Shown: positions 1-32,000 of the stretch, piece after piece | How the letters are laid out: each line of letters opens with the position of its first letter | How positions within the stretch are numbered: position 1 is the stretch's first letter | Origin: Tenebrionibacter intestinalis | Lineage (GTDB): Bacteria > Pseudomonadota > Gammaproteobacteria > Enterobacterales > Enterobacteriaceae | Direction: 5' to 3' | DNA length: 32,000 bases | Assembly: GCF_016632365.1 (NCBI RefSeq) | Contig: NZ_JAEPBH010000028.1 | Span: forward strand, 7,375-39,374 | The notes under the pieces: generated by a model | What the model saw: only the letters and a program-made list of their open reading frames with translations | What the model was told of the DNA's origin: nothing | Database searches by the model: none | Position numbers and translations under genes: made by a program

Positions 1-1
1 A

Positions 2-3000
2 GGACTCGACGATCCGAAGCACCGCTATAAGCTGCGTTTGCTGGCGTCTTCCGCGTCTTTGCCGATGGAAGGCGCGGATGGAGAACAATCGAGAAAGTAT
101 CTACGCGATCTCTTCGCTCCCTTCGGCACTTGTCGCGATCCCCGGGATGAGGGCAGCGACTCTCCGGAATTCTGGCGTAACTGCGTCGTTGAGGGTACCC
201 CCTTCATACCTGAACCAGAAAGTAAAGTTGACGCGCGGCCTTTTGCCGCCCTGATGCGGATGGCGCTTACAGGTCAAGGCGACGTTGTCCGCCGCTTAAA
301 GATGACAGACGAGTTTGAGCGAGCTTTAGTTAACGCTTTTCAGGCTCTTGGCGTAAAAGAGCGAAATAGCCGTCAAGGCGTTAAGTTGGCGGCGGAAACC
401 GCAGCCGCGTTATTAACCAACGCCTGCATTGAAAAAAAAGGCGACAAGCCGCGCGCCACGTCTCCCAAGCATATCATCGACAAAATTTTTCTGGCGGAAA
501 GCCTGGATGGAGAGAAGGAATCTGAACTCGCGTTACGCGGATTAATGTTGTTACGCGCGCTTCCGGATTCCGTACTTGACTGCGATAAACCTGACGCCGC
601 TACGCCGGCTTTTCGCGCGCATACGTTCGTCAGAAATATTGAAGGTTTCTTCGCGTCGGTCTCGCCCGGAGAGCGAAAAGCGAAATTCGCCGATTTTTGC
701 CTAGAACGCGGCCTGTCGCACGCGCCTTCAACCTCACAAGAAAAGCGTGGTCGGCGTTTATTCGAAATGCTTTACTGCGAAGCTTGCGGTGATTTACTGC
801 TTGGTGGTCAGAGGGGACAAAATTGCGGAGGCGCTACGGTAGAACTATTACCCTCGACGACCAATCTTGAAAATCTTCCCGAACGTCCCGGCGCGGAATA
901 TTACGATGATATGGCGCTGGATGAGTTTGCGGTTTTCTGGCCTGTTGAAAAAACGCCCGCTCCCAGTGAAAAAGGATGGGATGTATGGCAGAAAGCGACG
1001 CTGAATCCTGTTACAGGCATTGTAACTGTAGGGCAAGAAACATCGCAGAAGAACGCAGAGGCGGTTCGCGGACATCTCTATTTTCAGAACCCGCCCCCGG
1101 CGAAAAAAGGAGAACCGGTAAAACCGCCTTCCGCGCAACCTTTTTGTTGCCCTAACTGCGGTATCGATTATTCCAGTCGACCGGCAACCAACCGCGCCAG
1201 AACGCCCATTCGCGCATTCCGTACCGGCGTGACGAAATCATCTCAACTGGTGGCGACGGAGCTATTCGAATTGCTGCATGCGATCGGCGCTGATGCGAAG
1301 AGTATTGTCTTTTCGGATAGCCGACAGGATGCGGCGTCGATGGCGCTGGAAATTGAACGTCTGCACTTACGCGATTTGCGAAGGGAAATACTGGTCGCAG
1401 CCGCCAGAGCGATGATCAGCGAGGCGGAAAAAGAATATATTCCAGAAGAAGAATTTAAAGAAAAAAGAGATAAAGCGATACAAGCTGGGGATGATGATGA
1501 ACTCGACAGGCTATATGAGCTCAAAACAAGGCAAAAAGGTATTGCGAGCCTTTGTAAATTCAGACGGGTAAAAATAGATAGCTTACTAGAGTCAGAAGGA
1601 GATTCTATCGGAAGAATATCCTCAGAATTGGCTGGATTGGGAATATCGCCTTACAAATATCGCCCGAGCGCTGATGGAGACGACACAACTGTCTGGCATA
1701 ACAATTTTGTAAAAGATAAACACATCGTTAAATACCACGAAAAACTTTCCTTGTCTGACAGGTTGGCGATCAAGCAGAGGATAATTGACGATCAATCCGA
1801 ATTAATAGATGACGTCATTTTCGCCAATACTTTTTTCGCGTTAGAGGAAACGGGTCTGGCGTATCCCTGCGTCTCGGATAACGAGGATACGCCCGAACTC
1901 GACGCCTGGTTAAGAGTCTTTGCCGGTGTTTATCGCATAAAAGAAAACAAATATGTCGATCCAGAACAATCCGACGGCTGGTACGTTGGAGAAGATATTA
2001 AAAAAGCGAAAGTCAAGCGCGTCGCCAGAGCCGTATTCGGCGACGACAAATATCTGGATAATTTGACGCTAGTCTTAAATCAGTTCGCTGATCGAGAGCA
2101 TACGGCAGGGCTATTCAATATTGGCAAATTGTTCCTCAAGGTAGCGAAATCAGGCGATCCCTACTGGCAATGCGGCAACTGTGGGCGGATCCACTTACAT
2201 TTAGGGTTTAAACGTTGTACCCGTTGTGCGGAACCGCTTGATATCACTCCCAAAGATTCTGTTGAAACGCTATGGGAACAGAATTTCCTTGGCAAACGCA
2301 TTGTACGCGGCGAACGGGACGGCGTTAAGCGATTTCGATTGAACGTTGAAGAATTGACAGGGCAGACTGATGACTTTTCCGATCGACTTCGTAAATTCAA
2401 AGGGATTTTCGTCGATAAGATGAGCGAACTTGAAAAACTGGACGCCGAGATCGATATGCTTGCCGTCACCACGACAATGGAGGTTGGCATCGATATCGGT
2501 TCGCTTCAGTCGGTTTATCAGGCCAACATGCCGCCTCAGCGTTTCAATTACCAGCAGCGCGTCGGTCGGGCCGGGCGGCGCGGTCAGGCTTATTCTTTTG
2601 TCATTACGTTTTGCCGTGGACGGACTCACGACGCCTATTATTTCGCCCATCCTCACGCGATTACAGGCGATCCGCCGCCCCCCCCCTTTTTGGCGGTAGA
2701 TCACGACGCTATCCCATTAAGGCTTTTGCGTAAAGTCTGGCTCAGAAGCGCCTTTAATCTATTGCGTGAAGAAGATAGCGAGAACGGGATAGATTTTCCT
2801 GGCGATAAACTTGTCCCGCCTGACGTTCATGGCGAATATGTTTCTACGCATGATTACTATTATGACGATAACGCGAACTGGGCTGAACGATTGCAGGGTG
2901 CGCTGGAAGCGACGCAGAGCATACGCGAACGTTTTATCGAAGCGTCGACGTTCGATCCGGAACAACGCCAGAATCTTCATTCCGCATTGAATGCCAAAAA

Positions 3001-4672
3001 AATAATCGATGAAATCGCCGAACTGAACGCTTACGCGCCTGACGACAGCGTGGGGCTCGCCCGTTTTCTAGCTGAATGCGGAAAATTGCCGATGTATGGA
3101 ATGCCGACCCGGGTACGCAATTTGTATCTGGGATTACGTGAGAAAAAAGGTCTGAACAACCAGACTGAATACGAATGGTCGACAATGGATCGCGATCTTG
3201 ACCTTGCGGTATTCGAGTATGCTCCCGGCTCGGTATTAATTAAGGATAAGAAAAAGCACAAGGTGATCGGCTTCACAGGAAATTATCGGGAACCGCATAA
3301 CCGGAATAATCGCGTGTCGGATCTCTCTACGGTGGGCTCGTGGCTGGAGTCATCCAGTCATGTCGCATTTTGCCCGGCATGCGGTTCCGCAAAGCTGGAA
3401 TTGCGTCAACCAGACAATGAAATTCAATGTAAGGATTGCGGCGCGCATATAAATCCTGACGAGTTCAAACTCTACATCACGCCTGCCGCTTTCCGTACGG
3501 ATTTCGAGCCCAAAGACGATCTGGATAGTTTTACCCGCATGTCTTTAAAGACTACCGCGACAGTATTAAACGAAGAAACTCCGACACACTGTGATCCCTT
3601 GATCATACGACGTGGAGAAGTCACTATACTGCGTCTTAACGACGGTCCTATTAATGGAGAAAAAGAAGGAGAACGTTTTACTGTCGACCTCACAAGCGAT
3701 CAAAAAGCGCCGGTTCCTTTCGTTGCTTACCGCTCGCCGATTAAAGGCGAGCAGGCGATTGATTCTAATTGGTTAAAAGAGCAAGATAATTCACGTTGGC
3801 GGCGTAAAGGCGAGAGCAGAAATTTCGGTCTGGTCTCCAGTAAGGAGACTGAATCGCTTCATCTCGAATTAACAAGGTTCGATCCTCGTCTTAATTTGAA
3901 TATGGTCGCCAGGTATGGCGAGCATATGCACTTGCCTACGCGAGCGGCGGCCATCAGCGCGATTCAGATATTAACGCATAAGGCCGCCCTCTATCTGGAT
4001 GTCTCGCCTGATGAGTTCGAAACGCTTGAACCTCGATTGCATTTTGGCAAACCTATACTGCAAATCGCAGACGCGTTAATCAATGGCTCAGGATTATGCA
4101 GACGTCTTGCCGAACCGGCGGTTGCCGGAAGTTCTCCCTTAATAATCAAATTGCTGCATGAAATTCTGAAAGATGAACGCGGCTGGCCGATGGTTGATTT
4201 TCTAAAGAAAGATCATCCAGTCCAATGTCGGACAGCATGTTACAAATGTATACAACGCTACGGAAACCGCCAATATCACGGCTTACTGGACTGGCGTTTA
4301 GGAATAGCCTATTTACGCGCCATGGTTATGCCGGAATTCGCATGCGGCCTGAATGTTGAAGACTGGAACCATCCAGAAATGAAAGGATGGAAAGAAAGAG
4401 CGTTTGAACTTGCGGAGGATGTCGAGGCGTTACGACCGGGGACTATCAAATTGTTAAAGGAACATTCTTTACCAGTTCTTGAAATAAATGATGGAAAAGA
4501 TCTTTGGCGCGCGGCTGTTACACATCCCTTATGGCAATGCCGGGACGCTGAACGTGATGCCCTAATTGGTTCTTTTGGATTAGATAATATAGGAGCGCCA
4601 TTACGATTTATCGACACCTTTGAACTGGAGAGACGGCCACTGCGCGCTTTGGCGAAACTTAATCGAGGTTAA
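2..4672 (+). CDS. Giant superfamily-2 helicase with C-terminal DUF1998/MrfA-type zinc domain, 5'-truncated by the window edge (DruE-like / fused DrmA-DrmB-like defence helicase)
   Basis: The frame is open from nt 2 with no stop before the first Met at 38, so the N-terminal RecA1 domain must lie upstream. Helicase C-terminal motifs are present: SIVFSDSRQDAA, TTTMEVGIDIGSL, QRVGRAGRRGQ. There are three zinc-ribbon-like Cys pairs (CEACG..CCPNCG, CGNCG..CTRCA, CPACG..CKDCG). The C-terminal signature CRTACYKCIQRYGNRQYHGLLDW is typical of DUF1998. Confidence 0.75.
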   Translation, partial: GLDDPKHRYKLRLLASSASLPMEGADGEQSRKYLRDLFAPFGTCRDPRDEGSDSPEFWRNCVVEGTPFIPEPESKVDARPFAALMRMALTGQGDVVRRLKMTDEFERALVNAFQALGVKERNSRQGVKLAAETAAALLTNACIEKKGDKPRATSPKHIIDKIFLAESLDGEKESELALRGLMLLRALPDSVLDCDKPDAATPAFRAHTFVRNIEGFFASVSPGERKAKFADFCLERGLSHAPSTSQEKRGRRLFEMLYCEACGDLLLGGQRGQNCGGATVELLPSTTNLENLPERPGAEYYDDMALDEFAVFWPVEKTPAPSEKGWDVWQKATLNPVTGIVTVGQETSQKNAEAVRGHLYFQNPPPAKKGEPVKPPSAQPFCCPNCGIDYSSRPATNRARTPIRAFRTGVTKSSQLVATELFELLHAIGADAKSIVFSDSRQDAASMALEIERLHLRDLRREILVAAARAMISEAEKEYIPEEEFKEKRDKAIQAGDDDELDRLYELKTRQKGIASLCKFRRVKIDSLLESEGDSIGRISSELAGLGISPYKYRPSADGDDTTVWHNNFVKDKHIVKYHEKLSLSDRLAIKQRIIDDQSELIDDVIFANTFFALEETGLAYPCVSDNEDTPELDAWLRVFAGVYRIKENKYVDPEQSDGWYVGEDIKKAKVKRVARAVFGDDKYLDNLTLVLNQFADREHTAGLFNIGKLFLKVAKSGDPYWQCGNCGRIHLHLGFKRCTRCAEPLDITPKDSVETLWEQNFLGKRIVRGERDGVKRFRLNVEELTGQTDDFSDRLRKFKGIFVDKMSELEKLDAEIDMLAVTTTMEVGIDIGSLQSVYQANMPPQRFNYQQRVGRAGRRGQAYSFVITFCRGRTHDAYYFAHPHAITGDPPPPPFLAVDHDAIPLRLLRKVWLRSAFNLLREEDSENGIDFPGDKLVPPDVHGEYVSTHDYYYDDNANWAERLQGALEATQSIRERFIEASTFDPEQRQNLHSALNAKKIIDEIAELNAYAPDDSVGLARFLAECGKLPMYGMPTRVRNLYLGLREKKGLNNQTEYEWSTMDRDLDLAVFEYAPGSVLIKDKKKHKVIGFTGNYREPHNRNNRVSDLSTVGSWLESSSHVAFCPACGSAKLELRQPDNEIQCKDCGAHINPDEFKLYITPAAFRTDFEPKDDLDSFTRMSLKTTATVLNEETPTHCDPLIIRRGEVTILRLNDGPINGEKEGERFTVDLTSDQKAPVPFVAYRSPIKGEQAIDSNWLKEQDNSRWRRKGESRNFGLVSSKETESLHLELTRFDPRLNLNMVARYGEHMHLPTRAAAISAIQILTHKAALYLDVSPDEFETLEPRLHFGKPILQIADALINGSGLCRRLAEPAVAGSSPLIIKLLHEILKDERGWPMVDFLKKDHPVQCRTACYKCIQRYGNRQYHGLLDWRLGIAYLRAMVMPEFACGLNVEDWNHPEMKGWKERAFELAEDVEALRPGTIKLLKEHSLPVLEINDGKDLWRAAVTHPLWQCRDAERDALIGSFGLDNIGAPLRFIDTFELERRPLRALAKLNRG

Positions 4673-4712
4673 AATTTAGCTTAGCGCTATTGGCCAATGT
4701 TCTAATTCAACC

Positions 4713-4740
4713 GAAGACGCTTTGTATGTGAAGCGTCTTC
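4713..4740 (+). terminator. Perfect 10-bp stem-loop between helicase and vsr (weak terminator or RNA processing/stability element)
   Basis: GAAGACGCTT (4713-4722) pairs with AAGCGTCTTC (4731-4740) around an 8-nt loop. No U-tract follows, so intrinsic termination is doubtful. Confidence 0.3.
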
Positions 4741-4766
4741 AATCGACAGTATAGCGAGGTTTTCTG

Positions 4767-5180
4767 ATGGATACAGTAACACCGGCTAAAAGAAGCTTTG
4801 TGATGTCCCGAGTTAAAGGGAAAGATACTAAGCCTGAGCTAATCGTCAGACGCCTCGTCTATCATGCCGGATTTCGTTATCGTTTATACGACCCTCGACT
4901 GCCTGGCAAGCCCGATTTAGTCTTTTGGGGAAAGCGCAAAGCCATCTTCGTACATGGCTGCTTTTGGCATGGTCATAAGGGATGTTGGCGAAATCGCATG
5001 CCAAAATCAAATCAGGAATATTGGTTTACAAAACTGGAAAGAAATAAAACAAGGGACTCCATGAGCTTATCAAAGTTACACGAAATGGGCTGGCGAACGT
5101 TGGTAGTTTGGGAATGCGAACTTAAAGAGACGGATATCCTGCTGGAAAAATTGAAAGCGTTTTTAATAGAGGATGCCTAG
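4767..5180 (+). CDS. vsr: Very-short-patch repair endonuclease Vsr
   Basis: 137 aa with Vsr hallmarks: RSFVMSRVKGKDTKPE, PGKPDLVF, FVHGCFWHGH, W..KL..N..RD. A GAGG Shine-Dalgarno lies about 7 nt upstream of the ATG. Confidence 0.9.
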   Translation: MDTVTPAKRSFVMSRVKGKDTKPELIVRRLVYHAGFRYRLYDPRLPGKPDLVFWGKRKAIFVHGCFWHGHKGCWRNRMPKSNQEYWFTKLERNKTRDSMSLSKLHEMGWRTLVVWECELKETDILLEKLKAFLIEDA

Positions 5181-5305
5181 ATAAGAAGCGACATTGTTTT
5201 TAACTGCCATATCGCAGGTAGAAAATGGTGGTCATTCTGGTGGTCTTGACAAAACTGGACTTTTAATTTAGCTTAATCTTCAGCCAGTTAATGGCAAAGG
5301 CGATC

Positions 5306-5322
5306 CCAGTCAGAGGAGCCAA
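5306..5322 (+). repeat. 17-nt direct repeat of the tRNA-Asn 3' end (island att remnant)
   Basis: CCAGTCAGAGGAGCCAA is identical to 6077-6093 of the complete tRNA-Asn. Its first 16 nt also match the two other tRNA-Asn copies. Confidence 0.85.
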
Positions 5323-5486
5323 ATTTCCGTTTTTACGCGCTCAGGCGAATCGCTATATGTTTTTGATTCAAAGAGTTAGCGTAAAGACCCTTCCGATGTG
5401 TATCTGTTTATTCTCTGCGCCAGGCAAAATTGGTGGTCTGTTTTAGGATCATTTCAGTTTGTTCCTGAAGTCACCGCCATATATCC

Positions 5487-5700
5487 CTTTCCGACGTAAA
5501 AATCCACAACCGCAAGCCTTCTGATATCTCAGTTATCGCTTCAACCAAAAAGAAACCCGTAACGCATCAGGCGCATATCCGCAGGTTTCGCTTTACTACT
5601 GGCGCAGAATATCAACCCCGCGCAGCAAGGTATGGGTATGAGCGAAAATTACTGACGCGGATTTACGGCCACGCGCTGGCGAAGGGGCTTACGGGTTAAC
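5487..5700 (+). pseudogene. Decayed N-terminal remnant of a P4-type integrase (lineage 1), frameshifted and internally deleted
   Basis: Translates in shifting frames as LSDVKIHNRKPSD / YRFNQKETR..GAYPQVSL / ..ERKLLT... This is the N-terminal arm-binding pattern of P4-like integrases. The nucleotide sequence is paralogous to 6212-6436. No intact ORF of 60 aa or more is present. Confidence 0.6.
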
Positions 5701-5969
5701 AATCTTTTTATTAATTTATGCCCCTTATCCGCCGCATCGGTTTCGATATGTCTAACCTGTATCCGCTAACCAGTTAAAAATCAATAAGACGCAGGTAATC
5801 AGCAGAGCGCCTGTTAGCGGCAGCGGCTATAATTAGCAATGCCGAATGGCTGCGCATTCAAAATCGCCTATAACCCTTTCTTCCATACGCCATAACTGCG
5901 CTGTCTACATTAATCCCCCTACAATTGCCGAATTTAACAGCAATCGATACACCAGGAAGTATGCGGGCT

Positions 5970-5998
5970 TTGACAAGCGCAACCAGCCCCGTTAATAT
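5970..5998 (+). promoter_or_regulatory. Sigma70 promoter of tRNA-Asn
   Basis: TTGACA (5970-5975), 17 nt, TAATAT (5993-5998), followed by a GC-rich discriminator (GCGCCCC). The same architecture precedes the two other tRNA-Asn genes. Confidence 0.65.
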
Positions 5999-6016
5999 GC
6001 GCCCCGTTCACACGAT

Positions 6017-6092
6017 TCCTCTGTAGTTCAGTCGGTAGAACGGCGGACTGTTAATCCGTATGTCACTGGTTCGAGTCCAGTCAGAGGAGCCA
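6017..6092 (+). tRNA. tRNA-Asn (anticodon GUU)
   Basis: 76 nt, TCCTCTGTAGTTCAGTCGGTAGAACGGCGGACTGTTAATCCGTATGTCACTGGTTCGAGTCCAGTCAGAGGAGCCA. It matches the enterobacterial tRNA-Asn as I recall it, with anticodon loop CU-GUU-AA and an encoded CCA. Confidence 0.97.
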
Positions 6093-6211
6093 ACTTCTTA
6101 TTTCTGTGCATCTTAAGATCTCAGTGATTTTTTTGAATCAGTGAGTTAGCGTAGAAATTTGCCCCGATATATACCTGTTTATCTCTTTACAACGGCAAAA
6201 CGCGTCGCCGC

Positions 6212-6436
6212 ATGCTTCTTTCCGATGCGAAATTACGCAATACCACGCCATTTGATAAACCCTTTAGTATCTGCTTATCAATCCGAACGGCTTACACCTC
6301 TGGTATCTCAAATATCGCTTCAACCGAAAAGAATCCCGTATCCGCATCAGGCGCGTCCCTCCGCTGGTTCTCTTTCCAGTGCATGGAATTAATATCCGAA
6401 ATACCGGAAAATGGCGTCAGGGCGGTACGACGGCAG
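6212..6436 (+). pseudogene. Decayed N-terminal remnant of a P4-type integrase (lineage 1), truncated at about codon 75 where it abuts a CRISPR repeat
   Basis: Frames read MLLSDAKLRNTTPFDKPF.. then ..WYLKYRFNRKESRIRI.. then ..ENGVRAVRRQR. This is an integrase N-terminus with frameshifts, sitting directly downstream of tRNA-Asn as in intact asn islands. Confidence 0.6.
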
Positions 6437-6465
6437 CGGATTATCCCGCTCGCGCGGGGGAATAC
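6437..6465 (-). CRISPR. Single degenerate type I-E repeat; the cas2-proximal array is reduced to one repeat and no spacers
   Basis: The minus strand reads GTATTCCCCCGCGCGAGCGGGATAATCCG, compared with GAGTTCCCCGCGCAAGCGGGGATAAACCC at 12897-12925. It lies 63 nt downstream of the cas2 stop. I found no second repeat at 61-62-nt periodicity in 6093-6436. Confidence 0.7.
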
Positions 6466-6528
6466 GCTAAAACATTTTTAACCCATCAGAAAGCCACCGG
6501 CATCCCCTTCTTTTTAAAAACAGATAAT
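6466..6528 (-). promoter_or_regulatory. CRISPR leader-like AT-rich segment between cas2 and the lone repeat
   Basis: 63-bp AT-rich sequence (..TTTTTAAAAAGAAGG..GGGTTAAAAATGTTTTAGC then the repeat, minus strand). It occupies the position of the type I-E leader. Confidence 0.5.
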
Positions 6529-7741
<1,213 letters not shown>

Positions 7742-7742
<1 letters not shown>

Positions 7743-8404
7743 TAACGCGCCCTTTTTATCAGCATCAGACCACAGCCCAGCGCTTTACTTTTACCTATGC
7801 CGCCAGACAAGGCCAGACTAAACGCCACCGGATCGGTAACCGTCAGTCTGCCGACATAATCCACGCTGCTAAACAACACAGGCTTTTCTCCCGGGCGTCG
7901 CACAAAACGGTGCTGCTCATAGGCCCGCACGCCGCTCCACAGGGCCATATCGTCAGGCAATATGGGTTTAAACCCGTGCCGCTCTCCTTGCCTTATCAGC
8001 CAGTCGGTCGCCGCCTGCTGCTGCAATGCCTGAATGGCTGTCGCATCCAGCCCCTGCTTTTTCGCCTGAAATTTTGCGTCCATCAGTACGTCGCTGCGCT
8101 TTTTCGCACGCGTTATCACCGGGTTGGCACGCAACTGAAAGTCCAACTGCATACCGCGATGTAACTGAAGCTGCCAGGGTTTGGTTTCGACGATAAACAG
8201 GTCATGACGCGCCAGCGGCGGTTCGGGAGATAAAAGATAAAAACATTGGTCATTTTCTCTGTGGAACAGAAAATCACGCTGTGTTTTTCCCGGAAAAAGT
8301 TGCCACAGCCACTGGTGCGAAACGTAAGGCTGGCACGCTCCCCATTTTTCCAACATTTGCGGCGTCAGCCGCGACAACATCAGGCGTACTCGTGATAAAT
8401 ACAT
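7742..8404 (-). CDS. cas6e: Cas6e (CasE/Cse3) crRNA endoribonuclease
   Basis: 220 aa with an MYLSRV.. start, C-terminal GIGKSKALGCGLMLI motif, and the expected operon position between cas5e and cas1. Confidence 0.9.
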
Positions 8405-9141
8405 CAGCCTCCCTCCACTGGCAGCGTGCCGACATAACAGACTCGCTCGCCAAACTGCCAGCGCTTGCGGCTTAGCGGATTATCACTGCACATGCGTTGC
8501 TCATGCGCAGGAATACTGGTTTCATCCGGATCGTCCCAGTAACACTCCGCACTTGCCTCTACTATCGGCGCTATTGCGTCATCCTTCGGCGCGGGCAACC
8601 TCTGCCCTGCCTGGGCCATAACATGGGCCAGCGAACCTGTTGCAAGATAGGGAAAAAGTGGCAGCGACAGCGGGCAGGCCTTGCGCCCCATATAGAGCGG
8701 GAAATGCGGTTTTTGTAAGGCGGTTTGCAGCGCCTGTAATGACAGCGGCGCCTGTGGCGTTGCGCGTACGGCCACATGATAGTAGGCATCACCGTAATAC
8801 TCGCGCAGTGTGACAACCGTCCCTACCTCTTGCGGGGCAAGCAGCAGCTCATCGCGCCGGGTTGCATAGAAGCGTTTTCTGTTTTCCCGCGGCATGCTGA
8901 CCGTATGATAGTCACGCAGCCTTGTCTGCTGTGAAAAACGTGGGCAAACGGCAAAATAGTAGTGTTGATTAAACGCGTTGAGCCGCTGCTCTTCATCGCG
9001 CCGGATACCTACCGCTGCGGCAAGCAACCCAAGCAAAGCCGAGCGCCCCGGCACCGCTGAAGAGTGGCGCATTTCACCTGTCGCCTCCAGGCCCCAGGAA
9101 GCCAGCGGCGCATAAAGCTGAAACACCAGATACTGTGTCAT
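8404..9141 (-). CDS. cas5e: Cas5e (CasD)
   Basis: 245 aa. The N-terminus YLVFQLYAPLASWG..RSALLGLLAAAVGIRRDE is typical of Cas5e. Operon position fits. Confidence 0.9.
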   Translation of the reverse strand: MTQYLVFQLYAPLASWGLEATGEMRHSSAVPGRSALLGLLAAAVGIRRDEEQRLNAFNQHYYFAVCPRFSQQTRLRDYHTVSMPRENRKRFYATRRDELLLAPQEVGTVVTLREYYGDAYYHVAVRATPQAPLSLQALQTALQKPHFPLYMGRKACPLSLPLFPYLATGSLAHVMAQAGQRLPAPKDDAIAPIVEASAECYWDDPDETSIPAHEQRMCSDNPLSRKRWQFGERVCYVGTLPVEGG

Positions 9142-9152
9142 GGTTTTGTCCT

Positions 9153-10244
9153 TTACTGGCGCACAAAATCCAGCAGTGCGGGCAACGGGCCGGTAGCAGC
9201 AGACTCAATAGCGCTGGCGCCGCCTTCAACATTCAGCACAAACCGCTTGTCGGCGCAGGCGCCATAGGCATTATCAAACTTGCAGCACTGCTGCTCCAGC
9301 GAAGCAATCGCCTGCATAAGCTGATTATCGCCGGCAACGGGCTTTAAAAAGGCCACTGACAGCGAGCGCGGCTGCTGCTCGCCTTTTTCAACCAGGGCAT
9401 AGGATGCGTAAGCGCGGGAAGCGAAGCTGTTTTGCTTGCCGCCTGGCGATACGGTCATCGCTGTTTGCGTCAGCGCCGCAATCGTGCGTGCGGTCAGCTC
9501 TTCATTCCCATCAAGATTTTCCAGCAGCAGGTCGCGGCTGATGCAGATGTAGGTATAAAACAGCGCCGAGGCGAAACCCTGTTCGCCCATGTGTCCCGAA
9601 CCGGTATCGTTTTCCGCCAGGTTCAGGTCATCCACTGCGGTAAAGAAGTCGTCTTCCACCAACACGGCGCTAACGCCCAGCGCGTGGGCAACCTGGCAGG
9701 CCGCCTCCACGTTGTAGTCCGGCTCGGAGGCCAGCATGCGGCCAAACAGCGCCATATCCACGCTGCGCGCCTCTTTTCTAAGCAGGTCTAATTCACTCTC
9801 CTGCGGTTCACGCTTCTCCTCAATCAGCGTCGCCACCAGCTTCTCAATTAACGCTTTTTCATGAACGCTGATATTCACCACCTGTTCGATATTGAGGTTG
9901 TCGCGCACGTCTTTGGGATTTTTATCGTTTTTGCGTTTACCAAACCGCTCGGCGATTTTTTCCGCCGCGGACAGGGCCAGCTTTTCCGGCACCCCGGCCT
10001 TTTTCATAGGCTCATAGACATACTTGCTGCCAATACAGCGGGTGCGAATACCGACATAATCGCCGTCAAGCGCGCAGGAAAAGGTTGGCGATACCCGCCA
10101 CGCGCGCTTGAGGCTTTGAGACGAAACGCGCAGGCGTTTCACACCGCCCATGAACGCCGTTTTAGGCTGTCCGGTATCATCACGGTTGAGGTTAGAAGGC
10201 GCATAAGAGGTTAACAGGTGTAGCTGGATAAATGTCGTCATCAT
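9153..10244 (-). CDS. cas7e: Cas7e (CasC/Cse4) Cascade backbone subunit
   Basis: 363 aa with the LNRDD..RVSSQSLKRAWR motif characteristic of Cas7e. Confidence 0.92.
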   Translation of the reverse strand: MMTTFIQLHLLTSYAPSNLNRDDTGQPKTAFMGGVKRLRVSSQSLKRAWRVSPTFSCALDGDYVGIRTRCIGSKYVYEPMKKAGVPEKLALSAAEKIAERFGKRKNDKNPKDVRDNLNIEQVVNISVHEKALIEKLVATLIEEKREPQESELDLLRKEARSVDMALFGRMLASEPDYNVEAACQVAHALGVSAVLVEDDFFTAVDDLNLAENDTGSGHMGEQGFASALFYTYICISRDLLLENLDGNEELTARTIAALTQTAMTVSPGGKQNSFASRAYASYALVEKGEQQPRSLSVAFLKPVAGDNQLMQAIASLEQQCCKFDNAYGACADKRFVLNVEGGASAIESAATGPLPALLDFVRQ

Positions 10245-10274
10245 TAAATCCTTTAAAAATGGGAAAACGGGGGG

Positions 10275-10868
10275 TTAATTACCGGCCTTCATATATTCAC
10301 TGGCCCAGCGAATACGGTTGCGGGAGAAAGGATCGCTGCACTCAGGCTGATGTTCTTCCCTGGCCTGCCATTCGCGCATCCAAAGAAAAATGCCGTCTGC
10401 CAGTGAAACAATATTTACGCCTTCTTTGCCGCGCAGCTTGACTGCGCGAACAAGCTGCCGGCAAAACTCGGCAGGCTCGCGAGTGTCCTGTAAGCGATCG
10501 AAACGCAGCGCTGACAGACATGCGCGGCCTTTAATATTTTCACCCAACTGAGCGGCAAAACTGCGCCCTGAAGTATTTTTATCGGCATGAGCGGCCGCAC
10601 AGACAAAGACCGCCAACGCGAGGCTATCAACGTGATTTAGCGGCATCACGCGTTCCAGCAGCCCCCTGAGCGTGTGATACCCTTCATACACCATGACGCC
10701 ATAAGGCGCTGCTGCGCGACGCAGCTCGGCTCGCCAGGCACGCCCGTTAATGCGCCTCTGGCCAATATGGGCATCCCTCTCCTGCAGCGCGTTAAACCAG
10801 GTGACCAGTATTTTTTTTGTATCATCGGATGTGAATACCCGTTCCCGGGCCGTATCGGTATTAAGCAT
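10275..10868 (-). CDS. cse2: Cse2 (CasB/Cas11e) small Cascade subunit
   Basis: 197 aa, Arg-rich and helical (RAELRRAA..). It lies between cas8e and cas7e with an 8-nt overlap with cas8e. The call rests on position and composition. Confidence 0.8.
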   Translation of the reverse strand: MLNTDTARERVFTSDDTKKILVTWFNALQERDAHIGQRRINGRAWRAELRRAAAPYGVMVYEGYHTLRGLLERVMPLNHVDSLALAVFVCAAAHADKNTSGRSFAAQLGENIKGRACLSALRFDRLQDTREPAEFCRQLVRAVKLRGKEGVNIVSLADGIFLWMREWQAREEHQPECSDPFSRNRIRWASEYMKAGN

Positions 10869-12426
10869 TCCCTCTCTCCTGCGGCTTTACCGCGAGTTCA
10901 GTAAAATCCTTGCGGACCTTCAGCTTCTGATATTCGCCCTCCAGCTTTTTTCTGGCGGCAAGCTGGCGACGCAAAATGGCGCTGTCGTCTTGCGAACCGG
11001 ATAACACCATGCCATCAAACATCATGAACATATGTTGCAGCAGGTAGGTCGGCCATTGCGCCATACGCCGCGACGTTTCGGGCTGCGCCTGCATGGGATC
11101 CTTTATCATGGCCGTTAGCAGCAGGCTGAATTGCGCTTGCGTCCCCTGCCACCAGGTGAGATCCCACATGCTGAAATCGCCAGGGGCATCGCCGCCTGCC
11201 GCGAAAAGCGCCGCTTTAAGGTGCTTTTTAAGCAAAGACAGTGCGGAGTTTGCCAGCTCTAGCGCAAGTTTGGCCTGCGCTTTCACTTGCTCTGGCTCAT
11301 CAGTGATAATCAGCGGCAGCCGGTGTTGATACCAACAGCGCGCCTTGGCGTTATCCATATCAAACCCAAAACACCAAAGGCGTGTTGCCGGCATTTTGCG
11401 GCGTTTTGACATCGCCGGGACCACAGCCGCAGGGCGGGTGAGGTTGAATTTATCTTCACTTTGCAGCGACAGCCCCAGCCAGTCTTTGTAACACAGCCCC
11501 CCCGGCTGCCCCTTAAGCGCAAGCCAGGGCGCAGCGCTGTCTTTTATGGACTGCCTGTGTGGCGACAGCGGGTGAACCCAGCCCTCATACTGGACGCCGT
11601 AGTTTTTCGTGCGTATTTCCCGCAGGCAGGCTTCACTATGCTCCCCGCACAGGTCACAGTTGCCCGCTTGTGTTGCAGAAAAATCGATTTCAATGCGCCT
11701 TGGCATCCCCCAGTACGCCTGCAGAGCGTGCGCATTGTCCGGCGTCACGCTGTTGCCTGGCCGCTCGCTGGTGCGGGTTGCGGTAAGCCAGGGGAAAATC
11801 AGCGGTAGCTGCGCCTGCTCAACCTGCGGCTGGCCTGACATCACGTTCAGCCAGAGCTTTTTCCACAGCGGCAGGGTGTTATCTTCAGGTACGATAAGCG
11901 TCGTCAGCGGGCCGCCGCCGCGCATTCCAACGCGATAGCCTGCGCCGCCGGCGGGTGAATTGGTCTGCACGGTAAAAAGCGCGATAGCCGCGCAGTGCGG
12001 GCACATGCGTTGACAGGCGCTGCGCTTAATGAAGTGATCTTTATTGAGCTTGAGCGTATTGCCGCCGGGCGCATCGATTAGCAGCCCGGCAATGGTGCTG
12101 TTTTCCCCCTCAAGCGGTTCATGACTTTGCAAAAAAGCGGGCTTCTGCGGGCCAAACTGCATCGCGGGCGCCACCACAGAAAGCGCCTGTCGCCACGCAT
12201 CCTGCGCCATACCGTCATACCAGACAGCGCGCCATGCCGCTTCATTTTCCGGCCCCGCCGCCGTTTGCAGCAGCCCGATAAGAAACTGCCAGGCGCCGTT
12301 TTGAAAATCAGGCCGTGGATACGCCAGATCGAGAATATCCTCATCCCACAGCGCCAGCGGCGATATTTTTTTTTGCTGGCGCGTGGCGGTGACAACCGGC
12401 AACCAGCTTTCCGTGATTAAATCCAT
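10861..12426 (-). CDS. cas8e: Cse1 (CasA/Cas8e) large Cascade subunit
   Basis: 521 aa. The N-terminus MDLITESWLPV resembles CasA MNLLIDNWIPV. A Cys cluster CPHCAAIALF..CDLCG is present. An AGGAG Shine-Dalgarno sits at 12436-12432. Confidence 0.9.
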   Translation of the reverse strand: MDLITESWLPVVTATRQQKKISPLALWDEDILDLAYPRPDFQNGAWQFLIGLLQTAAGPENEAAWRAVWYDGMAQDAWRQALSVVAPAMQFGPQKPAFLQSHEPLEGENSTIAGLLIDAPGGNTLKLNKDHFIKRSACQRMCPHCAAIALFTVQTNSPAGGAGYRVGMRGGGPLTTLIVPEDNTLPLWKKLWLNVMSGQPQVEQAQLPLIFPWLTATRTSERPGNSVTPDNAHALQAYWGMPRRIEIDFSATQAGNCDLCGEHSEACLREIRTKNYGVQYEGWVHPLSPHRQSIKDSAAPWLALKGQPGGLCYKDWLGLSLQSEDKFNLTRPAAVVPAMSKRRKMPATRLWCFGFDMDNAKARCWYQHRLPLIITDEPEQVKAQAKLALELANSALSLLKKHLKAALFAAGGDAPGDFSMWDLTWWQGTQAQFSLLLTAMIKDPMQAQPETSRRMAQWPTYLLQHMFMMFDGMVLSGSQDDSAILRRQLAARKKLEGEYQKLKVRKDFTELAVKPQERGNA

Positions 12427-12439
12427 TTTTACTCCTGTG

Positions 12440-12464
12440 AAAACCCGCCCCTTCCGAGGCGGGT
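12440..12464 (-). terminator. Intrinsic terminator/attenuator immediately upstream of the cas8e ribosome-binding site
   Basis: The minus strand reads CCCGCCUC-GGAA-GGGGCGGG, an 8-bp GC-rich stem with a GNRA tetraloop. UUUU (12443-12440) follows, and only 3 nt separate it from the AGGAG SD of cas8e. Confidence 0.6.
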
Positions 12465-12468
12465 ATTG

Positions 12469-12549
12469 TTAAGAGCGCCTTATCTGCATAAAAAGGAGGC
12501 TCAACGCAAGCACAAGAAACTGATAATCAAAACTCATGACTATTGTCAT
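12469..12549 (-). CDS. Candidate small hydrophobic peptide (26 aa), possible type-I-like/CreT-like toxin
   Basis: ATG at 12549, TAA at 12471-12469. Peptide MTIVMSFDYQFLVLALSLLFMQIRRS has a hydrophobic core and a basic tail. It starts 10 nt after the stop of the upstream 41-aa ORF and ends 4-5 nt before the terminator stem. There is no strong SD and no homology evidence. Confidence 0.3.
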   Translation of the reverse strand: MTIVMSFDYQFLVLALSLLFMQIRRS

Positions 12550-12559
12550 CAATAATTAC

Positions 12560-12685
12560 TCACAGGTATTGCCGGAACCCTGAGCGCGCCTTAGAATGCA
12601 GTTGCTTACACCACTCCTGAGGCCGCGCACATCTCCGATGGAACGGCCTTATGGAGTTCCATCGTTGGACATACAATATACGCAT
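12560..12685 (-). CDS. Candidate 41-aa basic leader/toxin ORF rich in rare Arg/Ile codons
   Basis: ATG at 12685, TGA at 12562-12560. Peptide MRILYVQRWNSIRPFHRRCARPQEWCKQLHSKARSGFRQYL. Codons include ATA x2, AGG, AGA, CGG x3 and CGA. It begins about 15 nt from the predicted TSS. No clear SD. Confidence 0.2.
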   Translation of the reverse strand: MRILYVQRWNSIRPFHRRCARPQEWCKQLHSKARSGFRQYL

Positions 12686-12706
12686 CCGAATACGGGCGCA
12701 AACAAA

Positions 12707-12735
12707 TTAATAAGTTAAACATCTTATATTTGCAA
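12707..12735 (-). promoter_or_regulatory. Predicted sigma70 promoter firing toward the small ORFs and cas8e
   Basis: Minus strand: TTGCAA (12735-12730), 17 nt, TATTAA (12712-12707). A T8 tract lies upstream of the -35. Predicted TSS is near 12700. Confidence 0.45.
12712..12729 (+). promoter_or_regulatory. PAM-flanked partial protospacer matching the mini-CRISPR pseudo-spacer (predicted Cascade binding/operator site)
   Basis: AAG|TTAAACATCTTATAT is an AAG PAM followed by identity to pseudo-spacer nt 1-5, 7-11 and 13-15. Mismatches fall only at positions 6 and 12. The match lies exactly between the -10 and -35 of the minus-strand promoter. Confidence 0.55.
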
Positions 12736-12795
12736 AAAAAAGCTTTATAGAACACATAAAGAACCTATAAAATATTTATAGAAAAATCCGGTTTA

Positions 12796-12824
12796 TTGCC
12801 TCATCGCAGACATACCGCTATACT
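12796..12824 (+). promoter_or_regulatory. Predicted sigma70 promoter of the mini-CRISPR
   Basis: TTGCCT (12796-12801), 17 nt, TATACT (12819-12824). The predicted TSS at about 12831-12833 is right at the first repeat. Confidence 0.5.
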
Positions 12825-12834
12825 TAGCCGCGAT

Positions 12835-12925
12835 AATTTCCCCGCGCGAGCGGGGATGAACCGTTAAAAATCTTTTATAGATTTTTATAAATTATCGAGT
12901 TCCCCGCGCAAGCGGGGATAAACCC
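12835..12925 (+). CRISPR. Mini-CRISPR: degenerate repeat, 33-nt pseudo-spacer, degenerate repeat, antisense to the cas genes (CreA/CreR-like)
   Basis: Repeat 1 is AATTTCCCCGCGCGAGCGGGGATGAACCG (12835-12863). The spacer is TTAAAAATCTTTTATAGATTTTTATAAATTATC (12864-12896). Repeat 2 is GAGTTCCCCGCGCAAGCGGGGATAAACCC (12897-12925). The Cas6e hairpin stem CCCCGC/GCGGGG is intact in both repeats. Confidence 0.85.
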
Positions 12926-12935
12926 GGCGCGCTCC

Positions 12936-15701
12936 CTAACCTTCGTTCCCCACCAGCCCATACTGCGCGCTGTAATAACCGGTATTGCTGGCTTCGCTAA
13001 CCAGCAACACCTGGGCCGTATGGCGCCGCATCGTGGTTCTGAATGCGGCCAGCGCCTCCTGCGGCGGCAGCGCAAACTGGCGGCTGTGCTTTTTCCACCA
13101 CGTTTCCCGCACCTGAAGCCGGCTCATCTCCCAGCTAAATTCGCCTTCATCGGCATACGGGCGCAGCCCTGACTCCCCATCCGGGTATGCGAGGAAAACC
13201 TCAACGCCCTCCTCGCTCAGGCGCGTTGAAATATCTTTAGCATCATCCCACATATAATCGCTGGCGCTGCGGTCATAACCTCTATCGCGCACAAGTAAAT
13301 TATTTTTTGCCGCCGCCCGCTGGCTTAACTGCAGCCCCAGCGCCTCATCGGCGTTGCGCTCCAGCCCGGGGGGAACCGGCTCGTCCTCCCCATATACTCC
13401 CTCAACCAGCCTGCGAGCGTCGTCTGGCATGCGTATAGCGCTCAGTTCGCGCAAAAGGCGCTGCGTGCGCCACAGGCAGACGTGATCGGCATAAACATAA
13501 CCGGTGCCGCGCAGCGCTTCCCCCAGCCAGCCGGGGTGCGGCTCGGGCTGCCATTCTGGCGCAAGCACATGCAGAACCGGTTGCGCCCGGTCATCTGCCT
13601 GCGGTGGCGGGTTGTCACCGGGCAACGGTATTTTGAGGTCGCCTCTGGCAGTGCGAATATGGCGCTGTAGACGCCCCGCGCGCTGAATCAGTAAATCGAC
13701 GGGGGCCAGATCGGTCAGCATATTATCAACGTCAATATCCAGGCTCTGCTCTATAACCTGGGTCGCGATAAGTACTTTCCCTCTACGCAACTGCGCGCTT
13801 GAGGCCTTACCAAACTGATGCAGCGCCTGGTTTTCAATATTCAGGCGGTCGGCAAACGCAAAGCGACTGTGGAACAACAGCAGATTATCGGCGGGTATCA
13901 CCCCCTCATCCAGCAGCCGACGGTAGACGGCAATCGCGTCATCAACGGTGTTACGTATCCAGCAAACGCTCTCGCCTGCCGCCGCTGCCCGGTAAATCAG
14001 CGCAATGCCTTCATCCACACAGCTAAACCAGCCCACGCTAACGTGGCGCGCCACTGCTTTACGGGTATCAAGCTTTTTTTCTTCTAAAGCCGCGGACGTC
14101 AGGCGGGTAAACCAGGGGTAGCCTGCCTGTGGGCTGGGCTGCGGTTGTACAAATCCGGCCCCTGCGGCAAACGCGGCAAGCAGCCTTTCGCGCAGCGCAT
14201 AGTGCAGCGTAGCGCTGAGAATAATGACGCTGCCGCCCTGCGCCGCATGGAAAAAAAGCAGCCCTTCGAGTAACCGCACCATGTAGCCGTCGTAGGCGTG
14301 AACCTCATCAAGCAGCAAAATTTTATCGCGCATCCCGAGCAGGCGCAGTGACTGATGGCAAAACGGCATTACCGCCATCAGCAGTTGATCGAGCGTTCCA
14401 ACCCCTACTTCAGCCAGCAGCGCTTTTTTACGCGAGTCGGCAAACCACGCGCTGCATTCGCTGCCCGCGCCCGGCTCATCTGCGGTATAGTGCTCCGGCG
14501 CACGCTGCTCGCTGTGCCAGACAGAATCACGAAACTGCATCGACATCTGCCGACCACCGTGCGCCAGCACCAGTGAAGGGCGCTGCCCAATTTCAAAGAG
14601 CGCGCGGTAAGCTTCGGCCAGACGCGCATACATCGCATTTGCAGTCGCCATTGTCGGCAGCCCGACATACAGGCCGCGTCCCTTGCCCGCAGACATCATC
14701 CTGTGCGCCAGTATCATCGCAGCCTCGGTTTTACCGGCGCCGGTCACATCCTCCAGCACCATAAGCTGTGGACCCGGCGCGCAGATATCCAGCGTCGCGG
14801 CATACTGTTGCAGCGGCGTAGGCTGGCGCAGAAACGGGAACATCGGCAAAAAACCGGGGTATTTACTGACCGCCGACGCCGGCGGAATAGCCGAAACGGC
14901 GGCCTGCGCGTTATTCAGCGCCTGCGCCCAGTACCCGGCAAGCGCAACGGGGCGGCCAGACCAGGGAAAACGTGTATTGTCAGAACCAAGCCAGTCGGCA
15001 AGGGTAACTGCGCCTGCCAGTTGCCAGCTATGCTGTTTAAGCGATTTCTGCCACTCAGCGTCTTTCCAGCATTCGGGCCAGTGGGTAAAGCCAAAAAGTT
15101 CGTTTAGCGCGGCGATGAAGGCATGGGCGGCGGCCATGTCCGACGGGTCAAAAGCCAGATGGCCTTCATGTTCTTTTATTTCCGGCGGTATACCGTGATG
15201 CCCGGTGCTTATCTGCATCCAGATATCCATAGCATCGAGGTATTCCTGCGCATCTCGCTCACTGCATGCCGGCAGCAGCCCTGTGTCGTCCTCCAGCCAC
15301 GATTCGCTCAACCTGTGCCAGAGAAAATAGCCCAGCGAATCGTGGCGGCAATAATATTTTTTCCCGGCCAGCGGCGCCACTAACACACCGTTACCGCAGG
15401 ACGCCAGCCCCTGAAACCCGCGCGCGAACTTGCCAATATCGTGCGTTGCCGCAAGCCAGCTAAACCAGCGTGCGCCCTCTTCGTCGCTAAACCCCAGAGC
15501 GATCAGCGTATCGGTAACGCCATATCGATTTTCCTTTACCATCTGGTGAGCACAGGCGGCAACATCAAGACAATGCCATACCAGTAGATGATACTCATCA
15601 CCATGATGGATTTTACCCGGCCGCGCTTTCCCCCAGTAACGGAAATAACCGGGAATATCATCAGGCCATTGCACAACAAACTTTTCCTTTTGTTTCCGCA
15701 A
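12936..15701 (-). CDS. cas3: Cas3 HD nuclease/helicase (type I-E)
   Basis: 921 aa. N-terminal HD domain (YWGKARP..HLLVWHCLDVAA..ATHDIGKF), Walker A VTGAGKTEAA, DEAH-like LLDEVHAYD, motif VI QRAGRLQRH. Confidence 0.95.
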   Translation of the reverse strand: MRKQKEKFVVQWPDDIPGYFRYWGKARPGKIHHGDEYHLLVWHCLDVAACAHQMVKENRYGVTDTLIALGFSDEEGARWFSWLAATHDIGKFARGFQGLASCGNGVLVAPLAGKKYYCRHDSLGYFLWHRLSESWLEDDTGLLPACSERDAQEYLDAMDIWMQISTGHHGIPPEIKEHEGHLAFDPSDMAAAHAFIAALNELFGFTHWPECWKDAEWQKSLKQHSWQLAGAVTLADWLGSDNTRFPWSGRPVALAGYWAQALNNAQAAVSAIPPASAVSKYPGFLPMFPFLRQPTPLQQYAATLDICAPGPQLMVLEDVTGAGKTEAAMILAHRMMSAGKGRGLYVGLPTMATANAMYARLAEAYRALFEIGQRPSLVLAHGGRQMSMQFRDSVWHSEQRAPEHYTADEPGAGSECSAWFADSRKKALLAEVGVGTLDQLLMAVMPFCHQSLRLLGMRDKILLLDEVHAYDGYMVRLLEGLLFFHAAQGGSVIILSATLHYALRERLLAAFAAGAGFVQPQPSPQAGYPWFTRLTSAALEEKKLDTRKAVARHVSVGWFSCVDEGIALIYRAAAAGESVCWIRNTVDDAIAVYRRLLDEGVIPADNLLLFHSRFAFADRLNIENQALHQFGKASSAQLRRGKVLIATQVIEQSLDIDVDNMLTDLAPVDLLIQRAGRLQRHIRTARGDLKIPLPGDNPPPQADDRAQPVLHVLAPEWQPEPHPGWLGEALRGTGYVYADHVCLWRTQRLLRELSAIRMPDDARRLVEGVYGEDEPVPPGLERNADEALGLQLSQRAAAKNNLLVRDRGYDRSASDYMWDDAKDISTRLSEEGVEVFLAYPDGESGLRPYADEGEFSWEMSRLQVRETWWKKHSRQFALPPQEALAAFRTTMRRHTAQVLLVSEASNTGYYSAQYGLVGNEG

Positions 15702-16096
15702 GCTTATTTATGAGTTATACCACCTCTGCAACTATTTAATACACAGCAAATCCGCATAAATATCAATTCTATGACGAAGCGCAAAATTAGCTGTTAAAAC
15801 AACATATAACACTACCCGTTATTTTCTTATTTACGCCAGAAGAAGATATTAACAAATGATAAAAAAACATAATTTCACTGCAACCAGCTGGCTATATTAA
15901 CAGAAAATTACCTGTTATAAGATTAAACAGAAGCGTTTTCGTATAATAAAATACGCCGTACCTGATGGCAGGCATAAATACGTTGAGAATTATATTCCTG
16001 ACATTATTCTGCCAATTCTCCCGGGTCTCTCTTCTGTTCTCTTATGGCGTGACATATGATGGCCTACGCTTTCTGAAACGCTGCAAGGAGAGGATT

Positions 16097-17554
16097 ATGC
16101 CCCACACCACCACGACCGGCCTTACTCCCAAAGAGGCCATTGACCGGCTGGAAAAGCAGTATCAGAGTGCCGTCATCGCCCTGCGTGAGGCCATTTCCCG
16201 CTTTATTGCTCACGGTGAACTGCCGCAGGAAGACAGGCGCGCCGCCGGATTATTTGTCTACCCGGAGCTGCGCGTAAGCTGGGACGGCGAAGCGCACAGC
16301 GCGCCGCGAACCCGCGCATGGGGGCGTTTTACCCATCCCGGCAGCTACGCTACAACCATCACACGCCCGGCGCTGTTTCGTCGCTATCTGGAAGAGCAGC
16401 TTACTATTCTTACCCATGACTACGGCGCAAAGATTTCCGTTGCGCCGTCTGCACACGAAATTCCCTATCCCTATGTGATTGATGGTTCCAGCCTGTCTCT
16501 GGACAGATCAATAAGCGCCGGGCTGGCGCGCCATTTTCCAACAACCGAACTGGCGCTAATTGGCGACGAAACCGCAGACGGGCTGTTCCAGCCGAGCGGG
16601 CTTTATCCGCTGTCTCATTTCGATGCCCGACGCATCGATTTTTCGCTGGCGCGTTTGCGTCACTACACCGGCACGCCGCCTGAAAATATTCAGCCATTTG
16701 TGCTTTTCACCAACTACACCCGCTATGTGGACGAATTTATCCGCTGGGGGTGTAGCCAAATCCTCGATCCGCACAGCCCTTATATCGCGATGTCCTGCGC
16801 CGGCGACAGTTGGATCACGGCCGACACTGAAGCGCCGGAGGAAGAAATCTCCAGCCTGGCGTGGAAAAAACACCAGATGCCGGCCTGGCATCTTATTACT
16901 GCCGATGGCCAGGGCATTACGCTCATTAATATTGGTGTTGGCCCGTCCAACGCAAAAACCATTTGCGACCACCTTGCGGTACTGCGCCCTGAAGCGTGGT
17001 TGATGATAGGCCACTGCGGCGGTTTACGCGAAAGCCAGGCTATTGGCGATTATGTTCTGGCGCATGCCTATCTGCGTGACGATCACGTCCTTGATTCGGT
17101 ACTGCCGCCGGATATTCCTATTCCCAGCATCGCAGAAGTGCAGCGTGCGTTGTATGACGCCACTAAAGAAGTCAGCGGCATGCCGGGGGAGGAGGTTAAA
17201 CAACGGCTGCGTACCGGTACAGTGGTCACCACCGACGATCGCAACTGGGAGTTACGCTACGCCGCCTCGGCGCTACGCTTTAATCTCAGCCGCGCGGTCG
17301 CCATTGATATGGAAAGCGCCACCATCGCCGCGCAGGGGTACCGCTTTCGCGTACCTTATGGCACTCTGCTTTGCGTATCAGATAAGCCGTTACACGGAGA
17401 AATCAAACTCCCCGGCCAGGCGAACCGCTTTTATGAGGGCGCGATTTCCGAACATTTGCAGATAGGCATTCGCGCCATCGATCTGCTGCGCGCCGAAGGC
17501 GAGCGCCTGCACTCGCGCAAATTACGCACGTTTAACGAGCCGCCGTTCCGCTAG
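16097..17554 (+). CDS. amn: AMP nucleosidase
   Basis: Colinear with E. coli Amn from MPHTTTTGLTPKEAIDRLEKQYQS to ..LRTFNEPPFR, from memory. AAGGAG lies 8 nt upstream of the ATG at 16097. The ORF-track start at 15965 adds a non-homologous extension. Confidence 0.93.
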   Translation: MPHTTTTGLTPKEAIDRLEKQYQSAVIALREAISRFIAHGELPQEDRRAAGLFVYPELRVSWDGEAHSAPRTRAWGRFTHPGSYATTITRPALFRRYLEEQLTILTHDYGAKISVAPSAHEIPYPYVIDGSSLSLDRSISAGLARHFPTTELALIGDETADGLFQPSGLYPLSHFDARRIDFSLARLRHYTGTPPENIQPFVLFTNYTRYVDEFIRWGCSQILDPHSPYIAMSCAGDSWITADTEAPEEEISSLAWKKHQMPAWHLITADGQGITLINIGVGPSNAKTICDHLAVLRPEAWLMIGHCGGLRESQAIGDYVLAHAYLRDDHVLDSVLPPDIPIPSIAEVQRALYDATKEVSGMPGEEVKQRLRTGTVVTTDDRNWELRYAASALRFNLSRAVAIDMESATIAAQGYRFRVPYGTLLCVSDKPLHGEIKLPGQANRFYEGAISEHLQIGIRAIDLLRAEGERLHSRKLRTFNEPPFR

Positions 17555-17588
17555 CAGCCAGACTTAGCACATAAAAGCGCCAGGACAC

Positions 17589-17626
17589 GCGCGTTTGCGG
17601 AATAAATCAGCAAACGCGCTTTTTTT
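17589..17626 (+). terminator. Rho-independent terminator of amn
   Basis: GCGCGTTTGC (17589-17598) pairs with GCAAACGCGC (17610-17619), followed by T7. Confidence 0.85.
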
Positions 17627-17638
17627 GCTGAACAGCCT

Positions 17639-17667
17639 TTGACAAGCCAGGCCAGCGCCATTACTAT
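17639..17667 (+). promoter_or_regulatory. Sigma70 promoter of tRNA-Asn
   Basis: TTGACA (17639-17644), 17 nt, TACTAT (17662-17667), GC-rich discriminator. Confidence 0.65.
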
Positions 17668-17685
17668 TCGCCCCGTTCACATAAT

Positions 17686-17761
17686 TCCTCTGTAGTTCAG
17701 TCGGTAGAACGGCGGACTGTTAATCCGTATGTCACTGGTTCGAGTCCAGTCAGAGGAGCCA
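17686..17761 (+). tRNA. asnW: tRNA-Asn (GUU)
   Basis: Identical 76-nt sequence to 6017-6092. The symbol is assigned from amn - tRNA - yeeO synteny with E. coli. Confidence 0.95.
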
Positions 17762-17769
17762 GTTTAAGG

Positions 17770-17797
17770 AAAGCAGACGTTCACAGACGTCTGCTTT
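17770..17797 (+). terminator. Stem-loop terminator downstream of tRNA-Asn
   Basis: AAAGCAGACGT / ACGTCTGCTTT stem with a 6-nt loop. It is paralogous to 19837-19864. Confidence 0.6.
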
Positions 17798-17899
17798 CTG
17801 CGTTTCCGGCAGTCAGTTATTCCCTTTTCCACGTTCACCCGAAACCATACCCTTTTGCGGGTAAACCGCCTGGTAAGATATTTACCAACAAACGAGGGG

Positions 17900-18072
17900 C
17901 CACCACTTACTAATGCCAAACAGGCCCTTTAATAAGAAAGACAAAAGGACCGATGGCTTCGGTATATTCCCCCTATTCATCTGGCGGTTCAATATCCCGG
18001 CAGTTGGCCTACCGTTTCGACGAGTATCTCAACAGGCGTCTGCCCTGCTGTTTTATCGGCTGATATGACGTG
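17900..18072 (+). pseudogene. Decayed 5' remnant (about 55-60 codons) of a P4-type integrase (lineage 2), paralogous to the intact int at 20009
   Basis: Nucleotide blocks align with 19985-20215: TTTACCAACAAACGAGGGG, GACCGATGGCTTCGGTATATTCC, GGCCTACCGTTTCGA, CCCTGCTGTTTT. Indels and stops interrupt them. The att-proximal 17762-17899 is also homologous to 19829-19985. Confidence 0.7.
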
Positions 18073-18137
18073 ACGGTTGCCTGATTAAAGGCTCGCCACC
18101 CCATTTAACACAAAAAACCGCGGGCCGGGAAATTTCA

Positions 18138-19601
18138 TTACGCCTGTGGTTTGGGAGAACGTGGATACTTCCACAACCAGCGGCCGCTTACCATTCGCCA
18201 GTAAAAAAGCGCGGCGCGGACCATCCAGTCAAGGAACATACCAAGCCACACGCCAATAACGCCCCAGCCAAGCAGCACCCCCAGCGTATAACCGACGACC
18301 ACGCGACACCCCCACATGCCAAGCATGGATACCCACATGGCAAAGCGCGCGTCACGCGCGCCTTTTAGCCCGGAAGGCAGCACCCAGGAGGCCGCCCAGA
18401 TGGGCATAAACAAAGCGTTAAGCCAGATGAGCTCTTTCACTACCTGCTTAACTTGCGGATCGTGAGTGTAGAACGATGCCATTAACCCGGCGAACGGCGC
18501 GCTCAGCCAGGCAATGGCGGTTAACCCAAGGGTTGAAAGCCAGAACACATGACGCAACTGGCGCTCTGCCTGGCCAGTTTGCCCTTTCCCCAGCCGCCGC
18601 CCGACGATAATGGTTGATGCAGAACCGAGCGCGTTGCCCGGCAGGTTAATCAACCCGGCGATAGAGAAAGCGATAAAGTTACCGGCAATAACGCTGGTTC
18701 CCATGCCCGCCACAAACATTTGCGTCAGCAGTTTACCGCCGTTAAACAGCACCGACTCGACGCTTGCCGGAATGCCAATACCTAATACTTCATACAAGAT
18801 ATTGAAATTAAGCGGCCTGAAATAGCTGCGCAGAGAGATACGCAGCGATTTGTAACCCTTCATCAGCACCCACAAAATGCCGATAGCGCCAATATAGCGT
18901 GAGAAGGTAACGCCCAGCCCGGCGCCAGCAAACCCCAGCCCCGGCCAGGAAAAGACGCCATAGATCAATATGCTGCTAATAATGATATTAAGGATATTCA
19001 TACCGCCGTTAATCAGCAGCGGAATACGGGTATTTCCCGCACCGCGCAGCGCGCCGCTGCCAATAAGCGCGATGGCCGCCGCCGGATAGCTCCAGGCGGT
19101 CAGTTCCAGATAGTTCAGCGCCAGCGTTTTCACCTCCGGCGAAGCCGCGCCAGCAATAAAATCCACTATATCCTTACCAACTGTGTGAATCAGCACTGCC
19201 AGCAGTATCGCCACCAGCGTCATTAACACCAGCGACTGGCGAGTGGCTGCCCGCGCCCGTTTGCCTTGTCTTCTGCCAAGGCTAAAGGCCACCACCACCG
19301 TAGTGCCAAGGTCTACTGCGGCGAAGAAGGCCATGATCACCATATTAAAACTGTCGGCCATGCCCACACCCGCCATTGCCTCTTTACCCAGCCAGCTTAC
19401 CAGGAACGTGCTCAGCACGCCCATCAGCATAACGCAGGTATTTTCCAGAAAAATAGGCACGGCCAACGGCGTGATTTCACGCCAGAACAGAGTTCGGTAG
19501 CTTTTACGACGCGGATACCAGGGGGTGCGCTCCACCGCCTGGCGCACTGTGGCATAGAGTTTCAAACGCAACCTGCTTGAGAAAGTGAAACAACTTTTCA
19601 A
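18138..19601 (-). CDS. yeeO: MATE-family efflux transporter YeeO
   Basis: 487 aa polytopic membrane protein, colinear with E. coli YeeO from memory (RTPWY.RRKSYR.LFWREITPLAVPIF..). It sits between two tRNA-Asn genes as in E. coli. The exact start codon is uncertain. Confidence 0.88.
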   Translation of the reverse strand: MKSCFTFSSRLRLKLYATVRQAVERTPWYPRRKSYRTLFWREITPLAVPIFLENTCVMLMGVLSTFLVSWLGKEAMAGVGMADSFNMVIMAFFAAVDLGTTVVVAFSLGRRQGKRARAATRQSLVLMTLVAILLAVLIHTVGKDIVDFIAGAASPEVKTLALNYLELTAWSYPAAAIALIGSGALRGAGNTRIPLLINGGMNILNIIISSILIYGVFSWPGLGFAGAGLGVTFSRYIGAIGILWVLMKGYKSLRISLRSYFRPLNFNILYEVLGIGIPASVESVLFNGGKLLTQMFVAGMGTSVIAGNFIAFSIAGLINLPGNALGSASTIIVGRRLGKGQTGQAERQLRHVFWLSTLGLTAIAWLSAPFAGLMASFYTHDPQVKQVVKELIWLNALFMPIWAASWVLPSGLKGARDARFAMWVSMLGMWGCRVVVGYTLGVLLGWGVIGVWLGMFLDWMVRAALFYWRMVSGRWLWKYPRSPKPQA

Positions 19602-19706
19602 TCATGGGCCACAACAGCTTAACGTGCAAAGCGTTTTTGCGACAAAATAATTTATGTCAGGCGCTGTACAATTAAGCAAACAGAACGCCCTGGGCGGCCA
19701 CAACGT

Positions 19707-19734
19707 TTGACAAAATATTTTTCGCCGCTAAGAT
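19707..19734 (+). promoter_or_regulatory. Sigma70 promoter of tRNA-Asn
   Basis: TTGACA (19707-19712), 16 nt, TAAGAT (19729-19734). Confidence 0.6.
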
Positions 19735-19752
19735 AAGCCTCCACACCACGAT

Positions 19753-19828
19753 TCCTCTGTAGTTCAGTCGGTAGAACGGCGGACTGTTAATCCGTATGTC
19801 ACTGGTTCGAGTCCAGTCAGAGGAGCCA
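19753..19828 (+). tRNA. asnU: tRNA-Asn (GUU)
   Basis: Identical 76-nt sequence to the other two copies. The symbol is assigned from synteny (downstream of yeeO). Confidence 0.95.
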
Positions 19829-19836
19829 TTTTCAAG

Positions 19837-19864
19837 AAAGCAGACGTTCACTAACGTCTGCTTT
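19837..19864 (+). terminator. Stem-loop terminator downstream of tRNA-Asn (island-borne)
   Basis: AAAGCAGACGTT / AACGTCTGCTTT, a 12-bp stem with a 4-nt loop. Confidence 0.6.
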
Positions 19865-20008
19865 CTGCATTTCTATCAATTGGTTATCCCCTCTCAGTCG
19901 TTCACCCTCGTTCACTAAAAACCACTCGAAGCCATATCATTTTGATGGTAAAAATGCTGGTAATGCTGGTTCGATTTCCCTTTTACCAACAAATGAGGGG
20001 GTGTTTTC

Positions 20009-21283
20009 ATGTCACTGACTGATATTAAAGCAAAAAATGCAAAACCCCTTGAGAAGGAATACAAGCTGACTGATGGCTTTGGTATGTTCCTTCGTGTTAC
20101 CCCTAAAGGTTCGAAATACTGGCAAATGGCCTACCGTTTCGAAGGAAAGCAAAAACTTTTCTCTATCGGTGTTTACCCTGCTGTTTCTCTTTCTGACGCA
20201 AGACAACGCCGTGACGAGGCCAGAAGGCTTCTGGCTCAGGGTATTGACCCTAATGCAAAGAAACAGGCAGAGGTTAAAGAGCTTAAAGCCAAACGTGATA
20301 ATACACGCTCCTTCAGAACAGTAGCAAAAGCGTGGTTCGCCACGAAAACAAAATGGTCTGATGATTATGGTGATGCCGTATGGAAGCGCCTTGAAACTTA
20401 TGTCTTCCCGGTAATCGGTGACAAAGATGTTGCCGAACTGGATACGGGTGATCTGCTGGTTCCGGTGAAAAAGGTGGAGGCTCTTGGTTATCTTGAAGTC
20501 GCCATGCGCATTCAACAATACATTACGGCGATCCTGCGTCATGCCGTCCAGCAAAAGCTGATACGCCATAACCCAGCCTATGATATGGAAGGTGCAGTTC
20601 AGAAACCACAAACTGAACACCGCCCTGCACTTGAGCTGGAAGAAATACCCCAGCTACTGAACAAAATTGCCGAATACAAAGGCCGCAGGTTAACCATACT
20701 GGCAATACAGCTCAATCTGATGATTTTCATTCGTTCCAGTGAGCTGCGTTTCGCTCGCTGGTCAGAAATTGATTTCAAAAGTAAGTTATGGGTGATACCC
20801 GAACAGCGTGAAGCGATTGAAAACGTCAAACATTCAACTCGTGGGGCTAAAATGAAGCGTAAGCACTTCGTTCCCCTTTGTAAGCAGGCCATGAAGATAC
20901 TCAAAGAGATCCGACAACTGACTTATGAAGAAGGTCAAGATGATGGGTTAATCTTTACTGGCTGTTATGACTCGTTTAAACCCATGAGTGAAAACACCAT
21001 CAACAAAGCCCTGCGTAATATGGGATATAACACGAAGCAGGACATCTGTGGACACGGTTTCCGAACACTGGCCTGTAGTGCCTTAATTGAGTCCGGGCTA
21101 TGGTCAGAAGACGCTGTAGAGCTTCAGATGAGCCATAAGGAAAGCAACAGTGTCCGGGCAGCTTATACCCACAAGGCTAAACACCTTGATCAACGCCGTC
21201 TGATGCTTCAGTGGTGGGCTGATTTCCTTGATGCTAACAGTAACGATATGGTCAGACCGTTTGAGTTTGCTTCAAATAAATAA
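20009..21283 (+). CDS. int: P4-type tyrosine integrase
   Basis: 424 aa. N-terminal arm-binding pattern LTDIKAKNAKP..KEYKLTDGFGMFLRVTPKGSKYWQMAYRF.GKQK. Catalytic residues in RSSELRFARW, GHGFRT and VRAAYTH. It lies adjacent to the tRNA. Confidence 0.93.
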   Translation: MSLTDIKAKNAKPLEKEYKLTDGFGMFLRVTPKGSKYWQMAYRFEGKQKLFSIGVYPAVSLSDARQRRDEARRLLAQGIDPNAKKQAEVKELKAKRDNTRSFRTVAKAWFATKTKWSDDYGDAVWKRLETYVFPVIGDKDVAELDTGDLLVPVKKVEALGYLEVAMRIQQYITAILRHAVQQKLIRHNPAYDMEGAVQKPQTEHRPALELEEIPQLLNKIAEYKGRRLTILAIQLNLMIFIRSSELRFARWSEIDFKSKLWVIPEQREAIENVKHSTRGAKMKRKHFVPLCKQAMKILKEIRQLTYEEGQDDGLIFTGCYDSFKPMSENTINKALRNMGYNTKQDICGHGFRTLACSALIESGLWSEDAVELQMSHKESNSVRAAYTHKAKHLDQRRLMLQWWADFLDANSNDMVRPFEFASNK

Positions 21284-21286
21284 AGG

Positions 21287-21308
21287 GAAAGGCCGTTCGC
21301 GGCCTTTC
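21287..21308. terminator. Bidirectional terminator between convergent int and the 484-aa gene
   Basis: GAAAGGCCG-TTCG-CGGCCTTTC, a 9-bp stem with a UUCG tetraloop, flanked by A/T runs on both sides. Confidence 0.7.
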
Positions 21309-21329
21309 AACTTCATGCTTAATTACAGT

Positions 21330-22721
21330 CTATGCTGAATATGATACTGAATCTTTCTCTATCGCTAAACCAGCGATTTTTTCCAGCATTATTTCCCAGA
21401 GTGCGTATTTTCTTTTGTGCTCAATAAACAGAGATTTTAAATACTCTTCTGTTGAAGGGATTTTTTCAGTCCATGCAATATCTTTACTGTAATCAATGCT
21501 TTTTTTCATATCAGATGCCGCATAGGTGTAGTATTTACTCTGAGAACGACTGATACTGTCCTCTGCCAGCACTCTACGGAGCAGAGTTGCAGAACATGCA
21601 TAACCATGCCTGTAAAGCTCACTCGATAAGGTACGAACAAAAGAACCGCGTAATAAAGACATCATCTCTGCGATTTCATTTTCACTCGCATTCATGACTT
21701 CAGAATCAAGTTTTCCATAACTATCTGTCCCGGACAAGAAAAGAATAACAAACGAAAAGCCTTTTTTCTTTGCTATGCCAGAGAACAAATCCAGTGAGTC
21801 ATTATTTTTCTCTACCCGATTATAGATATTATAAAAAATAACATCACACCTGTTCTTAAATCCGTCTATACAAATTGTTTTTGCCTGCTGAATCTCGCCT
21901 TCTTCAATCAACGCCAGAGCCAACACCTCAGTCCATTTATCACGAAGCCCTGCCTGATCAACTGATTTATCTTCTTTGATTTTATTGAGAACCTGAATGG
22001 CTTCCTCAGTGCACAGTTCATCAACCAGCAACTCAGCAAACTTAATGATGTATTCTGGCTGGTTCAGTTTTCTTTTCTCAAAGCATTGCCTGATGAAATC
22101 AACATCCCTGATATACAGACTTAACTCAACAGCATCATTAACATCACCTGTCTTAAGAAGACTTTCCCTTAAAGCACGAATAACATTGTATCCCAGCTCT
22201 TTTTTATACTTATCAAAAATATCAAAGTTAAAATACACATCACCTTTAAGTACGGAAAGTATTTTATCCGCTATAACATCAATGCTTTTGTCTTTTTGTA
22301 GGGACAGGGATTTTAACCATATTTCGAGAGCACCATTATAATAGTCCATCCATGATCCATCTGATGTATCAGCAATTTCGCTGACTTTATCAAATGAGAG
22401 CAGTAAATCATGGCAAAACGCCTCGGTTTTTTCAGGCAGCGTTGACACCGTCTTTTCAAGTGGAAATATGACATTCCTGTATAGCCCCTCAAAAAAAACC
22501 GCTGCTTCATAATAATCATGAAAGCGTTTTGTTTTAATTATCCTTTTGTATTCAGCCTCAGCCTTTTTCAGTGATTCTTCTGGAGTTAACAGATATTTAT
22601 TAATAAGAAAGGATTTTGCCTGACTATTATCCTCTGCAATATCACAAATTATTTGCATGAGTTGATCGGCAGGCATTTCCTTGAGTAAAGAAAGTTGTTT
22701 CTTGTTCAGTTTAGCCATCAT
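21330..22721 (-). CDS. Hypothetical, apparently all-alpha protein (about 463 aa from the Met at 22721; the ORF is open to 22784)
   Basis: Long ORF in AT-rich DNA. The start is preferred at MMAKLNKKQL because AGGA lies 5-6 nt upstream. I recognise no catalytic motif. Confidence 0.7.
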   Translation of the reverse strand: MMAKLNKKQLSLLKEMPADQLMQIICDIAEDNSQAKSFLINKYLLTPEESLKKAEAEYKRIIKTKRFHDYYEAAVFFEGLYRNVIFPLEKTVSTLPEKTEAFCHDLLLSFDKVSEIADTSDGSWMDYYNGALEIWLKSLSLQKDKSIDVIADKILSVLKGDVYFNFDIFDKYKKELGYNVIRALRESLLKTGDVNDAVELSLYIRDVDFIRQCFEKRKLNQPEYIIKFAELLVDELCTEEAIQVLNKIKEDKSVDQAGLRDKWTEVLALALIEEGEIQQAKTICIDGFKNRCDVIFYNIYNRVEKNNDSLDLFSGIAKKKGFSFVILFLSGTDSYGKLDSEVMNASENEIAEMMSLLRGSFVRTLSSELYRHGYACSATLLRRVLAEDSISRSQSKYYTYAASDMKKSIDYSKDIAWTEKIPSTEEYLKSLFIEHKRKYALWEIMLEKIAGLAIEKDSVSYSA

Positions 22722-22875
22722 CACATCCTGATAATGTTTGGTAGACGCAGAAAAGCTAATTGTACTAACACGAGGACAGAACATTCAATAAAAGCATTAA
22801 CATAATGATTTAAAAAGAAATCTGTAGGACGCTGTTCATTGATGAAATGCACTATTTACCGTAAAATATCCCCCA

Positions 22876-23097
22876 TCAAACAGTAACCTGATAAAGATAC
22901 GTGGCATGGTCAATGAACAAACGACCAATGCAATCAGGAAAATTCTCAAAATGATCACTTAGAGCCTGTCTCAACAGAATCGTGAAACATTCTCCAAGTG
23001 ATGCTTTACTGTATCTGGGTGCAATAGATGAGGTCACAAACACAATACCCAGCAAATGAAAAAGGCTTTTATTGACTTCCCTGTAATAAAGAAACTC
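22876..23097 (-). pseudogene. Start-less 73-codon open frame downstream of hsdR (probable gene fragment)
   Basis: The minus frame reads EFLYYREVNKSLFHLLGIVFVTSSIAPRYSKASLGECFTILLRQALSDHFENFPDCIGRLFIDHATYLYQVTV* with no in-frame ATG. An ATG (MRVSLLQGSQ*) sits in a different frame just upstream. A 73-codon stop-free run is unusual in DNA this AT-rich. Confidence 0.25.
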
Positions 23098-23164
23098 TCA
23101 TTTTCAGGGAAAAGTCAGTAGATTAAAAGCCTCCACTTCCAATACATCTATAATAAATAGATGA

Positions 23165-26100
23165 TTATTGTAATTTGGTTAGATCAATATCGTGTCCACT
23201 TTGTAAGACTTTACATAACACTTTAATGATATTATTGATCGCCTGATCGTCACTTTTTAACAATAAACTGGACAGTGCTTGGTGTGAACCAAGTGCCTGT
23301 ATAATTGCAGATTTAACTGCTGTTGGTAAATTCCCTTTTAAAATGATTTCTTCACTGTTGTTTTCAACCTGAGCCATGACCACATCATTTTTTCGTAAAA
23401 TTGTAGCCAAATGATTAATATAAATAACTTGTTCAGCTTTTGTGGATACATCACCAAAAGCAGCTGAGATCATGTCTATGACATCTTTAAGGTAGTTTAA
23501 TTGTGTTGGTGCTTTCTCACCTGTAGCCTTTGGGATAATAGGTTCTAAAGGTGAAATATCTGGTGTATCAGGACCGTCATCTTGCCCATTCAATTTCTTT
23601 TTGAATATACCATACCCAGTAAGTACTAAACCGGAAATATCAACTTCTTTAGTCGGCAATCCATTTAATCGTTTCGAAACTAATTTACTGAATGCTGCTA
23701 AGTTTTCTAGTTCAGGGTCACCAAAATCTATGAGTTGCGCAACATAGCTATAGATACGTGCAAATTTTCCAAGATTGTTCTTAAAATCTGTATGGGCCAG
23801 TAGTTCCGAGCTAAGTTGTTTACGCTCAAATTCAGCTTGTTCTGCGCCTTGTGTGTTACCTTGTGCTGTTGCTTGATTGAAAGCATTTTCCTGTATTTCA
23901 ATGGCTTCATTCAGCATTTTGAGCTTATGGTTATACAATCGAACCACACGATCTGTTGCTTTAAATAAATCGGGATGTTTGTTACCATCAAAACTATCGT
24001 TAGCGATTTCTCGAATCGTTTTAAATCGTGCTACTTTAAATTGTTCTAAATCTTCTTCGGTATAAAGATTCGAATCATCTAAACTATCTTTAATGGTATA
24101 AACCACATTTGGGTCTTGAACCTCAAGGATTTCAGCACCGTTATCATATTTCTTAAAGCACTCAACTATCCAATCAGGGTCATTCACAAAGTCTATAATA
24201 TAGATTTGATCTTTACCTGTTGTTGTGCGATTTAGGCGTGATAAGGTTTGTACAACTTCAACTTCATTACCAATCTTCTTATCAAGATACATGGCACATA
24301 GTTTTGGTTGGTCAAAGCCGGTTTGAAACTTATTTGCAACAACCATTAAACGATATTCAGGACGATCAAAAGTAATGCGTAAGTCACTATTCGGAATATC
24401 AGCATTCATATTCGCTTCGGTAAACTCAGCATCTTCTTCAAATGCAAAGATGCCCCCCTCACTGACCGAACCATCATCATCATGGCTTAATTGCTTGCCT
24501 GTGAGTTTACCTGAAAATGCTACTAAAACGCGGTATTCGCTATAGTCAGGGTTTTTCTCTATATAGTTTTCCAATGCTATTTTATAACGAGCGGCTGCAG
24601 GTCTTGAGCTTGTTACGATCATCGCTTTTGCTTGACCATTGAGTAAGTTTGCTACGTTATAGTGAAAATGCTCAACAATGAATTTTACTTTTTGTGTGAC
24701 ATTAGTAGCGTGTAAGTTCATCCATTTTGCAAGAGCTTTTTTAGCAGACCGACCATCAACTCGTTTGTCATTATGAACTGCATCACCACCTAATTTATAG
24801 GCAGTTGTGTAAGGTACATAACCTTTCAGCACATCAAGAATAAATCCTTCCTCAATGGCTTGCCGTTGTGTATATTTGTGGAATGAATCAGGAACAGTTT
24901 CACCCTCTTTCAACGTCCCAAATAGCATTTTAGTAGAATGTTTTGGCGTAGCAGTAAAGGCAAAGTGGCTAATACTTTTTGATTGAACTCTTGATTTTTG
25001 AATCTGCTCAAGCAATTCTTCAACCGTAAGATTTGCCATATCTTCACTTGATTTTAAAGCAAGTGTAGCTTGTAATTTTGACGCTGTAGAGCCTGTTTGT
25101 GAAGTATGTGCTTCATCAATCACAATGCCATAGTTACGATCACTCAAACTCGTATGCGTTAAAATAGCTTCCATGACATGAGGGAATGTTTGAATCGTTA
25201 CAATGATGATGGGCTTATTGCTAAGTAGGGCATCTTCAAGCTGTTTGCTTTTCGATTTCCCTGAGTTTTCTTTATCATCACGATTGATGGCTGCGATCAA
25301 TCCTTTTTGATGATCAATCTGTTGAATGGCATCTTGTAGTTGTGCATCAAGTACCGTTCTGTCTGTAACGACGATAATGGAGTTATAAAACGGTGTTCCA
25401 TCATCTTCACGCAACCGAATGAGCGAATGACACAACCAAGAAATTGTTGAAGTTTTACCTGACCCTGCACTATGTTCACAGAGGTAGTTTGTTCCAACAC
25501 CATTTTTGCTAAGGTCTTTTACAATCTCGGTAACTGCATCAAATTGGTGATAACGTGGGAACATTAAGCGTTCTTGTACCGACCAATTGCCATAAAGGTC
25601 AACTTTGTTTTTCTTCTCGATATATACAAAATGATGAAAGATATTGAGCCAATGATTACGCTCTAAAATATATTTCCAAAAGTAGTCAATCGGATAAACT
25701 TCGCCTTTACTTGGGTCAGCACTTGGATTGCCTTCATGACCATTGTTTCCTTTGTTAAAAGGTAAAAAGAACGTATTCGCACCATCTAAAGCAGTCGTCA
25801 TGTAAATTTCAGATTCACATACGGCAAAATGTACAATCGCACCACGTTTAGGTGTGAGTAATGGTTCTTTACGTTTGGTTTTAGGGTCTATCGGCTGACG
25901 ATCATTTCTATATTGGTCTATCGCATCCTCAATGCTTTGGTTAAATTCAGTTTTGATTTCAACCGTTGCCATTGGCAAGCCATTGATAAAGAATACAAGG
26001 TCTAAAATGCCTGAATCTTTTGATGGATGGTATTTGAGCTGTGGTACAACACGTAGGATATTGGCATTGTACTTAGCAATCGTAGTCTGATTACGCTGAT

Positions 26101-26437
26101 CTTCGGGTGCGCTTTCACTTAAATCAATTGTTCCTGCACCAGCAATGTTAAAACCATTACGAAATACAGTAATTGTGCCTTTTTTATTGAGTTCGGTGTC
26201 TAGGCGATCTAGCAACACTTTCTCGGTGTTTGCACCATTAATCGCACTTAACTTTTCCCACTTTTCGGGCTGAGTTGCCTTAATCCATGTGATTAAATCT
26301 TCGGGATAGAGGGCATAGTCAATGTGATAATTTTTACTTTGACCAACCACCCAATCATTAAGTTTAAGCTGTTCTACGATATAGCTTTCAAGATGCTTCT
26401 CGTAATGGGCTTTATCATCCAAAATACTCATATTCAT
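23165..26437 (-). CDS. hsdR: Type I restriction enzyme R subunit
   Basis: 1090 aa. N-terminal PD-(D/E)xK-like LDLVFFINGLPMATVEIK, Walker A HSAGSGKTSTISW, DEAH-like VIDEAHTSQ, helicase C motifs. ATGA overlap with hsdS. Confidence 0.93.
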   Translation of the reverse strand: MNMSILDDKAHYEKHLESYIVEQLKLNDWVVGQSKNYHIDYALYPEDLITWIKATQPEKWEKLSAINGANTEKVLLDRLDTELNKKGTITVFRNGFNIAGAGTIDLSESAPEDQRNQTTIAKYNANILRVVPQLKYHPSKDSGILDLVFFINGLPMATVEIKTEFNQSIEDAIDQYRNDRQPIDPKTKRKEPLLTPKRGAIVHFAVCESEIYMTTALDGANTFFLPFNKGNNGHEGNPSADPSKGEVYPIDYFWKYILERNHWLNIFHHFVYIEKKNKVDLYGNWSVQERLMFPRYHQFDAVTEIVKDLSKNGVGTNYLCEHSAGSGKTSTISWLCHSLIRLREDDGTPFYNSIIVVTDRTVLDAQLQDAIQQIDHQKGLIAAINRDDKENSGKSKSKQLEDALLSNKPIIIVTIQTFPHVMEAILTHTSLSDRNYGIVIDEAHTSQTGSTASKLQATLALKSSEDMANLTVEELLEQIQKSRVQSKSISHFAFTATPKHSTKMLFGTLKEGETVPDSFHKYTQRQAIEEGFILDVLKGYVPYTTAYKLGGDAVHNDKRVDGRSAKKALAKWMNLHATNVTQKVKFIVEHFHYNVANLLNGQAKAMIVTSSRPAAARYKIALENYIEKNPDYSEYRVLVAFSGKLTGKQLSHDDDGSVSEGGIFAFEEDAEFTEANMNADIPNSDLRITFDRPEYRLMVVANKFQTGFDQPKLCAMYLDKKIGNEVEVVQTLSRLNRTTTGKDQIYIIDFVNDPDWIVECFKKYDNGAEILEVQDPNVVYTIKDSLDDSNLYTEEDLEQFKVARFKTIREIANDSFDGNKHPDLFKATDRVVRLYNHKLKMLNEAIEIQENAFNQATAQGNTQGAEQAEFERKQLSSELLAHTDFKNNLGKFARIYSYVAQLIDFGDPELENLAAFSKLVSKRLNGLPTKEVDISGLVLTGYGIFKKKLNGQDDGPDTPDISPLEPIIPKATGEKAPTQLNYLKDVIDMISAAFGDVSTKAEQVIYINHLATILRKNDVVMAQVENNSEEIILKGNLPTAVKSAIIQALGSHQALSSLLLKSDDQAINNIIKVLCKVLQSGHDIDLTKLQ

Positions 26438-27741
26438 GCGACTAACTCCCGAACATCAATCTTGCCAGTAACAGCGTGAGATATAATCGAAGCACGGTAT
26501 TCTTTAAGTTTTTCGATTAGGGCTTGCTGTTTGGAAATAAGATCATTGAATTTGACATTTTCAAACTCCAAAAAATCAACAATCTTTTTTTGGTCGGGAA
26601 GGTTAGGCAAAGATACTAATATATCACCCATTTTTTGTTGGTTTAAAATAGCAAGTGTAGATGCACTAGCCATATTTTTTACATATTGATTACATGCAAA
26701 CAAATAATAAATTAAAAAAATTAGCTCTGCCTTGTTTTTATTAGGCAATAAATAATTTATTTGCTGATTAGAAGATGCCTTATCTGTTATATATCCAACC
26801 TTTCCAAGAGTAGCGCCAATACCAATCAATAATAATGAATTTTCAGGTATTATTTTAAGATCATTACCTACAACAGCTTGAGGATTAACTTTTTTTTGCG
26901 AATTTCTTAAATGAAAATCCCCTTTAAAATCACTAGGAGTAAACCAATCAATATAATCAGCATCATAATCAACAGTAGGTAAGTAAATTGATGGTGTTCC
27001 CCCTGTGTTTATGCCCTTTGTGATCCAACGTAATTTTACAACTTCCCAATGACTAGGCACATCCCCCAACCATTCCACACCGCTATCTTTCATCGGTGCA
27101 TTCGGGTCTAAACCTTTGGTAACAGCATGAGAAATCACCGATTTACGCTGTTCTTCCAAAAGTTCGATTAACTTTTCTTGCTTGGCAATCAAGGTGTCAA
27201 TTTTTTGGGTTTCTTGGTCGAGGAAGGAAACTATTTTTTGTTGCTCATTAATAGTTGGCAATAATAAATTAATGTGAATAAACGACTCACTTTCCAAGTC
27301 CCATTGATTCACCCTAATACCTTTGGAATAGTTTTTATAACTTTGAATATAATAGGCTGAGCGTATTAAAAAATGAATATATTTAGAATGATAATCTTTC
27401 TTAGGTGTGTAAATATAATAAGCCGGGCTTACGATTCCTTGTATTTCAGATATTGCAATCGAGCCTTGCCATGCTTTCATCTTGTTAATCACAAGGTCAT
27501 TAGGACGCACAAGTTGGTACGGCGTTAAATCTTCCGATGCTCTATTATGGTTGTCATCACGACTATCTTTAGGAATAACTCCATAATCACGATAAACAGA
27601 AAGTAACCTTTCATCAGGTTGATTTGTTCTTTTAACTCGCTTAAATAAACTCCAAATAGGTTTTTGTTCCCAATCACTAGGCACATCCCCCAACCATTCC
27701 ACACCGCTATTTTTATAACTTGGATATTCTTTAAATTGCAT
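26434..27741 (-). CDS. hsdS: Type I R-M specificity subunit
   Basis: 435 aa with two target-recognition halves, each opening with SGVEWLGDVPS(D/H)WE. Each half ends in a conserved coiled-coil (..EQQKIVSFLDQETQKIDTLIAKQEKLIELLEEQRKSVISHAVTKGL / ..DQKKIVDFLEFENVKFNDLISKQQALIEKLKEYRASIISHAVTGKI). Confidence 0.93.
   Translation of the reverse strand: MQFKEYPSYKNSGVEWLGDVPSDWEQKPIWSLFKRVKRTNQPDERLLSVYRDYGVIPKDSRDDNHNRASEDLTPYQLVRPNDLVINKMKAWQGSIAISEIQGIVSPAYYIYTPKKDYHSKYIHFLIRSAYYIQSYKNYSKGIRVNQWDLESESFIHINLLLPTINEQQKIVSFLDQETQKIDTLIAKQEKLIELLEEQRKSVISHAVTKGLDPNAPMKDSGVEWLGDVPSHWEVVKLRWITKGINTGGTPSIYLPTVDYDADYIDWFTPSDFKGDFHLRNSQKKVNPQAVVGNDLKIIPENSLLLIGIGATLGKVGYITDKASSNQQINYLLPNKNKAELIFLIYYLFACNQYVKNMASASTLAILNQQKMGDILVSLPNLPDQKKIVDFLEFENVKFNDLISKQQALIEKLKEYRASIISHAVTGKIDVRELVA
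27043..27086. repeat. Intragenic direct repeat copy 1 in hsdS
   Basis: 44 nt (TTCCCAAT[G/C]ACTAGGCACATCCCCCAACCATTCCACACCGCTAT) repeated at 27667-27710 with one mismatch. Confidence 0.9.
27667..27710. repeat. Intragenic direct repeat copy 2 in hsdS
   Basis: See 27043-27086. Both copies encode the conserved start of each TRD half. Confidence 0.9.
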
Positions 27742-27743
27742 GA

Positions 27744-29747
27744 TTAAATTCCCCCAAGTAATTGAGCGACTTCTGCGGATAACTCTTTAATTTCAGCCAT
27801 GATTTCATTCGGGTGGCGTGGTTGTTCAAACACATAGAAATAACGGTTAAAGTTAATTTCATAACCGACTACGCCTACTTGGTTATCTTTGCTATCGGTA
27901 TAACTTGTATCAATCACCGCATCAGGAGCATGAGGTAATACCTCTTTTTCCATATAGGCTTGAATATCTTGTTTCAGTGGGATGTTTTCATAATCGGTTA
28001 GGTCGCTATCCATCTGCACATCACCATTAATCGTGACTGTATCAGCATCGGGATTTTGTACGCCAAAAGCCGAAATCAAGGCGTTTTTCAAAGCCTTGCT
28101 GACTTTGCTTAATGGTAGGTTTTTCAAGAATGATGTTTCAAACCAAGTATAATCTTTACTTTCACCGAACTGTTTTTCGATATAAGACGATACAGCATTT
28201 TGATCGGATTCAGCTAACTTGCCGAACTCTTTTGAGTCTTTAAATGTATTCAGTTTTTCAGCATCAAAAACAAGGTCAATGCGTAAAGGGCGTAACACTT
28301 TTACTCGACGGTAGCCAAAGTCGGTATAGTCAAAAATCTTACTGATTGGGCTTTCTTGGAAGTCGGCATAAATACGTGTGATTTCATCAATCGAGTTTTG
28401 ATCAACAAATTTACGCTTGTTACCCTCATTTTTACGCATGGATGCCCCCATGCCTGTTGCATCAATGAGTTGAACTTTGCCTTTACGGTGTTCAGGCTTA
28501 CGGTTTGAGATCAACCAAATGTATGTACCAATACCTGTACGGAAGAAAATATCCGTTGGCAAAGCAACAATCGCTTCAAGATAATCACTTTCTAAAATGA
28601 AGCGCCTGATTTCTGATTCACCAGACCCTGCACCACCGTTAAACAGTGGTGAACCTGATAATACAATCGCACCACGACCACCACCATTTTCAGGCTTTTC
28701 TAGCTTGGAAATCAGGTTTTGTAAGAACAACATTGAACCATCACTTGCTTTTGGCAAGCCAGCACCAAAACGCCCGGTGAATCCTTTTTCGCTATATTCT
28801 TGTTGTACTTTGGCAGCATCTTTCGCCCATGACATCCCGAAAGGTGGGTTAGAGCATTGGTAATGGAAATGCTGACCTGAATAATGGTCTTGGCTTAATG
28901 TGCTACCTAATTTTATGTTTTGTGATAAATCACGGCTTGGGTCTGATTCTAGTTTTTTTAATAACATTGAACCCAATGCAACGGCATGTGTTTCAGGTTG
29001 TAGTTCTTGACCATAAGGGACGAGTACAGGGGCAACATTGTAGCGATCTTTGTAGCCCTCAACATAATTCATCATATCGGTTAAGAACCCCGATGTTCCA
29101 CAAGTTTGATCGTATATAGTACGGATCAACCCCTGTTTTTGTTCAAATAATTCATTGTCTGGTTCAAGCAATAAAGTCGCAGCCAAATGCACAATGTCAC
29201 GAGGAGTCATAAAGTCCTCTGACCCTGTACCCACTTCCGCACCAAAACGAGCGATCAAATGTTCATAGACATTACTCATGGTACGATCAGGTACAACGCT
29301 TGGATGTAAATCAATCGCTGAAAAATTGTTACAGATACGCAATAGCAAATTAGCTTTGGCTAATTTATTGATTGTGCTTGAAAAATCAAACTGTTCAAAG
29401 ATTACACGCACATTATCAGAAAAGTTAGCAATGTAGTCTTCAAGATTGGCTTTGGTTTTTGTGCCACCTAGATTCGATAAATTATAGTTAGAGGTGTTAT
29501 AGAATGGATTACCACTGACATTTTTAAGAATGTCATCCATTGCCATGCCTTTATCTTTAAATTGCTCATTGGCATCAATGACAGCTTGCTTGGTAGGTTC
29601 TAATACGCACTCCAAACGTCTTAGAACAGTTAATGGTAAAATGATTTTTCCAAATTCGGTATGTGGGAAGTCACCCCAGAGATCATCGGCATTCTTCCAA
29701 ATGAAACTTGCTAATGTTGATTCCGTATTGTTCGGTGTAGTCGTCAT
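27744..29747 (-). CDS. hsdM: Type I R-M N6-adenine DNA methyltransferase subunit
   Basis: 667 aa with N-terminal HsdM-N-like region, SAM motif DQTCGTSGFL and catalytic NPPF (CSNPPFGMSW). It is the first gene of the hsdM-S-R operon. Confidence 0.93.
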   Translation of the reverse strand: MTTTPNNTESTLASFIWKNADDLWGDFPHTEFGKIILPLTVLRRLECVLEPTKQAVIDANEQFKDKGMAMDDILKNVSGNPFYNTSNYNLSNLGGTKTKANLEDYIANFSDNVRVIFEQFDFSSTINKLAKANLLLRICNNFSAIDLHPSVVPDRTMSNVYEHLIARFGAEVGTGSEDFMTPRDIVHLAATLLLEPDNELFEQKQGLIRTIYDQTCGTSGFLTDMMNYVEGYKDRYNVAPVLVPYGQELQPETHAVALGSMLLKKLESDPSRDLSQNIKLGSTLSQDHYSGQHFHYQCSNPPFGMSWAKDAAKVQQEYSEKGFTGRFGAGLPKASDGSMLFLQNLISKLEKPENGGGRGAIVLSGSPLFNGGAGSGESEIRRFILESDYLEAIVALPTDIFFRTGIGTYIWLISNRKPEHRKGKVQLIDATGMGASMRKNEGNKRKFVDQNSIDEITRIYADFQESPISKIFDYTDFGYRRVKVLRPLRIDLVFDAEKLNTFKDSKEFGKLAESDQNAVSSYIEKQFGESKDYTWFETSFLKNLPLSKVSKALKNALISAFGVQNPDADTVTINGDVQMDSDLTDYENIPLKQDIQAYMEKEVLPHAPDAVIDTSYTDSKDNQVGVVGYEINFNRYFYVFEQPRHPNEIMAEIKELSAEVAQLLGGI

Positions 29748-29766
29748 TTTAGTTTTTCATGGTTGT

Positions 29767-29789
29767 TTTACAATTAGTTAAATTGTAAA
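29767..29789. promoter_or_regulatory. Perfect 9-bp inverted repeat upstream of hsdM (possible operator)
   Basis: TTTACAATT-AGTTA-AATTGTAAA, 20-42 nt upstream of the hsdM start codon. Confidence 0.3.
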
Positions 29790-29982
29790 CAGCAAATCAA
29801 TGTTTTTCAACAAGAAAATGAAAAAACAAAACAACAAGAAAGGCGAGTTTTGACACTCTTAAACACTCAGAAAATGGAAGTTAGATGTTCATTATGGAAA
29901 GGTCGATTGTGTAATAAATAATCGATTTAATGTACATCTATTTAATATCATTGTGTTTACGACTCTAGTGAAAGGATAAGAT

Positions 29983-30003
29983 AAAGGCCATTAAATGGCC
30001 TTT
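29983..30003 (-). terminator. Stem-loop terminator at the end of the pilV-side transcription unit
   Basis: AAAGGCCAT-TAA-ATGGCCTTT, followed on the minus strand by U-rich sequence. It overlaps the stop codon of the orphan C-terminal fragment. Confidence 0.5.
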
Positions 30004-30155
30004 TATTTGTGATTACTATTGCCTTTATTTCCCTTAACCCACATGCCGTTAGCAAGAACTTCACTATTGCCATACATTTGAAATGTTATTTCACCATCAT
30101 GATTTTGTCGTCCGTGGTTAGCAGCAGGTATTGTAACACCATGCTCAAAAAAATT
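30003..30155 (-). pseudogene. Orphan 50-codon C-terminal cassette, tail-fibre-tip-like, without a start codon
   Basis: The minus frame reads NFFEHGVTIPAANHGRQNHDGEITFQMYGNSEVLANGMWVKGNKGNSNHK*. It has His-rich motifs and lies 21 nt downstream of the pilV-like stop in a different frame. The terminator follows this fragment rather than the full-length gene. Confidence 0.3.
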
Positions 30156-30178
30156 TCATGGAAATGGGATATAAGGTT

Positions 30179-31921
30179 TTAACCTTTTTTAATTATATAC
30201 ATTAGCACTACGTTTTTTGGTCTGTTTTCTGCTGCTGTTGGCACTTGTCTTGAAGCATCCAACTTCTGAGAAATCCATCTATTTGTTTCCGTGTTATTGG
30301 TAAGAGTTAAATTATTACCAAAATCTCTATTTATAACACTGGTATCATAATATGTAGCTCCTGATTGAAGATTTGAAGGTAGACTACTTATTGAGATATC
30401 ACCATCCAAACCGAAAAATAAACTACCAGTTATGTTCCTTATAGCATCACTTTGCGAAGATAGTATCGCCCTATTTGATTCAGAATCAACGCCAGCACCA
30501 TGATCCCAAGCTCTGACAAATTGCCCTCGTATGTCTGGAACCACACCAGAAGGATATAGAGTTGCCAATGTTGGGTTTTTGCTCTTATCAAAAGCCTGTC
30601 CGTTTAATTCCAACCAGCCAACCGGAGCATTGGATGTTCCCCACATTTTTATTGTTCCGGGCTGTTCTCCAGAAAAATTCCACACACCATTAACACAAGA
30701 TAAAATCTGACCATCTGCTGTTCGTCCCTGTAATCCATTAGATTGACATTCTTTGCCAACCTCAGCCTGTCCGTTCAATTGAACAAATTCTCCCACCGTA
30801 GCGCGTCCAGTGGATTCTAATGTAGCACCTTTGACGTTTTGGGATGATTCTATGTTACCAGATGCTTTTATCGTTCCAATTGTATTTATTGAACCATCAT
30901 AATTAATATTGACACCAACAGCCCCACTTTGAGGATTTCTAAGTTCAATCTTTCCATTTACTGCGAATACAATACTGGTATAGTCATCTGAGAGCACATC
31001 GATTTGTTTCTGACCTGATATTTTTATCTCAAAATCATCACCAACAGCATCTCCTCCTAATCCAATATTATTTCCATAACCATTTTTAGCATAAACCCAA
31101 TTTCCTGCTGAAATATTACCTCCAGCATCAATTTTTCCAGTAGCCTTAATGTTTCTTGCTTGTAGGTCGCCTGTCGTCGTAATGTTGCCAGTGGCATTGA
31201 GCGCATCGACATTGTTGATATTATGCCCATCTAAGTTTAAATCGCCGGTCATGGGCAAGGTTCCATCTCGTCTTAAATAAACAGAATATAAAGCACTATT
31301 ATAGCCTACACGAAATGCTAATTGTCCAGTGGATGTGATATTATTAAAATTAGCAGACGTTTCTGTCCATTGACCACTATACCCAGAAGCAATAGATGTT
31401 GTTTTAGTCATACCGCTATCTATACCAGCGGTTTGCATGGCATTCCCTAATAAATCATAACGTGTTTTACCGCCTTCAATCCATGCCGTCGATGTCGTTA
31501 TAAGACCATTAATAACAAAGTTAGGTGAAGTTCCATCTCGTTTTAATAGGATTTTATACGAGGATTTATTAGCATTAGTGCCTGTGTAGGTTGAAGGTAG
31601 CAAACCTTCGTTAATCAATGTCTGGTAAGTAATTTCACATACTGAACCTGAACAGGTTCTTGGACCCGGATCGGTTCCTGTTCCGGCAGCATTGGATAAG
31701 GTTGATAATTTATCATAACGGATATTTATATAGCCATTAACTGCTTCACCGATCTGTTTCATTTGTTGACCGACAGCAGAAGCCATTATACTCTCCTGTT
31801 CATTTTTCATATCCTGAAACTTCATAAAAGCCACCATCGTCCCAACACCTAAAACAAGAGTTAATTCTAGTAAAGAGAATCCTTTTTTAATTTTCATTTT
31901 CATCGCCATTTTTATATTCAC
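30179..31921 (-). CDS. PilV-like type IV prepilin (shufflon-N-type constant region) fused to a beta-rich fibre region and a phage tail-collar-like C-terminus
   Basis: The N-terminus KKGFSLLELTLVLGVGTMVAF is a prepilin cleavage/methylation motif (G|FSLLE). The central region has GN(I/V)-type repeats. The C-terminus ..APVGWLELNGQAFDKSKNPTLATLYP..IRGQFVRAWDHG..ENRPKNVVLMYIIK resembles tail-collar domains. The start could instead be one of the Mets at 31903 or 31897. Confidence 0.75.
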   Translation of the reverse strand: MNIKMAMKMKIKKGFSLLELTLVLGVGTMVAFMKFQDMKNEQESIMASAVGQQMKQIGEAVNGYINIRYDKLSTLSNAAGTGTDPGPRTCSGSVCEITYQTLINEGLLPSTYTGTNANKSSYKILLKRDGTSPNFVINGLITTSTAWIEGGKTRYDLLGNAMQTAGIDSGMTKTTSIASGYSGQWTETSANFNNITSTGQLAFRVGYNSALYSVYLRRDGTLPMTGDLNLDGHNINNVDALNATGNITTTGDLQARNIKATGKIDAGGNISAGNWVYAKNGYGNNIGLGGDAVGDDFEIKISGQKQIDVLSDDYTSIVFAVNGKIELRNPQSGAVGVNINYDGSINTIGTIKASGNIESSQNVKGATLESTGRATVGEFVQLNGQAEVGKECQSNGLQGRTADGQILSCVNGVWNFSGEQPGTIKMWGTSNAPVGWLELNGQAFDKSKNPTLATLYPSGVVPDIRGQFVRAWDHGAGVDSESNRAILSSQSDAIRNITGSLFFGLDGDISISSLPSNLQSGATYYDTSVINRDFGNNLTLTNNTETNRWISQKLDASRQVPTAAENRPKNVVLMYIIKKG

Positions 31922-32000
31922 GTATTAATTAATTATCAAATAACAAACAAAAATCAAGATACAGATAAAAACAAATCCCCAGCCATATTAAAATTAAGCT

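Follow-up and report, generated by a model that had tools for sequence, protein, structure and literature searches.

[quoted passage not shown] The stretch of DNA analysed, 32,000 nucleotides long, is called the window throughout. A sequence-only reading had proposed that two small open reading frames in tandem beneath a Cascade-targeted promoter, ORF-a and ORF-b, are a candidate CreT-like toxin. The coordinates and translations of both frames, and the 10-nt gap between them, agreed with the ORF list. As a toxin candidate ORF-b gained support, through coding conservation across 18 other type I-E loci, and ORF-a lost it. The sizes of the frames are compatible with chance, because 17% of shuffles of the 264-nt unit (n = 5000) yielded an ATG-initiated ORF of 41 aa or more, 45% yielded one of 26 aa or more, and 8% yielded two. 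The features of the region are collected in Table 1.

Table 1. Features between cas3 and cas8e, in window coordinates.
Feature	Position	Strand	Basis or remark
Mini-CRISPR (CreA/CreR-like)	12835..12925	+	R1, spacer, R2; opposite strand to cas genes
Mini-CRISPR promoter-like site TTGCCT-17-TATACT	12796..12824	+	Scan call
Cascade target, AAG PAM (12712-12714) and protospacer (12715-12747)	12712..12747	+	Best partial match in window
Candidate promoter P1	12707..12735	-	Read from sequence; inference
Alternative promoter P2	12675..12705	-	Position relative to PAM; inference
Structured leader RNA	12550..12700	-	Folding z-score, family alignment
ORF-a, 41 aa, judged non-gene	12560..12685	-	Without homologues, frame unconserved
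Candidate antisense promoter TTGCCG-17-TAGAAT	12569..12597	+	Scan call; hypothesis only
ORF-b, 26 aa, candidate CreT	12469..12549	-	Conserved peptide family
GC hairpin CCCGCCUC-GGAA-GGGGCGGG and UUUU	12440..12463	-	Positional conservation, covariation
cas8e ribosome-binding site AGGAG (12436-12432) and ATG (12426)	12424..12436	-	Sequence, ORF calls

The mini-CRISPR consists of a repeat-like unit (R1, 12835-12863) that yields the 5' handle AUGAACCG, a 33-nt spacer (12864-12896, + strand) and a second repeat-like unit (R2, 12897-12925). R1 and R2 were the sole repeat matches in the window, against an expectation of 0. The promoter scan placed a candidate mini-CRISPR promoter 10 nt upstream of R1, and an equivalent promoter-like site lies upstream of the mini-array in a Salmonella locus (L133). 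The claim that a promoter is targeted by Cascade was borne out by the match itself: the spacer agrees with the AAG-flanked protospacer at positions 1-5, 7-11 and 13-15, with mismatches at 6, 12 and 16, and no other site in the window gave a better partial match. The same guide-target design with an AAG PAM was found in 14/14 distinct family loci scored, the PAM having played no part in the scoring. Positions 6 and 12 are the bases flipped out by I-E Cascade; among the family loci, 19 of the 25 mismatches within positions 1-13 fell on these two. Likewise, two near-identical contigs differed from the window at just three sites of the intergenic region, at protospacer positions 6, 12 and 16. As in CreTA modules, a degenerate mini-CRISPR (repeat-like, spacer-like, repeat-like) lies within the cas locus, and a PAM-flanked partial match lies over or adjoins candidate promoters with a predicted transcription start site (TSS). 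In loci L009 and L014 no Cascade target was found, and ORF-b is kept directly beside a repeat without a leader, an arrangement that is awkward for a Cascade-repressed toxin.

Two sites read from the sequence may serve as promoter of the leader transcript. P1 joins a -35 element TTGCAA (12735-12730) to a -10 element TATTAA (12712-12707) across a 17-nt spacer; the protospacer and PAM overlie it, and its predicted TSS is at about 12700. It was absent from the calls of the promoter scan, which reported no minus-strand promoter in the cas3-cas8e region. P2 has a -35 element TTGTTT (12705-12700), a poor spacer of 19 nt and a -10 element TATATT (12680-12675), with a predicted TSS at about 12668 that would leave the ATG of ORF-a untranscribed. 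In L005, L051, L006, L007 and C. rodentium a clear promoter likewise lies shortly downstream of the PAM, as P2 does. Upstream of cas8e there is no candidate other than the targeted promoter, and a hairpin intervenes before that gene. Because cas8e has no other visible promoter, the guide of the window probably auto-represses the cas operon.

The sequence-only reading had ended the transcription unit at a terminator behind ORF-b. A hairpin (CCCGCCTC-GGAA-GGGGCGGG, 12463..12444) does follow directly, 5 nt past the stop codon, but it is trailed by only four U residues (TTTT, 12443..12440) and was not called in the terminator scan; with no other promoter visible for cas8e, a terminator-bounded unit is doubtful. 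Only 42 nt separate the ORF-b stop from the start of cas8e, too little to accommodate a promoter for that gene; the hairpin therefore cannot end transcription completely, and the 264-nt unit is probably the 5' portion of the cas8e operon. Across 16 loci the 10 stem pairs of this hairpin were 94.8% paired and 8 of them carried compensatory changes, a result reached in 0/500 shuffles. Throughout the family it stands 4-10 nt past the ORF-b stop and is followed by a U tract of 1-4 nt. We regard it as a candidate leaky terminator, attenuator or RNA-stabilising element. In the fold of the window, and in that of no other member, the cas8e Shine-Dalgarno (SD) sequence pairs with the last codons of ORF-b (GCUCUU), and the MFE folds contained no alternative (antiterminator) pairing consistent across members.

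ORF-b encodes a hydrophobic peptide of 26 aa with an Arg-Arg tail, MTIVMSFDYQFLVLALSLLFMQIRRS; an alternative TTG start lies at 12552. Its 18 positional counterparts were found in Pseudescherichia, Enterobacter, Pluralibacter, Scandinavium, Rosenbergiella, Mixta, Apirhabdus, Salmonella enterica, Klebsiella grimontii and metagenomes; GCA_007515705.1 is one S. enterica assembly with the module. The family is constant in length (25-26 codons), is hydrophobic with a K/R-R tail (consensus MxISFxLNHxEMxMLxAFLLxxLKRx), and keeps the order ORF-b, covarying GC hairpin, cas8e ribosome-binding site. In informative pairs the pN/pS of the ORF-b frame was 0.18-0.57; it was below that of the +2 frame in every comparable pair, and the +1 frame was lower in two pairs. 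Entropy was 0.53 at codon position 2, compared with 1.15 at position 1 and 1.33 at position 3. The mean Kyte-Doolittle hydropathy of ORF-b is about 1.1 (0.89-1.18 in the other members). Compared with the family without gaps, the peptide of the window scored 30.9 with BLOSUM62, against -5.3 +/- 8.0 for shuffles, of which 0/5000 reached that score, and the frame is flanked by the homologous leader motif and hairpin. A family HMM built without the window sequence missed it (E 0.48, rank 4 of 1179); the E-M motif of the family is absent from it, and its SD sequence is weak. On these alignments, the ORF-b of the window is a divergent member of a conserved family of 25-26-aa hydrophobic peptides, and this family is apparently undescribed.

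ORF-a, ORF-b and the C. rodentium CreT were without match in Pfam, NCBIfam and PADLOC, and ORF-b matched none of the Pfam and NCBIfam toxin families (Hok/Gef, Ldr, Ibs, TisB, ShoB and others) at E values up to 10. An ORF-b peptide had no tblastn match in plasmids and phages. By blastn, the intergenic region of the window retrieved nothing but CRISPR repeats from E. coli genomes, and neither the L005 module against E. coli nor the unit of the window against plasmids gave a match. Among close Cse1 relatives the family occurs patchily and is missing in L001, L049, L016 and others. At a single locus, L044, every cas gene compared (cas3, cse1, cse2, cas7, cas5 and cas6e) appears frameshifted or truncated, which could reflect assembly errors, and the ORF-b homologue lacks the basic tail. 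In all members with Arg at the first basic position of the tail, the codon there is AGG, AGA or CGA and never CGY. ORF-b has a single rare codon and no tandem rare or Pro codons.

Judged by folding and alignment, the stretch that had been read as ORF-a is a conserved, structured leader RNA. The arms of a leader hairpin lie at 12664-12656 and 12644-12636, an AGGAG-containing loop region at 12621-12611 and a conserved motif, CAACTGCATTCTAAG, at 12604-12590; the 5' half of this motif and the upstream GAGUGG form a small conserved stem. The unit of the window gave a folding z of -4.57. A long leader hairpin was predicted in most family members, with z <= -1.9 in 9/14 and weak values in the others, and was seen in per-sequence folds alone: RNAalifold on a MAFFT alignment of the leaders returned one 7-bp stem only. 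A search of Rfam with positions 12000-13300 (evalue mode) returned nothing but sub-threshold noise. The motif stem is 91.7% paired and includes G-U pairs, which point to a role for the sense-strand RNA rather than an antisense one. The sequence-only reading had further suggested that a CCUCC within ORF-b pairs with an upstream AGGAG. Both elements are present (CCTCC at 12499..12495, AGGAG at 12618..12614), but the pairing is not in the MFE or centroid fold of the window, and in the former AGGAG pairs locally and CCUCC pairs with the leader around AAGG. Two other elements were considered and rejected. A long-range pairing of the motif with the 3' end of ORF-b was predicted in the window and in L005, and the MFE partners vary among members. 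An upstream micro-ORF with a conserved stop just before the motif lacked that stop in 6/14 members.

ORF-a itself is judged not to be a gene. The sequence-only reading had made conservation in related loci a test of its ORFs, and ORF-a failed it: every related locus has the frame interrupted or shifted, and its phase with respect to ORF-b is likewise not conserved. The codon counts hold as given (ATA x2, AGG, AGA, CGG x3, CGA), and their rarity holds in part, as these codons occur 3-10 times per 1000 in the genes of the window, with CGA and AGA alone under 5 per 1000. No homologue was accepted from a phmmer search of 1.84 billion representative proteins; three matches, weak, in multiple stretches and to long repetitive proteins, were rejected. 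No SD sequence precedes the frame. The argument that ORF-a sequesters tRNA through rare codons is thus unsupported, because ORF-a lacks ORF conservation, homologues and an SD sequence, and conservation there is at the level of nucleotides and structure. We consider it most improbable that this basic 41-aa frame with many rare codons acts as a toxin or as a sink for tRNA, whether by itself or jointly with ORF-b. The frame and its codons do exist, but in addition to the points above, ORFs of such length are common in shuffles, the ATG may precede the TSS if the -10 element is TATATT, and RNA structure and the nucleotide motif account for the conservation of the region.

On the strand opposite the leader, the -10 element of TTGCCG-17-TAGAAT is the reverse complement of the conserved motif. 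A TTG-type -35 element at 17-18 nt from a TAnnAT -10 element occurs at the same place in most family members, and a terminator-like U-run after the antisense hairpin is found only in a subgroup of them. We put forward an antisense promoter in the leader as a hypothesis.

Taken together, these observations make it somewhat probable (roughly 0.55) that the cas3-cas8e region is a CRISPR-repressed module of the CreTA type, in which ORF-b would be a peptide CreT co-transcribed as leader of the cas8e operon by way of a leaky hairpin. The two-repeat mini-CRISPR on the opposite strand would give rise to a crRNA-like guide that is loaded into Cascade. Guided in this manner, Cascade would bind the 15-16-nt PAM-proximal match (AAG PAM) on or adjoining the promoter directed towards cas8e, and as this match would be too short to license Cas3, Cascade would act as a repressor. 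The transcript would comprise a structured leader of about 120-150 nt, ORF-b and the GC hairpin, followed by cas8e and the rest of the cas operon, which would be reached by read-through of the weak hairpin. As long as Cascade is functional, ORF-b and the cas genes would both be held low. Loss, mutation or inhibition of Cascade would open the promoter and let the ORF-b peptide accumulate, and by analogy with small membrane toxins and the translated CreT of C. rodentium, growth arrest may follow. The same slot holds other toxins elsewhere, namely C. rodentium-type CreT in L072 and L076 and ccdA/ccdB in L001. Along with the conservation of the hydrophobic peptide and the tail lost at L044, these occupants are indirect evidence that ORF-b may be toxic.

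The closest described counterpart is the type I-E CreTA of C. rodentium (Basta, Campbell et al., Nat Microbiol 2025, PMC12055562). It contains a 96-bp ORF whose toxicity requires translation, and Cascade genes are dispensable in the absence of this ORF. We took the sequence of this CreT from the C. rodentium genome, where the locus was located through Cse1. The two systems share the subtype, the cas3-casA slot (an intergenic region of 495 bp, against 509 bp in the window) and the order of parts: the oppositely oriented mini-CRISPR comes first, then a promoter with a partial match flanked by a PAM, some 120 nt of leader, an SD sequence and a small ORF, with casA about 50 nt further on. The peptides themselves are unrelated (hhalign probability 0.9%), that of C. 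rodentium, MQEESTRFKCLFLRMMVRLGKKLSISFQLSLH, being a cationic amphipathic one of 32 aa. Its PAM is ATG, whereas that of the window is AAG; its leader lacks the CAACTGCATTCTAAG motif, and the stem that follows its ORF is much weaker. The Cse1 of C. rodentium also belongs to a different clade, being at most 45% identical to that of the window (its clade-mates 44-45%) and itself lying outside the best 120 matches.

In S. enterica, a degenerate two-repeat mini-array between cas3 and cas8e has been described as I-E CreR (10.1101/2023.03.10.532045; for I-E mini-arrays, 10.1101/2023.03.03.530964). As in the window, the spacer agrees over about 15 nt with a site that adjoins an AAG PAM at a promoter upstream of casA. 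The described CreR target, reported as toxin-free, lies about 140 bp upstream of casA, whereas the targets of the window and of the S. enterica locus L133 lie about 290-300 bp upstream, and the extra sequence consists of the leader, ORF-b and the hairpin. The short-type loci L016, L052 and L068 are without ORF-b. The CreT systems of Haloarcula hispanica (I-B) and P. aeruginosa (I-F) resemble the window in their crRNA-like guide, partial PAM-proximal match and tolerated mismatches at 6 and 12, and in the layout of SD sequence, ORF and GC-rich hairpin. Their mini-ORFs, in contrast, are on the scale of 5 codons and act as RNA through rare Arg or tandem Pro codons, whereas ORF-b has 26 codons and is constrained at the protein level; it showed no homology to the CreT of C. 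rodentium and no tandem rare-Arg or Pro mini-ORF. Type I toxins (Ldr, PepA1, Ibs, ShoB, TisB, Hok) are shorter than 60 aa, form one hydrophobic helix and have structured mRNAs, and Ldr and PepA1 carry a basic C-terminal tail. ORF-b, below 60 aa and hydrophobic, is of their size and character. In type I toxin-antitoxin systems an sRNA acts on the mRNA, whereas the main repressor proposed for the window is Cascade on DNA; the predicted cis-antisense promoter may add a likeness to them.

A serious rival, although we think it rather unlikely, is that ORF-b is a non-toxic regulatory leader peptide, whose translation would melt the hairpin and, in the window, also free the cas8e SD sequence, the mini-CRISPR being a plain CreR that auto-represses the cas operon. 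Expression of cas8e, at the level of transcription or translation, would in that case require the leader ORF to be translated. The succession of a short ORF, a hairpin and the first structural gene is the classic layout of an attenuator; the hairpin covaries and keeps a fixed short distance from the stop, and in the window fold the cas8e SD sequence is paired with the final codons of ORF-b. The S. enterica I-E mini-arrays, moreover, auto-repress PcasA and are described as toxin-free (10.1101/2023.03.10.532045), and ORF-b persists in L009 and L014, where no Cascade target is visible. Against attenuation, the U tracts are only 1-4 nt long and no terminator was called, no antiterminator pairing is conserved, and the partners of the leader motif differ between members. 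Leader peptides, furthermore, usually conserve regulatory codons only, whereas ORF-b keeps its hydrophobic pattern, length and basic tail, and the analogous ORF of C. rodentium is toxic alone.

The peptide might also be irrelevant and the RNA the toxic agent, with the SD sequence, an ORF that carries a rare Arg codon towards its 3' end, and the stable hairpin trapping ribosomes or a scarce tRNA. The CreT of P. aeruginosa requires SD sequence, mini-ORF and GC hairpin together (10.64898/2026.06.02.729485), and ORF-b has the same parts in the same order, as well as the avoidance of CGY at the first basic codon of the tail in members with Arg. A single substitution, however, separates AGG and AGA from AAG and AAA, the Lys codons of other members, so this pattern may reflect K/R exchange only; AGG, AGA and CGA are not very rare among the genes of the window, the rare codon is single and not part of a tandem pair, and coding-type constraint spans all 26 codons. 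We hold a toxic RNA to be very unlikely. Much the same degree of improbability, if marginally less, attaches to the view that ORF-b, simply as the operon's first gene, specifies a small membrane protein whose accessory role is non-toxic, such as modulating a membrane process on cas induction. Its conservation, its hydrophobic character and its position directly before cas8e in the same orientation would suit such a role, but the patchiness of the family among close Cse1 relatives points more to a selfish add-on than to a functional subunit, and the same slot elsewhere holds toxin genes. Type I-E systems are not known to include a small membrane protein as a component.

Returning to ORF-b as a peptide CreT, a toxin co-transcribed with the genes of its own repressor would be expressed at each de-repression, which speaks against this reading and for which extra layers of control would be needed. 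We offer, as a tentative and rather doubtful extension, that many enterobacterial I-E loci regarded as CreR only, including Salmonella enterica and Klebsiella lineages, may carry a peptide CreT within a translated cas8e leader under three locks: Cascade with its guide on the promoter; a conserved cis-antisense promoter inside the leader, providing a type I-like RNA antitoxin or transcriptional interference; and the hairpin past the stop, coupling translation of ORF-b to read-through into and translation of cas8e. If this were true, the ORF-b toxin would double as an addiction device and as a switch controlling expression of the immune effector.

CRISPR addiction modules (CreTA) account for the persistence of costly cas genes and for the way in which cells punish anti-CRISPR attack. 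In type I-E, the best-studied subtype, the sole described toxin is the C. rodentium peptide, and the Salmonella mini-arrays are regarded as toxin-free regulators. ORF-b represents a second, unrelated and much more widespread family of small ORFs in this slot, which extends to Salmonella, Klebsiella, Enterobacter and Pluralibacter and would alter this view. Should it prove toxic, some loci described as CreR would be CreTA, and the gap between cas3 and cas8e would be a general docking site for toxins (ORF-b, the C. rodentium CreT, CcdAB). Its hosts are genetically tractable and could be used to address killing by the peptide and the co-transcription of a toxin with the genes of its repressor. 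In species that carry ORF-b, cas deletions, anti-CRISPR phage therapy and CRISPR-interference tools could set off an unnoticed toxin.

A complete type I-E cas operon lies on the window's minus strand. Between cas3 and cas8e, a gap of 509 bp contains a mini-array, its target, a leader, ORF-b and a hairpin. An ordinary CRISPR array was not found in the window, where the two repeat-like units of the mini-array were the sole repeat matches. Among species-representative genomes the closest Cse1 shares just 70% identity with that of the window; the same locus is present at 99.6% identity in two contigs from public data (JGI 3300056790 and Logan SRR35949447, loci L047 and L048). Downstream of cas2 there is no CRISPR array, and one degenerate repeat (GTATTCCCCCGCGCGAGCGGGATAATCCG, 6437-6465, minus strand) is left after a leader-like stretch, with a tRNA-Asn gene approximately 350 nt away. 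Beside the intact cas operon of the window, the mini-array guide is the sole crRNA-like gene. Three tRNA-Asn genes and a partial 3' copy (5301-5325, 6017-6092, 17686-17761 and 19753-19828; the gene near the degenerate repeat is at 6017-6092) bound islands, the cas locus among them. Another island has a P4-type integrase (20009-21283), a DUF6880 protein and type I R-M genes hsdR/S/M (23165-29747), and a third has a Vsr endonuclease gene (4767-5180) that adjoins a 1544-aa helicase-domain ORF (38-4672). Together they make this a defence-island region, placed at asn-tRNA hot spots.

Features of the type I-E locus (window coordinates, except the last line, in coordinates of locus L001)
Feature	Position	Strand	Remark
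cas3	15701..12936	-	
Mini-array repeat-like units	12835-12863 and 12897-12925	+ (crRNA sense)	divergent from cas8e
Mini-array spacer	12864-12896	+	33 nt
Candidate promoter TTGCAA-17-TATTAA	12735..12707	-	overlapped by Cascade target
Second candidate promoter TTGTTT-19-TATATT	12705..12675	-	directly downstream of target
ORF-a	12685..12560	-	41 aa
Leader motif CAACTGCATTCTAAG	12604-12590	-	15 nt; identical in related locus L005
ORF-b	12549..12469	-	26 residues, hydrophobic
GC hairpin CCCGCCTC-GGAA-GGGGCGGG + TTTT	12463..12444 (stem-loop)	-	3' of ORF-b
cas8e/cse1	12426..10861	-	
cse2	10868..10275	-	
cas7	10244..9153	-	
cas5	9141..8404	-	
cas6e	8404..7742	-	
cas1	7742..6819	-	
cas2	6822..6529	-	
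L001 gap: ccdA/ccdB; tandem repeat	2826-3394 and 3894-3950		

Across the whole window, the best partial match of the spacer was at 12715-12747 with an AAG PAM in front, pairing at positions 1-5, 7-11 and 13-15 and mismatched at 6, 12 and 16. Positions 6 and 12 are bases that type I-E Cascade does not read. In 14 of 14 distinct related loci that have both a mini-array and the ORF-b module, AAG flanked the best seed match, the PAM having been left out of seed-match scoring, and 19 of the 25 mismatches at protospacer positions 1-13 in these loci fell at 6 or 12. Between the window and the two near-identical contigs, 40 of 9566 positions differ; the intergenic region of 509 bp accounts for only three of these (12720, 12726 and 12730), which fall at positions 6, 12 and 16 of the protospacer. 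The change at 12730 also alters the final base of the -35 TTGCAA. On the plus strand, a promoter-like site precedes the first repeat by 10 nt. The match pattern is the signature of a functional guide of the CreA type (antitoxin guide of CreTA, a CRISPR-repressed toxin-antitoxin) or CreR type (a Cas-regulating RNA that auto-represses the cas operon), as described for type I-E systems by Shmakov et al. (10.1101/2023.03.03.530964) and Liu et al. (10.1101/2023.03.10.532045). In the related locus L039, the Cascade target (CATGTAGC + CTT) is present in two tandem copies upstream of the leader (3596-3660).

The sequence-only reading had proposed that ORF-a and ORF-b form the transcription unit under this Cascade-targeted promoter, as a candidate CreT-like toxin. 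Both ORFs, their 10-nt spacing, the hairpin with its TTTT and the codon counts matched that description, and each alone is within chance expectation. When the 264-nt unit was shuffled, ATG-ORFs of at least 41 aa and at least 26 aa arose in 17% and 45% of shuffles, respectively, and the codons regarded as rare have frequencies of 3-10 per 1000 across the genes of the window itself. The RNA of the unit was, by comparison with dinucleotide shuffles, unusually structured (z = -4.57).

ORF-a is to be dropped as a gene or toxin. Searched with phmmer against 1.84 billion representative proteins, ORF-a gave only three weak multi-stretch matches, in long repetitive proteins, and no Shine-Dalgarno (SD) sequence was found before the ORF. 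In 13 related leaders, the frame anchored on the shared motif was open for 10-89 codons with an inconsistent start, and the phase from motif to ORF-b took all three values. The position of clear promoters in four related loci (L005, L051, L006 and L007) and in C. rodentium suggests that TATATT is the -10, which would place the ORF-a ATG outside the transcript. ORF-a is judged not to be a gene; its stretch is conserved as nucleotide sequence and as structure. A long imperfect leader hairpin was predicted in most members and was clear in 9 of 14. A small stem from the 5' half of the motif was 91.7% paired, with compensatory changes at three pairs and many G-U pairs. Read in reverse complement, the motif is a good -10 (TAGAAT), and most members have a TTG-type -35 at 17-18 nt from it; in one subgroup only, a U-run comes after the leader hairpin in its antisense copy. 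A cis-antisense RNA from the leader is possible. The G-U pairs, however, place the motif stem on the sense RNA and argue for a sense-strand role, against the antisense reading. GGA is present in nearly every apical loop of the leader hairpin (CAGGAG, CUGGAUA; 12611-12621 in the window, also L005, L006, L039, L059, L060 and L063), and the ORF-b SD is AAAGGA-like; a resemblance of these two GGA sites to CsrA-binding layouts is pure speculation.

ORF-b has counterparts of 25-26 codons directly upstream of cse1 in 18 other loci (consensus MxISFxLNHxEMxMLxAFLLxxLKRx), most with an AAAGG-type SD ahead of the ORF; a GC hairpin follows the ORF within 4-10 nt. Hosts include Pseudescherichia, Enterobacter, Pluralibacter gergoviae, Scandinavium, Rosenbergiella, Mixta, Apirhabdus, Klebsiella grimontii, Salmonella enterica (where the Cse1 cluster of the locus has 1168 member sequences) and metagenomes. 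Between the L007 and L065 copies, 11 changes were synonymous and 7 non-synonymous (pS 0.63, pN 0.12). The pN/pS of the ORF-b frame was 0.18-0.57; the +2 frame was higher in every comparable pair and the +1 frame lower in two (L005/L051 and L060/L089). Family entropy was 0.53 at codon position 2 and 1.15 and 1.33 at positions 1 and 3. This is the substitution pattern of a coding sequence, and ORF-b is a conserved small gene. No match was obtained to Pfam, NCBIfam or PADLOC models, and no published description of the family was found in the literature. In L065, the cse1 RBS and first ~70 nt of cse1 are duplicated right past the ORF-b hairpin (2404-2500). The window copy is a divergent family member, and a family HMM built without it missed it (E 0.48, rank 4 of 1179). 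It has the family length and the flanking motif and hairpin, together with the MTI start and RRS end of some members, and in ungapped comparison with the ten 26-aa members it scored above 5000 of 5000 composition-preserving shuffles (z 4.5).

The hairpin, which had been regarded as a terminator, is present with its TTTT, but was not called as a terminator by the scan because it has four U only. Support for the hairpin itself is strong: across 16 loci its 10 pairs were 94.8% paired, 8 with compensatory changes, and 0 of 500 shuffles were as good. Across the family the U tract is 1-4 nt, and 40-94 nt (42 nt in the window) separate the stop of ORF-b from the start of cas8e; therefore, the hairpin is probably read through, and ORF-b is regarded as the first cistron of the cas8e operon or as its translated leader. 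In the fold of the window, GCUCUU in the final ORF-b codons pairs with the cas8e AGGAGU around the hairpin; this pairing, seen only in the window, hints at translational coupling.

Gut colonisation by C. rodentium needs Cascade genes, not cas3, cas1 or cas2, and only as long as a stretch of the 495-bp cas3/casA region is retained; induction of a 96-bp ORF arrests growth, and a stop or frameshift abolishes the arrest (Basta, Campbell et al., PMC12055562). We retrieved this locus via its Cse1 and read its parts from the sequence. A mini-array is on the opposite strand, and a match with an ATG PAM lies just upstream of TTGAAC-17-TATTAT, followed by a ~120-nt leader, SD, ORF, ~50 nt and casA. The part order is that of the window; its CreT peptide (MQEESTRFKCLFLRMMVRLGKKLSISFQLSLH) and ORF-b are unrelated (hhalign probability 0.9%). 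Homologues of this peptide were found in a different Cse1 clade (L072, 2344-2439; L076, 1260-1316). In L072 the cas3 frame continues into the toxin leader, with no mini-array between cas3 and the toxin ORF. The window's closest Cse1 relative (L001, 70% identity) has ccdA/ccdB (Pfam E 7e-27 and 2e-33) in the cas3-cse1 gap, upstream of the mini-array; its leader holds a (GGGCAATAT)n tandem repeat and ORF-b is absent. For S. enterica CreR, the target is ~140 bp from casA, with 'no toxin' (Liu et al., 10.1101/2023.03.10.532045), and short-type loci in our sample (L016, L052 and L068) lack ORF-b; in the ORF-b-carrying Salmonella lineage, by contrast, the target is ~300 bp upstream.

The most economical reading is that ORF-b would be a peptide-type CreT, sharing one promoter with the cas operon and kept low by a CreA-guided Cascade repressor. 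In Apirhabdus apintestini (L044; CP138906.1, 649-8823), all cas genes compared (cas3, cse1, cse2, cas7, cas5 and cas6e) appear frameshifted or truncated: each aligns either piecewise or only over a shortened range, and for most the alignment is spread over several frames. The basic tail is missing from the ORF-b homologue there, which ends in LMH instead of K/R-R. An addiction toxin should behave in this way, but the locus may be either pseudogenised or an indel-rich assembly, where assembly errors are possible. Counting against a toxin are the Rosenbergiella/Mixta loci L009 and L014, which lack both the leader and a recognisable Cascade target and which the toxin model leaves unexplained, as well as the weak SD and absent E-M motif of the window copy. 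In these two loci ORF-b abuts a repeat-like unit and cas3 is divergent (3840-3955 and 3810-3955).

A regulatory leader peptide would fit the layout of ORF, hairpin and gene equally well. A toxic mechanism at the RNA level is kept alive by the first basic codon of the tail, for which CGY is never used, only a Lys codon or one of AGG, AGA and CGA, and by the SD-ORF-hairpin layout that ORF-b shares with P. aeruginosa CreT, which requires it (10.64898/2026.06.02.729485); K/R exchange via single transitions is, however, a simpler account of the tail codons. The sequence-only observation is confirmed in part and its interpretation supported in part: the proposed toxin unit is narrowed to ORF-b, ORF-a having neither homologues nor a conserved frame. 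What is left is ORF-b as a new and conserved candidate for a type I-E CreT or, if it is no toxin, as a new leader of cas8e that is translated.

What the first reader, a model, noticed from the sequence alone, without database searches (positions are those of the whole stretch)
12707..12925. Mini-CRISPR between cas3 and cas8e whose pseudo-spacer seed-matches, next to an AAG PAM, the core of a divergent promoter: CreTA/CreR-like Cascade self-regulation in a type I-E locus
SEEN: Two type I-E repeats lie on the + strand, antisense to every cas gene. They are 12835-12863 (AATTTCCCCGCGCGAGCGGGGATGAACCG) and 12897-12925 (GAGTTCCCCGCGCAAGCGGGGATAAACCC). They flank one 33-nt unit, TTAAAAATCTTTTATAGATTTTTATAAATTATC, which has only 3 G/C and contains the inverted repeat AAAAATC/GATTTTT. 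Degeneracy is confined to the 5' end of repeat 1 and the last base of repeat 2. Those are the parts discarded when Cas6e makes a mature crRNA; the 5' handle AUGAACCG and the 3' hairpin are preserved. A promoter TTGCCT-17-TATACT (12796-12824) would start transcription right at repeat 1. About 105 bp upstream, + strand 12712-12729 reads AAG|TTAAACATCTTATAT. This is the canonical I-E PAM followed by identity to pseudo-spacer positions 1-5, 7-11 and 13-15. The only mismatches in the first 15 nt are at positions 6 and 12, and positions 16-23 all mismatch. The 15-nt match fills the 17-nt spacer of a minus-strand promoter TTGCAA (12735-12730) / TATTAA (12712-12707) that fires toward cas8e. ESTABLISHED: In I-E Cascade every sixth guide base is flipped out and not read. 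PAM plus seed pairing gives binding, while extended pairing is needed to license Cas3. CreTA modules (first described in Haloarcula type I-B) and CreR RNAs are degenerate mini-CRISPRs in cas intergenic regions. They guide Cascade to repress a toxin promoter or a cas promoter through such partial matches. INFERENCE: This is an enterobacterial type I-E counterpart. Caveat: both sequences are very AT-rich, which raises the chance of spurious matches.
Basis: partly seen in the sequence, partly recalled or inferred. Interest (0 to 1): 0.92.

Follow-up and report, generated by a model that had tools for sequence, protein, structure and literature searches.

The report
Self-regulating mini-CRISPR in cas operon
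A two-repeat mini-CRISPR between cas3 and cas8e encodes a guide RNA that most likely steers the cell's own Cascade complex onto the Cascade promoter to hold its expression down; the match is real and conserved across many bacteria, but this kind of regulator (CreR) has already been described in Salmonella and E. coli type I-E systems.

Summary
Two type I-E repeats (12835-12863 and 12897-12925, + strand) flank a 33-nt pseudo-spacer. Its first 15 nt match an AAG-flanked site at 12712-12729, except at positions 6 and 12. That site is the only 13/13 match among 1064 AAG sites in the window, and no spacer shuffle out of 20000 reached it.

Comparison settles the interpretation. 49 of 129 related I-E loci carry the same arrangement, against 0-1 in each control. 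These loci give 36 different pseudo-spacers, and each matches its own AAG site. Mismatches concentrate at positions 6 (56%) and 12 (67%) and are absent at 1-5 and 7, which is the Cascade reading pattern.

One correction. The conserved promoter is TTTGCG(12702-12697)-16-TATATT(12680-12675).

The kind is already published: CreR was shown experimentally for Salmonella I-E, and mini-arrays were described for E. coli. This is a new member of a known kind.

Several features between the target and cas8e appear undescribed. They are a conserved, unannotated 26-codon ORF, a hairpin with compensatory base changes, a structured leader and a conserved antisense promoter. The window has no canonical array.

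The parts
12835..12863 (+). PsiR1: repeat-like sequence. The stem-loop CCCCGCGCGAGCGGGG is kept, the first 3 nt are degenerate, and the 8-nt 5' handle is ATGAACCG.
   Evidence: the same handle precedes the pseudo-spacer in relatives
12864..12896 (+). PsiS: 33-nt pseudo-spacer. Positions 1-15 carry the match to the target. Positions 2-10 and 16-24 form a 9-bp internal hairpin.
12897..12925 (+). PsiR2: repeat-like sequence with an intact hairpin and a last base C. It ends 10 nt before the cas3 stop codon.
12856..12917 (+). Predicted mature CreR-like RNA of 62 nt: 8-nt handle, 33-nt PsiS and 21-nt 3' hairpin. This assumes Cas6e cuts at the base of each hairpin.
   Evidence: Inference from the known Cas6e cleavage position in I-E repeats. 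Both hairpins fold in the precursor. cas6e is intact.
12796..12824 (+). Promoter-like TTGCCT-17-TATACT. It would start transcription about 4 nt before PsiR1.
   Evidence: promoters in the equivalent position in L005 and L006
12712..12714 (+). AAG PAM of the target
12715..12729 (+). Target (protospacer-like). It is identical to PsiS at positions 1-5, 7-11 and 13-15; positions 16-23 (12730-12737) all mismatch.
   Evidence: In L049 the only target-internal change is at position 12.
12675..12702 (-). Conserved sigma-70-like promoter facing cas8e: -35 TTTGCG (12702-12697), 16-nt spacer, -10 TATATT (12680-12675). Nine nt separate the -35 from the PAM. The predicted transcription start is near 12668.
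   Evidence: About 16 loci share this geometry, with 8-11 nt between the -35 and the PAM.
12707..12735 (-). It is a weak match and is not conserved in relatives.
12636..12664 (-). 9-bp hairpin (CGATGGAAC / GTTCCATCG) at the predicted 5' end of the cas8e-directed transcript
   Evidence: read; not tested for conservation
12569..12597 (+). Conserved antisense promoter-like element TTGCCG-17-TAGAAT. On the minus strand it reads as the conserved motif AACTGCATTCTAAG, which also lies in a small hairpin of the leader that is rich in G-U pairs.
12469..12549 (-). Conserved unannotated small ORF of 26 codons plus stop: MTIVMSFDYQFLVLALSLLFMQIRRS
12443..12464 (-). GC-rich hairpin between the small-ORF stop and the cas8e Shine-Dalgarno sequence, supported by compensatory base changes
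10861..12426 (-). cas8e (cse1/casA), the first Cascade gene. It is followed by cse2, cas7, cas5, cas6e, cas1 and cas2, down to 6529.
12936..15701 (-). cas3 (HD plus helicase)
6437..6465 (-). Lone degenerate repeat GTATTCCCCCGCGCGAGCGGGATAATCCG after the leader downstream of cas2. No spacers follow, so the window has no canonical array.

Best explanation
This is a type I-E CreR-type regulator, a degenerate two-repeat mini-CRISPR that makes Cascade repress its own operon.

Inferred steps: a promoter at 12796-12824 transcribes the mini-array on the + strand. Cas6e cuts at the base of the two repeat hairpins. The product is a roughly 62-nt crRNA-like RNA (12856-12917), which is loaded into Cascade.

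Shown by sequence and comparison: this RNA matches an AAG-flanked site at 12712-12729 over 13 of the 15 PAM-proximal positions. The two mismatches fall at positions 6 and 12, which Cascade does not read.

Inferred from established I-E biochemistry: pairing stops at position 15, so the R-loop cannot be completed and Cas3 is not licensed. Cascade therefore sits on the DNA without cutting it.

Shown by conservation of geometry: the PAM end of the bound complex faces the -35 hexamer of the conserved cas8e-directed promoter TTTGCG-16-TATATT (12702-12675), which lies 9 nt away.

Inferred, with experimental precedent in the Salmonella I-E CreR: this occludes RNA polymerase and lowers transcription of the unit that runs through a small ORF into cas8e-cse2-cas7-cas5-cas6e. 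The result is negative feedback on Cascade level. In loci that have arrays, canonical crRNAs or anti-CRISPRs would relieve the feedback by titrating Cascade away.
For: - Anatomy confirmed.
- The match is unique in 32 kb and was never reached in 20000 composition-matched shuffles.
- In 9 of 9 loci inspected by hand, the best match to the locus's own PsiS in 700 bp, with any PAM allowed, was AAG-flanked and on the same strand. Own-locus scores were 10-13 of 13; cross-locus scores were 4-10.
- An automated search found the arrangement (handle, then PsiS, with an AAG target 70-150 bp toward cas8e) in 49 of 129 loci. Controls gave 1 on the opposite strand, 0-1 in shuffles and 1 of 128 in coding sequence.
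- Over 36 distinct PsiS/target pairs, mismatches are 0% at positions 1-5 and 7, 6-11% at 8-11 and 13, but 56% at 6 and 67% at 12.
- Three close variant pairs were compared. In two the only difference is at position 6 or 12: window vs L049 at 12, and L059 vs L061 at 6. The third, L016 vs L068, differs at positions 6 and 13.
- A sense promoter sits 8-11 nt from the PAM in about 16 loci, or overlaps the PAM in more distant ones.
- All Cascade genes, cas6e and cas3 are intact.
- Precedent: S. enterica I-E CreR with an AAG PAM and a 15-nt match repressed PcasA about 8.6-fold in a complementarity-dependent way (10.1101/2023.03.10.532045). I-E mini-arrays with targets in the cas8 promoter are described in 10.1101/2023.03.03.530964. 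A 150-200-nt RNA from the 'anti-Pcas' promoter just downstream of cas3 was detected in E. coli K-12 (PMC7074321). Equating that promoter with the one ahead of the K-12 mini-array seen is my inference.
Against: - There are no expression, processing or binding data for this locus.
- All promoters are consensus matches only. The conserved sense promoter scores 8/12 here.
- The target lies upstream of the -35 rather than over the core promoter, so the strength of repression is uncertain.
- The window has no canonical array, so the proposed role of sensing crRNA abundance would be idle here.
- The AT-rich spacer region is probably also silenced by H-NS in an enterobacterium. This rests on general knowledge and was not tested.
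- A conserved small ORF and an antisense promoter lie between the target and cas8e, so the regulated unit is more than the cas genes alone.
Confidence: 0.85

Rival explanations
1. It is a CreTA/CrePA-like safeguard rather than pure autoregulation. The product that matters from the Cascade-repressed promoter would be the conserved 26-aa hydrophobic peptide (12549-12469). It would harm or arrest the cell when Cascade is lost or inhibited, with the conserved antisense promoter (12569-12597) supplying a type-I-antitoxin-like RNA.
For: - The small ORF is the first reading frame downstream of the target.
- A profile of the family hits only just upstream of cas8e, on the cas8e strand, in 23 loci (E from 4e-15 to 3e-3), and nothing comparable in six-frame translations of all loci.
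- Differences by codon position are 1137/590/1342, dN/dS is about 0.4, and the other two frames are closed in 13 of 14 sequences.
- It is hydrophobic, with GRAVY about 1.0-1.1.
- The antisense TTGnnn-17/18-TAnnnT promoter faces the leader, as in hok/sok-type modules.
- Toxin-antitoxin genes are reported as enriched between mini-arrays and cas genes.
Against: - There is no evidence of toxicity.
- The uninterrupted hydrophobic stretch is only about 12 residues, with a conserved polar N/S-H/Q-x-E motif. This is unlike typical type I toxins (my reading).
- L009 and L014 keep the ORF and the hairpin but were not found to have a mini-array/target pair. An unguarded toxin would be a problem.
- The ORF is frameshifted in S. 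houtenae while the CreR and its target are kept.
- No Pfam or NCBIfam family matches, and there is no KilA-N domain.
- There is no CreT-like run of rare Arg codons.
Confidence: 0.12
2. It is a decaying remnant of a CRISPR array, or an old self-targeting spacer, with no present function. The match to the nearby site would be a chance product of AT-rich sequence or of a local duplication.
For: Both sequences are AT-rich, with 3 G/C in 33 nt. The window's main array has itself decayed to one repeat. PsiS also resembles the leader end next to that repeat.
Against: - The shuffle test gave 0 of 20000.
- The arrangement recurs in 49 of 129 loci with 36 different spacers, and controls are at or below 1.
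- Similarity starts exactly at the handle/PAM boundary, and mismatches concentrate at positions 6 and 12. A duplication would not produce this.
- The position relative to the promoter is conserved.
Confidence: 0.02
3. The mini-array transcript acts mainly as a plain antisense RNA against the 3' end of cas3, or by transcriptional interference with read-through from cas3, without involving Cascade.
For: The mini-array is antisense to cas3 and ends 10 nt from its stop codon, and no terminator-like site was found in 12300-13100. A comparable idea was raised for the E. coli anti-Pcas RNA (PMC7074321).
Against: It does not explain the conserved AAG-flanked seed match, the mismatch pattern at positions 6 and 12, or the preserved handle and hairpin. 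In loci where cas3 is divergent (L016, S. houtenae) the element is kept although it cannot be antisense to cas3.
Confidence: 0.03

Closest known systems
CreR (Cas-regulating RNA) of the Salmonella enterica type I-E system (Liu et al., bioRxiv 10.1101/2023.03.10.532045; used again in 10.1101/2024.10.29.618823)
   Same: It is a degenerate two-repeat mini-CRISPR in the cas locus. PsiR1 keeps the 5' handle and PsiR2 keeps the 3' hairpin. The PAM is AAG, and the match of about 15 nt lies next to the predicted casA/cas8e promoter. A Salmonella locus of the same intergenic family as the window is seen in L132: the handle is ATGAACCG, the target is AAG|TAAGCAATCT..., and the TAGAAT motif and a remnant of the small ORF are present.
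   Different: In the published case, 15 consecutive nt match and the target is about 140 bp upstream of casA. Here the match is 13 of 15 with mismatches at positions 6 and 12, and the target is 286 bp upstream. A conserved small ORF, a hairpin and an antisense promoter lie in between. PsiS here is full length (33 nt), whereas most relatives have 15-22 nt. Function here is inferred, not measured.
Type I-E mini-array between cas3 and cas8 in E. coli (Shmakov et al., 10.1101/2023.03.03.530964 / PMC10120712, Fig. 4B); 'anti-Pcas' transcript of E. coli K-12
   Same: The position, the orientation antisense to casA, the AAG PAM and the seed match with a position-6 mismatch are the same. In K-12...GGGATAAACCG|TTATTGGTCTTATTATCG versus AAG|TTATTCGTTTTATTATT.
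   Different: K-12 belongs to the other Cas8e variant; NF007247 matches the window protein only weakly. In K-12 both repeats are far more degenerate, and the small-ORF family was not seen there.
CreTA (Haloarcula I-B and others) and CrePA (Acinetobacter I-F; 10.1101/2024.01.05.574328)
   Same: A crRNA-like RNA guides Cascade to repress a promoter through a partial match inside the cas locus.
   Different: In those systems the repressed gene is a toxin: an RNA that sequesters a rare tRNA, or a KilA-N protein. Here the first downstream gene is a 26-aa peptide of unknown effect, followed directly by the Cascade genes. No KilA-N domain or rare-codon CreT signature is present.

Membership tests
CreR / regulatory mini-array (crRNA-like RNA) | Two repeat-like sequences flanking one spacer-like sequence, inside or next to the cas operon | tested here: met
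   12835-12925, between cas3 and cas8e
CreR / regulatory mini-array (crRNA-like RNA) | The first repeat conserves the 5'-handle nucleotides and the second conserves the 3' hairpin | tested here: met
   PsiR1 ends in ATGAACCG. Both stems fold. The same asymmetry is seen in relatives.
CreR / regulatory mini-array (crRNA-like RNA) | PAM-flanked, seed-proximal partial match to a site at or next to a cas promoter | tested here: met
   AAG plus 13 of 15; unique in the window and 0 of 20000 shuffles; 9 nt from the -35 of a conserved promoter; spacer and target change together across loci
CreR / regulatory mini-array (crRNA-like RNA) | Complementarity too short to license cleavage of self DNA | tested here: met
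   Positions 16-23 all mismatch and 18 of 33 match overall. That this prevents Cas3 action is inferred from I-E biochemistry.
CreR / regulatory mini-array (crRNA-like RNA) | Transcribed and processed by Cas6; Cascade-dependent repression of the target promoter | not testable with these tools
   Only the promoter consensus, the fold and precedent in Salmonella
CreR (as distinct from CreA of CreTA) | No toxin gene under the repressed promoter | tested here: inconclusive
   A conserved 26-codon ORF lies between the target and cas8e. Its effect on the cell is unknown.
CreTA | Adjacent small RNA toxin (strong SD, start codon, rare Arg or other codons that sequester a tRNA) | tested here: not met
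   The small ORF has a single AGG, and Lys replaces it in many relatives. The window copy has a weak SD.
CrePA | KilA-N-domain protein toxin under CreA control | tested here: not met
   No Pfam or NCBIfam hit for the small ORF. There is no other ORF of 50 aa or more in the intergenic region.
Canonical type I-E CRISPR array | Leader plus repeats separated by invader-derived 32-33-nt spacers, transcribed in the same direction as the cas genes | tested here: not met
   It is antisense to cas. The single spacer matches the locus's own promoter region. In relatives the spacer is truncated to 15-22 nt. The place where the real array should be holds one degenerate repeat.
Type I toxin-antitoxin module (for the small ORF) | Small hydrophobic peptide gene with an overlapping antisense RNA gene | tested here: inconclusive
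   The ORF is real and hydrophobic, and a conserved antisense promoter is predicted. Against this, the hydrophobic run is short, the ORF persists in loci where no mini-array/target pair was found, and toxicity cannot be tested here.

The most novel reading that the evidence does not exclude
The CreR-guarded promoter does not drive cas8e directly. It drives a conserved, unannotated leader unit made of four parts: a structured 5' leader, a 26-aa hydrophobic peptide gene, a hairpin with compensatory base changes that starts 4-8 nt after the stop codon, and a conserved antisense promoter facing the leader. This unit could be an undescribed layer of I-E control. One version is a small membrane-peptide toxin, or type-I-TA-like module, released when Cascade is inhibited; that would be an I-E analogue of CreTA/CrePA. 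The other version is a leader-peptide attenuator that couples Cascade transcription to translation.
Probability: 0.2. Interest if true: 0.72.

Novelty: new member of a known kind. Interest (0 to 1): 0.4.

Why it matters
For this locus, the result explains how a type I-E system with no spacers of its own can keep a full set of cas genes at low cost. The only guide RNA found in the window directs Cascade onto its own promoter.

For the field, the main element adds nothing new in kind, because I-E CreR has already been demonstrated. The comparative set assembled here does give a clean natural read-out of Cascade's reading rule: 36 independent guide/target pairs, with mismatches tolerated almost only at positions 6 and 12. 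It also shows a fixed geometry, with the PAM facing the -35.

The conserved small ORF, hairpin and antisense promoter between the target and cas8e were not mentioned in the CreR and mini-array papers read here. Two targeted literature searches found nothing on them. They would change how the regulated unit is drawn, and they deserve a direct test.

Tried and rejected
- Rfam scan of 12300-13000 at a permissive threshold gave only sub-threshold noise and weak CRISPR-repeat hits.
- The intergenic region against E. coli genomes, phages and plasmids matched only CRISPR repeats. No phage or plasmid copy of this pseudo-spacer (a possible viral 'Cracr' mimic) was found.
- I could not name the organism. 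The window's Cas8e occurs only on unnamed JGI and Logan contigs, and the best species-representative relative is 70% identical (Enterobacteriaceae bacterium LSJC7).
- A long-range helix in the leader that I proposed by eye is not supported as aligned; only 50% of cells pair.
Pfam and NCBIfam gave nothing.
- CreT-type and KilA-N-type toxins were considered and rejected.
- Two literature searches for a small ORF or leader peptide upstream of cas8e/casA found nothing relevant.
Full report
**What is in the window.** The window carries a complete type I-E cas operon on the minus strand. The genes are cas3 (12936-15701), cas8e (10861-12426), cse2, cas7, cas5, cas6e, cas1 and cas2 (down to 6529). All have full-length matches to the I-E NCBIfam models. 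The operon lies among three tRNA-Asn genes, next to amn and a yeeO-like gene.

On the + strand there are two repeats at 12835-12863 and 12897-12925, with a 33-nt AT-rich unit between them. They are the only good I-E repeats in the 32 kb. No tandem repeat array was found anywhere in the window. Downstream of cas2, after a leader-like AT-rich stretch, there is one degenerate repeat (6437-6465, minus strand) and no spacer. The mini-array is therefore the only source of a crRNA-like guide that I found in this window.

**Is the match more than chance?** The site AAG|TTAAACATCTTATAT (12712-12729, + strand) agrees with pseudo-spacer positions 1-5, 7-11 and 13-15.
- Among all 1064 AAG sites on both strands of the window it is the only one scoring 13/13 at the positions Cascade reads. 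The next best scores 10/13.
- Shuffling the spacer 20000 times while keeping its composition never gave a 13/13 AAG-flanked match in the intergenic region. Twelve was reached 5 times.
- With any PAM allowed, nothing else in the window reaches 13/13 except the spacer itself.

**Comparative evidence.** I collected 46 loci from species-representative genomes, 4 near-identical contigs and 80 metagenomic loci, using Cas8e as the anchor. Inspection by eye of the closest loci that have a long cas3-cas8e spacer region showed the same layout. These loci are LSJC7, Pseudescherichia, an uncultured Enterobacter, Pluralibacter, Scandinavium, Citrobacter portucalensis, UBA5654 and Apirhabdus.
- The mini-array is antisense to cas8e.
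- Its first repeat keeps the handle AT(A/G)AACCG.
- Its second repeat keeps only the hairpin.

The pseudo-spacers are unrelated in sequence. Yet in 9 of 9 loci the best match to the locus's own pseudo-spacer within 700 bp, with any PAM allowed, is AAG-flanked, on the same strand and on the cas8e side. Own-locus scores were 10-13 of 13, against 4-10 when a spacer was tried on another locus.

An automated search for 'handle plus 15 nt' matching 'AAG plus 15 nt' found the arrangement in 49 of 129 loci. The controls gave 1 on the opposite strand, 0-1 after block shuffling and 1 of 128 in cas coding sequence. Gilliamella and many distant metagenomic I-E loci (Cas8e about 40% identical) are included.

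Over 36 non-redundant pairs the mismatch frequency is 0% at positions 1-5 and 7, and 6-11% at positions 8-11 and 13. It is 56% at position 6 and 67% at position 12. My filter left positions 6 and 12 free, so they could drift, and the point is that they did while their neighbours did not.

Close variants tell the same story. In L049, which encodes an identical Cas8e, the only change inside the target is at position 12. L059 and L061 differ at position 6. L016 and L068 differ at positions 6 and 13.

That promoter is weak, was not called by the scan and has no counterpart in relatives.

What is conserved is a sigma-70-like promoter whose -35 hexamer begins 8-11 nt from the PAM on the cas8e side:
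- window: TTTGCG(12702-12697)-16-TATATT(12680-12675)
- L005: TTGACC-17-TATGCT
- L006: TGGACA-17-TATTAT
- L052: TTGACC-17-TATGAT
- L075: TTGACA-17-TAGACT
- and others

In the distant loci the -35 overlaps the PAM itself, with a gap of -2 to 0. In every case the protospacer lies upstream of the -35 and the PAM end, where Cas8e sits, faces the promoter. I take this to be the Cascade operon promoter, with a predicted start near 12668. The space between the downstream hairpin and the cas8e start codon is too short for another promoter, and no other sense promoter is conserved.

**Mechanism.**
- Shown: the anatomy, the statistical uniqueness of the match, the joint variation of guide and target, the reading pattern, the conserved geometry and the intact cas6e and Cascade genes.
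- Inferred: transcription from TTGCCT-17-TATACT; Cas6e cleavage giving a 62-nt RNA (12856-12917), both of whose hairpins fold (z = -4.5); stable but non-cleaving binding, because pairing ends at position 15; and occlusion of the -35/UP region.

The inference has direct precedent. In S. enterica I-E, a CreR with an AAG PAM and a 15-nt match repressed a PcasA reporter about 8.6-fold. Repression was lost when complementarity was broken, and it was relieved by excess crRNA or by AcrIE8 (10.1101/2023.03.10.532045). Shmakov et al. described I-E mini-arrays between cas3 and cas8 with AAG-flanked targets in the cas8 promoter, and noted tolerated mismatches at position 6.

I could see the E. coli K-12 version directly: GGGATAAACCG|TTATTGGTCTT... 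versus AAG|TTATTCGTTTT.... A Salmonella houtenae version belongs to the same intergenic family as the window. A 150-200-nt RNA from the 'anti-Pcas' promoter just downstream of cas3 has been detected in K-12 (PMC7074321). I infer that this is the mini-array's promoter, but did not establish it.

**Comparison with known systems and novelty.** On every sequence-level criterion the element is a CreR-type mini-array. The expression and repression criteria cannot be tested here. It is not the first enterobacterial example, so I file it as a new member of a known kind.

Differences from the published Salmonella case:
- The match is interrupted at positions 6 and 12 rather than 15 consecutive nt.
- The target is 286 bp rather than about 140 bp from the start codon.
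- The pseudo-spacer is full length at 33 nt. Most relatives have 15 or 20-22 nt and one has 34, which is roughly steps of 6.
- There is no canonical array in the window.

**What else lies between the target and cas8e.** In 7 of the first 9 loci the target sits 286-298 nt from the cas8e ATG, which suggested conserved content. Alignment shows four features.

1. *A small ORF on the cas8e strand.* In the window it is 12549-12469, MTIVMSFDYQFLVLALSLLFMQIRRS. In relatives it reads, for example, MTISFVLNQPEMIMLFAFLLSGLKRL or MVVSFTLTHEEMMMLVAFLLYGLRRI.
   - A profile built from 11 copies hits only this position and strand, in 23 loci and the window (four of these contigs are near-identical to the window). 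Nothing comparable appears in six-frame translations of all loci.
   - Differences fall 1137/590/1342 on codon positions 1/2/3, dN/dS is about 0.4, and the other frames are closed in 13 of 14 sequences.
   - It has no Pfam or NCBIfam match.
2. *A GC-rich hairpin* starting 4-8 nt after the stop codon (window 12443-12464). It is 98% paired over 14 loci, and 7 of its 9 pairs show compensatory changes.
3. *A structured leader* with a small hairpin rich in G-U pairs, which points to a structure on the sense RNA.
4. *A conserved TTGnnn-17/18-TAnnnT promoter on the opposite strand* (window 12569-12597, TTGCCG-17-TAGAAT). It points back toward the target and the mini-array.

The ORF and hairpin persist in L009 and L014, where cas3 is divergent and no mini-array/target pair was found. 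The ORF carries a 1-nt frameshift in the S. houtenae draft, which keeps its CreR and target. I read this unit as a leader of the Cascade operon. Whether the peptide is a toxin, a regulatory leader peptide or something else is open. The short hydrophobic run, the conserved polar motif and the unguarded copies argue against a classical toxin.

**Verdict.** The kind is already known. The added value lies in the comparative read-out and in the leader unit, which the papers I read do not describe.

Noticed in passing
window 12469-12549 (-): Unannotated 26-codon ORF (MTIVMSFDYQFLVLALSLLFMQIRRS) between the CreR target and cas8e. The family is conserved in 23 I-E loci, always just upstream of cas8e on the same strand. 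It shows a coding substitution pattern and has no Pfam or NCBIfam match.
   Followed up: partly
window 12443-12464 (-): GC-rich hairpin 4 nt after the small-ORF stop and just before the cas8e Shine-Dalgarno sequence. Over 14 loci it is 98% paired, with compensatory changes in 7 of 9 pairs. Most copies have only a weak U tract, so it is not an obvious full terminator.
   Followed up: partly
window 12569-12597 (+): Conserved promoter-like TTGCCG-17-TAGAAT on the strand opposite to cas8e, about 55 nt upstream of the small-ORF start and pointing toward the target and the mini-array. About 10 of 14 relatives keep TTGnnn and TAnnnT at the same spacing. The same bases form a hairpin rich in G-U pairs in the sense leader.
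   Followed up: partly
window 6437-6465 (-) and 6466-6528: The position of the main array downstream of cas2 holds a leader-like AT-rich stretch and a single degenerate repeat (GTATTCCCCCGCGCGAGCGGGATAATCCG) with no spacer. The window therefore has intact cas genes but no canonical crRNA source.
   Followed up: partly
window 12865-12887 (+): The pseudo-spacer folds on itself. Positions 2-10 (TAAAAATCT) pair with 16-24 (AGATTTTTA), which would sequester the seed in free RNA (7 of 500 shuffles do as well). Similar hairpins complementary to the seed, ending at positions 22-24, occur in five unrelated distant loci (L077, L082, L084, L092, L127) in which no CCCC-type second repeat is seen in the 36 nt after the handle.
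   Followed up: partly
related loci L001-L130: Pseudo-spacer lengths fall into classes of about 15 (L008), 20-22 (L001, L005, L006, L007, L016, L039) and 33-34 nt (window, L044). The steps are roughly 6 nt, which is the Cas7 repeat length.
   Followed up: no
window 12856-12863; relatives: The handle of the first repeat is ATGAACCG rather than ATAAACCG in most enterobacterial copies, even where array repeats or the second repeat in the same locus have ATAAACCG (for example L007).
   Followed up: no
L007:3485-3620 (Pluralibacter gergoviae): This mini-array has three repeats. The truncated regulatory pseudo-spacer is followed by a canonical repeat and a normal-looking 32-nt spacer (CAGCAAAACCGCGCTGAGATTCTGGAGTTGCT).
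   Followed up: no
L039 (347 and 371 nt upstream of cas8e) and L025 (413 and 436 nt upstream): Two tandem AAG-flanked targets for one pseudo-spacer, 23-24 bp apart.
   Followed up: no
L132:6813-7252 (Salmonella enterica subsp. houtenae ATCC BAA-1581): cas3 is divergent from cse1, and a RelE/Xre toxin-antitoxin pair sits between cas3 and the mini-array. The small ORF has a 1-nt deletion in this draft, while the CreR and its target are intact. The record is filed in the phage collection although it is a chromosomal contig.
   Followed up: partly
window 6466-6481 (-): The last 16 nt of the leader next to the lone repeat (TTAAAAATGTTTTAGC) resemble the first 15 nt of the pseudo-spacer (TTAAAAATCTTTTAT). 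The flanking triplet is GGG, not a PAM. This may be coincidence or a trace of the element's origin.
   Followed up: no
window 12831-12838 and 12889-12896 (+): The 8 nt just upstream of the first repeat's stem (CGATAATT) are complementary to the last 8 nt of the pseudo-spacer (AATTATCG). In the predicted fold they enclose the first hairpin and the seed.
   Followed up: no
window 6017-6092, 17686-17761, 19753-19828 (+); about 5300-5335: Three tRNA-Asn genes flank the cas island and the amn/yeeO region. A partial copy of the tRNA 3' end (TGGCTCCTCTGACTGG) and a repeated segment of about 300 nt lie near 5300-5640, which suggests past integration events at the asn tRNA genes.
   Followed up: no
L049 vs window 12726, 12730, about 12740: Across about 560 aligned bases of a contig encoding an identical Cas8e, three of the four differences cluster at the target: position 12 of the protospacer, position 16, and a 1-nt insertion in the A run. 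The fourth lies in the cas3 3' end.
   Followed up: partly
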